A stretch of 64,000 nucleotides of DNA from Candidatus Bathyarchaeia archaeon (GTDB taxonomy: Archaea; Thermoproteota; Bathyarchaeia; Bathyarchaeales; Bathycorpusculaceae), in contig JBEKPG010000005.1 in assembly GCA_049520955.1 (NCBI GenBank), forward strand, positions 2,817 through 66,816, in the 5' to 3' direction. The notes under the pieces were generated by a model. The model saw nothing but the letters and a program-made list of their open reading frames with translations. It had not been told where the DNA came from and did not search any database. How positions within the stretch are numbered: the first letter of the stretch is position 1; each line of letters begins with the position of its first letter. The position numbers were made by a program, and so were the translations under genes. Positions 1-64,000 of the stretch are shown piece after piece.

Positions 1-122
1 ATGAATCATTTAAGGCACAGAATACCCGACCTTGCTCTTGGCAAATAACGAGGTTGTACAGAGCTCACCGTGATGGCGCAAGGTCCCAGGAAATTCTTCT
101 TCCAATTCAGAAATTTTGGGTT

Positions 123-875
123 TTATTTCCATTTAGTTAGTATTTCTTCTCTTTGGAAGGTTGCTTTGCTCAAGGAGAATAGGGCGATGTCAGCGACGGC
201 TAAGACTGCTGATACGATTAAAGCAAGCAGACTAATGGGGATTGTTGTGATTTGGACTGAGAAAACCAATAGAAGTATCAGGGGTAAAACTACGAGGGTT
301 CCTAGCTGCTGAGCTGCTCGTATGTCGTTTACCCTGGAAGATATGATGATGTTGGCTTCAACACTTAAAATACAGGCTAAAGGCGCCATTAAACCAAGTA
401 TTAACGCTAAATCTGCGTTGGGAAGCAAGAAAAGCCCGAACTTAATGTATGACCAAACATCCATGATTGTTATGAATATTGCTGCGCCGATGTAAGTTAC
501 TCCAATAGTGGGGAGGAAGGTGGCTAAGCTTTTGCCCAACAGTAACTCACCATCAGTTGTTGGAGTCGCCAATAAGGGTTCAAGGCTTTTTTCGATTTTT
601 TCGCCAACAATACTATACGAACCCATTATCGAAGGAAGAATCACGGGTATAAGAACAAAATATGTCGAACCTATGTTTGCGAAGGTATTAGCAGCGTTAA
701 TGAATTGAGCTTGAGTAAGCGAGCTCGCTTGGGCTCCTAAAGCATAAATGAAAATGAGCGGAAGCACCACTCCTACTATCAAGGGCAGGGAAACTAAAGA
801 GTAGAGGATGTACTTGTTTTTCTTGAATACACTCAAGTCTTTCGAAGTCACTATCCACGACTTCCATAATCTCAT
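123..875 (-). CDS. ABC-2 type transporter permease
   Basis: Multiple TM helices; 'GSYSIVGEKIEKSLEPLLATP' ABC-2 permease signature; overlaps the upstream ATPase gene. Confidence 0.9.
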   Translation of the reverse strand: MRLWKSWIVTSKDLSVFKKNKYILYSLVSLPLIVGVVLPLIFIYALGAQASSLTQAQFINAANTFANIGSTYFVLIPVILPSIMGSYSIVGEKIEKSLEPLLATPTTDGELLLGKSLATFLPTIGVTYIGAAIFITIMDVWSYIKFGLFLLPNADLALILGLMAPLACILSVEANIIISSRVNDIRAAQQLGTLVVLPLILLLVFSVQITTIPISLLALIVSAVLAVADIALFSLSKATFQREEILTKWK

Positions 876-1801
876 TGCACCGACGCCTCCCTAATCAACT
901 TCAAATAAACATCTTCAAGAGTAGACCGCAACTCCGTGACATATTGGATGCTGCCTCCAGCTGCTACAATCGCCCGCACCAACTCGGGATTGTCTCTCTC
1001 CGGATTGTCGATGTCAAGAATTAACTTGTTGTCGCTGGTTTTCAGGTTCTTTACTGTACTCAACACTCTAACGGCGGCTAAAACCTGACTGGTGACACTT
1101 TCAAGGTGAACTATGGTTTTTCGATTGTAGAGGCTTCGCTCTAAGTTTTTTGGCGAGTCAACCACGATTAGCCGAGTTTTGAGGATGCCGATGCGGTCGC
1201 AGAGCCGTTCCGCTTCGTCTAAGTTGTGAGTGTTCAGGAAGATGGTGTGTTTCTCTTTTTTGAGGTCAAGAATAAAGTCTCGAACTGTTTTTGATGCTTC
1301 AGGGTCCAAATTAGCTGTGGGTTCATCCAGAAACAACACCTGTGGGTCATGAATTAGAGCTCGGGCGATGGCGATTTTCTGTTTGGTGCCTTTCGAAAAT
1401 GTGCCCACGGCGTCATCTCTGCGCTCCCATATGCCAAGCAACCTCAATAGATGTTCAATATTTTCTCGCCGTTTCGCTTCCGGGACCTCGTAGAGTTTTC
1501 CGTAAAAGTCAAGGTTGCGGTAAGCACTCAGGCTGTCGTATAAGCCGACGTTTTCGGGCAATATGCCAACCATTTTTCTTATTTTGAGACAGTCTGCTTC
1601 ATTGTCAACTGCAAATTCTCCTATATGGGCATTGCCGCTGGTTTTGCCGATTAAACAGCTGAGCATGCGAACAGTTGTGGTTTTTCCTGCCCCGTTGGGT
1701 CCAAGAAAACCAAAAACCTCACCTTCGTCCACATGTAAGGTGACGTTATCCACAGCTGTTAGATTGCCAAATCTTCGAGTAAGATTCTCGAGATCAATCA
1801 T
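872..1801 (-). CDS. ABC transporter ATP-binding protein (multidrug/export type)
   Basis: Walker A GPNGAGKTT, signature FSKGTKQK, Walker B LFLDEPT, H-loop NTHNL. Confidence 0.95.
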   Translation of the reverse strand: MIDLENLTRRFGNLTAVDNVTLHVDEGEVFGFLGPNGAGKTTTVRMLSCLIGKTSGNAHIGEFAVDNEADCLKIRKMVGILPENVGLYDSLSAYRNLDFYGKLYEVPEAKRRENIEHLLRLLGIWERRDDAVGTFSKGTKQKIAIARALIHDPQVLFLDEPTANLDPEASKTVRDFILDLKKEKHTIFLNTHNLDEAERLCDRIGILKTRLIVVDSPKNLERSLYNRKTIVHLESVTSQVLAAVRVLSTVKNLKTSDNKLILDIDNPERDNPELVRAIVAAGGSIQYVTELRSTLEDVYLKLIREASVQ

Positions 1802-1829
1802 ATCATGCTCTGTCCGAAATCATCCAAGT

Positions 1830-2096
1830 TTAAGCATGTTCATATTTGGATTCTTCAATGTGCTTCTTTTCTAGTTCTTCTTCAGTTAGCTGGGGCGGAG
1901 GAACTTGCTCTTGAGGTTTTCCTATTGGAGACCAAGTTACCGGATCCTTCACCGATGAAGAGGGGTTGAACCAACTGCTTTTCCCACATGCTGGACACTG
2001 GACTCTTTTGAGGGGACCAACATGCACCAATGAATCCAAGGGTCTGTAAGTATATTCAAAGACAGTTGCACATTTCTTGCATTTTAGTCTAGCCAT
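1830..2096 (-). CDS. Small zinc-ribbon protein
   Basis: CKKC...CPACG motif pair in 88 aa; co-oriented with the ABC genes. Confidence 0.7.
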   Translation of the reverse strand: MARLKCKKCATVFEYTYRPLDSLVHVGPLKRVQCPACGKSSWFNPSSSVKDPVTWSPIGKPQEQVPPPQLTEEELEKKHIEESKYEHA

Positions 2097-2684
2097 TCTG
2101 ATCGTCTTAGCCCAATTGTTGTTAAAAGATTAAAGTTTTGCGTAACAGAAATGATTTTACAGGTCATATTAACGATTAATGTGGTTTCATCAACGCTGAT
2201 GTAATTGGTTAACTTAAACATTGAATAAAATGCGTCAAGGTACATTCCGATAACCGTTAAAACATGGTGGTGGAAAAAATTTGAGTGCTGCAACGAAAAA
2301 GGTTTTGCTTAGCAAAACGGTAATCTTTGCTTGAACAATTGCTAAAACAAGATAAAAGTAATAGCCTTAGCGTTCATTAGAAAAATCTTGGTTTTGAAGT
2401 GCCGTCTGGCAGACTTCTAATTGCCTAAAAGGATGCCCATAAATACACATTTGGGAGCCTAAGCCCCATAGTGCAGATTTGGGAACAGAGCCATATCATG
2501 GCAACAGATTTGTCTGCCAAACGACTCGCAGCTTTCGTCTACAATACTCTACTGTTTAATAGAAAATAAAAATTTGTGGTAGCACCTTAGCAGTCACAAG
2601 CAAACAACCCACAAGTTTTCGCATGTGAGATTTAACTATAAATAAGTGAGTTACAGTTTTTGTTAACACTGGGGGGAACCGCAG

Positions 2685-3014
2685 GTGAATTTGGAAGAGA
2701 TGAAAAAGCAAATAGAATCGCTTGTTATTGCAAAAGGATTTTACAATAATCCTGAAGATATTCCAAAGAAACTCCTTTTTGCATTCATAGAGCTAGGTGA
2801 AGCAAGCGATGCTTGGAAAAAAGGATTGCCTGAAGAAAAAATAGCTGAAGAACTAATCGATGTGATGTTCTATGTTTTAGATGCAAGCCGCCTAGCTTGC
2901 CCAAACATGAACCTAGACGAAGTATTCCGAAGAAAACTCCAGAAAAACTTGAGTCGCCCTTTCCAGTATGGAGAAGGCCACCGCAACAAACAGCCTGAAG
3001 AAAACAAGAAGTAA
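2685..3014 (+). CDS. MazG-like nucleotide pyrophosphohydrolase
   Basis: ELGEASDAWKK...EELIDV motif (ExxE...EExxD) of all-alpha NTP-PPases. Confidence 0.85.
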   Translation: MNLEEMKKQIESLVIAKGFYNNPEDIPKKLLFAFIELGEASDAWKKGLPEEKIAEELIDVMFYVLDASRLACPNMNLDEVFRRKLQKNLSRPFQYGEGHRNKQPEENKK

Positions 3015-3063
3015 CAGACGAAGTATTTATCGCACCCTTTTAAGGTATATTTGATGAATAAAA

Positions 3064-3489
3064 GTGGACTTTACTTATCCTGCTAACAAAAAGTTTGAAT
3101 GCAATAGATGTGGCTTATGCTGCGGTAACACAAAACAAAAAACAAGACATATTCTCCTCTTAGAAACCGAAGCCAAAAATATTGCCGCCCATTCTTCTAG
3201 CCTCATACTTGATTTTTCAACGGAAATTAAGGATAAGCTTCCTTACATTTATGAAATGAAAAAGACAAGTGAAGGCAAATGCGTCTACTTAAAAGAAAAC
3301 CAATGCAGCATTTACCCTTTAAGACCATTAATTTGCAGATTTTACCCATTTGAGTTAAAATTTGATAAGGACAAAGGATTATATAATTTTGATTTTACGC
3401 TTGAGTGTTCAGGAATAAATCAGGGCAAAGATTTAAACAAAAAAGATTTCAAAAAATTGTTTGCGTTGGCACAAGAAAGCTTGGGCTGA
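3064..3489 (+). CDS. YkgJ-family cysteine-cluster (Zn/Fe-S) protein
   Basis: CNRCGLCC...CVYL...CSIYPLRPLICRFYPF signature. Confidence 0.9.
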   Translation: MDFTYPANKKFECNRCGLCCGNTKQKTRHILLLETEAKNIAAHSSSLILDFSTEIKDKLPYIYEMKKTSEGKCVYLKENQCSIYPLRPLICRFYPFELKFDKDKGLYNFDFTLECSGINQGKDLNKKDFKKLFALAQESLG

Positions 3490-3497
3490 CTCTATCA

Positions 3498-3962
3498 CTA
3501 TAGCTGTTGGAGAACATCAGTTTGTTCTAAAGTGATGCCACAGTAATGGCATTTCAACGATAAAGGTTCCTCGCTTTTAACGTAAAATTTTGAGACTACC
3601 GGTTCATCGCTGTTGCTTATGCAGCATGGGTTTACGCATTTAATTATGCCTTCAATAGTTTTGGGCAACTTAACTTCCAGCTTTTTAACAACTTTGTAAT
3701 TGTGAATAATGTTTATTGAGGCGTGAGGAGCCACCAAAGCAATCCTGTTGACTTCCTGTGAGTTGAGTGCTCGCCCTTCTATTTTCAAGATGTCTTTAGC
3801 TCCGAAACGTTTGCTTGGAACATTAATGCCGATAGTAATAACCCGTTTCTCCTTACCTGTTATTCCTAAAATCTTGATGACATCCAAGGCGTACCCGCCG
3901 CTAATGTGATCGATGACTGTGCCGTCTTTGATTTTTGATACTCGAAGTTCCATATCGCTCAT
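3498..3962 (-). CDS. pyrI: Aspartate carbamoyltransferase regulatory subunit
   Basis: VSKIKDGTVIDHI, KDILKIE, CVNPCCIS...CHYC Zn site; start refined to ATG 3962 (ORF track starts at 4004). Confidence 0.96.
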   Translation of the reverse strand: MSDMELRVSKIKDGTVIDHISGGYALDVIKILGITGKEKRVITIGINVPSKRFGAKDILKIEGRALNSQEVNRIALVAPHASINIIHNYKVVKKLEVKLPKTIEGIIKCVNPCCISNSDEPVVSKFYVKSEEPLSLKCHYCGITLEQTDVLQQL

Positions 3963-4034
3963 TTGAATCCCGGTTCTGAAGAAGACTATTACATTTGCAA
4001 CCAAATAAGATTTTACATGATGAATGAGGGGAGG

Positions 4035-4757
4035 TTATAGGTTAGATGAACGCAGGTCGATGACTGTGGTTCCGGCAAACTTGTCAAAGTACCTCATGAA
4101 TGTGGGATTTTTCAGTCGCCACCCGATAAGTAAGTCAAAGGGCAACAGAGGCAAAATTTTCCCAAAGTTCCTTACTGCCGCATGGTCATAGGACATTTTC
4201 TTTCCATCAGTTCTGACAACTTTTAAACCTATAATGCGCTTGCCGATGGTTTGACCGTTAAATCCTTCAAGCAAAGTAGAATAAAGCCAAAGAAGACCCA
4301 CAGTAATGAAAAGCACTGTGCTGGTTCCTTCACCGAGAAGGGCTGAGAAAGATCTAAAAAAAACCTGAGGCAGAAAAATAATCGCCACTGTGATTGCAAG
4401 TATTAGCGCAAAATCAATTAGGAAAGCTGAACTTCTCTTTTTTAGAGTAGTAACTGGAAGTTGGCTTACTTTTCTTTGCACATCCGCTACTTCTGCCCAG
4501 CCTTCAACATCATGGATAACTCTTACTGCGCTTTCACCAGCCCTGTTTAATTTGTACTTACCCGTTGGGGTTTGCTCTATGAAAACCTCTAACGAGCGAA
4601 GATGAAAACTTAATTTTCCTGTGTCAACCTTTAGTAGGTTCAGCAGGTCAGTGAAAGATGCCTCGCCTTTTTCGGCAAGATCCAGCAGAATTTCTCTTCG
4701 CAGAGGATGCGATAGGATCGAAATGATCTTGGAAATATTTTCTTGATTTACTGCCAT
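4035..4757 (-). CDS. ArsR-like winged-helix regulator fused to an RDD-family membrane domain
   Basis: N-term LSHPLRREILL...GKLSFHLRSL wHTH; C-term KRSSAFLID...GQTIGKRIIGLKVV...D RDD motif. Confidence 0.85.
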   Translation of the reverse strand: MAVNQENISKIISILSHPLRREILLDLAEKGEASFTDLLNLLKVDTGKLSFHLRSLEVFIEQTPTGKYKLNRAGESAVRVIHDVEGWAEVADVQRKVSQLPVTTLKKRSSAFLIDFALILAITVAIIFLPQVFFRSFSALLGEGTSTVLFITVGLLWLYSTLLEGFNGQTIGKRIIGLKVVRTDGKKMSYDHAAVRNFGKILPLLPFDLLIGWRLKNPTFMRYFDKFAGTTVIDLRSSNL

Positions 4758-4912
4758 GGTTCAAAACCAAGGTTTTTACACTTAACATTTGTTATTGATT
4801 AGAGTTTTTGGTTTATGTGAATAACAGATTAATAACTTCAATATAAGTCCAAACATAAAAAACTTGTTAAAGATACGGAAACATAGTCTTTAAGTCAAAA
4901 GCAACATATAAT

Positions 4913-5818
4913 ATGATTGTGTCAAGTGCCGAAGTAGCAGTTAAAGTATTCCGACAAGTTGAAAGCGAAGATTTCAGGGTTCTAAACATTATCGAATCTG
5001 CAATGAGCAAACGCGAATTTGTGCCGATGGAGCAAATACAAAAATATGCAAAACTGCCAATGGACCGCATAGAATTTACATTAGGCAAACTGAACAAGCT
5101 TGGATTAATTTACCGAACAAAAGGAGCTTATGTTGGATACAAATTAAACTTTGCAGGGTACGATTGCCTTGCTATAAATACCCTTGTCAAAGCAGGCGTA
5201 ATTGACTCGTTTGGGCAAGCTTTAGGCGTTGGAAAAGAAGCGGATGTTTTTGACGCATTAAGCCCCGATGGCAAACGTATAGCTGTGAAATTTCACAGGT
5301 TGGGAAGAACGAGTTTCAGGCAAACAAGAAGAAAAAGAGGCTACATACGCGAGCATTCCTCGTGGCTTTTCCAATCGCATGTATCAGCTGAGAAAGAGTT
5401 TCAAGCTATGCAACTTGTTTACAAAAACGGTGTTTCAGTGCCTGAGCCGATAAGCCAAAACCGACATGTTATTGCTATGGGAATGATTGAAGGTGCAGAG
5501 CTATCGAAATACAAAGTGATTCAAAAGCCTGAAAAAATCCTAAAAGAAATTTTGCGCAATGTAAGGAAAACCTACTTGAAAGCGCACGTTATTCACGCAG
5601 ACCTCAGCGAATATAACATCATCCTAAAACCTGATGGGCATATCCTCATTATTGACTGGCCACAATACGTGATGGTTGATCATGCAAACGCAGAGGAACT
5701 GCTTGAGAGAGACCTTAAAAACGTACTTACTTTTTTCGACCGCAAGTTTAACGTAAAAGTGGCTATAGACGAAGCTTGCTATTACGTGAATGGGAAAACC
5801 AGAAGTTTGGCTATTTAA
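4913..5818 (+). CDS. rio2: RIO2-type serine/threonine kinase
   Basis: N-terminal wHTH, GVGKEADVF, AVKFHRLGRTSF, IHADLSEYNI, IIDWPQ. Confidence 0.93.
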   Translation: MIVSSAEVAVKVFRQVESEDFRVLNIIESAMSKREFVPMEQIQKYAKLPMDRIEFTLGKLNKLGLIYRTKGAYVGYKLNFAGYDCLAINTLVKAGVIDSFGQALGVGKEADVFDALSPDGKRIAVKFHRLGRTSFRQTRRKRGYIREHSSWLFQSHVSAEKEFQAMQLVYKNGVSVPEPISQNRHVIAMGMIEGAELSKYKVIQKPEKILKEILRNVRKTYLKAHVIHADLSEYNIILKPDGHILIIDWPQYVMVDHANAEELLERDLKNVLTFFDRKFNVKVAIDEACYYVNGKTRSLAI

Positions 5819-6057
5819 TGTTTATCGGCGTCTAGTACAATGTAGAGAACGTTGTTTCCGCGCAGCAGAACATTGCCGTAGTTTGTCATTAATTGTTCGT
5901 CTTTGGATTCGGTTGCGCCTTCAAGAAGAATGTTCATGTGCCCATCGCATTTTATCATTTTTCCTTTATAGTCGTATCCATTTTTGAGAATGACTTCAAT
6001 ATTTCCATGCATTTGTTTTATGAGAACATTCAACGGTTTTTTACTAGGTTCCATCAT
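5815..6057 (-). CDS. Sm-like archaeal protein (Lsm/SmAP)
   Basis: VILKNG.DYKGKMIKCDGHMNILL (Sm1) and GNVLLRGNNVLYI (Sm2). Confidence 0.93.
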   Translation of the reverse strand: MMEPSKKPLNVLIKQMHGNIEVILKNGYDYKGKMIKCDGHMNILLEGATESKDEQLMTNYGNVLLRGNNVLYIVLDADKH

Positions 6058-6253
6058 ATTATCGTGTTCCTAATGGATTTCTTGTAATAACCAAGAACCC
6101 ATGACCCAATATAAAAGCCTTATGAAACACCGTCAACGCCTCTGAAAATAATAGTTTCATTTAGGCGTTTTCAGAGACAAATTAGGGAAAGCGATTGTTC
6201 AACTAAGTGATTAAAAAAGAAGAAACCTAATCATGTGATTAGTTAGCAGTTTT

Positions 6254-6508
6254 TCAGATTTTAGATAGCAACGATAAGAGCGCAACTATTAAGAAGGCAA
6301 TGCCAGTCAAAAACAGGTCACCGCCTGTTACGAAATACACAATGGCCGCAACGATAATTGCAGGAATAAGCACTATAAACAGCTTTATCAGAACTATAAT
6401 TATCAAGCCAATTATAACCAGAACGACAAGAAATGGAATGCTGATTGAGCCAAGCCCTAAGCTGCTTAGAACAGAATATATTATTGGCAAAAACAATGCG
6501 AAATTCAT
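6254..6508 (-). CDS. Small hydrophobic membrane protein
   Basis: 84 aa, almost entirely hydrophobic (about 3 TM). Confidence 0.65.
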   Translation of the reverse strand: MNFALFLPIIYSVLSSLGLGSISIPFLVVLVIIGLIIIVLIKLFIVLIPAIIVAAIVYFVTGGDLFLTGIAFLIVALLSLLSKI

Positions 6509-6581
6509 AAGTTAACCTTCAAAAAAATATGTGTCCCGCAAGTAATATACATTTTTGCTATTTGCTTGTTGAGAAAAAATT

Positions 6582-7094
6582 TTAGGTTTTAATTTTTGAT
6601 TTGATTTTTGGAATAACTTCTTTTTGCGTTTGAATAACACCGTAGGTTGTTATCCTAAACTTGTCGTCAGCAGTTTTCTGCACCATTCCGTTTTTCGCCA
6701 GTTCCCCCAATCGCGTGCTGGTTATTTTGCCGCTTTTTCCAAGCTTAGTTTGTAACTCATCTTTCGGCAATGAGTCGCTGTTTACCATCCCCAGTTGATG
6801 TCCAAGGCATTGGGCTGTTAGCCAAATCGACAAAGCCTCATTATCTGTTAACCGGTTCTTAGGAGCCAGCAAGCTTACGCCATCACTTGAAAAAGCCACT
6901 ATGCCATTTAGGTCTGTAGCGAGTTGTTGAAGGTCAACATTGAGAAAAAGCTTCTGGGATATTTCAAAAGAGGGAATAAGATCTTTAAAAAATTGGTTTA
7001 TCAGAAGCCAGGCGTCTTGTGGTTCAGCGGAAAAATTTTGCTCAATTTCTTTATACTTGATTTGAACGTGGATTTTTTCTGCTCTTTGGCTCAA
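6582..7094 (-). CDS. Hypothetical protein with C-terminal winged helix (paralog of the next gene)
   Basis: TRLGELAKNGMVQK...FRITTYG wHTH-like C-terminus; 4-nt overlap with the neighbour. Confidence 0.75.
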   Translation of the reverse strand: MSQRAEKIHVQIKYKEIEQNFSAEPQDAWLLINQFFKDLIPSFEISQKLFLNVDLQQLATDLNGIVAFSSDGVSLLAPKNRLTDNEALSIWLTAQCLGHQLGMVNSDSLPKDELQTKLGKSGKITSTRLGELAKNGMVQKTADDKFRITTYGVIQTQKEVIPKIKSKIKT

Positions 7095-7585
7095 TTCATT
7101 TTGCCTCGGAGCTTGGAGATAACCTCTTCTTCAACCCATTTCTCGCCTTGGATTGTAAGCTTAAACTCTGGTTTATTAGGATCCGGCTTGAACACTTGAC
7201 CTCGCTTCGTCATCTCATTGAGCCGTGCTGGAACCATGCTTTTTATTCCGCTTGACTCCAAAAGTCTAGTTACTTGTGCCGCCGTGTTTTTTCTCTCTTG
7301 AGAAGCATAAAGAACCAAGCCGACTGCCTCATAATGGGTGAGGCTTTCGCGAGTAACTATTACCGGACCTTCGGTTGTAGGTTCAACAATGCCTTTTAAC
7401 TGTGCTCCTGAAGGGGTTAGCTTATTAGAAACAAAATCAGATAGTTTCTCAACAAAATTTTCAGGAATAGCTCCAAGCAAATCAAGAATTTCTTGAGCAT
7501 TTTCGCCTTCGATAACGACTTCTCCAAAAGGAGTTTTTATGTGTGCTTCAATACGCTTCATTTTTAACGCTTCTCCACTTACCAA
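7091..7585 (-). CDS. Hypothetical protein with C-terminal winged helix
   Basis: ARLNEMTKRGQVFK...FKLTIQG wHTH-like C-terminus. Confidence 0.75.
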   Translation of the reverse strand: MVSGEALKMKRIEAHIKTPFGEVVIEGENAQEILDLLGAIPENFVEKLSDFVSNKLTPSGAQLKGIVEPTTEGPVIVTRESLTHYEAVGLVLYASQERKNTAAQVTRLLESSGIKSMVPARLNEMTKRGQVFKPDPNKPEFKLTIQGEKWVEEEVISKLRGKMN

Positions 7586-7651
7586 TGCTATACATTATGT
7601 TAAGCCTTTTTAGGATTTGCGCTCAGCGCTAACATTTGCAACAGAAAAGCG

Positions 7652-9547
7652 TTATTTGAGGCGTTCCGCCAACAGTTTGGCAACCAATTCAGGATTAGCC
7701 TTTCCCCGCACTTCCTTCATCGTGGCACCCATAAGCATTCCATAAGCGCTTCTGCCTAGTTTTTCAGTTGAGTGCTTGTTAGCTGCGATTATGCGCTCAA
7801 TAATCGGCGCCAGCTCAGCTTCAGTTAACATTTTCAAACCCAAAGTCGTTACGGCATCTTGAACTGTTTTGCCTTCGTTTTTTGAAAGCCAGCTGAAAAC
7901 ATCCGCAACAGCTTCTTTGGCGAGCTCTCCAGAACCAACAGCGCTGAAAATTCTTTTGATTTGGTCTTCTTCAACTGTCTCGATTGGCACGCCTTCGCGT
8001 TTCAGGGCTTTTAGTGTTTCGGTTAAAAACGCTGCCACGGTTGAAGCTTGAACTCCAGTTTCTTTCGCGATCTCTTCGAAAAGAAGGTAATGTTCTGAGT
8101 TGGCAATTTGCTTGGCTAACTTATCGTTTAAACCGTATTGTTTAATCAAGCGTGAGAGTTTCTTTTCAGCAGGTTCAGGCAAGTTCTTGCGAACCGCCTC
8201 AACTAGTTTGTCATTTATAAGTGTAGGCGGGATGTCGGTTTCAGGGTACATTCTTGCCGCACCAGGTCTCGGGCGCATGTACCTTGTTGTTCCATCTTCT
8301 TTTGCCGTGCGAGTTTCAGCTGGAACGCTAGTCACTGCTTCTTGTGCACGTTCAACAACGGCTTTTAAAGCATCCAAAACGTTCTCTGCAGTGTCAGCCA
8401 CGAAAACTACTGCATCCTGTTCCTCAGCCATGACCACTTTTCTCAAGTTTTTTACTTCTTGATCGGTGATACCGTAATTTGGCATTTCGTCGGTGTGGAA
8501 TATTCCTCCAACTCTTCCCCAAAACTTCGCGCGGTCAGAAAGCTCTGTTCCAAAACGAAAGTTAGGCATAAGTTCACGCTTTAGCAATCCTGCGAAGCCA
8601 GGAAGTTTAACTGCTCTTACTTCCTGATTCTTGTCCACTGCTTTGCGGATAACTTGGCATTTTGTTTCCATAAAAACATTTTTCACATCAATGAAATTCG
8701 GCTTAAGTTCCTGTGTTTTAACGCCTCGCTTTGCAAGCTCCTCTTTTACACCGATTAACCCAAGTTGACGTTGAACCTCATACTCTACAACCTTCGAAAT
8801 CAGCTCAAGCTCTTGAACACCCTTTATCTCGATCAAGGCACCGTTTGGTAAAGAAACGTTCAAGTCTTGCCTAATCGTGCCTAAGCCGCGCATGACTTTG
8901 CCTGTATCACGTAGAATCCTACCTATGGCGAATGCGACTTCCTGTGCTTCCATTGGTGAATAGATTACTGGTCCAGTGGTGACCTCTATGAGCGGAATTC
9001 CTAATCGGTCTATGCGGTAACGAATCGTTTTGCCCTCATTTTCCGTTCCTGTTTTGCGTGCTGCGTCCTCTTCAAGGCTTAAAGCTTGAATTGGAATGGT
9101 TTTTTCTCCAACCTTAATCCACCCGTCAGATGCAATTATGCATGTTCGCTGAAACCCACTCGTGTTAGACCCGTCAATGACGGTTTTGCGCATGACATAA
9201 ACTTCATCAATCGGCACAGAATTCGTCATCAATGCAACGGTTAAAACAACTTCTACTGCTTCCCTGCTTATGGGATGCGGTGGTTCCTCGTCCATTTCCA
9301 CTAGGCAAGCACTTGTCTTGTTTGATTCGTAAAGGATTTTTACGCCTTTTTGGAACTCAAAATAAGCCGCAGGGTCAATTTGGCCTAGTTCACTCTGAGT
9401 TGGTCTAAGCCTACGCAGGAAAGTTACTTCGGGCTCTTCTTTAAAGAGTTCAGGTGGGCAACTGCAGAAGAGTTTTGAGCCAGTGTTTAGTTGCTGGTGG
9501 ATTTCTAAACCGACTTTCAGTCCTACTTCGCCGTAGTCAATTGTCAC
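7652..9547 (-). CDS. gatE: Glutamyl-tRNA(Gln) amidotransferase subunit E
   Basis: GLKVGLEIHQQL, DGSNTSGFQRT, RLGIPLIEVTT, RPRPGAARMYPETD; GTG start at 9547 after GGAGGAG, overlapping the gatD stop (ORF track starts at 9610). Confidence 0.97.
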   Translation of the reverse strand: MTIDYGEVGLKVGLEIHQQLNTGSKLFCSCPPELFKEEPEVTFLRRLRPTQSELGQIDPAAYFEFQKGVKILYESNKTSACLVEMDEEPPHPISREAVEVVLTVALMTNSVPIDEVYVMRKTVIDGSNTSGFQRTCIIASDGWIKVGEKTIPIQALSLEEDAARKTGTENEGKTIRYRIDRLGIPLIEVTTGPVIYSPMEAQEVAFAIGRILRDTGKVMRGLGTIRQDLNVSLPNGALIEIKGVQELELISKVVEYEVQRQLGLIGVKEELAKRGVKTQELKPNFIDVKNVFMETKCQVIRKAVDKNQEVRAVKLPGFAGLLKRELMPNFRFGTELSDRAKFWGRVGGIFHTDEMPNYGITDQEVKNLRKVVMAEEQDAVVFVADTAENVLDALKAVVERAQEAVTSVPAETRTAKEDGTTRYMRPRPGAARMYPETDIPPTLINDKLVEAVRKNLPEPAEKKLSRLIKQYGLNDKLAKQIANSEHYLLFEEIAKETGVQASTVAAFLTETLKALKREGVPIETVEEDQIKRIFSAVGSGELAKEAVADVFSWLSKNEGKTVQDAVTTLGLKMLTEAELAPIIERIIAANKHSTEKLGRSAYGMLMGATMKEVRGKANPELVAKLLAERLK

Positions 9548-10895
9548 TTTTTTCTCCTCCTTCAAAAATATCTTCTTGAGGAACCGTTCTGGGCGAGAAT
9601 TCACCTGCAATGTTAGTTTTCAAAAGCATCGCTGCTTCTTGCGCGTTCTCTGTTTGTCCCAGCGCCCACATTAGCTTGACAAGTGCAGTTTCTGGGAACA
9701 TGTCATCGGTCGGGATTACGCCGAAAGATAGCAAATCTCTGCCCGTATCATAAACGTTCATGTTTACTCTTCCCCAAATGCACTGAGAAGCCAACGCAAC
9801 CACAACGTCTCTTGCAACAGCGTTTCTTATGCTGTCGAAGCAGTATTTGCTGACGTGCCCTAAACCTGAGCCTTCCAGCAAAATGCCCCTTGCACCTTTT
9901 TCAACATACCAGTCGATGACTGCTGGGTCAAGCCCAGGATAAAACTTGATTAACGCAACTTTATCGCTGAAGTTTGGCTTGAGCACCAGCTTTTTTGTGG
10001 CGTCACGACGTTTGTACAGGTTTGTTAACATGATTACTTGCTGGTTTTTTACTTTGGCGATTGGGAAACCATTTATTGATCTGAAAGTGTCTCTTCGGCT
10101 TGTGTGGCATTTGCGGACTTTTGTCCCCCTATGAATAATAATAGCTTTGTCAGAAACGGTTTCGTGCATTGCTAGGCCTACTTCTGCGAAGGGTCCTTCG
10201 CCAGCGGCTTTCACTGCGCCGATAAGATTTGTTGCTGCGTCACTGCTTGGGCGGTCACTGGAACGTTGGGCACCAACAACTATGACTGGGACAGGAACAT
10301 TTTGTAGTGCAAAGCTTAACGCGGCTGAAGTGTAAGCCATTGTATCTGTGCCGTGCGCAATTACCACTCCGTCCACGCCTTCTTCGATTCGTTTCGTTAC
10401 GTTTTCGGCTAGTTCCTTCCAGTGCTTCTGAGTTATGTTTTCACTGTATAAGCTAAAGACAATCTCCGTGTCAACTTGAGCAACGTCGGAAAGTTCTGGG
10501 ACAACGCCGTACAGGTCGCTTGCAGAAAGCGCGGAGCGCACTGCTCCTGTGCGGTAGTCAACTCGGCTGGCAATTGTCCCGCCCGTGCTCATTATCACAA
10601 CATGGGGTAAAGCTGGGTTCTGTTTTGGCAGGGCCGGTGAAGCGAAAGCGGGTTTTGCGCCTTTTCCTGCTTTTTCGATTTTGACGTCTGGTGCTATTTT
10701 GATGCCGATGTTATAGCCGCTTTTCATTTTAACGATGACTACGGCGACATCACCTAGTTCTGAGCGGGGAATAAGGATGCCTTCGTAGATTTTGCCTTTG
10801 CTGGTGACTCTTATTATGTCGCCGACTTCGCAATCCGCTTTTTTGAGGGCATCTAAAGCTGAGCCCTTGTAACCTGAATTTTCAAGTTGACTCAT
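9537..10895 (-). CDS. gatD: Glutamyl-tRNA(Gln) amidotransferase subunit D
   Basis: Asparaginase motifs STGGTIASRVDY, HGTDTM, GAQRSSDRPSSD, KCHTSRRDTF. Confidence 0.97.
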   Translation of the reverse strand: MSQLENSGYKGSALDALKKADCEVGDIIRVTSKGKIYEGILIPRSELGDVAVVIVKMKSGYNIGIKIAPDVKIEKAGKGAKPAFASPALPKQNPALPHVVIMSTGGTIASRVDYRTGAVRSALSASDLYGVVPELSDVAQVDTEIVFSLYSENITQKHWKELAENVTKRIEEGVDGVVIAHGTDTMAYTSAALSFALQNVPVPVIVVGAQRSSDRPSSDAATNLIGAVKAAGEGPFAEVGLAMHETVSDKAIIIHRGTKVRKCHTSRRDTFRSINGFPIAKVKNQQVIMLTNLYKRRDATKKLVLKPNFSDKVALIKFYPGLDPAVIDWYVEKGARGILLEGSGLGHVSKYCFDSIRNAVARDVVVALASQCIWGRVNMNVYDTGRDLLSFGVIPTDDMFPETALVKLMWALGQTENAQEAAMLLKTNIAGEFSPRTVPQEDIFEGGEKSDN

Positions 10896-12493
10896 AGTGT
10901 ATTCTCCAGTTTCTTAGACACGTAAACTCCATCATGTTCGTAGCCGAGTCGCATGTAATACCTTCTTGTTCCTAACGCACTTATAACTAAAAGCTTTTTG
11001 ACTCCAAAATCTTCACGGGCAATGCGCTCAGCTTCCTTAAGTAAGTCCGCACCAAAACCTTTGTGTTGCCATGCGCTCGCAGAATGCTTTCCAACAGGCA
11101 CGAGTGGCCCGTAGACGTGAAGTTCCCGCACAATAGCTGATGGCATGACGGTTATTTCTGGTCTATGGGCTTTTGCCGAGGGAAGACGCAAGCGCAAATA
11201 ACCAAGCAGGATGTTGTTTTCTTTGTCTTCGGCTGAAACGAAGACTTCCTTGCCTTCTGAAGCTTCATAGCAGAAGGACTCTATTTTCACTTTCTCCAAG
11301 TCAGGCTTCACGTGGTCAGCTACCATTCTATGACCAACTTCTCTGCAGCGAATACATTGGCACCTTCCTCCTTGCTCCCTGAGTTTTTCATTCGCAAGTT
11401 GACGAAGATTGCTTTTATTCACACCAGCTAAAATTAGCTTAGCAGGAATGTCACGTTGGACACGCATGACTCTAACCCATGGGGGGATAGATTTTTTGAT
11501 TTCAGCAATGAGTGCTGCGGCTTGTTCGGTGGTGTAAGGTGTGTATGTGCCTTTCTTGTGCCATTCGTGGGCTTTTGTGCCGGCTATGCATAGGCATGGG
11601 TAAATTTTTATCATATCCGGTTTAAAGGCTGCATCTGTGAAAACCTGTTTGAAAGCGGCCATGTCTTTTTGCGGGTTGGAACCTGGCATTCCAGGCATCA
11701 GGTGATAAACGATTTTTAATCCTGCGTCTTTTGCAATACGTGTTGCTTCCTGAACGTCTGCTACACTGTGCGTTCTGCCTACTAAACGGTAGATTTCATC
11801 ATCCGGGTTCTGTACGCCAAGTTCGATACGCGTCACCCCCATACTAAGCATAACGTCAATGTGTTGCTGTTTTGCCCAGTCAGGGCGAGTTTCCACTGTT
11901 ATGCCAACATTGCGGATGCTGCTTGTTTCAGCATTTGCTTTCGCTTCTTCGAGATTTGCCGAGGTTCTGCCTGTTATTGCATCTAGGCACTTTTGGATAA
12001 ACCAAGTTTGGTATTCCATGGGGGTGGCTGGGAAAGTTCCTCCCATTACAATTAGCTCGATTTTATCGACTTTGTGACCGATGGCAGTGAGTTGTTCGAT
12101 ACGGCTTCTAACCTGCAAGTATGGGTCAAAATTATTTTGTGTTCCACGCATGGCTGCTGGTTCATGGCCTGTGTAGCTTTGCGGTGACCCCTGTGCGGGT
12201 CCTCCTGGGCAATAAGCGCATGGTTCAGGCTGAGGGCAAGGGTAAGGTTTGGTCATGGTTGCGACCACCGTAACACCCGAGATAGTGCGCGTAGTTTTTC
12301 TGCGTAAAATGGGCAAAAGACACCTTTCTTCTTTAGGAGTTAAAAGGCTTATTAAATCAGAGTTAGACGGTACCTCTTCAAGCTGGTATTTGCCTGCAGT
12401 TTTTATTTTCAGTCGATTTACATCTTCACAGGTGGGCGTGGGCATTTCCATTAATGTGTTTATGATTTCGTGTAGGGCAGTTTTGTCTTTCAA
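10892..12493 (-). CDS. elp3: Elp3 radical-SAM/GNAT tRNA U34 modification enzyme
   Basis: CPQPEPCAYCPGG, ETRPDW, ELGVQ, RVQRDIP, VRELHVYG, GNAT C-terminus. Confidence 0.96.
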   Translation of the reverse strand: MKDKTALHEIINTLMEMPTPTCEDVNRLKIKTAGKYQLEEVPSNSDLISLLTPKEERCLLPILRRKTTRTISGVTVVATMTKPYPCPQPEPCAYCPGGPAQGSPQSYTGHEPAAMRGTQNNFDPYLQVRSRIEQLTAIGHKVDKIELIVMGGTFPATPMEYQTWFIQKCLDAITGRTSANLEEAKANAETSSIRNVGITVETRPDWAKQQHIDVMLSMGVTRIELGVQNPDDEIYRLVGRTHSVADVQEATRIAKDAGLKIVYHLMPGMPGSNPQKDMAAFKQVFTDAAFKPDMIKIYPCLCIAGTKAHEWHKKGTYTPYTTEQAAALIAEIKKSIPPWVRVMRVQRDIPAKLILAGVNKSNLRQLANEKLREQGGRCQCIRCREVGHRMVADHVKPDLEKVKIESFCYEASEGKEVFVSAEDKENNILLGYLRLRLPSAKAHRPEITVMPSAIVRELHVYGPLVPVGKHSASAWQHKGFGADLLKEAERIAREDFGVKKLLVISALGTRRYYMRLGYEHDGVYVSKKLENTL

Positions 12494-12589
12494 GGTTTAA
12501 GGTACCAAAATAAGGTTTAGTTTGGTTATAGATAAACTACACTAACGTTGAAGAATGTTTAGGCTTGGAAAAAAGGTTTGCTTATGCGC

Positions 12590-12751
12590 TTACATCCAGT
12601 TTTGTCCTGGTTTCCGTTGCAGAATCACGCGTTTCTCGTAGTTGCGTCTGCTTCGGTTTTTTGGGCTTGGCGAAGTTTTTGGCGTCGCCTGGATTTTCGG
12701 CGTTTGAGAGCGGACTTTTCCAGCTTTAGATAATGAACCGTGAGTTGGCAT
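12590..12751 (-). CDS. rps30e: 30S ribosomal protein S30e (53 aa, absent from ORF track)
   Basis: Hand translation [53 protein letters not shown]; the HGSLxKAGKVRxQTPK motif is diagnostic. Confidence 0.93.
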
Positions 12752-13296
12752 TTAATGCACCTTGCTCATAAAGCATGAATGTCACACTTAAATCTTTACC
12801 CATTGCAATTAACGTTTTAAAACTTAGAAAATAACGTGGCTAACTCTTTGCTAAGAAAAAAACTACAAAGAAATTGGATGCCCCCATTGATACAGTGAAG
12901 TACAACAAGATATCTCAAGGGCCAAAATGCAGCCGTTATTTTCGCAGAAATTTTGGAAGAACCAAACAACAACATTTAACCAACACCAACACCTAGTTTT
13001 ATTGTCTCACCAAAATTGAGCACCCATAACGACGGACTCAACAGAGGTAAGCAAGCACAACAAATCTTGCACCTATGACGATAGAGTTCTACCCAATTAT
13101 GGAACAGGTGAGGCACGGGCGCGAAAAATCCCATGCCGAGAGAACTTAGCCAAGCAAAAAGCAACGCTCAGCGATGAGGTTAAGCGTTAGGTTACATGGG
13201 AAACAAACAGCCCGCAAAAAAACATTAGTATTGCTCAAGTTTCATTATTTATTTTAATTGCTATAGCAGATAATAGGCGCTTGACGGCAAATTTTG

Positions 13297-14010
13297 TTAT
13301 AGGTCTTTTTTTCCGATTTGATTATGGTGAACAAAGTCTTCTATGCCGCGCCTTACTCTGAGGTATTTTGTTGAGGCAGTTGGGTATCCCAATCGGCAAG
13401 TATAAGCGATTTTCATGCATTCGGGAATTTCTAGAAGCTTCTTTAATTCTGCTTCCACATGGGGGGCAGCGAAGGAACTAAGAATCTGCAGGCTAACTCC
13501 TACAGCTTGTGCCATAAGCCACATGTTTTCCATGACACAGCCTAAACTCATAAAGCCTAAAACGTCACCTTCTGAAGCAGGTGCCCTCTTCCTTGAATCG
13601 TAAATCACTATCAAAAGTGTTGAGCTACCCCGGATAGACTGGGTCAGCGGCATAGGTGCAGCTTTGCGGGCTGCCTCTGACATTTTTGCGGGGTCCACCC
13701 ATGCCGGAGGAAACATTGCGCCTAAAATTCCGGTTTTCTTTTTCAAAAGCTCCTCTTTTGAGAACGACAACTGTTCATAGTTTTCTCGCAGGAACTCCTC
13801 AGATATGCGTGACTTGATGTTTCCTATTTTTTCCAACACTTCTTTGTCGTCAACAACAACCACTTCAAAGTTTTGCATGTTGTGCGCGGTTGGCGCCCAT
13901 TTAGCAGCCTCTAAAATCTGTTTCAATTTATCTTTTGACACTGGACGATTCGGATCAAAGGGAACTCTTGCGGACTGTCTTTCTTCAATGATTTTTAGAA
14001 TTTCGCTCAT
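13297..14010 (-). CDS. Nitroreductase family protein
   Basis: ERQSAR...ILEAAKWAPTAHNMQNFEVVVV; GCVMENMWLMAQAVG. Confidence 0.9.
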   Translation of the reverse strand: MSEILKIIEERQSARVPFDPNRPVSKDKLKQILEAAKWAPTAHNMQNFEVVVVDDKEVLEKIGNIKSRISEEFLRENYEQLSFSKEELLKKKTGILGAMFPPAWVDPAKMSEAARKAAPMPLTQSIRGSSTLLIVIYDSRKRAPASEGDVLGFMSLGCVMENMWLMAQAVGVSLQILSSFAAPHVEAELKKLLEIPECMKIAYTCRLGYPTASTKYLRVRRGIEDFVHHNQIGKKDL

Positions 14011-14012
14011 AA

Positions 14013-15035
14013 TTAACCCTCACTTACCTTTAAGACTGCTCGGAAGTGAACTTTTGCAGTCATCATCCGTTCAAAAGCCACTGAAGCTTGCTCAAGCGGA
14101 AAAACCTCCACCATAGGCACAACATGCGTTAGAACACTAAAGTTCAGTGTGTCAGCAGCGTTTCCTCCAACCCAACCGCTTACTGACCGGACGCCACGCA
14201 TCAGCTGAACTGGAGAAATCTGAATCGGTTCATTAACAAAAGTGATAATTATCAGTTGGCCGTAACGGGCAAGCCCGTCAACAAGTTCCGAAATGGCCTT
14301 GCTGTTGGGAGCAGTACAGAAAATGGCGCGTGCTCCACCAAGCGACATTAATTCCTTCGCTGCATTCGCAGCATTTGTGTCTATGTAGATTTGAGCGCCA
14401 AGCTTGAGAGCTAAGGATTCCTTTTCTTTGCCACGAGATATAACCACGGGTTTTAATCCGAGCCTGACGGCGAACTGCAGCGCTAAGTGCCCTAATCCTC
14501 CAAAACCCTGGATCGCAACTAAATCGCCACCTTGCACTTTGCTGCTTTTCAAAGCGCCGAGTGTGGTTGCGCCTGCACAGAGAAGGGGGGCAGCTTCCAC
14601 GGAGCCAAGCTCGTCAGGAATTAACGTTAGCACGTCCATTCGGGCAACCATGAACTCAGCATATCCCCCGTCGGTTGAGATGCCCGTTGCCAGAGGGCTC
14701 TCGCAAGCCCAAAATTCGCCTTTTAGGCATGACTTGCATCGCTGGCAGTGACCTCCCCGCCAGCCTACACCGACTCTTTGTCCGACCTTCCAGTAATGTG
14801 ACTCTGAGCCCAATTTAGCGATGGTGCCAACAACTTCGTGGCCAGGCGTTCTTGGATACTGCAAACCGGGGAAATATCCTTGTTTAACGATTGCGTCTCC
14901 GTGGCACACTCCGCATGCATGAACCTTAAGAAGGACTTCATGCTCCTTTGGCTTAGGAATTTCTTTTTGAACAAGCTCAAAATCTGCTCCGGGAGCACTA
15001 ACTTGAATCGCTTTCATTAATGGCATAAATATCAT
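14013..15035 (-). CDS. Zn-dependent alcohol dehydrogenase (MDR family)
   Basis: CGVCHGD, GHEVVG, CQRCKSC...C structural Zn, GFGGLGH. Confidence 0.93.
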   Translation of the reverse strand: MIFMPLMKAIQVSAPGADFELVQKEIPKPKEHEVLLKVHACGVCHGDAIVKQGYFPGLQYPRTPGHEVVGTIAKLGSESHYWKVGQRVGVGWRGGHCQRCKSCLKGEFWACESPLATGISTDGGYAEFMVARMDVLTLIPDELGSVEAAPLLCAGATTLGALKSSKVQGGDLVAIQGFGGLGHLALQFAVRLGLKPVVISRGKEKESLALKLGAQIYIDTNAANAAKELMSLGGARAIFCTAPNSKAISELVDGLARYGQLIIITFVNEPIQISPVQLMRGVRSVSGWVGGNAADTLNFSVLTHVVPMVEVFPLEQASVAFERMMTAKVHFRAVLKVSEG

Positions 15036-15260
15036 TTCCTTCTGAATTACTTGTTACCTATAAACATTGTCAAAATGCAACGATGGAAGCTCTTTCAGGG
15101 TATTTCTTAAGTAGATGATTTTGAACTACAAGGCTTACTTCTAGAATTCTTTTTTCAAGCTGATTTTCATGTTTGGGAAATTCTGAGAAAATCTTAATCA
15201 GAAAAATGCTTATGCCAAATATTTAATTACCTTTGCAGCTTAATTAGAATAGGTGTTTGA

Positions 15261-15494
15261 ATGCCACGAGCATACGTATTGTTTAATGTTGAGTCAGGCT
15301 CAGAAGATGCCGTTCTAAAACAGCTCAGAAACTTGAATAATGTAGAAGAAGCTTACGTTTCCTACGGTGTATACGACCTGGTTGTACGAATCAAAGCAGA
15401 CACTATGGAACAGCTAAAGGATTCAGTAACCCATAAAATTCGCACAATAAAGCAAGTTAGGTCAACTTTAACTTTGATAATGATGGAAGAATAA
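15261..15494 (+). CDS. Stand-alone Lrp/AsnC ligand-binding (RAM) domain protein
   Basis: AYVLFNVE...VEEAYVSYGVYDLVVRI...STLTLI; no HTH. Confidence 0.88.
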   Translation: MPRAYVLFNVESGSEDAVLKQLRNLNNVEEAYVSYGVYDLVVRIKADTMEQLKDSVTHKIRTIKQVRSTLTLIMMEE

Positions 15495-15676
15495 GCTCCG
15501 CCAGAATTTGCTTTCACTTTTTCTAATTCAACGTTTCATATTTATATTTTTTTATAAAAAACATATTTATGTATTTTTAATTTTCAATATAAAAGAAGAA
15601 AACCAAAAAGCCTTCTGGTAATTCTTATTTACTTTTTTCCTTGCTGACAAAGGGCGCCCCACCCATTGACATGTGC

Positions 15677-17218
15677 TTAACTTGGCTTGCCATTAAGATC
15701 TTCTGCGTTTTTTTTGTTTGCTTCTTGGTTTTTGTCTTTCGTTTTACGTTTTGGCATTTTTGGAAAAGAATTGTATAAAGCTGATGCTCGTGCTAGAATA
15801 ATTTTTCTGGTTTCAACTGTGACAGGTGACGTTGCAATTAGCTCGTCGAGTTTCTTTTTGTTTTCTTCTATTATTTTTGTGAATTCTGCATTGGATATTT
15901 TGCCTTTTAATTTTAGTTTTCTCACCTCTTCCATGTGCGAAGCAATTTCCTCAAATTGTTCGTCAATTTCTGTCTCAGATGTATTTTCGGTTTGCGGTAT
16001 TTTTTTCCTTACATAGCGGAATAGCAAAGGCACTTGGAACACAATTGAAATGAAAGCTACTCCGAGCACCATTGTGTTTATTGTATTAATATTTCCTTGA
16101 GAAACTACTGCGGATGTTGTTATTGTGGCCACCAGAGCTATGGACAAAGCGCCTCTGACCCCGCCAAGCATGGCGATGTTGCGCCAGACCCCTGATATTT
16201 TATCACCAAATTTATTGAACACGGCAAGTATTGGGTACACCGTTGCGGCTCTGGCTATGGTCACGGCGGCGTAAGCGGCCACGATTATCAGAACTGATTG
16301 GGAAAGAGCAACAATGTTCGTCTCGAACCCTATTATTAGAAATGCTATCGAGCTACCTAAGAAAGCTGCTATCTGCCAAAATGTGATAACAGCTTCTCTT
16401 GAAGCGGGTTCCAAGGCAGATCGAATCGTGAAGTTGCCAAAGTATAACCCTGACACGGCGACCGCTATTAGCCCTGAGGCGCCTATTCCTGTTGCCAACG
16501 CGTACGACCCGTACACCACAGCTACCGCCAAGATGGTTTCGGCAACTCTATCCGCTATCAAGCTTGTGAGGATTTCTCCTAGAAACGCAACTGCCAACCC
16601 AATTAAAATGCCTGCGCCAAGGGTGAAGCCGAAATTAAATATTATTTGGGTTACCGCGACCTTTTGAAGACCGACAGTTGAAAGGATTACAGTAAATAAG
16701 ACAATGCCAGTGGCGTCGTTGAATGCCGCTTCTGTATCAAGCAACGTAGATAGTTTAGAAGGAACTTTGACCCTTCGAAAAACCTCCAAAACCGTTACCG
16801 TGTCCGTTGGAGCAATCAGCGCTGCGAAAAGAAAAGAAACATACGGCGAAAGACCAACCACCCTCCACAAGATAAGGCCGCCAACAGAAGTCGCTATCAA
16901 AACGCCTACGGTTGCTAAGGCTAACGAAGGCTTTATCACAGCACGCAGATCGCTGGCGCGAAGGTGAATCATGGCTTCGAAAATCAATGGGGGAACAACG
17001 ACTCCCACGAAAAGACCGCCTCCTCCACCTTGAAGAAGTTGAGCACTGAGCGATCTTAATTGAGAAATCAAGTTCTCAAAAGAGCCTCCTTCAAGAGTAA
17101 AGGAAGAGGCGACCACAGTGATTACAACACCTGTTAAGACCAAAACCAAAGTGTACGGTATCCTAAGTTTTGTCGATAGGACCGCAGCTAAGAAAGCCAC
17201 AAGCAGGAACGCTGCCAC
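15677..17218 (-). CDS. CPA1/NhaP-type Na+/H+ antiporter
   Basis: PPLIFEA, IAPTDTV, LDTEAAFNDATGI, GGVRGALSIAL; the true start may be a few codons upstream. Confidence 0.92.
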   Translation of the reverse strand: MAAFLLVAFLAAVLSTKLRIPYTLVLVLTGVVITVVASSFTLEGGSFENLISQLRSLSAQLLQGGGGGLFVGVVVPPLIFEAMIHLRASDLRAVIKPSLALATVGVLIATSVGGLILWRVVGLSPYVSFLFAALIAPTDTVTVLEVFRRVKVPSKLSTLLDTEAAFNDATGIVLFTVILSTVGLQKVAVTQIIFNFGFTLGAGILIGLAVAFLGEILTSLIADRVAETILAVAVVYGSYALATGIGASGLIAVAVSGLYFGNFTIRSALEPASREAVITFWQIAAFLGSSIAFLIIGFETNIVALSQSVLIIVAAYAAVTIARAATVYPILAVFNKFGDKISGVWRNIAMLGGVRGALSIALVATITTSAVVSQGNINTINTMVLGVAFISIVFQVPLLFRYVRKKIPQTENTSETEIDEQFEEIASHMEEVRKLKLKGKISNAEFTKIIEENKKKLDELIATSPVTVETRKIILARASALYNSFPKMPKRKTKDKNQEANKKNAEDLNGKPS

Positions 17219-17448
17219 AATGAGTTCAATGCTTGGAACCAGAACAATCGCCTACCCTTTCGATGCAACTTTGGTTGAAGCTTGTTTTCTAAATCTCTAA
17301 AGCCCTTATTCAATCTGTCGAAGCAAACATAAAGACGTCTGACGGGTTTTCTTAGTATTCCATTTCGGGGTAAAGATTGGTTAGTACATTTATCGCCGTT
17401 AACCTTAACTTGGAATATGCGATAGTTTAGAATGAACGAGGAGAGGTT

Positions 17449-18846
17449 TTGTTGAAGAAAACAAAGATTATATGCACAGTGGGTCCAGCGAGCTCTTCAA
17501 AGCAAATGATTGAAAAAATGTTCAAAGCCGGCATGAACGGGGCAAGGATAAATACTGCTTATGGAAGTCTCGACCAATACCAGTCAGTTATCGAAACAGT
17601 TCGGGAAAATGCAGATATCCCCATAATAATTGATATCAAAGGACCAGAAATAAGAATCAAGGCATCTCAACGAAAGATCATTAATAAAGGAGATATTTTA
17701 GAAGTTGGCTTCGACAAGGAAGAAATCAGTTTCAACCACGATTTCTATGACGAAATGGCGATTGACGACGAAGTATACATAGACAACGGAAAAATTAGAA
17801 CACGCGTAGTTGAAATGAAAGACCGAAAACTTCGGCTTCTGACCTTAGATGGCGGCGTTGTGGAAGATGGAAAAGGAGTTAATGTTCCCGAGAAGCATCT
17901 TTCAGTTCCAACTTTCCCTGAGAAAGACTTGGAGATCATAAGTTTTGCAAAAAAACAGGAGGTCGAATACATTGCGCTCTCATTCACACGGAATGCAGAA
18001 GACGTGAAAAACTTGAGTCAGACAAATGGTTTTGGAGGAGGAATAATCGCCAAGATTGAGAACCTTGAGGGTGTTCAAAACGTCGAAGAGATTTTAGAAG
18101 TTGCTAATGGACTAATGGTCGCAAGAGGCGATTTGGGTGTTGAAATCGAACCTGAAAGAGTGCCCTTGGTTCAGAAATCACTTATCAAATTATGCAATCA
18201 AAAGGGTAAGCTTGTTGTCACCGCTACAGAGATGCTTGAATCGATGATTAATCAACCGTGTCCAACAAGGGCTGAAGTTAGCGATGTTGCAAACGCTATA
18301 CTTGACGGGTCAGATGCCGTAATGCTTTCAGGAGAAACAGCGGTTGGTCAATACCCTGTGGATGCAGTTGAGATGATGACTCGAATAGCAAATGAAACAG
18401 AAAAAGCCGTCAAGACCAACGTAGAATGCACACCGTTTATCAACATTTCTGATACCGTGAGCAGGGCAATACAGGATATATGTCAAAGCATGCCGATTAG
18501 CAAAGTTATCACCTTGACGCGATCAGGCTACACAGCCCGAATGATAGCTCGATTCAAGATTGCACAACCAATAATTGCTGTCACTCCGGAAATCAAAGTC
18601 AAAAAACAACTGGAACTCACATTCGGCGTTATCCCCGTTCTTATAAACTACGATGAAGAAAAAGACCGAGTATCCGAAGTTGCAAACCATCTTCATAAAA
18701 TTCATCTGGTTGAAGATGAAGAAACTGTCTTGTTCACCGAGGGTGTTAGGACCTCTATGAAGCACGCCAGCAACTCAATAGAGATACATAACATAAAAGA
18801 GCTAAGAGAATTTGCGGCATCCTCAGCTCTTACGACATTTTGGTGA
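17449..18846 (+). CDS. pyk: Pyruvate kinase
   Basis: TKIICTVGP, DIKGPEIR, IAKIEN, MVARGDLGVE, ATEMLESM, DAVMLSGETA. Confidence 0.97.
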   Translation: MLKKTKIICTVGPASSSKQMIEKMFKAGMNGARINTAYGSLDQYQSVIETVRENADIPIIIDIKGPEIRIKASQRKIINKGDILEVGFDKEEISFNHDFYDEMAIDDEVYIDNGKIRTRVVEMKDRKLRLLTLDGGVVEDGKGVNVPEKHLSVPTFPEKDLEIISFAKKQEVEYIALSFTRNAEDVKNLSQTNGFGGGIIAKIENLEGVQNVEEILEVANGLMVARGDLGVEIEPERVPLVQKSLIKLCNQKGKLVVTATEMLESMINQPCPTRAEVSDVANAILDGSDAVMLSGETAVGQYPVDAVEMMTRIANETEKAVKTNVECTPFINISDTVSRAIQDICQSMPISKVITLTRSGYTARMIARFKIAQPIIAVTPEIKVKKQLELTFGVIPVLINYDEEKDRVSEVANHLHKIHLVEDEETVLFTEGVRTSMKHASNSIEIHNIKELREFAASSALTTFW

Positions 18847-18855
18847 AAATAGATC

Positions 18856-19545
18856 ATGATCTGCAATCTGTTCGTCTTTAGACACGCAGATACTACAGAC
18901 AATAGCAACGGCATATTCTCGGGTTGGCGTGACCCTGACTTGACCCTAAAAGGTCTTTTGCAGGCGCAAGATGTTGCTAAACAGCTAGAGCAAGAAAAAA
19001 TTGATTATGCATTTACCTCGCACCTTTTGAGAGCCAAAAGAACCCTTGAAATTGTCCTTAAACCGCACCTCAACGTTCCTATTTTCATGGACGACCGCCT
19101 GATTGAACGGTGCTATGGTACGTTGCAGGGCAAAAGCAAAGTCAAGCTTGCAGCCGAAAAACCCGAGTGGTTTACCAAAGTTCACCGCGGCTACGATTTT
19201 GCGCCTCCTAAAGGTGAAAGCCTAATGATGGTTGAAAGCCGCACTTTGCCTTTTGTTGTGCAGCTTGAAAGGTGGTTTCAACACAATCCTGGTAATGTAG
19301 CTATCTCATGTCATGGCAACTCAATGCGCCCGATTAGGAGAATTTTTGAGCAATTAAGCCTTGAGCAGATGCTTCAACTTGAGAATCCGCAGGACCAAGC
19401 GATGAAATATGCTCTTCAAATACACCGTATCAAAGTTGACGGAACTGAAGAAAACAGAATCGAAAAGCATTGGCAAAGCATTGTTGTCCCCTCTTCCGTA
19501 AAGTTGGCAACGGATCCACGAAACCCCCTGAAACAATACTATTAG
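18856..19545 (+). CDS. gpmA: Histidine-phosphatase family, 2,3-BPG-dependent phosphoglycerate mutase-like
   Basis: FRHADTTDN...IFSGWRDPDLT, LIERCYGTLQG, SCHGNSMR; directly downstream of pyk. Confidence 0.8.
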   Translation: MICNLFVFRHADTTDNSNGIFSGWRDPDLTLKGLLQAQDVAKQLEQEKIDYAFTSHLLRAKRTLEIVLKPHLNVPIFMDDRLIERCYGTLQGKSKVKLAAEKPEWFTKVHRGYDFAPPKGESLMMVESRTLPFVVQLERWFQHNPGNVAISCHGNSMRPIRRIFEQLSLEQMLQLENPQDQAMKYALQIHRIKVDGTEENRIEKHWQSIVVPSSVKLATDPRNPLKQYY

Positions 19546-19598
19546 GTTCAATCAAGGTTTTCTGGATATCCTTGATTCGCATTGGTTTTGACTATTGC

Positions 19599-21371
19599 TT
19601 AAAGATAGGCGTCCGTGGCGTATCTACGCATCATCCGATGACTGTTAAAGTAGTATGCAACTTTTCCTATAGAATTTTTCATCATTTTTATCCACTCGTC
19701 ACGTTGCTGATAGAATTTGGGAATTATGAGATACTCGAGCTTATTGTAGAGGTCAGCGATTTCTCTTCTTCTCCTTTCTTGTTCATCGAATGTCTGATCG
19801 GGAAGTGGACCGATAGCCCAGCCAGTTAGGCCTTCAACGCAGCCTTCTATCCACCACCCATCTAGGACACTGAAATTGATGACGCCATTATGGGCTGCTT
19901 TCATACCGCTAGTTCCAGATGCTTCAAAAGGCGGCAGGGGAGTGTTCAGCCAGACATCTGCACCTGACACCAGTTTCCCAGCCATCTCCATTGAATAGTT
20001 TTCAAGATAAACTATATCAATTTCTTTTTTCAGTTGCTCCTTGCAATCATATATTTCTTTGATTAGCCTCTTGCCCATTTCATCTTTTGGATGGGCTTTT
20101 CCAGCAAAAATTAGTTGAATTCGTTCTTGCTTCTGAATTTCACGAAGCTTGTCAAGGTCCGAAAAAATCATCATCGCTCGCTTATACTCTGTGGCTCTTC
20201 TTGCATAGACTATTGTGAGCGTGTTGATGTCCATTTTGGTTGATGTTTTCTCGCGGACAAAATCTATCAGGAATTGTTTTGCACTCATGTGGGCTTCCAA
20301 CAACTCTTCCTCGGGAATAGTGTCAACTCTTACCAGGAGTTCAGGTTCATTTGCCCATCTGGGAATATACTTGTCGAACAGCACTCTAAAGCAAGGGCAA
20401 GTCCACATGTAGGAATGAACGCCATTAGTTATTTCTTGTATATGATACCCCGGAAACAACTTTCTGGAATACTCCATGTGCGCTTCTGTCACACCGTTAG
20501 TGTACTTGCTCAAGTTTAGAGCCAGAAGCGTCATGTTCAACGAATCTGATCCGCCATACTCTTTCAAGATTTCCTCAGGCACCTCGGTTTCAAGAACATC
20601 TGAAAGCAGATCATACGAAAATTGATCAAATGCGGCAGCCACGGGAGTATGAGTAGTGAAAACACAGAGGTTTTTTACTTTGTCAGCGTTCAAATTATTG
20701 TTCTTTAACAGTTCAAGGGTAAGGAGACTGCTATGGCCCTCGTTCATATGATATTTCTTAACATTAATTTTTAACGCCTCAAGTATGCGTAACCCGCCTA
20801 TTCCCAAGACTATTTCTTGCTTTAATCTGTATTTTTCGTCCCCTCCATAAAGAAAATCAGTAATTTCCCTATCCTCTTGGGTGTTCCCATCAATGTCAGT
20901 TGTGAGGAATAGCACGGGAATGGTTCCGCCTGTTAGGCTCTCTTGCTCATAGACCCAGACGCCGATTTTAACATCGCGTCCAGCAATTTTGATGCTTACA
21001 GTTTCTGGCAACAGTTTCATGAACTTCGAGGGATCCCATTCTTCGGGATATTCAATTTGCCAGCCATCGGGCGTTATTTTCTGTTTGAGATAGCCTTTTT
21101 TACTGATTAAGGTCACTGCAACTAACGGAATTCTAAGGTCGGCACTTGATCTAATCACGTCCCCGGCAAGAACGCCCAGTCCCCCGCTGTAGGTAGGCAT
21201 GTCAGTGTTTATGCCTATTTCCATTGAGAAGTAAGCAATTTTGCCGCCTTCGATGAAACTACTCATGCAGTATTCGCTGTCAAAATAATATTGCCTCGAC
21301 AAAAAATTTGTAGTAAACTGAGTTTTAGATGGGTCTAAAGGCATTCCACAAACGGGATCTTTGACAAACAT
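19599..21371 (-). CDS. glgP: Alpha-glucan phosphorylase (GT35) with N-terminal YHS/TRASH domain
   Basis: IAYFSMEIG, YSGGLGVLAGD, HMNEGH, ARRATEYKR, EASGTSGMKA (PLP Lys); N-term KDPVCGM...YYFDSEYC; start refined to ATG 21371. Confidence 0.93.
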   Translation of the reverse strand: MFVKDPVCGMPLDPSKTQFTTNFLSRQYYFDSEYCMSSFIEGGKIAYFSMEIGINTDMPTYSGGLGVLAGDVIRSSADLRIPLVAVTLISKKGYLKQKITPDGWQIEYPEEWDPSKFMKLLPETVSIKIAGRDVKIGVWVYEQESLTGGTIPVLFLTTDIDGNTQEDREITDFLYGGDEKYRLKQEIVLGIGGLRILEALKINVKKYHMNEGHSSLLTLELLKNNNLNADKVKNLCVFTTHTPVAAAFDQFSYDLLSDVLETEVPEEILKEYGGSDSLNMTLLALNLSKYTNGVTEAHMEYSRKLFPGYHIQEITNGVHSYMWTCPCFRVLFDKYIPRWANEPELLVRVDTIPEEELLEAHMSAKQFLIDFVREKTSTKMDINTLTIVYARRATEYKRAMMIFSDLDKLREIQKQERIQLIFAGKAHPKDEMGKRLIKEIYDCKEQLKKEIDIVYLENYSMEMAGKLVSGADVWLNTPLPPFEASGTSGMKAAHNGVINFSVLDGWWIEGCVEGLTGWAIGPLPDQTFDEQERRRREIADLYNKLEYLIIPKFYQQRDEWIKMMKNSIGKVAYYFNSHRMMRRYATDAYL

Positions 21372-21575
21372 TAAAGCAAACTCCGTTACGAGGAAGTCGG
21401 CTTTCATCAATAATTAGTTTCCGCTCAGTCGATAATGCTCTTTGACATAGAGAAACAAGGGTGCTTTGCTCATTATTCGTTTTAGAGTGCAGATGAGTAA
21501 CTTAATGAAAACACTAAGCAGATGGTTCAGGTTTTTGAAAAGACGAAACTAGCAATCGCGCTTCAGCATAACAAA

Positions 21576-24173
21576 CTAATTAGTTTTTTGGACGGCCAGT
21601 TTTGGTTTTTTCGGCACATAGCTCTGTTCAAGGAGGTAAGCGTATCGTTTGATGAACCATTTCTTGACAACCTCAACCAAAAACAAGTAGCCAGCTATTA
21701 AGCCTGCTAGGGCTACATAGAACGTTTCAGGCGGAGGTGTAAACCCAAATACGGCACCAAGCGGCGTATAAGGCAGTGCAAACGCGACCGCTACGACAGC
21801 CAAACTACTTATCAACAAATATCTGCCAGGTTTGCTTTTGTAGAACGGCGTCTTTCGTGTTCTTAACACGAAAACCACAAGCGTCTGCGTTGCAAGAGAC
21901 TCCACAAACCAAGCAGTTTGAAAAACAGGAACTGACGCCCTGAACACTGCCAACATCAAAAAGAAAGTCAAGAAATCAAAAATAGAGCTTACTGGTCCAA
22001 GGATTATCATGAAGCGTCTTATGTACGAAATATCTAGCCTTTTCGGTTTTTGAATGTATTCTTCGTCTACGCTGTCTGTAGGTATAGTCGCTTCGGAAAG
22101 ATCATAGAGAAGGTTGTTTAGGAGAATTTGAATAGCCGTCATAGGCAGAAAGCTAAGGAACAAAGAAGCTCCGGCAACGCTAAACATAGTGCCGAAGTTA
22201 GAGCTGACACCCATCATAATGTACTTCATGGTGTTTCCGAAGGTTTTCCGCCCCTCCAAAACCCCTTGATCCAGCACGGTCAAATCAGGCCGCAACAATA
22301 TGAGATCAGCGGATTCTTTAGCGACATCAACAGCGTTCTCCACCGATATGCCCACATCAGCTGTTTTCAAAGACGGAGCATCGTTAATGCCGTCGCCCAT
22401 ATACCCTACCACATGCCCGTTAGACCGTAAAGCTTTGATCACTCTGTCTTTTTCAGCCGGGTTCACACGAGCAAAAATGTTGTTATCCTCAACAACTCGT
22501 GCTAGGGCATCGTCTTGGAGCCGAGCAATATCATTTCCGAGAATAATCCCCTTTATGTTGAAGCCCAATCGTTCGCAGGTGGTTTTTGTTACTAACTCGT
22601 TGTCGCCAGTGACTATTTTGAGTTCCACACCATCTCTGGCCAGCAAACTGATAGATTCCTTAGCGCTTTCTTTAGGCGGATCAACAAAAGACAGCAAACC
22701 CAGAAAAATCATGTCGGTTTCGTCACCAATCGAGTAGTGTGTTTTGTCGTCTTTGACTTTTTTGTATGCGACCGCTAAAACTCTGTATCCCTGAGCGCTG
22801 AGGTCATTATATTTCTGCTCAAACTTTCCTTGACAAACATTTGTCAAGTCCGTTAGGTTTTCGTCAGTTTCGCAGTAAGCGCAGGTTTTGAGGATTTCCT
22901 CGGGTGCCCCCTTGGAGATTAAAAGTCTTTGGCCTTCGTACACGATAACCACTGAAACGCGTCTTCGGATGAAGTCAAACGGGATCTCGTCAATTTTGCT
23001 TATACCGGTGACGTCGAACTGCTTATACTGAACCACCGCATCGTCCAGAGGGCTTTTCAATCCCGCTTCAAGAACGCTGTTAAAGTAAGCATACATCAGT
23101 ACTTTCGGAGCTTCTTTTCCCTCTACATCCTCGTAATCGTTTAGCGTGAGTTTATTCTCGGTAAGCGTGCCAGTTTTATCCGTGCACAAAACATCCATAT
23201 TGCCAAAGTTTTGAATAGAGGCTAAACGTTTTACAATAACGCCTTTCTGTGACATCGCTACGGCGCCTCTAGAAAGGTTAATGGACATAATCATGGGCAA
23301 AAGCTCTGGAGTTAGACCAACCGCAAGAGCCACTGCGAAAAGCAAAGAATCCAAAATGCTACGGCTTCCAGAGTAGAAAAATGCGTTCACAAAGAAAACG
23401 AAAACCACAAGAAAAAGTGTGACCTCAGTCATTAGAGCGCCGAACCGCCTAAGTCCCTTCTCAAACTCTGTTTCAGGCGCCTTAGCCACAAGCTCTTTGG
23501 CGATTCCACCGTACTGGGTTAAACCACCTGTCGTGACCACGACTGCGGTTCCGGTTCCGCTAACCACCGAGGTTCCTAAGAAAACGTAATTGTTCCAGCC
23601 AGTCAGCTCAGAAGTAGCTGCAGAAAGTGGATTAGCATTCTTTTCAACTGGAAACGCTTCGCCCGTTAACGCTGACTGGTTAAGATTAAGGTCCTTCGCG
23701 CTGATTAACCTACAGTCAGCGGGAACAAGGTCTCCGGCAATGAGATAAACTATGTCGCCGGGAACAACTTCAGAAAGCTTCACTTCTTGTTTAACCCCGT
23801 CTCTAAGAACCGAGGCCTTCGTCGTCACTCTTTCTTTAAGCGCTTCAGCGGCATTCTGAGCCTTAGTTTCCTGATAAACATCGAGAACAATGCTGAGAAG
23901 CACAATCGTGAAAATTATGATTGCGTCTGTATACTCCTTTACAATTCCAGAAATCAAAGCCGCAATCAGAAGGATGAGTACAAGCGGGTTTCGTAAGTGA
24001 TAGAGAATCTCAACGAGCCCTGTGCGTTTCTGCTTCTCAGCCAATTCATTAGGCCCGTATGTTGCAAGACGACTCTGAACTTCCTGCGAAGACAGCCCAG
24101 ACTGCGACGTCTTCAGCCGAGCCAAAACTTCGTCGGAAGGCAGAGATAAGAACTCTTGGTTTTCCACCATCAA
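21576..24173 (-). CDS. mgtA: Mg2+-transporting P-type ATPase (P3B)
   Basis: TGEAFP, GLTPELLP, DKTGTLT, PFDFIRRR, KGAPEE, GDGINDAP, LLNNLLYD. Confidence 0.93.
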   Translation of the reverse strand: MMVENQEFLSLPSDEVLARLKTSQSGLSSQEVQSRLATYGPNELAEKQKRTGLVEILYHLRNPLVLILLIAALISGIVKEYTDAIIIFTIVLLSIVLDVYQETKAQNAAEALKERVTTKASVLRDGVKQEVKLSEVVPGDIVYLIAGDLVPADCRLISAKDLNLNQSALTGEAFPVEKNANPLSAATSELTGWNNYVFLGTSVVSGTGTAVVVTTGGLTQYGGIAKELVAKAPETEFEKGLRRFGALMTEVTLFLVVFVFFVNAFFYSGSRSILDSLLFAVALAVGLTPELLPMIMSINLSRGAVAMSQKGVIVKRLASIQNFGNMDVLCTDKTGTLTENKLTLNDYEDVEGKEAPKVLMYAYFNSVLEAGLKSPLDDAVVQYKQFDVTGISKIDEIPFDFIRRRVSVVIVYEGQRLLISKGAPEEILKTCAYCETDENLTDLTNVCQGKFEQKYNDLSAQGYRVLAVAYKKVKDDKTHYSIGDETDMIFLGLLSFVDPPKESAKESISLLARDGVELKIVTGDNELVTKTTCERLGFNIKGIILGNDIARLQDDALARVVEDNNIFARVNPAEKDRVIKALRSNGHVVGYMGDGINDAPSLKTADVGISVENAVDVAKESADLILLRPDLTVLDQGVLEGRKTFGNTMKYIMMGVSSNFGTMFSVAGASLFLSFLPMTAIQILLNNLLYDLSEATIPTDSVDEEYIQKPKRLDISYIRRFMIILGPVSSIFDFLTFFLMLAVFRASVPVFQTAWFVESLATQTLVVFVLRTRKTPFYKSKPGRYLLISSLAVVAVAFALPYTPLGAVFGFTPPPETFYVALAGLIAGYLFLVEVVKKWFIKRYAYLLEQSYVPKKPKLAVQKTN

Positions 24174-24662
24174 ATCAACCGCAAAACATATTAAAAGAAT
24201 ATTTTACGGTAGCGCCTATTAAACAATAGCCTTACTCAGAAATGCGCATCTCTCGATTGTTTCTAACTCTTGCGGTTTTTCTGGTTCTACAAAAAGCGTT
24301 AGGTCGCAGACAGTAAAGAATCGGAAAATAGAAAAGTGAAGAGAACCTATTCTCGCTGCTCACCCCTAACATGCAGCAATGCGCCGTTTGGATGCAAGGA
24401 ATGTTCGATGCAATTGCTGTACGACCGGAAATACAGATGATGATAGCTTGGGCTGCTACACAATATTCCGTGCTGAACTATCCCGAAGCTCTGGAGGTTT
24501 ACATAAGTGAAATTGCCTCGCCCAAATACTCTTCACAATATCCTTAAGTTTGTACGAATCGGAAGCAAGCTAAGGGTTCGTTGGAAGAATAATGAGGAAA
24601 CTACTTCTAACTCACATCAGATCATTTTCGCATTTCTTACTTGATTCTTGACCAGAAAGTTT

Positions 24663-24682
24663 ATATGAATAATCATTCATAT
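24663..24682 (+). promoter_or_regulatory. ArsR/SmtB-type operator (8-4-8 inverted repeat) overlapping a TATA-like box
   Basis: ATATGAAT-AATC-ATTCATAT perfect inverted repeat overlapping TTTATATG, about 35 bp upstream of the ArsR gene. Confidence 0.65.
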
Positions 24683-24716
24683 GAAATATATATCATATTA
24701 GTGTAAATGGCAAGAT

Positions 24717-25046
24717 GTGAACGAAGTGAAAAAAGGTTTAACAGAAATCTGTTATCGATTCTTCACCAATCTAGCAAATCCCACAAGACTTGCCGCCCTC
24801 GAACAGCTATTGAAGAAGCCCATGAGTGTAAACGAACTTGCAACTGCGCTGGGACAAGAACAAAGCATGATTTCACACAATCTAAAACCATTACTCCTAT
24901 GCAACATAATTGCCATCAAAAGGCAAGGCAAAAAACACATCTATACTGTCAACGAAGAAACAATGCTCCCCATCTTTGGAGCCATTGAAAACCATGCGCG
25001 AAAATTCTGCCCCACAGGTGGAAAATGCCTAAAAGGAGAAAGCTAA
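24717..25046 (+). CDS. ArsR/SmtB family transcriptional repressor with Cys-rich C-terminus
   Basis: LANPTRLAAL...SVNELA...QSMISHNL; C-terminal CPTGGKC. Confidence 0.92.
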   Translation: MNEVKKGLTEICYRFFTNLANPTRLAALEQLLKKPMSVNELATALGQEQSMISHNLKPLLLCNIIAIKRQGKKHIYTVNEETMLPIFGAIENHARKFCPTGGKCLKGES

Positions 25047-25047
25047 C

Positions 25048-25701
25048 ATGATAAAAAGAAAAATCGTAAATATAGATGAAATCCTCTGCAACGGATGCGG
25101 CAGTTGTATCCCCAAATGTGCGGAGGGTGCACTCCAAATAGTAGACGGTAAGGCAAAAATAATCAAAGAAACATATTGCGACGGCTTAGGTGCCTGTTTA
25201 GGACAATGCCCTCAAGGGGCAATTACAATAACAGAACGTGTAGCTGAACCCTTCGACGAAGGCGAAGTGCACAAACACCTTAATAACAAAGCGAACCCCG
25301 CGCCAACAACAAGCATCCAAGCCAATTCGCCATCGCAAAAGCCCCAGTGGCCAGTAAAACTTAGTCTTGTCCCAACGAAGGCGCCGTTTTTCGAAAATGC
25401 TAACCTATTACTCGCCGCCGACTGTGCTCCTATTGCACTCAAAAACTTTCATGAAACGCTAATGCCCGGAAAACGAGTTATCATTGGCTGCCCAAAATTC
25501 GATGACGCCCGAGCATACGCCCAAAAGCTAACCGAAATTCTGAAACAAAACAACATTGCAACCGTAACCGTTGTCCACATGGAAGTGCCTTGCTGCACTG
25601 GCTTAAAATGGGCAGTAAATAAGGCGCTTGAATTGTCGAATAAGCAAATTCCAGTTAGAGAGTACGAGATAAAAATTGGAGGGGAATTAGTTGAGCTCTA
25701 G
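25048..25701 (+). CDS. 2x[4Fe-4S] ferredoxin-domain protein with C-terminal Cys domain
   Basis: CNGCGSCIPKC and CDGLGACLGQCP; LLAADC, GCPKFDD, MEVPCC. Confidence 0.9.
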   Translation: MIKRKIVNIDEILCNGCGSCIPKCAEGALQIVDGKAKIIKETYCDGLGACLGQCPQGAITITERVAEPFDEGEVHKHLNNKANPAPTTSIQANSPSQKPQWPVKLSLVPTKAPFFENANLLLAADCAPIALKNFHETLMPGKRVIIGCPKFDDARAYAQKLTEILKQNNIATVTVVHMEVPCCTGLKWAVNKALELSNKQIPVREYEIKIGGELVEL

Positions 25702-25945
25702 AGACAAACCAATGGAAAAGAACCCCCAAACATGCCCTGGATTGCGAGACCTGCTTCAGCCTAAACCAGCCTACATTAAATGTCATGTTTGCGGCGGCGA
25801 TCTGGAAATTTGGAGTGATGAAGACAAAACAGTATGTTCGGAATGCGGAGCCGAATGGAAACGCCCCGACAAAACGGCAGCATGCCTGGAATACTGCCAG
25901 TACGCCGACAAATGCCGAGGCATCATCGAATCCCGAAAAACCTAA
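25691..25945 (+). CDS. Small Cys-rich metal-binding protein (double zinc ribbon)
   Basis: CPG...CHVCG...EIWSDE...CSECG...CLEYCQYADKC, 8 Cys in 84 aa; within the operon. Confidence 0.8.
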   Translation: MSSRDKPMEKNPQTCPGLRDLLQPKPAYIKCHVCGGDLEIWSDEDKTVCSECGAEWKRPDKTAACLEYCQYADKCRGIIESRKT

Positions 25946-25954
25946 AATATCGAG

Positions 25955-26437
25955 ATGAGTCTTTTGTTAAAAGTTTTCGTAATTTATGACACGAAGTATG
26001 GCAACACAAAACTTGCCGCAGAAGGCATCATGGAGGGCATAAGAGAGGTTGAGGGCATTGAAACCTCGATTGGTTACGTCAAGGAAATCGATATTGGAAA
26101 AGTTGCTGATTATGATGTAATAGTTTTAGGCGCTCCAAATCACATGGGCAGACCTTCCCAAACTATGAAGAAGTTTGTTAATAGGTTGGCTGAACTTGAT
26201 CTGAAAGCAAAGAATGTGGTTGTTTTTGGCACTTACTCGGGAAGAGCAAGAACAGTTGATAGAGCGGTGAAAAAATTAGAAAAAATGGCTGAAAAGAAGT
26301 TGCCTAACCTAAAGCTAGTTTCACCAAGTCTATCTATAAAGGTGAATGGGATACCGGGTCCCTTGGTAGAAGGAGAACTGGATAAATGCAAAGACTTTGG
26401 TAGAAGAATAACAAATCAAATAAAGCAAAAACAATAG
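25955..26437 (+). CDS. Flavodoxin-like protein
   Basis: YDTKYGNTKLAA FMN loop; LGAPNHMG; FGTYSG. Confidence 0.88.
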   Translation: MSLLLKVFVIYDTKYGNTKLAAEGIMEGIREVEGIETSIGYVKEIDIGKVADYDVIVLGAPNHMGRPSQTMKKFVNRLAELDLKAKNVVVFGTYSGRARTVDRAVKKLEKMAEKKLPNLKLVSPSLSIKVNGIPGPLVEGELDKCKDFGRRITNQIKQKQ

Positions 26438-26470
26438 TCCAGTGAATGTTTTCTGCTTCATGTGTCAATT

Positions 26471-27970
26471 TTATAATTTAAGGTTCTTCGTTAAATCATC
26501 TGACGTAAACACTACATCTGGATTCAGAAGCCCTTCAGGGTCAAAGATTTTTTTGATTCGCTCAAAGTATCCATAGACTTTGTCCCCCCACTCGTTGCGA
26601 AGGTACTTAGACCTATTTCTTCCAAGTCCATGTTCGCCTGTTATGGTGCCACCAGCTTTCAAGGCTGCTTGGAAGATTAGGTCTGAGAGGTTCCTTAGGT
26701 TTTCTTCCCAGTTCTCTTTGTTGATCATTGGTCTTATGTGGAGGTTTCCCTCGCCCGCATGACCATAAATCACTGCAATCGTCCCGAAGCGATCTAAAAT
26801 GGCTTGAATGGTAACCAAAAAATTTGGCAGTTGATTTATCGGTATGGCGAGGTCATCGGCGAAGGGTGGAAATCTTTTCTCGGGCGTTTCCAAAATGTTC
26901 ATTATCCAAAGAAGCATAGACTCCCTTATCTTCCAGAATGCAGCTTGCTTTTCCGCATCAGTTTCAACTAGAAATTTGATTGATTCTTCCTTCAAATGGT
27001 TAAGCATGAGCTCGCCCACTCGGTCTAAGTCAGAATCGAACTCAACAAATAGGACAGCTCTGCAGTCTGAAGGAACGCTTATTTCGTTTCTTAGCAAGCT
27101 AACACCGTAAGAGTCCATAACCTCAATAGCTGAAGGTTCAAAAATCTTCAATTTCGCAACGTCTTTTACGGCATCTACCAAAGAGCGGAAGAACATCAGG
27201 TACAAGATTGTGCTTTTGGGACAAGACACTGCTTCCAACTCTATCTCGCTGAAGACACCCAATGTTCCAACCGAACCTACCAAGAGGTGAGTAACGATTT
27301 CCCTTTCCTCTTCATACTCATAAAAGCTTTGCAGGTTGTAACCGCTACTGGATTTTAATTTTCCTCGGGCGTTAAGGATATGCCTTGTTTCTTTGTCGCT
27401 CCTAAGCCGATTCGTCAGATCGACGATTGCCTCTTCAAGGTTTTCGGGCAGCCCTTGCTTTGTGTCAATCAATCCGTGAGCAACGTCAAAGAAACACAGA
27501 CTTCTTAGCGACGAATCAACTGTTCCATACTTGAGGCTCCTTAGGCCGCTTGCTTTTGTAGCTACATGTCCACCAATGGTGCAAAACGAGCGGGAAGACG
27601 GGTCATAGGGAATTCGAAGCCCATCCATGTTCAGTTGATCATCTAGTTTTTGATGGATTATGCCTGGCTGAACTTTTACTCTTAGCCCTTCCCTCTTTGT
27701 GATGACATTCATCTTAGAGAAGAGAACAATTATACCTGAACCAACTGCTGAACCAGACTGGTTAGAGCCAGCTCCTCGTGGTGTTATGGGAATTGCCTCT
27801 TCCTTGGAATATGCAATTATCTTCGCTAAGTCCTCTTGGTCTAATGGAGCAGCAATCATCATTGGTTTGACTAAGTAGTGACTCATGTCGGTTGAGTACC
27901 TTTTTATGGAAGTCTCGTCGGTCAGCACCTCTCCAGAAATCTGTAGTTGCCTCATCTCTACTTCCTGCAT
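26471..27970 (-). CDS. FAD-binding oxidoreductase, GlcD/D-2-hydroxyacid dehydrogenase family
   Basis: PRGAGSNQSG, PYDPSS, TIGGHVATKASG, GSVGTLGV, GHAGEGNLH, GEHGLG, LNP; start refined to ATG 27970. Confidence 0.9.
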   Translation of the reverse strand: MQEVEMRQLQISGEVLTDETSIKRYSTDMSHYLVKPMMIAAPLDQEDLAKIIAYSKEEAIPITPRGAGSNQSGSAVGSGIIVLFSKMNVITKREGLRVKVQPGIIHQKLDDQLNMDGLRIPYDPSSRSFCTIGGHVATKASGLRSLKYGTVDSSLRSLCFFDVAHGLIDTKQGLPENLEEAIVDLTNRLRSDKETRHILNARGKLKSSSGYNLQSFYEYEEEREIVTHLLVGSVGTLGVFSEIELEAVSCPKSTILYLMFFRSLVDAVKDVAKLKIFEPSAIEVMDSYGVSLLRNEISVPSDCRAVLFVEFDSDLDRVGELMLNHLKEESIKFLVETDAEKQAAFWKIRESMLLWIMNILETPEKRFPPFADDLAIPINQLPNFLVTIQAILDRFGTIAVIYGHAGEGNLHIRPMINKENWEENLRNLSDLIFQAALKAGGTITGEHGLGRNRSKYLRNEWGDKVYGYFERIKKIFDPEGLLNPDVVFTSDDLTKNLKL

Positions 27971-27987
27971 TCTTTGCGAGCGCCTAA

Positions 27988-29334
27988 TCAGGCGTAGGTT
28001 TCCTGTTGCGCCAATGGGTTGGTCCATTTGATTATTGCGCTAACGGAGTTCTGGTTAAACCCCTTAAAACCTTGACCTCTTTGAATGCTCTCCAAGTGAC
28101 TGGCAACGGCTCCGTCCCGAGCAAAGGCTAATGCCTGTTCTTCATTTAATTGATGTTTTTTAACTAGAAGGCTAAGCTTGTCGTTTTCCACTCGCCATTT
28201 TTCTGGCTCGGTAAATGCTTGCTTGAGAAAGGGAAAATTGGAGAAAGGCTTCCTCATGCCAACCCCTATGCCTTTGAAATCCTCACGTACATCATCAAAA
28301 CGGAATCTGGCGGCTAAATGGTGCATACCTGCTTCAAGAATACTTTCGCCATGCAGACCCACCCATAAGCCAACGGTGCCCAATTCATCTCGTGGGTCAA
28401 GCCCTTGATGAGCAAAATCAGCATCTTTTTCTTCCTTAGACAAATCAACATCGGCAAAAACAACATTTCGCCCATCGGCATCTTCCAAGATTTGAGCCCC
28501 CCAACCTGCTTGGGCACCAGCGTGAAATCTCTCACGAAGATTCAAACCTAAAAGTTCAAAAATTCTAATGAGAGCTGAAAAGCTCTGCCTTGAAGACCTG
28601 AAGGTATAATGGTCAACATTGCCCCAGCCCGCACCGACTCCATCCTGCCGACTCCTCTGAACAGTCGCTGCATGGTTTTGACTCTCCCAAAAACGTCTTT
28701 CAGCTCGAAAGAAAGCATAAGCCAATCTCAGCTTGCCTATTCTGGATCCAAAGTTCGTGAGGAGTTTTTCAGTTTCCAAAATACCTTCCTCCGCAGAGCT
28801 GAAGGTTCGTCTGCGTGAACGTAAGGCATTTGATGCTTCAACATAATAATCGACATCATCTTTATCCTCGAAAGTGTAACCTGAGAAACCCCGCCTCTCA
28901 ACAACCGAAAACAAAAAGTTTTTTTCGCTAATAAGAACCAACTTTCTAAAACCTGAATTAGGTGTCCCCTGAATAATTTTGTCTTTGCCGTAAACTTTCC
29001 TAAAGTTATCGATGTCTTCCACGGCAAGAGCAAGTTCCGACATCTTCTCACTTCTTAAAAGCATTGGAAACAAAGTACTTCCTTCAACTCGAAGAGCTAT
29101 TGAGCCCTCGAACGTTCTTGATTCATGAAATCCTCGTTTAAAAAGGTCGTCTGCATCAATTTCATCTGATGAAACTACCAAGTGGTCAACCCAGTCAAAA
29201 ATTCTTGTCGAAGTCTTCTGCTCAATTTCGTTTACTAAAGTTGCCGCCGAATTGTTGCTGCTTAGGAATTTATCAAGCTCGGTTTGCAGGAGGGATTCTG
29301 CTTTCGGAAAAAGATTCCAGTCAAATGTATTCAC
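27988..29334 (-). CDS. Divergent VOC-fold protein resembling the HPPD/HmaS/HglS Fe(II) 2-oxoacid enzymes
   Basis: VDHYTF, GMHHLAA, LKQAFT, HLESIQRGQGFKGF align by eye with HPPD DH, GIQHIA, LLQIFT, FEIIQR..GFG. Confidence 0.65.
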   Translation of the reverse strand: MNTFDWNLFPKAESLLQTELDKFLSSNNSAATLVNEIEQKTSTRIFDWVDHLVVSSDEIDADDLFKRGFHESRTFEGSIALRVEGSTLFPMLLRSEKMSELALAVEDIDNFRKVYGKDKIIQGTPNSGFRKLVLISEKNFLFSVVERRGFSGYTFEDKDDVDYYVEASNALRSRRRTFSSAEEGILETEKLLTNFGSRIGKLRLAYAFFRAERRFWESQNHAATVQRSRQDGVGAGWGNVDHYTFRSSRQSFSALIRIFELLGLNLRERFHAGAQAGWGAQILEDADGRNVVFADVDLSKEEKDADFAHQGLDPRDELGTVGLWVGLHGESILEAGMHHLAARFRFDDVREDFKGIGVGMRKPFSNFPFLKQAFTEPEKWRVENDKLSLLVKKHQLNEEQALAFARDGAVASHLESIQRGQGFKGFNQNSVSAIIKWTNPLAQQETYA

Positions 29335-29639
29335 GATATTCTTCTCCTTGTCTTGAAAAAAATTTCATTTAACATTATATTTACTCAACTAAATAAGCTT
29401 AGAACATAGACAAATCTTTGGAAAGATACTTGATGAAGTTCAAGCCGTGATCTGAATCAAGCAATAGTTTGATTGAAACCAAAGAAAGGTTCCCAAGAAA
29501 TCGGCAGATACAGCAAAGCACTAGAAAAATCCAAGAAACAAAGTTAAGAAAGCCGTGGAATCGAACGCAAAAGACGTGGGCATTATGAAAAAGTATTAAG
29601 AATAGAATATAGTTACACGATTTCAAGGTTTGATAATCT

Positions 29640-30125
29640 ATGAATGCTGTTGCAGATCAAGAAGTTGATGAGATAGCGCAAAAAATCATGACAGAAGTAG
29701 AACAGGCAAAATCGAAAGATCTGGCAGGCTCCGACGAAATGATAAAGATTCTCCACTTGACAAATACACATAGCGCCAAAGCATTGCTAGAACATGCCGA
29801 TGAAGCTCCTACAGAAAATGAACGAAACATAGGAAAGAAAGCAGTGGTGGAGGCATTGTTAGTTTCCACCTGGCATACAAGGTTGTACTTCATCATAAGA
29901 TCATTCATCATGGGGCTACTAGGCGCGCTTTTAACTCTTATTTTCGTATTAATATTTCACTCAATAACCCTAGCTTTGGACATCCCACTGGGTATCTTTT
30001 CATTCATATTCTCGCTATTTGTTTCTAGGCTGCTAGACGTGCAAATAGTAAAAGCCACAAAGGCTATAACAGATTACCTGAGCAATCATAAAAGCTTGAG
30101 AAACTTTATTCTTAACCACTTCTAA
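29640..30125 (+). CDS. Hypothetical membrane protein
   Basis: 161-aa ORF with two C-terminal TM helices. Confidence 0.7.
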   Translation: MNAVADQEVDEIAQKIMTEVEQAKSKDLAGSDEMIKILHLTNTHSAKALLEHADEAPTENERNIGKKAVVEALLVSTWHTRLYFIIRSFIMGLLGALLTLIFVLIFHSITLALDIPLGIFSFIFSLFVSRLLDVQIVKATKAITDYLSNHKSLRNFILNHF

Positions 30126-30164
30126 GCAGGTAACCGCTTGCAAATTGGGCAGAGGCAAAAAAAT

Positions 30165-30575
30165 TCATAGGGCTCGCATTCGATTGTTTCTTGGATTATG
30201 TTCAATTTCCGCTATTCCTAAAGCTTCTAGGATTGGCGGTATATAATTTGCAAATCGCCCCCGCAGCCCCTTTTTGATACCGTACCATCCGCCCACGGGG
30301 TTTTTTGGTGACCTTGCCCAAGCTTCAACGGTTCCTTCCTCAGCTGGCTTCTGTTCGTCTGCGCTACCAAGCGGCATCCAATCTCCTTTGGCTTTCAACA
30401 TTTTATGGAGATCGTCCAAACAGCGAAGTTGGTATTTGAGTTCCGTTTTACCTACCCAGACCACGACTGTTGGCGGGTCAGCTGCTTCGTCGCGATATGC
30501 TTTGAATTCAGAAGTGCCGGGTGGAGTTTTAAGTAGCCAAGGATCATCCTTTGTTCCTTTTACTTTAATTGACAA
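30165..30575 (-). CDS. Conserved hypothetical protein (DUF6855-like, from recall)
   Basis: GTKDDPWLLKTPPGTSEF...NPVGGWYGIKKGLRGRFANYIPP...RNNRMRA. Confidence 0.7.
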   Translation of the reverse strand: MSIKVKGTKDDPWLLKTPPGTSEFKAYRDEAADPPTVVVWVGKTELKYQLRCLDDLHKMLKAKGDWMPLGSADEQKPAEEGTVEAWARSPKNPVGGWYGIKKGLRGRFANYIPPILEALGIAEIEHNPRNNRMRAL

Positions 30576-30725
30576 AAATTCACCTACTTAAGGATTAAAT
30601 TAAGCGCATTTCAACTTTTCGGTTTAGCGTTTGAAGCGCAATAAATTTAACGTTCATTACTTGTTGAAAAAGGCTATGGAGATTACCTGTCTTTCTCTAT
30701 ATTTTCTGGCGCTTATCAGTTCGGA

Positions 30726-30812
30726 TGGCGCGGGATGTGGGATTTGAACCCACGCGGCCTTTCGACCACAGACTTAGCAGGCCTGCCCCCTACCAGGCTA
30801 GGGCAATCCCGC
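30726..30812 (-). tRNA. tRNA-Ser(GCT), CCA encoded, no intron
   Basis: Acceptor GCGGGAT/ATCCCGC, discriminator G + CCA, anticodon loop CT-GCT-AA, long variable arm, T-arm GTGGG-TTCAAAT-CCCAC. Confidence 0.95.
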
Positions 30813-30813
30813 A
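30790..30813. repeat. Direct repeat copy 1 (att-like; 5' end of tRNA-Ser)
   Basis: CTACCAGGCTAGGGCAATCCCGCA, identical to 43503-43526. Confidence 0.92.
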
Positions 30814-31339
30814 ATTGTACCCTAACTCATTATTTTCGCTTTTGTCTATCTTAGCTTTGATCTCAATAACCAATGCTGGTTAGTAGAGTTATTGAATTGG
30901 GTTATTTTTGTCTTTTGCGTCTAATGATACACACAGCTGCAGTTAGTAGAAGAATCACGATTTAAGCGCGCGTGTCTCATTTTTCCATGTTGGTTTTTTC
31001 TTAAATCTGCTGGATACACTGGGCAAAAAAGCTTAAAAATCTCTCATTTTACCAAAATAAGTGTTTTTTAGCCTTTTTAACCTATATAAAGCCAAACTAC
31101 ATAGGCACTTTTGAAACTAAAAATAATTCCTAGTTTTTTATTCTGTTATGTTGGGCTTTAAAACTTTGGCTTTAAGCAATGTTAACACCAAAACGACCAA
31201 CACATTATTACAACATTAACTAAGCGGTTTAACTAGTCTTTTTGGTGGTTCTAACAGGGTATTTTAATAAAAACAGCTAGGGGTTTAGTTAAAAAATAGG
31301 TCGGCTAAATTAAAGCTGTTATATGTCAAGGGGTAGAGG

Positions 31340-31483
31340 TTATTTTTGGCTTAATTCGTTATGCCATTTATCACAGCAATGGTTTATGAATCTAGGAATC
31401 ATGTCATTTGTAAGTTTGCATACGCAATAAGAAGCGTTATACTCTGAGCACGTTCCGCAACCACACTTAGCGCATCTATCCAT
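31340..31483 (-). CDS. Cys-rich microprotein (47 aa, 8 Cys)
   Basis: Hand translation MDRCAKCGCGTCSEYNASYCVCKLTNDMIPRFINHCCDKWHNELSQK. Confidence 0.5.
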   Translation of the reverse strand: MDRCAKCGCGTCSEYNASYCVCKLTNDMIPRFINHCCDKWHNELSQK

Positions 31484-31489
31484 TTTTAA

Positions 31490-31585
31490 TCAGAATCCCT
31501 GATGTTGGCAGTCTGTGCCAATGTGGTCGCATTCGTAGGTACCTAATTGAAAGTGGCTGCATCGCCTAAATTTTTTGCAAGTCAT
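31490..31585 (-). CDS. Cys/His-rich micropeptide (31 aa)
   Basis: Hand translation MTCKKFRRCSHFQLGTYECDHIGTDCQHQGF; GAGGAG upstream; in tandem with the 47-aa ORF. Confidence 0.4.
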   Translation of the reverse strand: MTCKKFRRCSHFQLGTYECDHIGTDCQHQGF

Positions 31586-31789
31586 AGTTATTTTGCCATC
31601 TCCTCAACCTTGACAAAGCGTTTTGGCGATTATATGCAATGTTCCGATTCTTGACACATATCAACCTTCAAACAACATTAGCACCTAATTATTTTAATAA
31701 AAAAAAGCCGCTAGAGTGGTTGTCCACGTGGAAGAGGCATGTCTAACACTCTAACGACTGCCACAAGGTTGAGGCTGTGACTGTCAAAT

Positions 31790-32326
31790 TTAGACGCAAA
31801 CTCCAAAACTTTCAATATTGCCATTGGTTGCATTGGTTTCAACTTTGCCGAAAATCAGGCGTGTACCTGTTGTTTTTACGATTGCTGTCGCTTGTTCTGC
31901 CGTAATTTTTTCTATTTTGCCAATTTGCTTGCATGTGTAATTTTCATTACTCTGATTTAAAGCCACAAAACAGCAAACCCCACCACCAGCACAGTTAAAA
32001 TCACGAATAAACAGTTTTCCATCGCTTTCAATAAACCATAAATTATCAGTGACATCTGGACGCATAGTATAACTTAAGACCATGTGGAACCATATTTTTT
32101 CGATTGAATTCCATGCGTTTTTGTCTTCGACATCTTTACTAAAAAGTATGTGGGCTATAGCTGACCTTTTAAAATTCATCTCTTCAGGGGTTTTAAGTAC
32201 CGTTGACTCTTCATTAAAGGCACTCCAACTTTTTAGAGACTTATCGAAGCGTGACACAAAGGTTTTTTCTTCAAATCTGTAGCCTTCAGGTTTATGCATC
32301 CACCGAGCGCGCGCGCTTTCTTTCAA
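31790..32326 (-). CDS. Hypothetical protein; 5' end lies on a (GC)5 junction
   Basis: 178-aa ORF; 'SARAR' near the N-terminus is the translated GCGCGCGCGC run, so it may be truncated or chimeric. Confidence 0.5.
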   Translation of the reverse strand: MKESARARWMHKPEGYRFEEKTFVSRFDKSLKSWSAFNEESTVLKTPEEMNFKRSAIAHILFSKDVEDKNAWNSIEKIWFHMVLSYTMRPDVTDNLWFIESDGKLFIRDFNCAGGGVCCFVALNQSNENYTCKQIGKIEKITAEQATAIVKTTGTRLIFGKVETNATNGNIESFGVCV

Positions 32327-32424
32327 CTTTTAGAAGTAAATATTTGACGCTGATTCATGTTGGTGAAGTCTTTGGGTTTGCCGTCTCTAAGTGCGGCAAA
32401 AACGCGTTCATCAAATAAGCCCAT
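32323..32424 (-). pseudogene. N-terminal fragment of a winged-helix protein
   Basis: MGLFDERVFAALRDGKPKDFT then stops after 33 aa; resembles the first helix of a wHTH family (from recall). Confidence 0.35.
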
Positions 32425-32599
32425 TGCGAGTTATAATAAGCAAAATCAGACTTGTAACCATTTTTAACCATTTTCGGGACAAGCCAGCGCGCTGAAATTG
32501 CCGCGCTACAGTATATAGACATTCAGATACGTTTATTTCTGAAATGGTGGCTAAAATACATCAGTAGCTTAAAAGAAACTCACATGGCGATGTTTTTTC

Positions 32600-33355
32600 A
32601 TGAGTAAAGAGCCGTCTGCCTCAGAACCAATGCTTGGCGCTCGGGCTTATCACTTCCTTGAGATGCGTCGATTATTCTCAGAAGGGTTAGGAACTTTCTT
32701 TCTTGTTTTAGTAGCTGTTGGAGGAGGTGTTGTAAATACTGCAACACACGGAGCCATTAGCCAAGTTGCCCTTGTTATTGCGCCTGCTTTAATGGTTATG
32801 GCAATCATTCTTTTTATGGGAAAGGTTTCTGGGGCTCATCTAAATCCTGCAGTAACGATTGCTTTTTCTGCTCGAGGCGATTTCCCTTGGCGCCGAGCCC
32901 CTGGATACATCTTAGCTCAAATTATAGGCGCTGTTATAGCATGTTCTTTTCTTGCCACCATATTTGGTGTGAATGGAACTTTTGGTTCCACTCAACCAGG
33001 AGCTGGCTTTAGTGGTTTGCAAGCAGTCTTGATAGAGTTCATTCTTACTCTTGGACTTGTCAGCGTAATTCTCGGAACCGCTTCTAAAGCTCAAAACGTC
33101 GGACCGTTGTCTGCCCTTGCAGTTGGCGGCTATATTGCGTTGGCTGGACTTTGGGCAGCGCCCATATCTGGAGCATCAATGAACCCAGCGCGCTCATTTG
33201 CCCCTGACCTTTTTCTTCTTAGCTTTAGTACCTATTGGATATATTTAGCAGGGCCTATAGCAGGTGCATTGCTTGCTGTGTTTTTTGCTTATCTTCTGCG
33301 TGGACATAACAGGGACGAAACAGCGATTGAGGCCGCACAAGGTGTCCTAAAATAA
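32600..33355 (+). CDS. Aquaporin / MIP channel
   Basis: Two NPA motifs: SGAHLNPAVT and GASMNPARS; 6 TM. Confidence 0.95.
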   Translation: MSKEPSASEPMLGARAYHFLEMRRLFSEGLGTFFLVLVAVGGGVVNTATHGAISQVALVIAPALMVMAIILFMGKVSGAHLNPAVTIAFSARGDFPWRRAPGYILAQIIGAVIACSFLATIFGVNGTFGSTQPGAGFSGLQAVLIEFILTLGLVSVILGTASKAQNVGPLSALAVGGYIALAGLWAAPISGASMNPARSFAPDLFLLSFSTYWIYLAGPIAGALLAVFFAYLLRGHNRDETAIEAAQGVLK

Positions 33356-33423
33356 CCGACCCATTGGAGGCTAACTATTGTCACATGAATTGATAAGGGT
33401 GAACAAAAAAGGAGGTCTAAAAA

Positions 33424-34837
33424 ATTACCGAACCTATACAGCCAAATAGAGGTCTTAGTCGTCAGGAGCGTTGGCAAAAAGGGAAAGAACTAAGTGTCAA
33501 GATTCCATGGAAGAGCCACAGTGAGTGGAAACGTCCAAGTAATTTTCAAGACCCCATCAGCCTAATTCAACAGCATGACAAAGGGCGATTATCGTTTTTG
33601 CTGCCTATTAAATATGGGCGCATGGCAGCTTCAGCTTTTGCTTATCTTAGGGGTTCAGCCGCGGTCATGGCAGCCGACCTTAGAAGTACTCCAGTCACTG
33701 GCATAAAGACAATGTTGTGCGGCGACGCTCACTTATACAACTTCGGCATCTTTGCGTCGCCCGAGCGCAAACTAGTCTTTGACATAACTGATTTTGATGA
33801 ATGTTACCCTGGTCCGTGGGGAATGGGACCTCAAACGATTGGCCGCCAGTGCAGTCATTGCGGGGAGAGAAAACGGGTTTAAACCTGAAGATAATCGTGA
33901 ACTAGCCAAGCATGTTGCCAAAAAGTATCGTAAGGCAATAACAACATTTGCGAGCATGCTTACTTTAGACGTGTGGTATTCCTATGTAGATGCTGAGAGG
34001 CTCTTGAAAGCATTTCATAATTCTAAAAAAGAGTCGAAAATTTTGGAAAAAGCCATCAAGAAGGCTCGTACTAGAACAGAGGAACAATCACTTGAGAAGT
34101 ACACCGAAATTGTAGATGGTCAGCGACAATTTGTTAATCATCCACCGTTGATGGTTCGTTTAACCGACGTTCCTGAGAGTAATGCTGTGGCAGAGAAAGC
34201 CCAAGTGTTAAGAAATGATCTGGAAAAAGCCTGGCTTGAGTATGTCAGCAGTGTTGAAATAAATCGTCGCGTGTTGCTGGGTCGTTATCATCTTGTTGAT
34301 ACTGCTTTAAGAGTTGTCGGAGTGGGCAGTGTGGGAACTCGTTGCTTCGTAGCTTTGCTGGAAGCTAACTCAATTGATGATGAAATTGTGCTGCAGCAAA
34401 AGGAGGCTGGACCTTCGGTATTGGAACGATACTTAACGCAACGAGAATTTGTCAATCATGCAGATCGTGTGGTGATAGGAGAGCGGTTAATGCAGTCGAC
34501 AAGCGATATCTTTTTGGGATGGAGTTGTGGTTTTGCTTCTTCCGGACGTGATTATTATTGGCGCCAGCTGAGAGATATGAAAGGTTCCGTTGATGTTTCT
34601 CTGTTGGGCGTGAAAGGTTTTAAGGATTATCTTGCGTGCTGCAGCTATTGTTTGGCGCTGGGTCATGCTCGTTCGGGAGATGTTGCTGGGATTTCAGGGT
34701 ATCTGGATAATGGCAAACCATTTGACGAGGCGATTGCAAACTTTAGCGTTTCCTACGCAGAACAAACGGAGCACGATTATCACGCTCTGGTGGCTGCAAT
34801 CAAGGCTGGTCGTATTGTTGCTAAGAAAGGCGTTTGA
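33424..34837 (+). pseudogene. DUF2252-family protein, split by a +1 frameshift and lacking a canonical start
   Basis: KYGRMAASAFAYLRGSAAVMAADL, CGDAHLYNFG, RVVGVGSVGTRC, YWRQLRDMKGS; extra G in run 33818-33821 breaks PWEWDLKRL; frame open from ATT 33424 after GGAGGT. Could be a sequencing error. Confidence 0.8.
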
Positions 34838-35286
34838 TTAAGGTCAACAGTTATCTTAGTCCCTAGCTGTCACCGGCGATTCAAAGAAACGAGTTGATGT
34901 CCATCGTTACCTGTTCAATCTCTATGTAGAATAGTCTGTATGTTTTTTGTATTTACGACTTTTGATCTAAATGCTTCCTTAATTAGCGTTCATAGATAAT
35001 AGATATTTTTTAATTTGAAGCTATATTTTTGCGCCAAATTTTGGTCGAGTGCTATCGAAAGCGAACAAATCTTTCTTGCTTCTTACAGTCCTTCATATTC
35101 GAAAAGGTAACTTTTTCTTATCTATAGTTCAAGCTCTTCTCCTGACTATTGAGGAGGAAAATGTACTTAAGTACTGCCAATGTAGGAACGATAGCAGAGG
35201 ATAATCAAAACGCGGCACGCTATTTATAGTTGTTACATTTTAAGACAGTAGAAAAAGTTAAATCCCTCAATATTCCTCAGTGAATT

Positions 35287-35898
35287 ATGAATTCTACAAC
35301 TCTTATCGAAACAGGATTTACCGAATGGTTCCCGCTGAAAACGTTAACATTCTCAAATTTGCCTCCAAACAAAGACTGCGTCATCATAATAGTGGATAAG
35401 GAACTTTCAGGAAAGCCAGAATCTGATATTCTATATATTGGACGCACAAAAAGATCCGTCAAAAGGATACTGGGCGGATATTTGGCAGGGTATGGCGGAA
35501 AAAAGACAAAGAAGATCAACCAGATGCTTTTCGACGAAGGTTACATTGAAAATGCCGCTATAAGCTGGATCCTAACTGACAAACCAAGAATCATGCAAAA
35601 AGAATTGCTCGCCAAATTCAAAGAAGCTAATGGTAAATTTCCAGTCTGGAACGCCAAAAAGAAACTCAATGTTAAGCCCAAAAAAACCCCAGTTCCCAAA
35701 CCAAAAGCCGCTGCTCCGAGAGTTAAAGTCAGACCGATAACAAAATCCGTTCCGCGCGCGCGCCCAAAAATTGTTTCAACAAAGAGACCTGCGGCAAAGA
35801 CTAAAACCTCAACTAAAACCGAGACAGCAAGCAAAGGGGAAACTGCCGTAGAAACGCCAGAAAAGGCAAAACTTTCAGACACTGAAATGGCAACTTAA
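35287..35898 (+). CDS. GIY-YIG-like domain with Lys/Pro/Ala-rich tail
   Basis: ILYIGRT..R...LLAKF...G.FPVWN followed by a KKTPVPKPKAAAPRVK... basic tail. Confidence 0.6.
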   Translation: MNSTTLIETGFTEWFPLKTLTFSNLPPNKDCVIIIVDKELSGKPESDILYIGRTKRSVKRILGGYLAGYGGKKTKKINQMLFDEGYIENAAISWILTDKPRIMQKELLAKFKEANGKFPVWNAKKKLNVKPKKTPVPKPKAAAPRVKVRPITKSVPRARPKIVSTKRPAAKTKTSTKTETASKGETAVETPEKAKLSDTEMAT

Positions 35899-36267
35899 AA
35901 CTACAGATTTCAGCCAACTTCTTTCTCTCCCTTTTCCTTTGAGTAGTGAACCTCATGTTTTTTACAAGAGACTTTTTTTTCGAACAACACTATCCTTATT
36001 TTGTTGTTGGTTAGTAATTATAAATCAATCTTGGTGGATTTTTCCTTAGAGGGTTTATCCTAATTGTTCGACTTTTGATTGATGGAGTAGCTATTATTAG
36101 TCAGCGTGACCTATTCTCAATGAGGTTGTTTCAGATGTCGATGGATTCAGAAGATTTTAAGGTGCTGCCGCTCTCTTTAAGGCAATGGCTTGTTGTTTGT
36201 TGGTGGGGAATAGCAGTCACACATGTTTAATAAAATCGCAGAGGCACTAGTCTGTTAGTGAAATTTT

Positions 36268-36432
36268 ATGAGTGGAGAAGAAGTTAAAGGTAAACTTAAA
36301 AAGGATGAAGGCAAGATTCGCGTAGGCGCGGGTAAAATTACTGGCAACACAGGTCAAATAATTAAGGGCGAAGCTGAGAAAGTAAAAGGGAAAATCGAAG
36401 AAGACGTAGGCAAAGCCAAAAGAAAGCTCTAA
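36268..36432 (+). CDS. CsbD-family general stress protein (54 aa, absent from ORF track)
   Basis: Hand translation MSGEEVKGKLKKDEGKIRVGAGKITGNTGQIIKGEAEKVKGKIEEDVGKAKRKL. Confidence 0.8.
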   Translation: MSGEEVKGKLKKDEGKIRVGAGKITGNTGQIIKGEAEKVKGKIEEDVGKAKRKL

Positions 36433-36738
36433 CAAAACACCAGCTGTTCAACGCCTCCATAATAAGCCGAAATAAGTTTTCAAGAAAACGGAAAATACCA
36501 CAGCAACTATTAAGCGGATAGTTTGCTCTTTTTTTCCATCTAACGCCAATCTGAGCTTATCAGAAACTATACTGTGAATACAACGCCGCCGAACGCACGC
36601 GCGCAAAAGTTCGGAAGAGGTAAAGGTAGCGGTGTAAGGACAGGGATGGGTCATTATGGTGGGAAGTTACTGTTGAACCATGTTGACAAAAAAGCTGGAG
36701 AATCAACAACTATTGAATAAATTAGGGCGTTTTGAGTT

Positions 36739-36978
36739 TTACATTATCTTCTTGGGGGTTTGATGCTCAGTTTCCAAGTGCATGGTTAATTCCTCTTTAG
36801 TTTTGAAAACTTTACCACATATTTGGCAAGTAACCTTGTTTGGCGTTGGATTATCCATTGGAGGAAGCGAAGGCTGCTGATCTGGGGATTCAAAAGAGCC
36901 ATCTGGTGGGGAGGGTGCAATCAAATCATTGAATGATTCATTTGGCTTCTTTTCGTAGGGAAAATCAGGCTCAGTCAA
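36739..36978 (-). CDS. Small C2H2 zinc-finger protein
   Basis: CQICGKVFKTKEELTMHLETEH (C-x2-C-x12-H-x4-H) after a Pro-rich N-terminus. Confidence 0.8.
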   Translation of the reverse strand: MTEPDFPYEKKPNESFNDLIAPSPPDGSFESPDQQPSLPPMDNPTPNKVTCQICGKVFKTKEELTMHLETEHQTPKKIM

Positions 36979-37668
36979 AATCTTACCTATATTACAAGGG
37001 GTTTATGCTTTTCTTAAGCATTTGTGACTGTCTAACGACAATAACGTAAAAGTAGGTCACAGTTAAGCAAACAGTTTACTCGTTTCTTTCTCTCATTTTT
37101 TTACGAGAGTTTTCTTACAATGTAAGTTGAGCCTTTCTTCTCTCTGTCGTGCTCACGACTGCGTACGCTCGCGAATGCACGCACGCCCACGCATGCCTCC
37201 GTGAATCGTGTCTGTCCTACTGTCAGTCACTCTGTCAGTCTCACAGTCGCACCCGCAACAAAACAAAAACAAACAGATAGGGTAAGCTAAAGATTCGTTC
37301 GAATCTTTCTTTCAGCTTGCCTTATATCAAGTTAAAAAGAAATCTCAAAACAACGATAAGAACTATTATTAATACTACTACTACAATAGCGGACCAGAGC
37401 CAACTACCTAAACCACCTTTTTTATTATGCAAAAACCTCATTTGTCCAATCACCTCTTGTATAACTGACTTATTGTCTTTCAATTCTACTTAACTATTTG
37501 TTACTGTAGAACCACAACTACAAGCGCTCGCTCCAAATACTATTCAGATTGGTGTTATGCGGAAGTGCGCAAGCTAGTTTTCAGCGCGCGCGTGACCGTT
37601 TCCATTCCTCTGTGAGGATACCATGGAAACCCTTTGATATAATCCTTAGGATTATCTGATCCAAAGTG

Positions 37669-37857
37669 GCACATCAACAATCGCCTAGCAGCCGCAACAG
37701 TGGCGATTTTCTTACCCCTCTTCTCCGCTATCCGATTATACGCTTTCGTAATAGCGGTATCGTACTTGTGAGCATGCGTCTGAGCCGCCTCAACCATCAC
37801 CCAACGCAGCCACCTGCTACCTTCCTTAGTGATGCTTCCATGCCAAACAGTCTTTCC
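37669..37857 (-). pseudogene. IS110-family transposase C-terminal fragment
   Basis: GKTVWHGSITKEGSRWLRWVMVEAAQTH...RGKKIATVAAARRLL; starts exactly at the (GC)n run 37857-37866. Confidence 0.8.
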
Positions 37858-37943
37858 GCGCGCGCGAAGGCTTATTAGCTTCCGCTTTCGAATCTGAAGA
37901 AGCTTTTTATTTTAGCCTAAACTATTTTTTAATAGGTCTCGGT

Positions 37944-38840
37944 TTGAATCTTGGTACCCACATCTTTTTTGCTGGTGTAGTCACAGCTATTCTCACGGGC
38001 AACCCTTACTTCACTCTTTTAGCGGGAATAGGCAGTTTCATCCCCGACCTGGATCGAGAATACCTCTTGGTGAGCCCAAAGGCTTTTCGAGAGGAACAGT
38101 TTCATCGGGCGCTTTTCCATAACCTGCTTTTTCTATCTGGGCTGTTTTTTGTGAATGTTTGGCTTGCACTAGGCGCATTTCTACATAGCTTCATAGATTC
38201 CTTCACTACAGAGAAAGACAAGGGAGTCGAGTGGCTTTTTCCATTTTCTAGAATGGTGAAACGTGGTCGTTACACGTTGGCTGCAAAGTCAAAAGACGGA
38301 GCGTGTAAACTGGAGTTGGTTGATCAGAAGCCGCCTGATCGAGTCTGCTTTATCAATGAAGATTCTCCGGAGACAACCCAGCTTTCTGATCCTGATTTGA
38401 AGGAGTCAAGAGCTGTTCCATGGCGTAGGACCTATGGACCTGCGACGAACGGGCAAATGTTCGACAAGTGGCTCGCATTAGCCTCTTTTTCGATGCTAAT
38501 TCTTTATGCTGTGTTGAACCCTGGTTTTGCAATGGCTGGCAAAAACCTCATCCTCTCAACCCAAATCATTCCGCCAATGAGCCTTTTAACGGGCATCGTA
38601 CTGGTTTTTCTCGGAGGTTGGCTTAAAAAGAACAAAAGAAACAGAAAAGGGTACCTCACCCTCTTCGCGGCTGGTGGTGTGTTCACAGTTTTGTCAGCTG
38701 TACTGTCGGTTGGCGGAGTTTCGGGTTATGTGTTTCTTTTAAGTCCTACTTTTATTGCTGTCGGCTGCTTGGTTTTGTTTGCTGAAGCGCTTTTTATTTG
38801 GCGGCTTAGCACATACGGCGGAAAAAAAGCCCTAGTTTAA
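37944..38840 (+). CDS. Membrane metal-dependent hydrolase (YdjM-like)
   Basis: TH, GSFIPDLD, HRALFHNL, GAFLHSFIDSFT, GVEWLFPF; C-terminal TM helices. Confidence 0.85.
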   Translation: MNLGTHIFFAGVVTAILTGNPYFTLLAGIGSFIPDLDREYLLVSPKAFREEQFHRALFHNLLFLSGLFFVNVWLALGAFLHSFIDSFTTEKDKGVEWLFPFSRMVKRGRYTLAAKSKDGACKLELVDQKPPDRVCFINEDSPETTQLSDPDLKESRAVPWRRTYGPATNGQMFDKWLALASFSMLILYAVLNPGFAMAGKNLILSTQIIPPMSLLTGIVLVFLGGWLKKNKRNRKGYLTLFAAGGVFTVLSAVLSVGGVSGYVFLLSPTFIAVGCLVLFAEALFIWRLSTYGGKKALV

Positions 38841-39099
38841 GTAAGAAGCGCGCGCTTCAGGTGAAAACAAAATTCGTTTGTGACGCGTTTCAAAGCATGG
38901 AATCTGAATGAAAACAGAAAATAGGCTAAAGAATCAAAAGGCGAATTATTGCAACCTTTGACCAATTTAGGAACACCCACGCGCGCTACCTTTCAAAAAG
39001 ATCTCAAATGATCCCTACGATGTCCTACAAAGAACACCATCAACATTACTTAATGGCTAGACGTACTATCGTCTGACTCTCTCGCGATTAAATTGGTCT

Positions 39100-39297
39100 C
39101 TATTTTTTCTCTTGCTTTATTTTTTCCCTTAACTGATTGATAGACGTAACACGTTGCTCTTTAAGGACCGCCTCAACTGTTTTATCGGAACGATAACCAA
39201 AATGTTCCTGAATATCAGGAGCAACATTTCCTATATGTGCATCTTCACGAATTTGTCTAGGATCCCCTGTCTTGCCTATTTGTCCTGGCATTTTCAA
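39100..39297 (-). CDS. Small hypothetical protein
   Basis: 65-aa charged ORF downstream of and co-oriented with the TPS/TPP gene. Confidence 0.5.
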   Translation of the reverse strand: MKMPGQIGKTGDPRQIREDAHIGNVAPDIQEHFGYRSDKTVEAVLKEQRVTSINQLREKIKQEKK

Positions 39298-39447
39298 AAC
39301 TCCTTAAAGTAACTATAAACCAACAATTGTTACATAACCTTTTCTCTCATTTGTTCTCGGGTGCGCCACCAGATTCCATCCCTGAGGCTACAGTGTTAGC
39401 GGCAAGTACTGTTCCATCAGGTTTAGTTAAAAGTGGCGCTTTAGTGC

Positions 39448-41652
39448 TTATTGTTTACGGCAGGTTTTCTCGTTTTCAATGCAGTTCCATAGTAATGGTA
39501 AAACTTCTTTTTGTGAGAAAAGACTGTATCGTGCTTTGCTTGGAGTTACTCCCACTTTGATTGAGTATGCTTCTTTGGGAAGTGCAACAAAGAGGTCTTC
39601 GTCGGTTTTGTCGTCTCCAATTGCAAGAATGAAAGTGTATTGTTGTTTTGAAAGCCAATTCTGTGCTGCTCGTCCTTTATTAACTATAGAGCTTTTGATT
39701 TCGATTACTTTGTTTCCATCCATTACTTCAAGGTTAAGGTTTGAAATTGAAGATAGAATATTATCTTTGAGTTCTTTAGCGCGTAAAGAACCAAGGGTAG
39801 GTTCGGTTGCACGGTAATGCCAAGCTAAAGAGAAATCTTTCTCTTCCACGAAACTGCCAGGTGTTCGGTCAGCGTACATCTCAAGAATTGGAAGAATTTC
39901 TTTTTTCCATGCGTCTGAAAGTTGTTCAAGAGCTTTCCAGTCTCCTGAACCTTCTTTAATCCATGCACCATGCTCTGCGACTAATCCAACTTTTAGGGAT
40001 CTGAACCACTCGTCAAACGTTTTTTTGTCCCTGCCGCTGATAAGTACAACTTCATTAGAAGATGATTTACTAAGCTTCCTTAGCATTTTTGCTACATCGT
40101 CTGTAGGTACTGCTTTTTGCGGTTTAGTAGCGAAAGGCACTAATGTACCGTCATAATCAAGTAGAATTAGCCTTCTTTTGCTATTACTGTAGCTTTCGAC
40201 AAGTTCCGTTCGATTAGCTGATGTCATAACTTGTTGATAACTTTCTTGTTGTTTGACATAAGCGTCATTCAAGCGGTTGAGAAAATCGTCTGCCCACCGT
40301 TTAACATTATAACGTGACAATCGTTTTTGCATAATACGATTTCGTTTTATTTGTTCGTCTATAGGCATAGCAAGCGCTGTCTCCAACGCTTCAATTATGT
40401 CTTCTTGATCGTTGGGGTTAACGATAATTGCCTCTCCAAGCTCTTGCGCCGCACCTGTCATTTCCGAAAGAATTAATGCTCCTAAACCATTGATTTTAGT
40501 TGCTATGAACTCTTTGGCCATAAGGTTCATGCCATCGCGTAATGGTGTCACTAAACCAACGTCGGCAACTCCATACAGGGCTACTAATGTTTCAAAAGGA
40601 AGGAATCTTGAGAAATAGCTAACTGGCGTCCAATCTGTGGTGCCATATTTTCCGTTTATTCGACCTACTAATTCATCAATTTGTTTCTTCAATGTTTGGT
40701 ATTGACTTACGTTAATCCGTGAAGGAACTGCGACCAATATGAAGGAGACTTTTCCACGATATTCTGGTTTTCTCTCAATCAGGGCGTCGAAGGCTTCGAG
40801 TCGAAGTGGGATTCCTTTAGTATAGTCGAGGCGGTCAAAAGAAAGAATTATTTTTCGCTTTCCAATCTTTCGTAAAGTGTGTGCCATCTCTTTTTGAACA
40901 AGCGGGTTGTTGCCTGCATCTGAAAATCGTTGATAATCGATACCCATTGGAAAGATGTCAACTTTTGTTTGCCTTGATCCTATTTGAATTTCTCCAAGGT
41001 AATTTTCGTTTCCTAAAATGCGACGGACACATGAAAGAAAATGAAAAACATAATCGTAAGTGTGGAAACCAATTAGGTTTGCGCCAAGTAAGCCTTCAAG
41101 TATTTCTTCTCGCCAAGGAAGAAGTCTAAAAATTTCATGCGATGGAAAAGGGATATGATGGAAATATCCTATCTTAGCATCAGGTAAATGTTCCCGTATC
41201 ATTTGTGGAAGCAGCATCAGTTGATAATCATGAATCCAAATAGTGTCATTAGATTTAGCGACCTTAATTATTTCGTCACAAAATTTTTGGTTGACTTTTT
41301 GGTAAGTCTCCCAATTTTTAAGTTCATATGTTGCATAGAGGTTAAAATAATGAAATAATGGCCATATAGTATTATTGGAGAAGCCTTCATAATAGTATTT
41401 TATTTCATACGGTGTGAGAAAAACTGGATGATACTTTTCATTGCTTAATAAATCAACAATTTGTTTTCTCTCTTCCACCTGCTTTTGATTAAGGTAGATT
41501 CCGGGCCAACCAATCCAAAGGCTGTTACCTAATTTATGAATAGAATTAACACCTGTTGCCAATCCTCCTGTGGTAGGTTGAATTTGAAGTGTAGAATTCT
41601 TTTTAGATATTTGAATCGGTAACCTATTTGAAACAAGTAAAATTCTATCCAT
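39448..41652 (-). CDS. tpsp: Bifunctional trehalose-6-phosphate synthase/phosphatase (OtsA-OtsB fusion)
   Basis: GT20 motifs GGLATG, WIHDYQL, HIPFP, DRLDYTKGI, DGMNL; HAD motifs DYDGTL, SGR, GDDKTDED. Confidence 0.95.
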   Translation of the reverse strand: MDRILLVSNRLPIQISKKNSTLQIQPTTGGLATGVNSIHKLGNSLWIGWPGIYLNQKQVEERKQIVDLLSNEKYHPVFLTPYEIKYYYEGFSNNTIWPLFHYFNLYATYELKNWETYQKVNQKFCDEIIKVAKSNDTIWIHDYQLMLLPQMIREHLPDAKIGYFHHIPFPSHEIFRLLPWREEILEGLLGANLIGFHTYDYVFHFLSCVRRILGNENYLGEIQIGSRQTKVDIFPMGIDYQRFSDAGNNPLVQKEMAHTLRKIGKRKIILSFDRLDYTKGIPLRLEAFDALIERKPEYRGKVSFILVAVPSRINVSQYQTLKKQIDELVGRINGKYGTTDWTPVSYFSRFLPFETLVALYGVADVGLVTPLRDGMNLMAKEFIATKINGLGALILSEMTGAAQELGEAIIVNPNDQEDIIEALETALAMPIDEQIKRNRIMQKRLSRYNVKRWADDFLNRLNDAYVKQQESYQQVMTSANRTELVESYSNSKRRLILLDYDGTLVPFATKPQKAVPTDDVAKMLRKLSKSSSNEVVLISGRDKKTFDEWFRSLKVGLVAEHGAWIKEGSGDWKALEQLSDAWKKEILPILEMYADRTPGSFVEEKDFSLAWHYRATEPTLGSLRAKELKDNILSSISNLNLEVMDGNKVIEIKSSIVNKGRAAQNWLSKQQYTFILAIGDDKTDEDLFVALPKEAYSIKVGVTPSKARYSLFSQKEVLPLLWNCIENEKTCRKQ

Positions 41653-41868
41653 AAAAAATTCGGCTCGGAATGATCATAATAGTGAATCCTCTTGAATAAG
41701 TTTAATGGCTAACTTCATTAGAATGCTTTGTGGTTTTGGGGATTAAAACTTAGCGCGCATGACTGTTCCGAAATTGGTCTAAAATGGTTAAAACTCTCCT
41801 TTTGCAAAAAGAGTTTAAGGGTGAAGTGCTCTTGGCCGTGTTTTTTGGATGGGAAACCGCTGATTTTT

Positions 41869-42120
41869 GCGCACGCGAAACGCTTCAAGGTTAAGGGCGA
41901 TCCGAGGCTGGTGAAGCTATATAGGCTGAGAATGGCTCTTGAAAGAAACTTCAAGGCTGGGAAGCTGGAGCTTATGATGGAGAACCTGCGTTGGAGAGGA
42001 GTAGCTAAGGTGTGGATGCACGCGGTCCTATGCTTCGCGTGCATATACGCCGTGGCAATCACAGCCTACAAAATAGGCAGACCAGAACTAGCCAACAGCA
42101 TCGCAACGTTCACATATTAA
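41869..42120 (+). pseudogene. DDE transposase (IS4/IS5-like) C-terminal fragment
   Basis: LYRLRMALERNF (Y-x2-R-x3-E-R) followed by LRWRGVAKV..HA.L; no N-terminus; bracketed by GCGCGC at 41753 and 42179. Confidence 0.65.
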
Positions 42121-42342
42121 ACGCTGAAAAAGACTCCATTTGCGAAATTAAGCCAAGAAAGAATTAATGACCACTTATGCGCGCCTTATCTGAGATCTTG
42201 CATTTTAAGGAATTAATAAGCTACTTTTCTTTCTTAAGTTGATTAGGACTAATTTCACCCTGGTAATTTAGCCTCTCTTGCATTGACGGAACTGCTCATT
42301 TAGTGGATGGTAACTAGCTCTTGTGGAGAGATCAGCTTCTTT

Positions 42343-42441
42343 CTAAGAAGGGTTGTACCATTCCCAGAGTTCATCAACAGTTTTCTGGGAGCACCCAGAG
42401 TTGACGAGTAATGTCTTGAAATGAATCTTTTCTTTGCTCAT
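42343..42441 (-). CDS. Micro-ORF (32 aa), possibly truncated by a TAG
   Basis: Hand translation MSKEKIHFKTLLVNSGCSQKTVDELWEWYNPS. Confidence 0.3.
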   Translation of the reverse strand: MSKEKIHFKTLLVNSGCSQKTVDELWEWYNPS

Positions 42442-42894
42442 ATGTTACACCTGTTAAAATCTGTAATATTAATATACAATAATCGCAGAATTAAGTATGT
42501 GTGACTGTGAGTCCACAGCAACATTCTGATAGTTGTGTCTGCGCTAATCTGTTCTCAGCATTAATTTACAAGAGAAAAACTAAAAAGAAATAATAGAACT
42601 CAATTAGTTCCTTATTTTTCTAATTTATATTTCTAAAATTATTAAAAATCTTAGAAACCACTTCTTTTATTTTGTTTTGTTTGAAGAGAAAAGGAAAGCC
42701 ATAGTTAACAAGGAGTAGACTGGGGGAAAGTGTTCCCCTTATCCTTGTGAGAAGCTCTCCTTTCTCCTCAAATAAGGAAGTCACCCTCTAAGGCTTAAAA
42801 AGTATATTTCAGAATTGGGATTATGTCAGAAAATCTATTCTTAGATTAATTTTGGCTTAACTTTTAAGTGCTAACTATGCAAATAAGTTACTTC

Positions 42895-43172
42895 GCGCGC
42901 ATACCACCTCTCCAAACTTGAAAGAAGCGGGACTGCTAAAAAAAGAGAACGGCAACTATGTCATCAACAAAGTAATTTTGACAGACTGCATAAAAGTCAA
43001 CCGCTTTCTCATTCGCACGCGCGCTTCGGTTTTACTTCTTATAACAGAATTAACTGTACTAAGACCGCCTCTTGTGACTAGCTTTTACTTCTTTGCCACC
43101 GTTGGTACTTTCATTTGCGCCCTTGCCTTCAGCTATGAGACCGCAAAAGTATGGAGCAAAGGCGGATTTTAA
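42895..43172 (+). pseudogene. Fragment of a wHTH + TM protein
   Basis: AYHLSKLE / EAGLLKKENGNY (frameshifted wing) then two hydrophobic helices; begins at GCGCGC 42895 and has an internal GCGCGC at 43019. Confidence 0.55.
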
Positions 43173-43502
43173 GATCGATTAGTCTTCTCCGCTCTCCGCG
43201 TCATCCTGTTCCTGAAGTTAAATGTTTTTCGGCGCGTACGAACAGTTTGGAGATCGATCATAGCTTCTATGTTGCAAATCTGTCATAAGGACGAACCTTC
43301 CGAGTAGATCAATCGGGCAACTCAGTCATAGTCAGCGTGAAACGAATTTGAAGGTTTCATCAAAAGTTTTTTTGAGTTTTCTAACAAATTTTCGTCTCCC
43401 ATAGGAATCAAAGGCGACAGCAAATGGAACAATTCGCCGCGTTCGAAACTGTGAAAATCGTCGTCAATCTTTTGACCGCAGAAGGAATTGTAGCGCGGCG
43501 CG

Positions 43503-43526
43503 CTACCAGGCTAGGGCAATCCCGCA
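43503..43526. repeat. Direct repeat copy 2 (att-like; tRNA-Ser 5' fragment)
   Basis: CTACCAGGCTAGGGCAATCCCGCA, identical to 30790-30813; the tRNA sequence stops after the D-loop GGTAG. Confidence 0.92.
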
Positions 43527-43760
43527 CATGTAACAATGATCATTTTGGAACCTGCCAAAGTCTGGGTTATAGTGTAGAGTGTGGCGCTCGGATATTTTTG
43601 CTTTCTGGATAGCGAAAATGTAAATCACACAATCTAACCTAAAAGATTTTAGAACCCTGATTAAAGTACGACTTTTGCCTCTTATTGTATTACAGTTTGA
43701 ACGAACGATTAGCAGTCTCATTTTAACAATCAGTTTTTGTTTCTTTGAATCAACACGCTT

Positions 43761-43901
43761 TCATAAAATCGAGAATTCTTTTGTTATTTTGAATTTGGTT
43801 TTGCATTCATCGCATATGTAGGCTTCGATTTGAAAAAATCTGTTCTCAAATGACTTTTGAGGTTTCAGAATTATCTTATGACAGTTAGGACATTTAGCCA
43901 C
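43761..43901 (-). CDS. Zinc-ribbon microprotein (46 aa)
   Basis: GTG start; MAKCPNCHKIILKPQKSFENRFFQIEAYICDECKTKFKITKEFSIL. Confidence 0.55.
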   Translation of the reverse strand: MAKCPNCHKIILKPQKSFENRFFQIEAYICDECKTKFKITKEFSIL

Positions 43902-44281
43902 TTAGATTATCTCTTGCCGTAAAGTACGGTTCGTGAGGGTATATAGATTATGTTGTTTCAATATGTACCAACAATCTTGCACACAAAGCTTTAGCAAGAA
44001 AAGAAGAAAAATTAAAAGCAGTTGCTGTTTTTAATTTTTTTTCAGCTTTTTTCGTTCATCTCTATCTTCATCTGACTCAAACCTCTCTAATAGCAGCTTT
44101 TGAGTCTATAGAAGGCTGTAATTTATTGAAGATTATTTTCGATTTTGCTCACGAAAAGCACCCTAAAACGATTAAAAGCAGCGGCTTTTGGTTATTGGAA
44201 CATATTTTTCTCGGTGAAAAAAGAAATAGAGAAATACCTCCAGCACTAACACTAACATAGATCTTTGTGGTAGGGTTTTGA

Positions 44282-44713
44282 ATGGTGGGAAAATTATCTA
44301 AAGCTGATGTTGCATTCATGATGAAGTTACCGGTGTGTAGACTCGCAACAACAACTGAAGAGTGTGAGCCCGTGGTGAGGCCTGTTTGGCCCGTTTTTGA
44401 CGGCGTAAATGTTTTTATAGCGACGGACCCTGACACGCCAAAGTTGGAGCACATAGAGGGCAACCCTGAGGTATCGTTGGTTTTTGATGATTATGACAGA
44501 GACAACTGGTCTAATATCAAAGGCATCCGCGTGCAAGGAGAAGCAACCGTCATGTGGAAAGGCAAAGAGTACCGTTACGCGCATGAGCTTCTTAAAGAAA
44601 AATATCCTGAATACCAAACTGAGGAAGGTGGCTGGAAAGAAGGCGACATACCGATAATCAAGATATTGCCAACATCTTTTACGAAATGGGCACAAGGCGA
44701 ATGGAAAAAATAG
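44282..44713 (+). CDS. Pyridoxamine 5'-phosphate oxidase-like (PPOX class) protein
   Basis: RLAT..P.VRPVW...TPKLEHIEGNPEVSLVFDDY..W..GIRVQGEA; KYPEY. Confidence 0.88.
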   Translation: MVGKLSKADVAFMMKLPVCRLATTTEECEPVVRPVWPVFDGVNVFIATDPDTPKLEHIEGNPEVSLVFDDYDRDNWSNIKGIRVQGEATVMWKGKEYRYAHELLKEKYPEYQTEEGGWKEGDIPIIKILPTSFTKWAQGEWKK

Positions 44714-44806
44714 CTGAAAACGAAAGAACCTTACTTCAAGTTGGTGATTGATTATGACTTCGAAAAGCTTATCCCTAACCCGCTGCAAATACCCTGAAGA
44801 GTCAAT

Positions 44807-45592
44807 ATGTCGTTTGAGTCAAGCAGAAAACTGGGCCTAACAGCCAGCTTAATATACGTTATAGTCCCAGTCATGATTGTTGTATTATACGGATTTTTGA
44901 TTTTCTCCATATTCGCATCGATTTCAGCTGTTTTTGCAGGTGGAGGAGGTTCACCCTTCGGTTCTTTTCTTTCATTCGGAGTAATATCAATAGCGTTTAT
45001 CGGTCTTGGATTCCTAAGTTTGATTGGATTCATACTGTTTATTGTCTCAATGTACCAGTTTAGTCATTACTACAAAGAACCAGGCATTTTCAAAAATATT
45101 GTATACTCCTTAGTCGTTGGCATCGCAGGAGCTGGAACTTTAGTCGTAATACTGCTCGTCGCCATATTTTCGTCAATAACAATTTCCAGACTGAACACTT
45201 CAGCAACTTCGCCAGCACCAGGATTGTTCTTCATTGGATTTTTTGCAATAATATGCGCGGCTCTTGTTATAGGACTAGTTAGCGCTTTATTTTGCAAGCG
45301 TGCATTTAACCAACTTGGAGAAAAATCAGGGATCAGCAGTTTTGATACCGCCGGATTGCTAATTTTAATCGGTGTGATTATACCATTCATATCTTGGATC
45401 GGGTGGATTTTTGCTGCCTTGGGATTTAACTCGCTCAAGACAAGACCAGCAGAAACCTATTATGCCTACAATATTTCAACGGCGCCAATGGTGAAACCAG
45501 CTACAACACAAAACAAATATTGTCCTTTCTGCGGAACAGCCAACAATTTAGACTCGAGTTACTGCAAAAACTGCGGTAATAAGCTGCTATGA
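44807..45592 (+). CDS. DUF996-like membrane protein with C-terminal zinc ribbon
   Basis: 4-5 TM, FSHYYKEPGIFKN, F.TAGLL...G; C-term YCPFCG...YCKNCG. Confidence 0.8.
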   Translation: MSFESSRKLGLTASLIYVIVPVMIVVLYGFLIFSIFASISAVFAGGGGSPFGSFLSFGVISIAFIGLGFLSLIGFILFIVSMYQFSHYYKEPGIFKNIVYSLVVGIAGAGTLVVILLVAIFSSITISRLNTSATSPAPGLFFIGFFAIICAALVIGLVSALFCKRAFNQLGEKSGISSFDTAGLLILIGVIIPFISWIGWIFAALGFNSLKTRPAETYYAYNISTAPMVKPATTQNKYCPFCGTANNLDSSYCKNCGNKLL

Positions 45593-45717
45593 AACTATGA
45601 ACAATCCGGTAATCAAGCATATTGAAATTTTCTCCAAAGCTTTGTCTGAATTTATCTAACATAAGAAATCTTATATCTTAGTGATTGCTCTTTTCTGAAT
45701 AGAAGTTGTGATTATTT

Positions 45718-46698
45718 ATGGCTGTTAAAACAACCCCTGATTATGTAGATTTACTTAATAAAGCAGTTGAACGTGAAATACAAGTTTCACTTCAATATAT
45801 GCTTCAGCACGCAAAAATGGAAAAACTTGTGCGCAGAACTATCTCAGAAAACATCCTTCTGGAAAAAACCACTTATGATGCCGTGGGAAAGTTTCTAAGA
45901 GAAATCGCTATCCAAGAAATGAAACATGCCGCAAGCATAATTGAGCGCATTTACTATCTTGGTGGACAAGCAACAACTAAATCAGGCAAACCAAGCATTG
46001 GCGACAGCATAAGCGAATTTGCCAAACTAGGCGTAAAAGCTGAAGAAGAAGCCTTAACTCTTTACCGCCAAATCATCGAAACCGCGGCAAAAATGGGCGA
46101 TTGGGAAACCCGTGAACTCTTCGAGAAAATCTACGGCGAAGAAGAAGGGCACCTCTTCAAATTCCAAGAATACACCAAATTCCATGACGAGAAAGAAGAA
46201 GCAAGCAAAGTGCAACTGCCCGAATGGCGCAAAATATACACAGACGATTACTTTACACTCTTAAACAAAGCCGTCTCAGCGGAAATCACTGGAATTATTC
46301 AGTACACGAATCAACATGAGAAGATGGCTTTCCTTGAGCTTCGAATGAAAAACACACCATTAGAAACTATCGCTGAAACCAACAAAGCCGCTGTAGTAAG
46401 CAAGATACTGAAAGAAACCTTTATGCAAGAAATGGACCATCTAGAAAAAATCAGCGAACGTATTTACTTGCTTGAAGGCGAAGCAACATACAAACCAGAT
46501 CCACTACCTGTTATCGGTAACACAGCTCAAGATTTCTTAACGCTTGATCATGCACTTGAAAGCAGCGCAATATCGTTATACCGACAAATCATAGCAGAAG
46601 CGCTCAAACGTAGCGATACAACAACTAGACGCTTGTTCGAAGACATAATAATGCAAGAAGAAAACCACTTTTGGACCTTCGACGACTTTGTAAGATAA
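45718..46698 (+). CDS. Tandem two-domain ferritin/bacterioferritin-like protein
   Basis: Two repeats of LLNKAV..E...QY..QH...QEM.H..ERIY.L.G...E...LYRQII...EE.H. Confidence 0.9.
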   Translation: MAVKTTPDYVDLLNKAVEREIQVSLQYMLQHAKMEKLVRRTISENILLEKTTYDAVGKFLREIAIQEMKHAASIIERIYYLGGQATTKSGKPSIGDSISEFAKLGVKAEEEALTLYRQIIETAAKMGDWETRELFEKIYGEEEGHLFKFQEYTKFHDEKEEASKVQLPEWRKIYTDDYFTLLNKAVSAEITGIIQYTNQHEKMAFLELRMKNTPLETIAETNKAAVVSKILKETFMQEMDHLEKISERIYLLEGEATYKPDPLPVIGNTAQDFLTLDHALESSAISLYRQIIAEALKRSDTTTRRLFEDIIMQEENHFWTFDDFVR

Positions 46699-46798
46699 AA
46701 CAAATCCCTCTTTCCTTTTAAATTAAAATTGTAAGGTGAATTTTCCGAAACCTTAATTCCGAAGGTTCTGCAACAGTAGATATGGCAGAGGCGAAGTA

Positions 46799-46936
46799 AT
46801 GACGGAAAAAAACAAGCCTCGTTGCATGAACTGTGGAAATTTTATCGACGATTGTAATTGCGTGTGCCCATACTGCGGAGAAACCGTAAAATGCACTTGC
46901 TGTATAGGCCCCGATAAGGCATCAGGCGGCGGGTAA
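46799..46936 (+). CDS. Cys-rich microprotein (45 aa, 9 Cys)
   Basis: Hand translation MTEKNKPRCMNCGNFIDDCNCVCPYCGETVKCTCCIGPDKASGGG; ends 29 nt before the OFOR alpha start. Confidence 0.7.
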   Translation: MTEKNKPRCMNCGNFIDDCNCVCPYCGETVKCTCCIGPDKASGGG

Positions 46937-46965
46937 ACCGTCTACTTAGCATAAATTATTCAAAG

Positions 46966-49858
<2,893 letters not shown>

Positions 49859-50292
49859 AATTGGTGCCTCATAAAGAGGCGTAAAAAGCCGTCTCCTTTC
49901 TCATTAATTAAGTGCCATTTACCACTTATAAAGCGCTATTTCTATAATCGACATATATCTAATAAAAAGTGCTTTACTTGGTATTCTTTCTGCCTTGTCG
50001 AAAGCTGCCGATGCCTAAGTTTTGATAAGAAAATTCATCAGCAAAATGACCTCAGCATTTTCTACTTTGTTGCAGCTTGCTTTTGTAGGGTTACTAGAAA
50101 TAGACGAAGATGAGGCTTCGTATTTTAGTTTGTTTTTGCGTAACGCTTAATCCAACTAGTATTTACGGTAAAATAGGTTTTTTTGTTAAAAAAAGCCTTT
50201 TCTGGACTATTTTATTGATGTTTTTTGTTTATTTTTTATGGGAACTATTGTTGTCTCTATAGGCTATATTTTCAGTTTCATGTGGAAATACC

Positions 50293-50348
50293 TTATATAT
50301 GCGCTAAGCGTAGTGTGCTAATAAGATTGTTGACACTACAGATATAAT
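50293..50348 (+). promoter_or_regulatory. TATA box followed by two candidate NrdR boxes 32 bp apart
   Basis: TTATATAT (50293-50300); GCGCTAAGCGTAGTGT (50301-50316) and ACACTACAGATATAAT (50333-50348) partly match acaCwAtATaTwGtgt. Confidence 0.5.
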
Positions 50349-50369
50349 AAAGCATGAGTATGTTAACCC

Positions 50370-50816
50370 ATGAGATGTCCTTACTGCAACTCTGAAAACT
50401 CCAAAACCTTGGAAACGCGCGATTCTCCAGAGAATACTACGCGCAGGCGCAGAGAATGCATCAGCTGCGGAAAACGCTTTACGACCTACGAGTACGTAGA
50501 AACCGTGGAGCTTATGGTAAGAAAAAAAGACGGCAGACTTGAACGCTTCGACGTTAACAAGATAATCCGGGGCTTGCAGAAAGCATGCGAGAAAAGGCCG
50601 GTAACCATGAATCAAATCAACGAGTTGGCAGGACAGGTAAGGCAGGACCTTATGCTTAAAGACACTGAAGAAGTCTCATCCCAAGAAATCGGAGATTTAA
50701 TCATGAAGCACCTAAAAAACATCGACCGTATAGCGTACATTAGGTTTGCTTCGGTTTACAAAAAGTTTGAAGAGCCTGAAGATTTCAGGCGGTTACTCCT
50801 TGAGGTGAAAAAATGA
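50370..50816 (+). CDS. nrdR: Transcriptional repressor NrdR
   Basis: MRCPYC...TRRRRECISCGKRFTTYE zinc ribbon + ATP cone; IAYIRFASVY. Confidence 0.96.
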   Translation: MRCPYCNSENSKTLETRDSPENTTRRRRECISCGKRFTTYEYVETVELMVRKKDGRLERFDVNKIIRGLQKACEKRPVTMNQINELAGQVRQDLMLKDTEEVSSQEIGDLIMKHLKNIDRIAYIRFASVYKKFEEPEDFRRLLLEVKK

Positions 50817-52939
50817 AGTTTGTATTAAAACGTGATAGTAAATTAGAATCCTTCGACCAAGAACGCATAACAAACGCCATTTGGAAAGCTGCTAAAGCAG
50901 TAGGCGGAACAGACAAAGCGTTAGCAAAACGCTTAAGTGACGAAGTAGTGGCTGAACTGCAAAAAATTTACGGCGACGACGGAGTTCCCACGGTTGAGGA
51001 AATACAGGATATCGTTGAAAAACGCTTGATTGAAAATGGGAATGCACAGACGGCAAAAGCCTACATTCTCTATAGGAAGCAGCATACTGACATGCGCGAG
51101 TTAGCAGCATTGTTAAGCTCCTCAGACATGGTGGATCAATACCTTGAGGTTGAGGATTGGCGCGTTAAAGAAAACAGCAACATGAGCTACTCCCTGCAAG
51201 GATTGAACAATTATTTATCATCCACTGTGATAGCTAAGTATTGGATATCAAGGATTTATCCTCAAAACATTGCCGATGCACACTTTTCAGGCGACATGCA
51301 TATTCACGATTTAGGCGTGTTAGGTGCATACTGTGTAGGCTGGGATGTAAGCGAGCTACTGCTTTCAGGATTCGGCGGTGTATCAGGTAAAATAGAAAGC
51401 AAACCAGCAAAACATTTCCGGACAGCATTGGGGCAGGTTGTGAACTTCTTCTATACGCTGCAGGGTGAAGCAGCAGGAGCGCAAGCGTTTAGCAACTTTG
51501 ACACTTACCTTGCTCCATTCATAAGATATGATAAACTAACACAGAAGGATGTTGAACAGGCACTTCAGGAATTCTTCTTCAACATGAACGTGCCGACCCG
51601 CGTAGGTTTCCAGACACCCTTTACCAATTTAACTTTAGATTTGACAGTGCCAGACTTCATGAAGGACGAAGCGGTTCTTTTCAATGGAAAGGTAACCCAA
51701 GATACATATGGCGACATGACTGAGGAGATGGAAATGTTCAATTTAGCCTTCGCTGAAGGTATGCGGCAAGGCGATTCAAAAGGCAGAGTTTTCACTTTCC
51801 CAATTCCCACATATAACATAACCAAAGATTTCAATTGGGATTCACCTGTAGCTCAAGCCATCTTTGAAGTCACAGCCAAGTATGGCGTACCGTACTTCTC
51901 AAACTTCGTCAACAGCGACATGAAACCTGAAGATGTACGCAGCATGTGCTGCCGCCTAAGAATAGACAACCGTGAATTACGAAAGCGAGGCGGCGGATTC
52001 TTCGGCGCCAACCCATTAACAGGCAGCATAGGCGTTGTCACCTTGAACATTCCAAGAATCGGCTACTTGTCCAAGGATGAAGACGAGTTCTTTGAGCGCT
52101 TAGAAAACCTGATGGAAGTTGCCAAATCAAGTTTGGAAATTAAGCGTAAAGTGCTTGAAGCATTTACAGAAAACGGTTTGTACCCATACTCAAAGCGTTA
52201 TCTGCGTCATGTAAAAGAAGGATATGGCAAATTCTGGAAGAACCATTTCTCTACCATAGGCATCGTGGGCGTGAATGAAGCAATCATAAACTTGATAGGA
52301 CAAAATATTGCGTCGCGCGACGGACAAGCTTTCGCCGTTAAAATGTTAGATTTCATGCGGAACCGCTTAGCCGACTATCAAGAGGAAACAGGCAGCATCT
52401 ACAATCTCGAAGCAACCCCTGCTGAAGGCACATCTTACAGGCTCGCCCGCATAGACAAACGCCGATACAAAGATATTATATTTGCTAACCAAAAACAAGT
52501 AACCGCAGACCATGCAGAACCATTCTACACGAATTCTTCCCAGCTACCTGTTGACTTTGCCGGCGACTTGTTCGAAGCGCTGGAGCACCAGGAAACTTTG
52601 CAGACGCTCTACACCGGAGGCACCGTATTTCACATTTTCCTTGGCGAGAGACTTAACTCTTGGAAAGCAGCTGCCGAACTAATTAAAAAAGTAGCGTGGA
52701 ACTCAAAGCTTCCCTACTTTACGTTAACCCCGACTTTCAGTATTTGCCCAACACACGGCTACACAAACGGCGAACACAAGCAATGCCCAGCCTGCGGAGC
52801 AAACTGCGAAATTTACTCACGAGTAGTCGGCTACCTACGACCAGTTGACCAATGGAACGACGGAAAACAAGCAGAATTCAATATACGCAAAACCTTCGAC
52901 CGATCAGCCATCACAGTTTCGCCGTCTCTAACCGTTTAA
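50813..52939 (+). CDS. nrdD: Class III anaerobic ribonucleoside-triphosphate reductase with ATP cone
   Basis: ATP cone (VLKRD), HIHDLG..YC, SMCCRL, EATPAEG, CPTHG...CPACG, YSRVVGYLRP glycyl-radical motif. Confidence 0.97.
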   Translation: MKFVLKRDSKLESFDQERITNAIWKAAKAVGGTDKALAKRLSDEVVAELQKIYGDDGVPTVEEIQDIVEKRLIENGNAQTAKAYILYRKQHTDMRELAALLSSSDMVDQYLEVEDWRVKENSNMSYSLQGLNNYLSSTVIAKYWISRIYPQNIADAHFSGDMHIHDLGVLGAYCVGWDVSELLLSGFGGVSGKIESKPAKHFRTALGQVVNFFYTLQGEAAGAQAFSNFDTYLAPFIRYDKLTQKDVEQALQEFFFNMNVPTRVGFQTPFTNLTLDLTVPDFMKDEAVLFNGKVTQDTYGDMTEEMEMFNLAFAEGMRQGDSKGRVFTFPIPTYNITKDFNWDSPVAQAIFEVTAKYGVPYFSNFVNSDMKPEDVRSMCCRLRIDNRELRKRGGGFFGANPLTGSIGVVTLNIPRIGYLSKDEDEFFERLENLMEVAKSSLEIKRKVLEAFTENGLYPYSKRYLRHVKEGYGKFWKNHFSTIGIVGVNEAIINLIGQNIASRDGQAFAVKMLDFMRNRLADYQEETGSIYNLEATPAEGTSYRLARIDKRRYKDIIFANQKQVTADHAEPFYTNSSQLPVDFAGDLFEALEHQETLQTLYTGGTVFHIFLGERLNSWKAAAELIKKVAWNSKLPYFTLTPTFSICPTHGYTNGEHKQCPACGANCEIYSRVVGYLRPVDQWNDGKQAEFNIRKTFDRSAITVSPSLTV

Positions 52940-52955
52940 AAAGTGACCCATTAAC

Positions 52956-53633
52956 ATGAAATTTAGCGGAATACAAAAAACTAGCCTTCTAGACTACCCC
53001 GATAAAGTAGCCAGTGTGCTGTTCACTCCAGGCTGCAACCTTCGGTGCCCATTCTGCCATAACTGGCGCATAGCCATAGACCCAAAGCCGCCGTTTCTGC
53101 AGGAGGCTGTTGCATTAGAAATCTTGGAAAGCCGCAGAAAATACGTTGACGCTGTTGTGGTAACTGGCGGAGAACCATGCATGCATAAAGAGTTACCCAA
53201 ATTCCTTGCTAAACTTAAAGAACGGGGCTTCATGGTTAAATTGGATACGAACGGTTTCTATCCAGAAGTACTCGAGGAATGTCTTAGCAGCGTAGATTAC
53301 GTAGCAATGGATGTAAAAACTTGCAAGGAAAAATACAAGTTGCTCGGCGCACAAGATACCGCGGGGCTTATGCGAACCATAGAAATCCTAAAGACGGGCA
53401 AGGTGCCCTATGAGTTCAGGACAACCGTGGTGCCAGAAATCGTCACAGCCCAAGATGCCACGTGCATTGGCGAACTGGTAAAAGGCTCAAAACACCATAC
53501 ACTCCAACAATTTATCCCGCAGGATACACTTGACAAGAGATTCCAAGCGCTCAAACCTTACGCGCCAGAAACGATAAATGACTTCGCAGAAATAATACGC
53601 AGATACACAGAAAATGTCTTGCTTCGAATGTAA
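52956..53633 (+). CDS. nrdG: Anaerobic RNR activating enzyme (radical SAM)
   Basis: GCNLRCPFCHN, TGGEP, KLDTNG, EFRTT. Confidence 0.95.
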   Translation: MKFSGIQKTSLLDYPDKVASVLFTPGCNLRCPFCHNWRIAIDPKPPFLQEAVALEILESRRKYVDAVVVTGGEPCMHKELPKFLAKLKERGFMVKLDTNGFYPEVLEECLSSVDYVAMDVKTCKEKYKLLGAQDTAGLMRTIEILKTGKVPYEFRTTVVPEIVTAQDATCIGELVKGSKHHTLQQFIPQDTLDKRFQALKPYAPETINDFAEIIRRYTENVLLRM

Positions 53634-54045
53634 ATTTAAGAACTGCTTGTTTTGAAACCTAGTGGAAATAGATTTGCAAATTAGTTTGTAATCAATACGT
53701 CCACATTAAGAGCTTAGCTACACGGCGTAAACCCACTTTATTCGACTCAACCTGCAAACAGCTTAAACTTTAAAGCAAAAAAGCAACCCAAAGCAATCTG
53801 TACAAAATTAGAGGGCAAACCCGTCAGTAACGTCAAAAAGGTAAATTAAAACAACACAGCAAACCAGTGGCACCAGCTCAATTACCTATTGACTAAAAAT
53901 TGCAGCTCAATACACAACTTCCCGATGTTTTCAATTATAACGCAATCAAACTGCGATTTCTTTCTTGAAAAGCAGGTTAGCAAATCAAAAAAATAATAAG
54001 CTAAAACAACCGAGCTATCTCAGTCTTAGAGGAGGAAAAACTGGG

Positions 54046-55329
54046 TTGAAGTTAATCTACGTTGCAATAGACGGCATGGGAGATTTGCCAATTAAAAGTT
54101 TAGGCGGCAAAACCCCTCTGGAAGCAGCTGAGACGCCCAATATGGATGCTCTCGCCAAATATGGCAAAACGGGATTGATGTACACAGTAAAGAAAGGTGT
54201 TGCGCCAGAGAGTGATGTTGCTGTTATTTCTCTTTTAGGTTATGACCCCTTCAAGTACAGCACTGGCAGAGGAGTTATCGAAGCCGCAGGCGCAGGCTTA
54301 CAAATGAAAGATGGAGACTTAGCATTAAGATGTAACTTTGCAACTTTAGGAAAAGGAAAAACCATAATTGACCGCCGAGTGGCAAGAACACTAACCACCG
54401 AAGAAGCCACTGACCTGAGCAAGGCAACAAACGAACATGTTAAGCTTGAATCTTACCCTGCCACTTTTGAGTTTCGAAACACTTTGGGTCACAGGGCAGT
54501 TCTATTAATAAAAAGCAAGGGAAAACCTCTTTCGAGCAACATAACCAATAGTGACCCCGCCTACACAATAGTTAACGGTATTGGCGTAGCACAAGCTAAA
54601 GTTGAAATGGTGCTGAAAACCTGCGAACCATCCGATAACACAGAGGCGGCAAAAGTTTCCGCGGCGCTTGTGAACGAGTTTATCGAGAAAACCCATAAAC
54701 TGTGGGAAAATCACCCAGTAAACATTAACCGGGCGGCTGAGGGCAAGCTTAAGGCAAACGTTGTTTTGACTCGAGATGCGGGGCATCTGCTTCCAAAATT
54801 TTTTAATATAGACCATCATTACCATGTTGACTTTGCAGCCCTGGCTGATATGCATGCCGAACGGGGCATTGCAGAGTTGGCAGGCATGGAATCCAAGCTT
54901 TTGCCGCCGCCATCAGGAAACCTTCAAAAAGACTGTGAGTTAAGAGTCAAAGCCCTGCTTGACGTGCTGCCTAAGCACGATTGTTTCTATATTCACCTTA
55001 AAGGTCCAGATGAACCGGGGCATGACGGCAACTGCACATTAAAAACGCAGATTATCTCAGCCATCGACAAATACTTCTTTGGGCCATTGTTAAAGCAGAT
55101 TTCTCTAAAAGACAACCTGATTTGCATAACCGCGGACCATGCAACGCCTTGCTCACTAAAAGTGCATAGCGACACACCTGTTCCAATATTAATCTCAGGA
55201 GACAAAATAGACAGTGGCAAAGCAGTCAAGTTCTGCGAGAAAGAATGCGCAAAAGGAAGTCTGGGCACTTTAGACCGAGGGTGCGAATTAATGCCACAAC
55301 TCATGGAACTAATAAAAAAACGAAATTAG
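54046..55329 (+). CDS. apgM: Archaeal 2,3-BPG-independent phosphoglycerate mutase
   Basis: AIDGMGD, KTPLEAAETPNMD, PESDVA, HLKGPDEPGHDG, TADHATP, HSDTPVP; TTG start after GGAGG (ORF track starts at 53965). Confidence 0.9.
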   Translation: MKLIYVAIDGMGDLPIKSLGGKTPLEAAETPNMDALAKYGKTGLMYTVKKGVAPESDVAVISLLGYDPFKYSTGRGVIEAAGAGLQMKDGDLALRCNFATLGKGKTIIDRRVARTLTTEEATDLSKATNEHVKLESYPATFEFRNTLGHRAVLLIKSKGKPLSSNITNSDPAYTIVNGIGVAQAKVEMVLKTCEPSDNTEAAKVSAALVNEFIEKTHKLWENHPVNINRAAEGKLKANVVLTRDAGHLLPKFFNIDHHYHVDFAALADMHAERGIAELAGMESKLLPPPSGNLQKDCELRVKALLDVLPKHDCFYIHLKGPDEPGHDGNCTLKTQIISAIDKYFFGPLLKQISLKDNLICITADHATPCSLKVHSDTPVPILISGDKIDSGKAVKFCEKECAKGSLGTLDRGCELMPQLMELIKKRN

Positions 55330-55425
55330 AGAAACGCATTTGTTCCGTTTTTCCTTTAAAGGATTCAAGGTGTAACCATTTGCTTTAATAAAGGATGAAT
55401 CACCCTAAAGTTTAGGTAACGAAAA

Positions 55426-55767
55426 ATGGCATACTTACGTGAAGCAAAAGAGACCCTTGAAGTCTCATATCCACTTAGCGCGGTTTGGGAAGTTATTCCA
55501 AAGGCAGTAGCTAAACTTGAATGGACGATCCAGGAAGCAAACGAAGAGACTCATAGCCTTAAGATTAAAACTAAAGGCACCTTCTTGTCTTACCCCTCAA
55601 AGCTCACGGTAAACTTGTCAGAGGTAAATGAAAAGACTACAAAGATGCATGTTGCAAGTGAAACTCCAGTAACTACGATTACTTCTGTGGCGGATTATGG
55701 CAGGACAAGTGAACGCATTGAAGTGTTGGTAGCGACCTTATCCAAATTAATGGCAGCAAAGCCCTAA
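55426..55767 (+). CDS. Hypothetical protein
   Basis: 113-aa ORF with ATG start and an alpha/beta pattern. Confidence 0.65.
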   Translation: MAYLREAKETLEVSYPLSAVWEVIPKAVAKLEWTIQEANEETHSLKIKTKGTFLSYPSKLTVNLSEVNEKTTKMHVASETPVTTITSVADYGRTSERIEVLVATLSKLMAAKP

Positions 55768-55770
55768 TTC

Positions 55771-56727
55771 TCATTCCATTATTTGAGAGCGTTTAAATGC
55801 AATCCAAGCTACCACCAGAAAGCCAGCGGTGTATGCGCAACCAATGACAAGAGATGTGGTTGCTACCGAACCGGTTGATTCAGTGTAGAGTAAGGGACCG
55901 TTTGGCAGTGCCGTTTCGTTCGCTGTTATAGCTGTCAGGTTTGTTTTGAAAAAGGAAACGTTTGCCGAAGGATAAAGCGCATAATTTACCAGGTTCGTGC
56001 CTATGTTGTCTGTGCCAGCATTTGTCGAGGTGGCGTTTTGGCCAACAATTAACGTTCCAGTGGCTCCTGTGCCAGGCAGATAATTAAGTGCTTGCGAAGG
56101 CCCTGAGTAGACTGTAACGAGTGGTCCTGCTATGAGGAGCGCAAGGAACAAGCCTATGGCCACTATGATTGTGACGATTGTGTTCTTTGATAAAGAACCC
56201 ACTGCAAACAGCAGCCCCACCCAAATGAAAGTACTAAGTAGGCTTCCCACGACGATCAGAGGCATATATTGAAGGTTGTTCTGCGGTCCGTAAACAGCCA
56301 ACGACGCAATCGTGATGTAGCCATATAACACAACGTACGAAATAAGCAGAAGTACGAATGCCACAAACAGTTTACCTATGAAAATCATTGTTCGCGACAC
56401 AGGCTTGCTCACCAGAGGTACGATTGTTCCGCTTTCAAACTCGCTTGAAAAGCTGTTCATGGCGGTTCCGATGGCTAAAAGCAGGAACACGAATGCGTTG
56501 CCGCCGAACGTGATTGCGTAGTCGTTGTTTTTTGTTATCGCTACACCTGATATTCTGCTGCCGATAACTGGTATCAGCAGAACTAAGGTAGCAACGACAA
56601 ATACCACTATTATTATGCCGATAAACTTCTTTTTGCGAATGTTCCATAGCAATTCATACCATACTATTGCCCAGAACCGGCTGAACCAGCTTGGACGCGC
56701 CCTTTTTTTATTTTCCATTGTGGTCAA
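55771..56727 (-). CDS. ABC-2 type transporter permease
   Basis: SFSSEFESGTIVPLVSKPVSRTMIFIGK; 6 TM. Confidence 0.9.
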   Translation of the reverse strand: MTTMENKKRARPSWFSRFWAIVWYELLWNIRKKKFIGIIIVVFVVATLVLLIPVIGSRISGVAITKNNDYAITFGGNAFVFLLLAIGTAMNSFSSEFESGTIVPLVSKPVSRTMIFIGKLFVAFVLLLISYVVLYGYITIASLAVYGPQNNLQYMPLIVVGSLLSTFIWVGLLFAVGSLSKNTIVTIIVAIGLFLALLIAGPLVTVYSGPSQALNYLPGTGATGTLIVGQNATSTNAGTDNIGTNLVNYALYPSANVSFFKTNLTAITANETALPNGPLLYTESTGSVATTSLVIGCAYTAGFLVVAWIAFKRSQIME

Positions 56728-57668
56728 TGCGGTTTTCCTCCTTGATCTTTGGTGACTAGTTGAATGAATATGTCTTCTAAATTGGCGTTTTTTTGGCTCA
56801 TTCCAACAATCACTCCGCCCGCACCCGTTACCGCTTGGGAAACTTGCGCTCTAATATCGCCATAAGTATTTACTTGAACAAGCAGGGTATTGCCAGTTTT
56901 CCATGTACCCGAAACGATGGGCAAGCTTTTGACGGCGGCAATAACTCCCTCAGAAAGGTCCACTAATTCAACATGTATCATTGCTGGTCCAAGTTGATGC
57001 GAAATGTTCTCCAACCTATCAGAAGCCACTATTGCTCCTGCGTTGACGATGGTGACATGGTCACAGAGCTGCTCAACTTCAAAAAGCAGGTGTGAGGACA
57101 GGAAAACAGTCATGCCTTCTTTTGAAATAGTTTTAACTAGCTCCCGAACTTCCACCATGCCAACAGGGTCTAAACCGATGCTTGGCTCGTCTAAAACCAC
57201 AAGTTCAGGGTTACTTAACAATGCCTGAGCGATGCCGATACGCTGCTGCATCCCTTTGCTGTATTTTCCGATAAGGTCATTCTCTCTCCCTTTTAAGCCA
57301 ACTAACTCAATTAGCCTGGGAATTTGCGCCGCCCTTTCCTGCTGCGACATTCCATACATGCGACCGTAAATGTCCAGAAGTTCGGCACCCTTGAGGTGCT
57401 TGGGGAACTTGGGCAGTTCAGACATATAACCGATGTTTAACCTTGAATCGGCGTCGTCCACTTGAACCTCTTTTCCCAGCGCCTTAACTGAACCCGAGGT
57501 TGGCCTAAGTAAGCCCACTACCATCTTTATGGTTGTTGTTTTTCCTGCCCCGTTTGGACCGAGAAAACCGTGGATAGTGTTTTTTTCGACCTTCAGATTT
57601 AGCTTGTTTACTGCGGTTAGGGAACCGAAGCATTTTGTTAGGTCTGTGGTTTCTATGGCGTAGTCCAT
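56724..57668 (-). CDS. ABC transporter ATP-binding protein
   Basis: GPNGAGKTT, YSKGMQQR, VLDEPS, SSHLL; start refined to ATG 57668. Confidence 0.95.
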   Translation of the reverse strand: MDYAIETTDLTKCFGSLTAVNKLNLKVEKNTIHGFLGPNGAGKTTTIKMVVGLLRPTSGSVKALGKEVQVDDADSRLNIGYMSELPKFPKHLKGAELLDIYGRMYGMSQQERAAQIPRLIELVGLKGRENDLIGKYSKGMQQRIGIAQALLSNPELVVLDEPSIGLDPVGMVEVRELVKTISKEGMTVFLSSHLLFEVEQLCDHVTIVNAGAIVASDRLENISHQLGPAMIHVELVDLSEGVIAAVKSLPIVSGTWKTGNTLLVQVNTYGDIRAQVSQAVTGAGGVIVGMSQKNANLEDIFIQLVTKDQGGKPH

Positions 57669-57743
57669 TAGGCACCGCCTCCTTTCTAATGCTTTCAGCA
57701 TGTTTTTGGATATAAGCTTTAACTTACCTGTTTTTTTTGGTAT

Positions 57744-58211
57744 CTACGGTTTTGCTTGGAAAGCTACTTCACGATACATTAACATAGCCATTACAAAGTA
57801 CAGAATAAACGCTAGTATGAAGCTCCCAGCCATTCCGTAAGAAATACCGTTAACAGTAAAGTTTGAGGCGACAAAGCGTGTGCCATTTATGAAAGCTGAA
57901 AGCACTGATATGAAAGCGGCGATTGAAAGAACTTTGTACACGTTGCTTTTATGGATGACCAGTACCAAATTCGCTACTCCTAATGCAATTGTTCCCATGT
58001 CAATGAGGAAGTGGCTTGTTAAAAGCAAGTTGCCTCCTTTAACGGCATAAACGATTGCGTCGGTAAATGAATTGGCGTTTGCTGGAAAAGTTGTCATTGG
58101 AGTGGCAATTAACAAGTTCAGTGCCATACCGATAAAGAATTGAGCTGTAAACAACGCAAAAAGCGCCAGCAGAGATGTAGATAGGGCTCCACGCTCCATC
58201 TTAGCAACCAA
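57744..58211 (-). CDS. Hypothetical 4-TM membrane protein
   Basis: Four hydrophobic segments. Confidence 0.7.
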   Translation of the reverse strand: MVAKMERGALSTSLLALFALFTAQFFIGMALNLLIATPMTTFPANANSFTDAIVYAVKGGNLLLTSHFLIDMGTIALGVANLVLVIHKSNVYKVLSIAAFISVLSAFINGTRFVASNFTVNGISYGMAGSFILAFILYFVMAMLMYREVAFQAKP

Positions 58212-58294
58212 AACTTAAGTCACCAATTTTAAGTAGGGTAGAAAGTTATTTGAATCCTTGGGTCTGAATAATCAAGTACTTGGCGGCGTAATGA

Positions 58295-58702
58295 ATGACT
58301 GGCAAGCGTATGCCGATCACTTACAAAGGCAGAAGCTTAGGAATACTTGTTTTAACTTCTGCGCAACTGTTTGTCGGAGCCATGCACGTTCTCTTCGGAG
58401 CTCTACTTATTGCGTTTGGAGCATCAATTTTGCGTGCAACCGAAGCATATAACGTTTACACCACGGTTTTTGGCCTCTCAGTGATAGTTTTTACTGTGTA
58501 TATTTGGAGGGGCAAAAAAGCAGGGTGGATCGGAACTGTTGCAGTTTCTTTATTTGTAATTGCCGCAGATGCTTTAACAGTTTTGAATTTGCCGAGCATT
58601 CCCGGAATACCCACGTTTGCAGCTGCAACCGAGATAGCTTATAGCCTTCTGGTTGTGTTTTACTTGTTGCAGAATAATGTTAGGGAAAAATATTTAGGTT
58701 AA
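58295..58702 (+). CDS. Hypothetical 4-TM membrane protein
   Basis: Four hydrophobic segments; ends YLLQNNVREKY. Confidence 0.7.
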   Translation: MTGKRMPITYKGRSLGILVLTSAQLFVGAMHVLFGALLIAFGASILRATEAYNVYTTVFGLSVIVFTVYIWRGKKAGWIGTVAVSLFVIAADALTVLNLPSIPGIPTFAAATEIAYSLLVVFYLLQNNVREKYLG

Positions 58703-58770
58703 TCTTCCTGGTTTTGGTCAGGCTGGTTTCTGTTGCTTTCTTAATTTAGCTTTTGAAGCGTTTGCAGGTT

Positions 58771-58860
58771 GAGTCAAAAAAAGTCAAGGAAAGTCAAAAA
58801 ACGTCAAAATAAGTTGAAAAAAGTCAAGAAAAGTGATGGTAAAGGAAAGTTAATTGACTT
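58771..58860. repeat. Tandem 10-bp repeat array (consensus AAGTCAARAA, about 7 copies) plus one inverted copy
   Basis: gagtcaaaaa aagtcaagga aagtcaaaaa acgtcaaaat aagttgaaaa aagtcaagaa aagtgatggt; TTGACTT at 58854-58860. Confidence 0.8.
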
Positions 58861-58953
58861 TTGATCCTGTGCAATAGCTGCTTTAACCGTTTACAAAGGG
58901 CGATAGAGGCTAAATACAAAAAGCTCTTTAGTTTTGAAGAATTCAAGAGCCCT

Positions 58954-59706
58954 TTAGCCCTGGCTCCATGCCGTTTGAGGAGTCTTCATCCAATCATGCC
59001 CGAAAATTTCAGCTTCTCCGCTCTCAATGCCCTCAACTATTCTTTGTGCCGTGTACTCCGGAGGGTCTGCTCTTTTGAACGCCTCTTGGGCTTCTGGCGA
59101 TTCTGCTTGCCCTTGTAGAGAAGCGTCTTTGATCGTGTTCTTTTCAAAGTCAGTAAGCGTAATGAAAGGGTAGGCAACACTGACTACTATATTGTCTTTT
59201 TCAAGTTCTTCTCGTGCAGTTAAGCTTATGTGAGCCAACGCGCGTTTTAGCGCTGAATATGGACCGTTATCAGGCAAATACATCAACGCTGTTCCTGAAC
59301 TTACGTTAACGATTGTTCCCCCACCTTGCCTTCTCATAAGCGGAATAGCTTCCTTCATGGCCACCAGCGGACCAACAACATCTAAATCAAAGATGTAGCG
59401 GAAAATTTCCAAATCGGTTTTCTCAACTGGAACATCGTATCCTCGACCAGCATTATTAACAAGAATATCTATTCTTCCAAAGTGCTCATACGCCCGCTTA
59501 ACCATGTTCTTAGTTTCTTCAACTCTGGAAATGTCTGCAGTAATAACAATTGCTTCGGGCAGTTCACTGGCAAGCTTTTCGAGTTTGTCTTTTGAGCGGG
59601 CAACTAAAGCCACCTTGGCTCCTTTACTGGAGAGAAGTTTCGCTACGGCTAATCCTATGCCTGAAGATGCTCCCGTTACAACGGCAACTTTACCTTTGAT
59701 TTCCAT
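58954..59706 (-). CDS. Short-chain dehydrogenase/reductase
   Basis: TGASSGIG, NNAG, VSSG, YSALK. Confidence 0.93.
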   Translation of the reverse strand: MEIKGKVAVVTGASSGIGLAVAKLLSSKGAKVALVARSKDKLEKLASELPEAIVITADISRVEETKNMVKRAYEHFGRIDILVNNAGRGYDVPVEKTDLEIFRYIFDLDVVGPLVAMKEAIPLMRRQGGGTIVNVSSGTALMYLPDNGPYSALKRALAHISLTAREELEKDNIVVSVAYPFITLTDFEKNTIKDASLQGQAESPEAQEAFKRADPPEYTAQRIVEGIESGEAEIFGHDWMKTPQTAWSQG

Positions 59707-59715
59707 CTGAATCCT

Positions 59716-60294
59716 TCAATCTATCCGTTTAAGAATCTGAGCAGGATGCTTCGGAGGAGCCTTTGGAAAGCCTCCTTTTGGATATCCGAATATAACTGCA
59801 GCATGAACGTCATGGTCTTCCGGGATACCAAGGGTCGGCTTAATTTTTGGGTCGTTTGCAGCGGGAACCGCTGTGCCTATCCAGCAGCTTCCAATGCCCA
59901 GCGTGTAGGCGGCAAGCATCATGTTTTGCGCTGCCATGGAACAGTCATAAACTACGTATTGAGATTTAGCGCCAGAAACAAAAATCAAGAGCGCCGCGTT
60001 GTAGAAAAGGTTGTAGTTTGGATCCGATAATCGTTTTTTTAAGCCAACTAAGCCTTCGTCGCCAACATCAGGCAACATCCGAATCAACCCAGATTTCGCA
60101 ATGTCAGAGAGGCGTTTCATTTCTGCTTTATTGGTGATGAGTGTGAATTTCCAAGGTTGAACGTTAATTGCGGAAGGAGCGTAAGTTGCCGCCTCAAGTA
60201 TTGTTTGGATTGCGGAGTCAAGAACAGGTTTATCTGCATAACTGCGAATTGCGCGTCTAGATTTTATTGCTTCTAAAACAGGATTTGTAACCAT
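59716..60294 (-). CDS. Nitroreductase family protein
   Basis: SRRAIRSY, YAPSAINVQPW, AAQNMMLAAYTLGIGSCWIG. Confidence 0.92.
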   Translation of the reverse strand: MVTNPVLEAIKSRRAIRSYADKPVLDSAIQTILEAATYAPSAINVQPWKFTLITNKAEMKRLSDIAKSGLIRMLPDVGDEGLVGLKKRLSDPNYNLFYNAALLIFVSGAKSQYVVYDCSMAAQNMMLAAYTLGIGSCWIGTAVPAANDPKIKPTLGIPEDHDVHAAVIFGYPKGGFPKAPPKHPAQILKRID

Positions 60295-60595
60295 AAAATT
60301 TCGCCAATGTATAGGAAGATTATAGGTTTATAAAAACAGTTCCCTAACAGGAAAGAACGCAGTTCTATTATTCTAACAAAGTAGGCGCACTGTTGTTGTT
60401 GAATTTGTATCCAGCGGCCAAGGGGTATGCTTTTTACTTAGTTATTTCAGTTGTAAAAAGCGGTAGGGAACCCGCCAATTTTGTTGACTGATTTCTTTAT
60501 CAAAATTTAGTTGAGAGGCAGATTTGCTTTTTAGTTTCTTTCGATAATATGAGGTGTAATTTCTTCAGCTTTTCTCGTTGTGTTCTAAATGATAT

Positions 60596-61006
60596 TCAAT
60601 TGGTTTTTTCCTGAAGCGTGTTCAAATAGGAAGTTAAGCTTTCAATGCATTGCATTTCTCGTCCAACCAGCGCTCGCAACTCACGCCAATACAGAATATT
60701 TATCTTAATTTTTGCCCGTTCCAAGCTTTCTTGTAGGCGTTTGGTACCTTCTTTGCCTCGTCTGTCAAAGTCTAAGAGAAGAATAACTTCGCGGGCCCCA
60801 AGGTTTTCTATTTCTGCAGTTGCTTCAAGAAAGGATTTGCCTCCAGTTTTAACTGTCAAGATTGCGCCGTTAACGCCTAATATGCGGAGGGCTTGGGCGT
60901 CTTTTTTGCCCTCAACAATTATCGGCTTGCCCTTCACTGATTCTTCAGTTAATTTGGCTATGATGAGCTGGATTTTTTCCTCTTTCTCTTTAAGACGCGT
61001 GGACAA
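60596..61006 (-). CDS. Small Toprim-domain protein
   Basis: IIVEGKKD and LLDFDRRG toprim motifs. Confidence 0.88.
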   Translation of the reverse strand: MSTRLKEKEEKIQLIIAKLTEESVKGKPIIVEGKKDAQALRILGVNGAILTVKTGGKSFLEATAEIENLGAREVILLLDFDRRGKEGTKRLQESLERAKIKINILYWRELRALVGREMQCIESLTSYLNTLQEKTN

Positions 61007-61011
61007 GTGTT

Positions 61012-62100
61012 TTACCTTGTTATTTTAGCTTGCCGCACGGTTTCCAAGCAGTTTTTAGCTTCGTTGTTATTTGCAAAGTAGCGCCTAACAGGTTCCAATA
61101 TGCCTGCAAGCTGGGTAGCAACACCGTTTTTTAGGTCTTGAGGATGCAGTTTGCCTTCTGCATAGGCTGATTCGAGCTCTTGGAAACTTTGGAACTGTAT
61201 GGTTCCTCCGAATTTTGCTGGGCGCTCGATTGCGAAGACCGATTTTTCTCGGAAAATTATGTACTTGCATATATCCAGAACTGGGTTGAATTTAACGGCT
61301 TTTTCTGGGCAGAAAGCTCGTACCATTTTCTGCTTTATCTCATCTGGGCTGTCATAGATGAATATGCATGTTTGGGGCTTGCTTTTAGACATCTTGGCTG
61401 AAGCTACGGCTTCTTTTTCCTGTCCCTCTGGAATCGGCCAAATTTTAGGCTTCTCTAAACCTTGCAGTAAATGATGGTGTATACAGACTGGTTTCCAGCA
61501 ACCGATTTTTTCGCCAATTTCCCGAGCCACAACGTTGGCTTTCCGCTGGTCCATGCCTAACTGACAAATTTTTACTTTCATATGAAAAATGTCTGCAACT
61601 TGCATAGGGGTGTACAGATAGTCTGAAACGTAATGAGCTTCAGCTTCCTGCCTGCCTGAAATCTCCAGGGTTCGCGTAGTTCGCGCTATAGTTAAGTTTT
61701 TCGCGATTGTAACTGTTTTAGCCCAGTAATCAATGTCTCTGTAGAGCTCATCAGAATAAATGAACTCAACTTTGTCTCCTGGCACGCCGAGGGCAAGCCA
61801 TGAATGCCTGAAGAGGTCAGCGGCTTTGCGGATGAGAGTTAAGTCGCCGCCTAACTTGTTGTTTAACCATGCATGCCAAGTTGCCAAAAATGCTTTGAAA
61901 TGAACTCCTGCTTCTGCGAAGTCTTTCATTTTGTAAGCACAAATAACGCCTGTTCCTAAATGTGCCAAACCAGAAGGCTCCCACCCGTTATAGGCTATAG
62001 GGTGTTCTTCTGTTTCCAAAAGGCTGCGCAAATCTTCCAGCGTTATTACCTCCTCTGTTGGCGGTCTGCAGATAAGCTCAATTTTTTTTTCTAAGTCCAA
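61012..62100 (-). CDS. tyrS: Tyrosine--tRNA ligase (archaeal type)
   Basis: YNGWEPSGLAHLG (HIGH-like), YTPMQVADI, GMDQRK, KMSKS. Confidence 0.93.
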   Translation of the reverse strand: MDLEKKIELICRPPTEEVITLEDLRSLLETEEHPIAYNGWEPSGLAHLGTGVICAYKMKDFAEAGVHFKAFLATWHAWLNNKLGGDLTLIRKAADLFRHSWLALGVPGDKVEFIYSDELYRDIDYWAKTVTIAKNLTIARTTRTLEISGRQEAEAHYVSDYLYTPMQVADIFHMKVKICQLGMDQRKANVVAREIGEKIGCWKPVCIHHHLLQGLEKPKIWPIPEGQEKEAVASAKMSKSKPQTCIFIYDSPDEIKQKMVRAFCPEKAVKFNPVLDICKYIIFREKSVFAIERPAKFGGTIQFQSFQELESAYAEGKLHPQDLKNGVATQLAGILEPVRRYFANNNEAKNCLETVRQAKITR

Positions 62101-62394
62101 ATTATTCCCAGCTTAACTCTTACATTGAATATGATTGTATTTAGGAATTTAAGAATGACAAAATTTGAAGTGCTGATATTTTAATCAGCAATGTCATTTC
62201 TAACTCCTAATTCTTTCCATTATAGCCTTTTTATTAATTAGGCTAATTTATTAGTTTTACCGAGACAATTCCCGTCTTAAGCTATCCGTTCAGTTTCATA
62301 CGAAGTTTACCTTTCGCATAAGGTAAACGTTCTTTAATGTGAATGAATGAAAAGTAGGTCTTGTCCACGACCTGCTTTGGTTGGAGGTTAGATT

Positions 62395-62601
62395 ATTAGG
62401 AAAAAGAAAGCGTTATTCGCTACACTCTGGTTATACACTTTTCTTCTTTGGTTCTATATTGTGCTAAGAATAGTCATCGATCAAGTCCCGCTAGATGGCT
62501 TGTTTCTTAATTATGTGCCGTTTTTCACGTTTATCGGACTTGGAATGATAACTTTTGTTTTAAGCATGATATTCATGTTTATGTTTCTTACTCAAAATTA
62601 G
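62395..62601 (+). CDS. Small membrane protein (68 aa) with apparent ATT start
   Basis: GGAGGT then ATT AGG AAA; RKKKALFATLWLYTFLLWFYIVLRIVIDQVPLDGLFLNYVPFFTFIGLGMITFVLSMIFMFMFLTQN, 2 TM. Confidence 0.5.
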   Translation: MRKKKALFATLWLYTFLLWFYIVLRIVIDQVPLDGLFLNYVPFFTFIGLGMITFVLSMIFMFMFLTQN

Positions 62602-62747
62602 AACTAATTGGGCATTCACGTAGATCCTGACTTGACACTTTTCTCGACTAAATGAAGGCAAGGGTTCTCCGCTAACTTTCCCGTAATAGCCTTTGTCTGA
62701 AATGCTTGTTGTGCTAGGAAAGTTTTTGCTTGAGCTTGCTTGAAATG

Positions 62748-64000
62748 TTATTGCTTGGCGGCTGCAACGTAAGGTTTGACCATTTTAGATGGATCTACGA
62801 TGCGGTCGAAGTCATCCTCAGTAACGAAGCCCAGCTTTAGGGCAGCCGCTTTTAACGTTAGGTCATTGTGCATTGCGTATTGCGCAATCTTTGATGCTTT
62901 GTCATAGCCTATGACAGGTACTAGTGCCGTAACGAGCATTGGTGAGCGGTCAACGTACTTCTTTATCCTCTTCAGGTTCGGCTGGGTTCCCTCTATGAGG
63001 AACTTGCGGAAGTTTGTGCATCCGTCAGCCATGATTGTGATTGATTGGGTCACGTTGAAGATAATTAAAGGCTTGTAAACGTTCATTTCGAGGTAACCTC
63101 CTGCTCCTCCGAAGCCCACAGCAACATCGTTTGCCATCACTTGGACTGCCACCATTGTAAGCGCCTCAGCCTGAGTTGGGTTTACCTTGCCGGGCATAAT
63201 TGAAGAGCCTGGCTCATTTTCTGGGATAACCAATTCAGCGAAACCTGCCTGCGGGCCGCACGACATAAGACGGATATCATTTGCTATCTTGTAAAGTGAA
63301 ACGGCCAGCGTACGTAACGTCCCGGAAAGCTGAACCAAATCATCATGCGCACCCTGCAAAGTGAACTTGTTTAACGCGCTAACGAACGGCAAACCCGTGA
63401 ACTTAGCGATTTCAGCGGCAGCCGCCTCGCCGAATCCGGGCTCCGAGTTGATTCCAGTACCCACTGCTGTACCCCCGATAGCGAGGCGGTAGACACCATG
63501 AAGAGAATCCTCAATCCTTTCAAGATTGTCCGCGAGCATGCCCCCATAACCTGACCATTCCTGCCCGAGCGTAATGGGTGTTGCATCCTGCATGTGGGTA
63601 CGACCGATCTTGATAATGTCCTTCCACTGTTCAGCTTTCGACGCAATTGCGTCGTGCAGTGCCTTCACTGCGGGGATCAAGTTCTCCTTCACATTAACTG
63701 CCGCCGCGATGCACATTGCAGATGGAAAAGTGTCGTTCGACGACTGGGACATGTTAGCGTGATCATTGGGGTGAACTGGAGTCTTACTTCCTAGCGGTGT
63801 TCCAGCGAGTTGGCAACACCTGTTAGAGATTACTTCGTTCACGTTCATGTTGAACTGTGTTCCGCTGCCCGACATCCAGACGTGTAATGGAAACATGTCG
63901 TGGAGCTGGCCTTTGAGGATTTCGTCACAGACCTGAACGATAAGTTCGTGGCGCTGTTTGTTAAGCCGCCCCTCTGCGTGGTTTGCGTTAGCTGCAGCTT
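62748..64000 (-). CDS. fumC: Class II fumarate hydratase (5' end beyond the window)
   Basis: [49 protein letters not shown]. Confidence 0.93.

Follow-up and report, generated by a model that had tools for sequence, protein, structure and literature searches.

In a peat Bathyarchaeia archaeon, 12.7 kb of foreign DNA is inserted within the first 23 bases of a tRNA-Ser(GCT) gene. This island (positions 30814-43502 of the window, meaning the whole 64-kb stretch of DNA that was analysed) is, in our judgement, likely to be a decayed and probably immobile remnant of an integrative element of the Int444 family, a name coined here for a family of non-split tyrosine recombinases of about 445 aa. The island has kept one conserved arm of the family's attachment site and both copies of the recombination core, and has lost the other arm together with the integrase gene.

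The tRNA gene and its repeat

The following features define the target and its surroundings (strand is given where one applies).

30726-30812, minus strand: intact tRNA-Ser(GCT) (ARAGORN; Rfam tRNA, 54.9 bits)
30790-30813: attL core, left copy of the exact direct repeat
43503-43526: attR core, right copy of the exact direct repeat, a bare tRNA 5' stub with no tRNA or tRNA half
43552-43611, minus strand: native upstream block of tRNA-Ser(GCT), containing AAAGCAAAAATAT (alignment of 28 lineages)
44282-44713, plus strand: PNPOx-like gene (Pfam), the ancestral neighbour on the tRNA 5' side

In the 64-kb window the 24-mer CTACCAGGCTAGGGCAATCCCGCA has exact copies at 30790-30813 and 43503-43526, comprising tRNA bases 1-23 plus one base upstream; beyond the exact 24 bp, similarity between the copies reaches 35 nt at 89%. 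An exact repeat of this length has a chance expectation of about 7e-6 in 64 kb (about 2e9 position pairs x 4^-24). The preliminary description of this DNA had reported such a repeat at the tRNA 5' end, and its positions and coverage proved correct. It had also placed the intact tRNA at the left border and a bare 5' stub at the right, which agrees with ARAGORN and Rfam: both give a single tRNA, and neither finds a second tRNA or a tRNA half at the stub (43350-43900). The identical tRNA-Ser(GCT) sequence is present in dozens of Bathyarchaeia metagenome contigs.

An insertion with unoccupied sites in relatives

The DNA that separates the two repeat copies was inserted into the 5' part of tRNA-Ser(GCT). 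In many related Bathyarchaeia the tRNA directly adjoins the genes of the window's right flank, with right-flank synteny of more than 9 kb in L167 and L108, and the PNPOx-like gene lies 150-550 nt from an intact tRNA in L085, L095, L108, L111, L112, L129, and L167. In about 28 lineages the native upstream block stands before the tRNA, at -27 to -85 in the tRNA sense; the window has it in front of the stub, 12.7 kb away from the tRNA. It is probably the original promoter region of tRNA-Ser(GCT). A structured RNA was also considered for this block and was ruled out by the absence of a conserved fold and of an Rfam match. The earlier proposal that the element supplies the tRNA's new upstream DNA is supported.

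The search for an empty site, suggested in the same description, succeeded in part. The unoccupied arrangement, in which the tRNA is continuous with its native upstream block and with the PNPOx-like gene, exists in many related lineages; the exact empty site of this strain was absent from the assembled contigs of the metagenomes searched. One apparent empty-site joint, in metagenome X4, was rejected as an excision product: the contig has a different tRNA 3' flank and shares only about 100 nt of the upstream block, and therefore comes from a relative. Scanning genome contigs for synteny with the left neighbour, a DUF6855 gene, gave no empty site, because this gene is widely transferred and never stands beside tRNA-Ser in relatives.

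It could be argued that nothing was inserted, and that the stub comes from a split or permuted tRNA gene (an alternative that the preliminary description had itself raised) or that the repeat arose by local duplication. Nothing except the repeat itself speaks for this. The stub holds no tRNA half or tRNA-like match and is preceded by the conserved native upstream block, relatives have the tRNA joined straight to the right flank, and the left end is the arm of a mobile element. We consider this alternative refuted, its probability being close to nil. A casposon or DDE transposon was rejected as well: the 24-bp repeat consists of tRNA sequence, Cas1 is absent, and the sole trace of a transposase belongs to an internal truncated IS.

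The left end and the Int444 family

Two features make up the left end of the island.

30814-30923: P arm of an Int444-family attP, a conserved element end (similarity to L103, L136, and L159)
30924-31789: ORF-free DNA with one GCGCGC tract (30966) and no matches in six-frame Pfam searches

The first 110 bp connect the island to a family. Positions 30814-30923 are 92.5%, 85%, and 88% identical to L103, L136, and L159, respectively, in each case beside the same tRNA; past the 110 bp there is no similarity to these loci, whose cargo differs. Please note that the link between the island and Int444 is confined to these approximately 110 bp. The segment 30814-30828 reads ATTGTACCCTAACTC; in the Int444 P' arm the motif appears inverted, as GTTAGGGTACA. 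It is the family P arm (..GCGAAAAAGTGAGTTAGGGTAYAAT) that adjoins the window's intact tRNA. In L177, L179, and L181 the P-arm motif also stands left of the core, in attP sites that have not recombined and that adjoin Int444 genes.

Int444 proteins match PF00589 and are common in peat Bathyarchaeia, with 396 relatives at E<=1e-20; scans of IMG/VR with the att 24-mer and with Int444 gave no matches. In relatives the Int444 gene begins about 66 nt inside a tRNA-Ser 5' stub that is identical to this one, and the inverse arm motif lies between stub and integrase gene in L110, L163, L172, and L174. The layout of the Int444 attP is a P arm, a 24-26-nt copy of the tRNA, a P' arm, and then the integrase gene, the two arms carrying inverted GTTAGGGTA motifs. 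In L110 and L163 the identity with the tRNA covers 26 nt and ends no more than 2 nt from the 24-nt boundary of the window; the corresponding figure for a second, SSV-type family is 40 nt.

A second integrase family at the same site

This SSV-type family uses the same tRNA-Ser 5' site in relatives, and pairwise comparison shows it to be unrelated to Int444. In L139, a 330-aa ORF with a Pfam Phage_integr_3 match spans the att site; Int(N) remnants adjoin the tRNA in many relative loci; and the relative Ga0326728_10000013 holds a tandem array at this site with three att copies.

Since such elements occupy the same half of the tRNA, both in L139 and in the many loci with Int(N) remnants, one could propose that the island is itself an SSV-type ("suicidal") element whose integrase gene was split into two border fragments. 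The borders of the window speak otherwise: stops interrupt the matching frame 5 codons before attL, the reading frame that crosses attR runs for only about 32 codons, and just the att-encoded peptide matches, with no Int(N) or Int(C) fragments. This proposal is extremely improbable and can be regarded as effectively refuted.

The right end and the missing integrase

The right end is where relatives of the Int444 family have their second arm and their integrase.

42185-43502: ORF-free right end, the place of the P' arm and integrase gene in relatives, neither of which is detectable

The P' arm (GGTAACTT..TATACCCTAAC) is absent beside the stub, where attR is followed by CGCGCCGCGCTACAATTCC instead, and the only occurrence of the P'-arm motif in the window is at 30816. 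In the tRNA, as in the Int444 attP sites, the core is followed by two G's. Even these are missing at the attR junction, and for this reason the right boundary may not be the original one; it may be a joint left by secondary deletion or rearrangement, or derive from another element. A tblastx search of the right end matched no known family.

The lack of an integrase, as first described, stands up to every search made. Pfam found none among the island ORFs. A degenerate gene in the ORF-free ends was considered and rejected: six-frame Pfam searches of 30814-31800, 38840-39450, and 41650-43502 gave no matches, tblastn with both integrase families known to use the site found nothing in the window, tblastx was negative as above, and a profile HMM built from 100 Int444 relatives, run on every six-frame fragment of the window, scored no better than an E-value of 4. 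No trace of a recombinase was seen anywhere in the 64 kb. "Integrase-less element" is therefore accurate as to content. As to kind it does not hold, for the P arm that was kept marks a decayed member of an integrase-bearing family and not a peculiar integrase-less type. The genes usual in this family, the integrase and an adjacent N6/N4 methyltransferase, are both missing from the island.

The condition of the right end also bears on whether the island has a single origin. It might be a composite, in which at least two elements, possibly of different families, stood in tandem at the tRNA and were later collapsed by deletion and IS activity, so that the left and right ends differ in origin. Tandem arrays do occur at this very site in Ga0326728_10000013, at least two integrase families use it, the right end is dissimilar to Int444 P' arms, and rearrangement within the island is seen among population variants. 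Set against these points, the island holds no internal third att copy or integrase fragment, and its right end matches no known family. We view a composite origin as possible, if on balance unlikely; it overlaps with the reading of the island as an Int444 remnant and does not exclude it.

Cargo and decay

The interior of the island contains the following features.

31790-32326, minus strand: 178-aa ORF with no Pfam family match
32434-32493: solo terminal fragment of an IS5-like IS, ending in GCGCGC (inverted copy of 41752-41805)
32600-33355, plus strand: MIP-family channel, an aquaporin or glycerol facilitator (PF00230, E 7e-49)
33598-34837, plus strand: DUF2252 gene with a frameshift near 33819 (two ORFs match profile positions 6-78 and 79-392)
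35287-35898, plus strand: 203-aa ORF with a weak GIY-YIG-like N-terminus (PF01541, E 0.048, below cut-off) and a Lys/Pro-rich tail
36268-36432, plus strand: CsbD-like small stress protein (PF05532, E 6.5e-9, below curated cut-off)
36739-36978, minus strand: small C2H2 zinc-finger protein (PF00096, E 1e-6)
37555-37800, minus strand: gene fragment(s) with a weak Pirin-like match (Pfam Pirin, E 1.6e-4, below cut-off) and a tblastx match to L009
37944-38840, plus strand: YdjM-like membrane protein (PF04307, E 2e-10)
39448-41652, minus strand: fused trehalose-6-phosphate synthase/phosphatase (PF00982, E 3e-157; PF02358, E 6e-56)
41753-42184: internally deleted IS5-like element of 432 bp (DDE_Tnp_1 C-terminus, E 0.003)

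Decay shows in the frameshift of the DUF2252 gene, in fragmentary genes, and in IS remnants (a truncated IS and solo IS ends). The stress cargo is intact: the MIP channel, the trehalose-phosphate synthase/phosphatase, and the CsbD-like protein. The 432-bp IS5-like element retains the last approximately 80 transposase codons, begins with GCGCGC at both ends, and matches the end of a complete copy in L141 at 87% identity; the L141 transposase has both DDE_Tnp_1 and DUF772. The 54-nt inverted repeat that lies upstream of both the MIP gene and the trehalose gene was weighed as a shared regulatory element and discarded, being the IS5-like end instead. In metagenomes, the solo fragment at 32434-32493 shows multi-copy depth, with contig breaks at 32434 and 32493, and some contigs lack one base of the DUF2252 gene at 33818. 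The N-terminal part of 37555-37800 reads like the putative end of an IS110-type transposase. An exact-protein look-up of the trehalose synthase gave no match, and look-ups of the YdjM-like and MIP proteins returned the same island only.

Population data

An independent JGI contig has the same structure at 99.99% identity, and the depth of the island equals that of its flanks in metagenomes X1, X2, and X3 (about 10, 10, and 7). Population variants include deletions and an inversion within the island; one variant in X3 lacks 42157-43502, with 42156 joined to 43503. In these metagenomes the tRNA also harbours other elements, as seen from a loose end at 30813 in X6. No excision or circle joints of this strain were present in the assembled contigs of 8 metagenomes, a data type that hides rare excision products.

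These observations can be used to consider a still mobile island, a satellite whose cores are recombined by an Int444 enzyme from another element in the same cell, which would excise or move it in the manner of integrase-less elements that are mobilisable in cis or in trans. The two 24-bp cores are identical, the P arm is intact and conserved, Int444 elements abound in peat Bathyarchaeia, and the metagenomes hold other elements at this tRNA. Yet attR is without the P' arm and its inverted motif, assembled contigs show neither excision nor circle joints, the depth of the island is the same as that of the flanks, pseudogenes and IS debris suggest long residence, and there is no Int444 gene within the 64 kb. 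We find continued mobility very doubtful.

Origin of the island

The origin of an Int444-family remnant can be set out as follows. In intact elements of the family, the attP carries the first 24-26 nt of tRNA-Ser(GCT) between the P arm and the P' arm. When it recombines with the chromosomal tRNA, the gene is made whole again with the P arm before it, and its former 5' end, together with the native upstream DNA, is left as the stub beside the P' arm and the integrase gene. In this strain, the P arm and both 24-bp cores are still there and the P' arm and integrase gene are gone; the interior has gained IS5-like insertions, deletions, and pseudogenes, the stress cargo staying intact. We infer that an Int444 enzyme made the insertion and that the loss of the P' arm and integrase gene was a secondary event.

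Given this loss and the decayed interior, the element is most likely fixed and immobile. The preliminary description had left it either grounded or mobilised in trans. As a decayed member of an integrase-bearing family, without P' arm or integrase, the island is better described as grounded, and mobilisation in trans is the less favoured of the two.

Possible consequences for the tRNA gene

Since the stub has kept the conserved native upstream block, it is a reasonable inference that transcription of tRNA-Ser(GCT) now depends on island DNA. No convincing archaeal TATA/BRE could be placed at a workable distance in the P arm; given the spacing usual for archaeal promoters, AAAGCGAAAATAAT (-30 to -16) stands too near the tRNA. 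RNA runs yielded just the tRNA itself, from many species. A bolder proposal would be that island upstream DNA drives the tRNA and so addicts the host, that the cores and P arm allow capture or mobilisation by a co-resident Int444, and that the two unrelated integrase families converged on one 24-40-nt stretch of the tRNA. We give it little credence; if true, transcriptional dependence would explain why a dead integrase-less relic stays fixed.

Independently of that proposal, an integration hotspot at the 5' part of tRNA-Ser(GCT) is documented in uncultured peat Bathyarchaeia, where it serves two unrelated integrase families, and the attP layout is given for one abundant family. The island shows how such elements decay into integrase-less islands that retain useful cargo, here water-stress genes. 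Targeting of the 5' part separates the tRNA from its native upstream block, and these loci are therefore natural test cases for archaeal tRNA re-promotion. For annotation, we recommend that such islands be called by att repeats and arm motifs, and not by integrase genes alone.

Comparison with known systems

Archaeal elements with non-split tyrosine recombinases (often called pNOB8-type) carry their integrase gene beside one att site, where it remains intact after integration; they target tRNA genes and are flanked by direct repeats. The Int444 relatives L110, L163, and L172-L181 fit this pattern. The island of the window differs in having neither the integrase nor one of the arms, and the target is the 5' part of the tRNA, not the 3' part. 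Bacterial CIMEs are att-flanked islands that hold cargo without a recombination module. They arise through deletions in integrase-bearing elements; both of their att sites still function, and a related element can mobilise them. The island resembles them in its att-flanked cargo and intact cores, but one arm is missing.

The SSV-type "suicidal" integrases (Badel et al. 2020, PMC7253208) carry, in relatives of this strain, the tRNA-Ser 5' sequence in-frame and are split on integration; these elements also form tandem arrays, whereas neither Int(N) nor Int(C) fragments occur in the window. The cryptic element CalSub-E1, integrated in Ca. Caldiarchaeum subterraneum (PMC6563490), keeps its integrase and replication genes, and the island has neither. 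Targeting of the 5'-distal part of tRNA genes is considerably rarer than 3'-distal targeting (Krupovic et al. 2019, PMC6563490), in agreement with what the preliminary description had said of 5'-end targeting. Integration at a tRNA 5' end is rare but published, and the island, most likely the remnant of a known kind of integrating element, is a fairly ordinary case.

A duplicated tRNA 5' end

The only tRNA gene in the window is tRNA-Ser(GCT), at 30726-30812 on the minus strand (ARAGORN; Rfam concurs). Exact copies of the 24-mer CTACCAGGCTAGGGCAATCCCGCA occur at 30790-30813 and 43503-43526; given the minus-strand orientation of the tRNA, they span its 5' bases 1-23 plus one upstream base. About 7e-6 exact 24-mer repeats would be expected by chance in 64 kb, and the similarity reaches 35 nt at 89%. 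Neither ARAGORN nor Rfam detected a tRNA or tRNA half at the right copy, which is a bare stub. The preliminary description of an exact 24-bp repeat at the tRNA 5' end, with a stub on the right, is thus borne out in every detail by these tools and the repeat search.

The ancestral neighbourhood

Scanning metagenomes with the 24-mer gave 91 contigs, nearly all with an identical tRNA and with many different upstream sequences. Three lines of evidence from sequence comparison show the right flank of the window to be the ancestral neighbour of the tRNA. In seven relatives' loci (L085, L095, L108, L111, L112, L129, and L167), 150-550 nt separate the PNPOx-like gene (window 44282-44713) from the intact tRNA, and synteny with window 45.6-53.6 kb runs >9 kb in L167 and L108. 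A strongly conserved upstream region of the tRNA (-27 to -85), ACAGAAAGCAAAAATATCCGAGCGCCACAnTCTACAnTGTAACCCAGACTTTAGCA, is common to ~28 lineages; in the window it stands before the stub, at ~43552-43611. The island DNA itself is an insertion.

This ~60-nt block shows almost no variation among many Bathyarchaeia lineages (~28 loci, L085-L171). It holds AAAGCAAAAATAT as well as a repeat, ACAnTCTACAnT, in which the two variable bases covary. Neither a conserved RNA fold nor an Rfam match was found for the block, and its probable role is that of a promoter or regulator site.

The empty site proposed earlier was recovered in part: the tRNA stands beside the right flank in related lineages, and neither this strain's own empty site nor a circle joint was seen in eight runs of assembled contigs, which hide rare variants. 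The third line of evidence for the ancestral flank is a contig of metagenome run X4 that joins 30789 to 43503. We rejected it as an excision product of this strain and assign it to a related lineage, because its tRNA 3' flank differs and only ~100 nt of the upstream block is shared.

Integrase families at this site

In relatives, the 5' part of this tRNA is targeted by two integrase families without pairwise similarity. The SSV-type family forms tandem elements at the same tRNA, bounded by three att copies, in contig Ga0326728_10000013 (L139 1993-10399 and L098 430-453). The middle att copy lies within an intact, re-formed 330-aa integrase ORF (Pfam 'Archaeal phage integrase') and contributes ..VRDCPSLVGGRPA.. 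to its protein. The att of this family is identical to the tRNA 5' half over 40 nt, and many loci have remnants of the N-terminal fragment beside the tRNA. Because integrase and tRNA point the same way in this family, the integrase promoter could also drive transcription of the tRNA.

The second family, which we call Int444, comprises PF00589 tyrosine recombinases of 444-456 aa (396 relatives at E<=1e-20). Its gene starts ~66 nt inside the tRNA-Ser 5' stub and is transcribed into the element (L110, L163, L172-L174, and L176). Un-recombined attP, seen in L177-L181, reads in tRNA sense as P arm ..GAAAGTGAGTTAGGGGATAAT, ~24-nt tRNA 5' core, P' arm GGTAACTT..ATTATACCCTAACTC, and int, with inverted GTTAGGGTA motifs on both arms. 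Int444 cargo consists mostly of defence genes. Across L172-L181, an N6/N4 methyltransferase is often near the integrase; these elements also carry a set of genes for a DUF1156 methylase, DUF499, and an SNF2 helicase, DndE-containing clusters, and MmeI-type enzymes. The attP of L179 directly adjoins a complete CRISPR-Cas locus.

Some relatives have further Int444-like integrase genes 3' of this tRNA (L088 6147-8863 and 11232-12065; L146), so tRNA-Ser(GCT) seems to have an integration hotspot on each side. A homologue of the window gene at 15699-17337 (L170 7305-8939) lies ~450 nt from the tRNA 3' end in L170. The corresponding interval in the window, 13.4 kb at 17.3-30.7 kb, flanks the tRNA on the side away from the island and is a possible second variable region; no repeat of the tRNA 3' end was detected in it. 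The DUF6855 protein (window 30165-30575; L001-L080) is 70-92% identical across Bathyarchaeia, Thermoplasmata, Nitrososphaerales, Actinomycetota, Chloroflexota, and others. Its gene, which can occur in several copies per MAG and adjoins tRNA-Pro in four Bathyarchaeia loci, looks like a small, widely transferred one.

The ends of the island

In tRNA sense, the island's left end reads ..GCGAAAATAATGAGTTAGGGTACAAT, then the core, then the rest of the tRNA; this is an Int444 P arm. Positions 30814-30923 are 85-92% identical to DNA neighbouring the same tRNA in L103, L136, and L159, with no similarity beyond. The 24-nt repeat agrees with the 26 nt of L110 and L163 and not with the SSV-type length of 40 nt. 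At the right end, the stub core is followed by CGCGCCGCGCTACAATTCC, and the P' arm and integrase are absent. The 1.3 kb where int would be expected (42185-43502) contains no ORF and has no detectable similarity to any of the sequences compared. A profile of 100 Int444 proteins gave no match in any reading frame across the 64 kb (best E-value 4), which upholds the earlier claim that the island has no integrase.

Cargo and decay

Genes and remnants of the island
Intact: MIP channel; fused trehalose-6-phosphate synthase/phosphatase; YdjM-like membrane protein
Intact: C2H2 zinc-finger protein; CsbD-like protein; two ORFs of no clear family
Near 33819: DUF2252 gene, broken by a frameshift
37555-37800: gene fragment
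41753-42184: IS5-like element, internally deleted, 432 bp
32434-32493 and near 38986: solo ends of the same IS5-like element

The cargo looks like one for water or osmotic stress. GCGCGC has 23 overlapping matches in the window: 22 lie in the island (15 tracts at 30966-43503), with a further tract at 29923, and all 7 copies of GCGCGCGC are in the island versus 0.58 expected. Related Bathyarchaeia DNA carries roughly one GCGCGC site per 20-40 kb, a ~50-fold enrichment for the island. Several sites are IS5-like termini (TIR GCGCGCATAAGTGKTCATTAATT), GCGCGCGTG is common to five IS5-like ends, and the tract at 43498 adjoins attR.

Population and fixation

The neighbouring DUF6855 gene places the host group among peat and soil Bathyarchaeia MAGs, and the left junction is found in many peat metagenomes. 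In three metagenomes, the unique parts of the island have the depth of both flanks (~10, 10, and 7), and a 107-kb JGI contig matches window 22600-43355 with 99.99% identity, which shows the island to be fixed in this population. Variants include an inversion joint between 37307 and 41748 (peat metagenomes X1 and X3), a 1-base deletion at 33818 in peat metagenomes, near the DUF2252 frameshift, and, in X3, a 1.35-kb right-end deletion (42157-43502 gone; 42156-43503 joint) with AGCGCGCGCGC in its place.

Integration, mobility, and tRNA transcription

By the arm homology, an Int444-type enzyme probably carried out the recombination, between attP and the first 24-26 nt of the tRNA. The gene would have been restored by the element's own copy of these nucleotides, and the native upstream block would have left with the stub. 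The P' arm and int were probably lost later, perhaps through an IS-associated deletion, a speculative cause put forward because GC-alternating tracts adjoin the core in both variants.

Since int and one arm are missing, the island has most likely been grounded, and its mobilisation by a co-resident Int444 appears improbable. Transcription of the tRNA would now have to start in, or read through from, island DNA. No promoter for the tRNA was identified in that DNA, and the RNA runs cover only the tRNA body, which is common to many species.

Comparison with known systems

In bacteria, att-flanked relics without an integrase are familiar. The island is a decayed member of an already known kind and is ordinary in itself. 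Its value is at the level of the family: how attP is laid out, that two families converge on a single site, and that a conserved upstream block has been displaced. Split SSV-type integrases are well described (PMC7253208). CalSub-E1 is reported to occupy the 5'-distal region of a Ca. Caldiarchaeum tRNA-Ser gene (Krupovic et al., PMC6563490), a mode of targeting that the same paper describes as considerably rarer than the 3'-distal one.

Follow-up and report, generated by a model that had tools for sequence, protein, structure and literature searches.

Alternating GC runs in a tRNA-Ser island of a peat Bathyarchaeia archaeon probably mark the ends and leftover scars of one insertion sequence family

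What could have placed fifteen short runs of strictly alternating G and C in a single archaeal island? The DNA analysed here, a 64-kb stretch that we call the window, came from a peat-dwelling Bathyarchaeia archaeon and carried an island of 12.7 kb (30814-43502) at a tRNA-Ser gene, between two exact copies of a 24-nt repeat (Table 1). The relatives L105, L109, L112, L113, L149, and L134 had an empty site, where the whole tRNA gene was directly followed by a homolog of 43503-43637 and the PNPOx gene. Thus, the island was an insertion. Its GC content was about 0.40-0.44, slightly below that of some flanking stretches. The run at 43498 and the second repeat copy overlapped by one base, the final C of the run and the first base of the copy. 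A sequence-only reading had described the island as a mosaic of segments, and this was borne out by gene fragments standing out of context. The CsbD-like and zf-C2H2 modules were in swapped order relative to L005, with a 224-nt novel junction (36438-36661) between them, and intact copies of the IS110 fragment ran on beyond 37857 in metagenomes.

We defined a run as a maximal alternating G/C stretch of at least 6 nt. The scan recovered all 15 island loci (6-11 nt) previously picked out by eye, ten of them at least 7 nt long, where six runs of 7-11 nt had been claimed, and five at least 8 nt long. The remaining 51 kb of the window had five runs. The earlier count of a single outside locus (29923) was right for GCGCGC and missed four CGCGCG (8528, 50416, 52314, and 59239), at least two of which (50416 and 52314) were coding sequence conserved in orthologs. 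The sequence-only reading had put the expected island count at about one; it was 1.24 at the rest-of-window rate (P(>=15) = 6e-12) and 0.69 at the clade background of 24 runs in 441 kb (P = 1.6e-15). In the whole window, 23 GCGCGC matches were observed versus 10.8 in dinucleotide-preserving shuffles, and 22 of the 23 were inside the island. Strings of at least 6 nt made of G and C only were equally dense in the island (43) and in the rest of the window (180), and their alternating fraction was higher in the island (Fisher P = 1.5e-8). The enrichment was limited to strictly alternating GC.

Such self-complementary repeats might be produced by assembly, amplification or polishing, or the runs might reflect the own oligonucleotide composition of a foreign island. 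We found nothing in favour of either option, gave practically no credence to them and rejected the artefact proposed earlier. Five independent JGI assemblies had identical run positions and lengths, also in strains that differed by 19-20 mismatches over 2-3 kb, and Logan contigs from independent sequencing runs crossed the GC runs checked (e.g., an X1 contig covering 37361-39797). Since positions and lengths matched in independent metagenome assemblies, the runs were not artefacts. Moreover, relatives of single island segments (L001-L011 and L017-L019) lacked them, and therefore they were not inherited composition.

Table 1. Runs, element remnants and boundary features of the island (window coordinates)
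Feature	Position	Strand	Context
tRNA-Ser(GCT) gene	30726..30812	-	ARAGORN; Rfam tRNA 54.9 bits; its 5' end is the island start
24-nt direct repeat CTACCAGGCTAGGGCAATCCCGCA, copy 1	30790..30813		tRNA 5' end; left island boundary; exact repeat
GCGCGCG, solo	30966..30972		~1-kb stretch without long ORF or database match; no IS end beside the run
(GC)5, solo	32307..32316		7 nt upstream of ATG of 169-aa minus-strand ORF
Type-A miniature element (MITE-A), terminal 124 nt	32363..32486	-	83% identical to L177 MITE-A 352-481
GCGCGC	32487..32492		directly adjoins type-A terminal repeat
GCGCGC, coding	33188..33193	+	codons GCG CGC, NPAR (Asn-Pro-Ala-Arg) box of intact MIP/aquaporin gene 32600-33355
Conserved 203-aa gene, out of context here	35287..35898	+	in relatives located in polyphosphate gene cluster
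CGCGCGCGCGC, solo	35753..35763		deletion-insertion within continuous homologous sequence
CGCGCGC, solo	36598..36604		inside novel junction
GCGCGCGCG, solo	37584..37592		bounds 3' side of IS110 fragment
IS110-family transposase gene, C-terminal fragment	37593..37856	-	from translation; GC runs on both sides
(CG)5, solo	37857..37866		exact IS110 truncation point
(GC)4, solo	38848..38855		8 nt past stop codon of YdjM-like gene; centre of GAAGCGCGCGCTTC
Type-A terminal inverted repeat fragment TGGGTGTTCCTAAATTGGTC	38936..38979	-	reads leftward from 38979
CGCGCGC	38980..38986		adjoins type-A terminal repeat
GCGCGC	41753..41758		adjoins type-A left terminal repeat 41759-41805, ATGACTGTTCCGAAATTGGTC
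Type-B IS, 3' part: transposase C-terminus and right terminal repeat ...AATTAATGACCACTTAT	41857..42178	+	
GCGCGC	42179..42184		adjoins type-B right end; L110 homology spans the GC run and ends there
CGCGCGC, solo	42894..42900		start of N-terminally truncated winged-helix/transmembrane ORF; end of multi-copy segment
CGCGCGC, solo	43018..43024		within winged-helix/transmembrane ORF, codons ACG CGC GCT
GCGCGC, solo	43498..43503		fused to right copy of tRNA-derived repeat
24-nt repeat CTACCAGGCTAGGGCAATCCCGCA, copy 2	43503..43526		right island boundary; exact repeat

The 15 island runs fell into three classes: four abutted insertion sequence (IS) ends (32487, 38980, 41753, and 42179), one was a coding motif (33188), and ten were solo. 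The coding run was part of an intact gene (Pfam MIP, E=7e-49) whose translation reads MNPARSFA at the run, and it was a coincidental motif and no scar. In the first class, the terminal inverted repeat TGGCTTGTCCCGAAAATGG of the MITE-A fragment, a member of the terminal-repeat cluster, read leftward from 32486. This segment was multi-copy in metagenomes (depth 3-5x that of the flanks), and other copies had the type-A repeat and GCGCGC and then diverged at 32493 (loose ends in X2-X4). The type-B remnant was 86-88% identical to an intact 1213-bp element in L110, with a weak Pfam DDE_Tnp_1 match; window positions 41876-42184 were 88% identical to the right end of that element, run included, and diverged directly beyond. 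The type-A repeat at 41759-41805 and the type-B part together made up a chimeric remnant of two elements. The earlier suggestion that runs sit at module boundaries was accordingly supported at both ends of this DDE-transposase remnant, at the IS110 truncation (37857) and in the relative L020, where a breakpoint fell at a GCGCGC of its own. It failed at the junction 36169/36170, which had no run, at the coding motif, and at 35753, which lay inside continuous homologous sequence.

The elements belonged to an IS family of about 1.1-1.25 kb encoding a DDE transposase of 280-336 aa with DUF772 and DDE_Tnp_1 domains, nearest to IS1182/IS5 and scoring under the NCBIfam cut-offs for both. Each copy examined, from four terminal-repeat subtypes, had (GC)2-4.5 (4-9 nt) on either side, immediately outside a terminal inverted repeat that was itself subtype-specific. 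The intact L110 element read GCGCGC-ATAAGTGTTCATTAATTG...AATTAATGACCACTTAT-GCGCGCGC. It was present in 20 more contigs with four distinct left and five distinct right flanks, GC runs at all of them, and additional element flanks in Logan contigs had the same pattern. Likewise, the long-read contigs L177 and L179 contained four subtypes (A-D) with unrelated terminal repeats and runs at all. Unsupervised clustering of run-adjacent sequence recovered exactly the subtype ends, including the four IS-abutting runs of the window and L020 5694. Run density was 5x higher in the six IS-bearing loci (0.444/kb) than across 882 kb from other Bathyarchaeia loci (0.083/kb), and for runs of at least 8 nt the difference was 18x (0.103/kb versus 0.0057/kb). 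The tRNA-Ser island was a dumping ground for elements of this family. Its runs mark element ends, and probably also scars left behind, of an IS family in which both ends invariably have alternating GC. The idea that the runs were cores of a relaxed-specificity recombinase came close, since they were an invariable feature of the ends or flanks in a DDE-transposase family.

The run may belong to the element as its tip, represent a palindromic target that was duplicated, or combine the two. Sequence beside the runs was enriched for TNA/A (11 and 19 of 30), with TGA on both sides in one copy, favouring the tip. On the other hand, a target was favoured by three observations. Copies of the L110 element with identical bodies differed in run length, which was 4, 6, 7 or 9 nt at left flanks and 6 or 8 nt at right flanks. 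One run was common to two elements in L179 (IS-C|CGCGCGC|IS-B), and in Logan contigs IS-B was connected via one run to ends of IS-C and IS-A. In the sole empty-site comparison for element insertion, a viral contig (L197/L200), the run aligned with GCTGGC/GCGGGC in seven uninterrupted relatives, where 4-5 of 6 positions match GCGCGC. These three points, together with palindrome targeting by IS1182 family members (PMC5678879), argue for pre-existing landing pads, in which a (GC)n tract prone to cruciforms or Z-DNA would be the IS target, split or duplicated on insertion, with solo runs being either empty targets or ones restored after excision. We considered this explanation unlikely. It would account for the position of runs next to IS ends but leave their origin unexplained, GCGCGC was under-represented in the clade background (24 in 441 kb vs ~64 expected), and TNA-like flanks stood outside the run at many ends. 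Moreover, the runs at 35753 and 37857 were new where close homologs had no GC repeat, and therefore something creates runs.

These two solo runs were the sites at which aligning the flanks to homologs, as the sequence-only reading had proposed, revealed the ancestral sequence. At 35753, comparison with L020 (93.6% identical over 1 kb) and with L017-L019 gave C-AAA-C in the closest relative versus C-GCGCGCGCG-C in the window, with 3 nt lost and 9 gained. The run was absent in the retrieved homologs P0122-P0149 and stayed in frame in the 203-aa gene (Asn to Arg-Ala-Arg). At 37857, intact IS110 copies read ...GTCTTTCC|AGAAGCATGCGTAGAAGG (TTCC|AGAAGC at the breakpoint), and loose ends were present in X2, X3, X4, X5, and X7. 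By these comparisons, at least two solo runs had arisen de novo, at sites previously free of GC repeats. Neither ancestral site had GCGC or CG, which spoke against the proposed cleavage by a GCGC-specific (HinP1I/HhaI-type) enzyme, after which the 5'-CG overhang would be filled in and the blunt ends ligated. Although this chemistry gives palindromic GCGCGC from GCGC and adds one GC per round, it needs an ancestral GCGC, and ordinary GCGC sites outside the island were unexpanded, as the few outside runs indicated. No restriction-modification, Ku/LigD or integrase genes were found within the 64-kb window. We therefore regarded this chemistry as very improbable. The broader idea of cut-and-rejoin scars held in part, the agent being probably a transposase.

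The same two runs resembled end-joining scars, as would be expected if the runs were double-strand-break repair filler independent of transposons: after a nuclease cut and resection of a few bases, GC repeats added by a polymerase or primase would anneal and be ligated, and the IS family would exploit them secondarily. Consistent with this, four of about 35 solo runs were at the centre of longer palindromes, and one low-depth X3 contig joined 42156 to 43503 with AGCGCGCGCGC between; however, this join was absent in three other sequencing runs. The same sequence was present at every IS-family end examined, run density followed IS presence, and end-joining genes were not seen within the window. 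Since non-alternating G/C-only strings were not enriched, biased untemplated addition was disfavoured, and we know of no enzyme that adds strictly alternating GC at breaks. Repair filler was thus a decidedly doubtful source of the runs.

We favoured, with moderate confidence, the explanation that the runs represent the signature of a single IS family active in peat Bathyarchaeia, solo runs being what remains after element loss. Since alternating GC matches itself as a direct repeat and equally as an inverted one, end runs can pair in either orientation. Pairing between the end runs on the two sides of a single element, or between those of separate elements, followed by replication slippage or microhomology-mediated joining, would delete everything between and leave one run; the ten solo runs would be such leftovers once the element body was lost. 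New elements may land by preference at existing runs, as the common runs and the near-GCGCGC empty site suggest, and runs would thereby build up locally. Repeated and nested insertion with run-to-run deletion would then yield a mosaic in which (GC)n lies between the gene fragments. It would also yield truncated ends capped by a run on the inner side, as at 32363-32486, where (GC)5 at 32307 capped the truncated side of the type-A fragment, and at 38936-38979, where (GC)4 at 38848 capped a 124-nt stretch ending in the type-A end fragment. Both previously noted palindromes, AGCGCGCGCGCT (32306-17) and GAAGCGCGCGCTTC (38845-58), were present at these caps. The 169-aa ORF beside (GC)5 matched an L012 gene call (9191-9700). 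TCA and TGA flanked the run at 37584 and thus formed a palindrome. At 42894, an alternative allele departed at 42890, and 12 nt beyond that point it had a GCGCGC of its own.

Against an IS origin, recognisable IS sequence was touched by only 4 of the 15 island runs, and for the ten solo runs it was co-occurrence that pointed to it; elements could also home to runs that arise in another way. We found no locus where one strain had the element and another had a solo run in its place, and no target-site duplications flanking solo runs. The loss of AAA at 35753 was more than simple end-to-end deletion could produce by itself.

The proposed run-to-run deletion follows the logic of the host-mediated "precise excision" of inverted-repeat transposons. 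As for the insertion step, a precedent is IS1272, a member of the IS1182 family, which inserts at palindromes without duplicating the target and with deletion of target sequence (PMC5678879).

The alternating G/C tracts of at least 6 nt (hereafter runs) were concentrated in a 12.7-kb island located at a tRNA-Ser gene (window 30814-43502). The flanks of the island carried archaeal housekeeping genes (GatD/E, RIO kinase, ELP3, PyrI, NrdD, TyrRS, pyruvate:ferredoxin oxidoreductase, and others), and the nearest database records were Candidatus Bathyarchaeia MAGs from peat. An exact 24-nt direct repeat connected the 5' end of the tRNA (30790-30813) with 43503-43526. In at least six relatives (L105, L109, L112, L113, L134, and L149), the complete tRNA directly adjoined a homolog of 43503-43637 followed by a pyridoxamine-phosphate-oxidase-like gene (window 44282). 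Therefore, the 12.7 kb between the repeats represented an insertion, and these relatives had the empty site. With its tRNA-Ser site, tRNA-derived direct repeat, and empty site in relatives, the island was similar to tRNA-linked genomic islands. However, it differed from them in three respects. The repeat spanned the 5' tRNA end, the genes present were pseudogenes and out-of-context chromosomal genes, and an integrase, whole or fragmentary, was detected neither as a Pfam match in the ten longest ORFs nor by eye among the 72 ORFs of at least 40 aa. An integron or cassette array was ruled out since the integrase was not found and the boundaries were 6-11-nt simple repeats without a common flanking structure. 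A contig search with the neighboring DUF6855 gene returned paralogs or orthologs without synteny, which were used as background.

Features of the island and terminal repeats of the insertion sequence subtypes (positions are those of the window unless a locus is named)
Feature	Position	Strand	Remark
tRNA-Ser(GCT)	30726-30812	minus	left edge of island
Type-A miniature element, last 124 nt	32363-32486		BLAST of full elements against the window
Aquaporin gene	island		intact
DUF2252 gene	33598-34837		frameshift splits it into overlapping ORFs 33598-33882 and 33794-34837
Conserved 203-aa gene	35287-35898		polyphosphate-cluster gene in relatives; ~95 nt of PPK2 neighbor left here
CsbD-like/zf-C2H2 gene pair	36193-37051		order swapped relative to L005 1712-2419
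IS110 fragment	island		out-of-context piece
YdjM-like membrane hydrolase gene	island
Type-A end	38936-38979		BLAST of full elements against the window
Trehalose-phosphate synthase/phosphatase gene	island		usual TreT neighbor missing
DDE-transposase remnant	island
Chimera of type-A left end and 3' third of type-B element	41753-42184		BLAST of full elements
Winged-helix/transmembrane ORF	island		truncated
Type A terminal repeat			TGGCTTGTCCCGAAATTGG
Type B terminal repeat			ATAAGTGTTCATTAATT
Type C terminal repeat			GGTAAGTTAAATAATTATTT
Type D terminal repeat			CAGCCCGTTGCTAAATTA

The ~1 kb beside the tRNA (30814-31790) had a longest ORF of at most 47 aa, no Rfam match, and no homolog among the loci compared. 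In the DUF2252 gene, a Logan contig from sequencing run X4 was one base short at 33818 (depth 5 of 38.6), and there may be a population allele with the other reading frame, possibly intact. The CsbD-like and zf-C2H2 genes were convergent in the window and divergent in the related locus L005, an arrangement resembling tandem duplication followed by deletion. Additionally, each arm of a 22-nt inverted repeat (36214-36235 and 37009-37030) corresponded to one half of the divergent promoter region in L005. The interval from the zf-C2H2 gene to the IS110 fragment contained a low-complexity, ACGC/GTC-rich segment (37130-37260) overlapping a palindrome at 37148-37181. The relatives of the trehalose-phosphate synthase/phosphatase gene (L001-L011, ~90% nucleotide identity) were too divergent outside the gene for placing breakpoints. 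Finally, the segment 42480-42890 had 3-10x the depth of its flanks in several sequencing runs and showed alternative continuations at 42485, 42524, 42533, 42772, and 42890. It was probably a further multi-copy miniature element ending beside the run at 42894, and its alternative allele continued as TTGTGATTGAAG-GCGCGC-TTCTCTC.

The conserved 203-aa gene belonged to a family of ~200 aa with 213 homologs, a tail rich in lysine and proline, and a GIY-YIG-like motif of weak score (Pfam E=0.048); its members included the genes at L017 10001-10606, L018 10001-10600, and L020 5976-6476. In relatives, these genes were always located beside PPK2 in a polyphosphate cluster (CHAD, PPK1, Ppx), and this uncharacterised family may be linked to polyphosphate metabolism. 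As a candidate nuclease making the runs, this ORF was rejected on account of its being a conserved chromosomal gene of the polyphosphate cluster in relatives, and the gene was thus a passenger in the island.

Scanning the whole 64 kb identified 20 maximal alternating runs, 15 of which were within 30966-43503. All 15 island GCGCGC loci from the sequence-only reading were recovered exactly at their places; ten of these runs were at least 7 nt long and five had 8-11 nt. The same reading had reported a single GCGCGC (29923) outside of the island, which was correct, but it had not counted four CGCGCG runs (8528, 50416, 52314, and 59239). At least two of the outside runs (50416 and 52314) were conserved coding sequence in orthologs. 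The run density of the window outside of the island gave an expectation of 1.24 runs for the island (P = 6e-12), and that of 441 kb from related Bathyarchaeia loci (L023-L044, L063, and L064) gave 0.69 (P = 1.6e-15). Moreover, shuffling the whole window with its dinucleotides preserved yielded 10.8 GCGCGC matches, whereas the actual sequence had 23, of which 22 were inside the island. The excess was confined to strictly alternating tracts, as G/C-only strings of at least 6 nt had the same density within the island and outside of it. A general GC-rich or foreign composition was ruled out since strict alternation alone was enriched and the homologs of island segments had no runs. A HIP1-like genome-wide palindrome was also ruled out: GCGATCGC was absent and no other palindrome was enriched. 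Apart from the ends of insertion sequences, we did not find a motif that flanked all runs in common.

Other simple repeats were surveyed as well. The (CT)n/(AG)n-type alternations of at least 6 nt were somewhat enriched in the island (10 (CT)n versus 7 outside), which probably reflected its large non-coding and pseudogene-rich share. The 441-kb background contained 24 alternating GC hexamers where base composition predicted ~64. This deficit could stem from depletion of CpG, from avoidance of restriction, or from selection against landing sites of insertion sequences. A GCGCGC-N5/6-GCGCGC motif (GCGCGCAAAGTGGCGCGC and its complement) was conserved in two Bathyarchaeia MAGs (L021 8030-8047 and L022 493-509), where it looked like an operator with no relation to the ends of insertion sequences.

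The sequence-only reading had named an amplification or assembly artefact as the main alternative. It was ruled out since the same runs were present in independent JGI and Logan assemblies. Namely, the JGI contigs from five samples (L012-L016) covered the island wholly or partly and had runs of the same positions and lengths as the window, even in strains with 19-20 differing positions in 2-3 kb, ~99% identical strains included. In independent peat sequencing runs, Logan contigs crossed every run checked, and no indels at runs were listed among the Logan contigs of X1-X4. Because run lengths were constant between strains, a hypervariable dinucleotide microsatellite (contingency locus) was ruled out too.

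Comparison with related loci showed that the runs were a constant end or flank feature of a family of ~1.2-kb insertion sequences. An intact 1213-bp element in the related locus L110 started with GCGCGC-ATAAGTGTTCATTAATTG, encoded a 336-aa transposase, and ended with AATTAATGACCACTTAT-GCGCGCGC; its 34-nt termini were 91% identical to each other. The right end of this element was 88% identical to window 41876-42184, and the identity continued through the GC run and ended directly after the run in both sequences. The transposase, with its DUF772 and DDE_Tnp_1 domains, had 434 close homologs, and PF05598 and PF01609 were annotated in all 120 homologs among the matches listed. Twenty contigs with one such element presented four distinct left flanks and five distinct right flanks, all of which had a GC run beside the terminal repeat. 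Left-hand runs measured 4, 6, 7, or 9 nt and right-hand runs 6 or 8 nt, although the element bodies were identical. Logan contigs provided further flanks where the GC run was likewise present. Moreover, two long-read loci from a relative (L177 and L179) contained four subtypes (IS-A to IS-D) that had unrelated terminal repeats but were all GC-bracketed, as were two miniature derivatives of ~470 bp. Paired inverted-repeat ends were found for each of the subtypes A-D. Unsupervised clustering of the 40 nt beside every run in ten loci recovered the ends of these elements and grouped the window runs at 32487, 38980, and 41753 with type A and the run at 42179 with type B.

Six of the eight reliable copies had no duplication beyond the run. 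The other two had 3-4-nt repeats outside the runs, namely TGA (L158/L167) and CTTA (window). The latter was discounted as a 4-bp duplication because the window remnant combined one type-A and one type-B end in a chimera. The TNA trinucleotide was over-represented beside runs (11 of 30 flanks). A scan of viral contigs for the type-B end yielded one true copy among 20 chance matches. As a side observation, a 21-kb polysaccharide-biosynthesis region of a relative (L179) had four different copies from the family (8605-11076, 14126-15245, and 19042-20141) and 19 GC runs, which suggests surface-glycan loci as a further hotspot of the family. In one metagenome contig (L157 2045-3322), a type-B element was located ~900 bp upstream of a Phage_integrase-family gene, a hint that the elements also ride on integrative elements.

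According to the sequence-only reading, the runs joined the segments of a mosaic island and might be scars of repeated nuclease cleavage, for example at G^CGC, followed by fill-in and rejoining, or else cores of a relaxed-specificity recombinase. Not every run fitted the first part. The run at 33188 encoded the Asn-Pro-Ala-Arg box of the aquaporin gene and is a coding coincidence that needs no further explanation. The run at 35753 was located within 1 kb that was 93.6% identical to the related locus L020, where C-AAA-C corresponded to C-GCGCGCGCG-C in the window. The change was in frame (Asn to Arg-Ala-Arg) and the run was absent from all other homologs retrieved. Since the homologs were continuous across this position without a run, it was a small deletion-insertion rather than a segment joint, and its ancestral site had no GC repeat. 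Additionally, the clear rearrangement joint at 36169/36170 had no run. The run at 37857 was located exactly at the truncation of the IS110 fragment, and intact copies from the same metagenomes read ...GTCTTTCC|AGAAGCATGCGTAGAAGG, so that the ancestral sequence (TTCC|AGAAGC) also lacked a GC repeat. These comparisons showed that at least two solo runs, i.e., runs without a recognisable element end beside them, arose de novo. As for the second part, fill-in scars need an ancestral GCGC or CG, and the ancestral states at 35753 and 37857 therefore ruled out the GCGC fill-in chemistry. No GCGC-specific restriction-modification system was present within the 64-kb window. The proposed association of the runs with module boundaries and with the cutting and rejoining of DNA stood, while restriction with fill-in was most likely not the agent. 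Two further junctions involved runs. In L020, the run at its breakpoint against the window abutted a type-A end. A variant joining 42156 to 43503 via a (GC)5 filler appeared in one low-depth contig of sequencing run X3, was not reproduced in X8, X16, or X19, and is only a hint.

Runs were also more frequent in loci where the family was present. Six loci with true ends of the family had 0.444 runs/kb and, for runs of at least 8 nt, 0.103/kb, versus 0.083 runs/kb and 0.0057/kb in the other 882 kb of Bathyarchaeia loci. Over 21 kb each, L177 had 11 runs and L179 had 19; about half were solo, and some were inside reading frames that were still open. Both truncated type-A ends in the window were located in stretches whose inner side was capped by another run, namely (GC)5 at 32307 and (GC)4 at 38848. 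We infer that solo runs are what remains after loss of the element body. Since an alternating GC tract repeats itself in both direct and inverted orientation, runs from one or different elements can pair. Paired runs might then mediate slippage or microhomology joining, which would delete or invert the intervening DNA and leave one run. A nested insertion with subsequent run-to-run deletion would produce the order of run, truncated end, and run, such as at 32307-32492 and 38848-38986. The same succession of events would likewise account for run-bounded gene fragments like the IS110 piece.

Pre-existing runs were apparently preferred sites for new insertions. In L179, a single CGCGCGC was common to IS-C and IS-B, and in Logan contigs the ends of IS-A and IS-C were joined to IS-B via one run. 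In the viral contig, the run beside the IS-B end aligned with GCTGGC/GCGGGC in seven uninterrupted relatives. The variable length, the runs common to two elements, and the near-GCGCGC match at the empty site favor a run that was a palindromic insertion target, duplicated or split. Conversely, the de novo runs at non-GC sites and the TNA-like bases immediately beyond many runs favor a run that was part of the element end; both may apply. Among the loci compared, we found no series of filled, empty, and scar states at one site.

The most likely agent was this DDE transposase family together with host slippage or repair, and not a restriction enzyme with fill-in. A rather improbable alternative is that the (GC)n ends themselves are functional: they would be cohesive after the transposase cut, the donor would reseal, and the excised element would anneal into targets. 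A solo run would then be a true excision footprint left by the resealed donor. Targets could be GC-like or other sequences, with a few target bases replaced rather than duplicated, and each hop would set the run length anew, for example, by off-centre hairpin opening or a shift in the annealing register. If true, this would be an archaeal cut-and-paste element with built-in donor-site repair and an engine both pruning and shuffling the island.

With the transposase family and host slippage or repair as the agent, the runs would matter in several respects. An alternating GC run of at least 8 nt in a ~42% GC genome is a simple and searchable marker of past transposition or rearrangement junctions in Bathyarchaeia, an abundant and uncultured group whose mobile DNA is little known. 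In annotation, (GC)n clusters should not be taken for restriction-enzyme scars, cloning sites, or assembly errors. Microhomologies that arise from self-complementary transposon ends can later promote deletions and reshuffling within an island. Moreover, some solo runs located in frame in still-open genes added Arg-Ala-Arg, and therefore transposon scars can edit proteins. These findings are of moderate relevance and concern students of transposition and archaeal genome plasticity. The analysis describes an IS1182/IS5-like group with ends always bracketed by one self-complementary repeat of variable length. It may extend the little-studied palindrome-targeting behavior without target duplication reported for IS1272, and the 336-aa transposase with its 34-nt ends offers a tractable system for that mechanism.

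With respect to classification, the best NCBIfam model for all four subtypes was IS1182 (NF033551; 68-148 bits versus a cut-off of 270), and the IS5 models (NF033578-81) were next, with 34-105 bits for the best of them, IS5_4, versus a cut-off of 140. Since these scores were far below the curated cut-offs, the transposases were not filed in IS1182 or IS5. We know of no described group of insertion sequences with a palindrome that is always (GC)n, on both sides, variable in length, and left behind. A literature search on insertion sequences targeting GCGC or on GC-repeat fillers at junctions returned nothing specific, which is weak evidence.

The IS5 family (IS1031, IS427, and IS5 groups) and the related eukaryotic PIF/Harbinger elements share with the present family a size of ~1-1.2 kb and the DDE_Tnp_1 catalytic domain. 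The IS1031, IS427, and IS5 groups and PIF/Harbinger prefer short palindromic or TNA-type targets, and TNA was over-represented beside the runs here. However, the score was 80 versus 140 bits, there was no consistent 2-4-bp duplication, and the eight copies did not show the regular 2-9-bp target-site duplication of IS5 elements. To our knowledge, no described IS5 group has alternating GC of at least 6 nt at its ends. Precise and nearly precise excision of Tn5 and Tn10 is a host-mediated replication slippage between short direct repeats that bracket long inverted repeats. Classically, these direct repeats arise by target duplication, and excision restores the original sequence. The element between short repeats is lost and one copy stays, similar to a solo run with unrelated or contiguous flanks. 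In contrast, the repeat here would be the self-complementary end or flank of the element itself, so that foreign (GC)n would stay. Among the loci compared, no direct excision event was observed. The piggyBac elements perform seamless cut-and-paste transposition at the self-complementary TTAA target, and their likeness to the present family, namely self-complementary sequence at both ends that could give cohesive donor ends, is an analogy only. Their transposase family is unrelated, there was no evidence of a hairpin intermediate here, and the flank length varied.

The closest likeness by domain model was to IS1182 and its staphylococcal member IS1272, for which "stem-loop/IR-replacing transposition" has been described: palindromes are targeted, there is no target duplication, and the target sequence is removed (Wan et al. 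2017, PMC5678879). The present family was unlike IS1182 and IS1272 in its archaeal host, its score (122 versus 270 bits), and its transposase length (280-336 aa versus the 488-position IS1182 model). Moreover, IS1272 uses and removes palindromes of any sequence, whereas the palindrome here was always (GC)n, was kept on both sides of every copy, varied in length, and also occurred alone in large numbers. On the other hand, both had a single DDE transposase with DUF772 and DDE_Tnp_1 domains and terminal inverted repeats. They may also share insertion at palindromic DNA, lack of a regular target-site duplication, and loss of few target bases, which IS1272 achieves by replacing the target palindrome; the empty-site comparison here comprised one case with relatives 71-78% identical at the protein level. 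By analogy, the 3-nt loss at 35753 and the general lack of target duplications would fit the IS1272 style of transposition.
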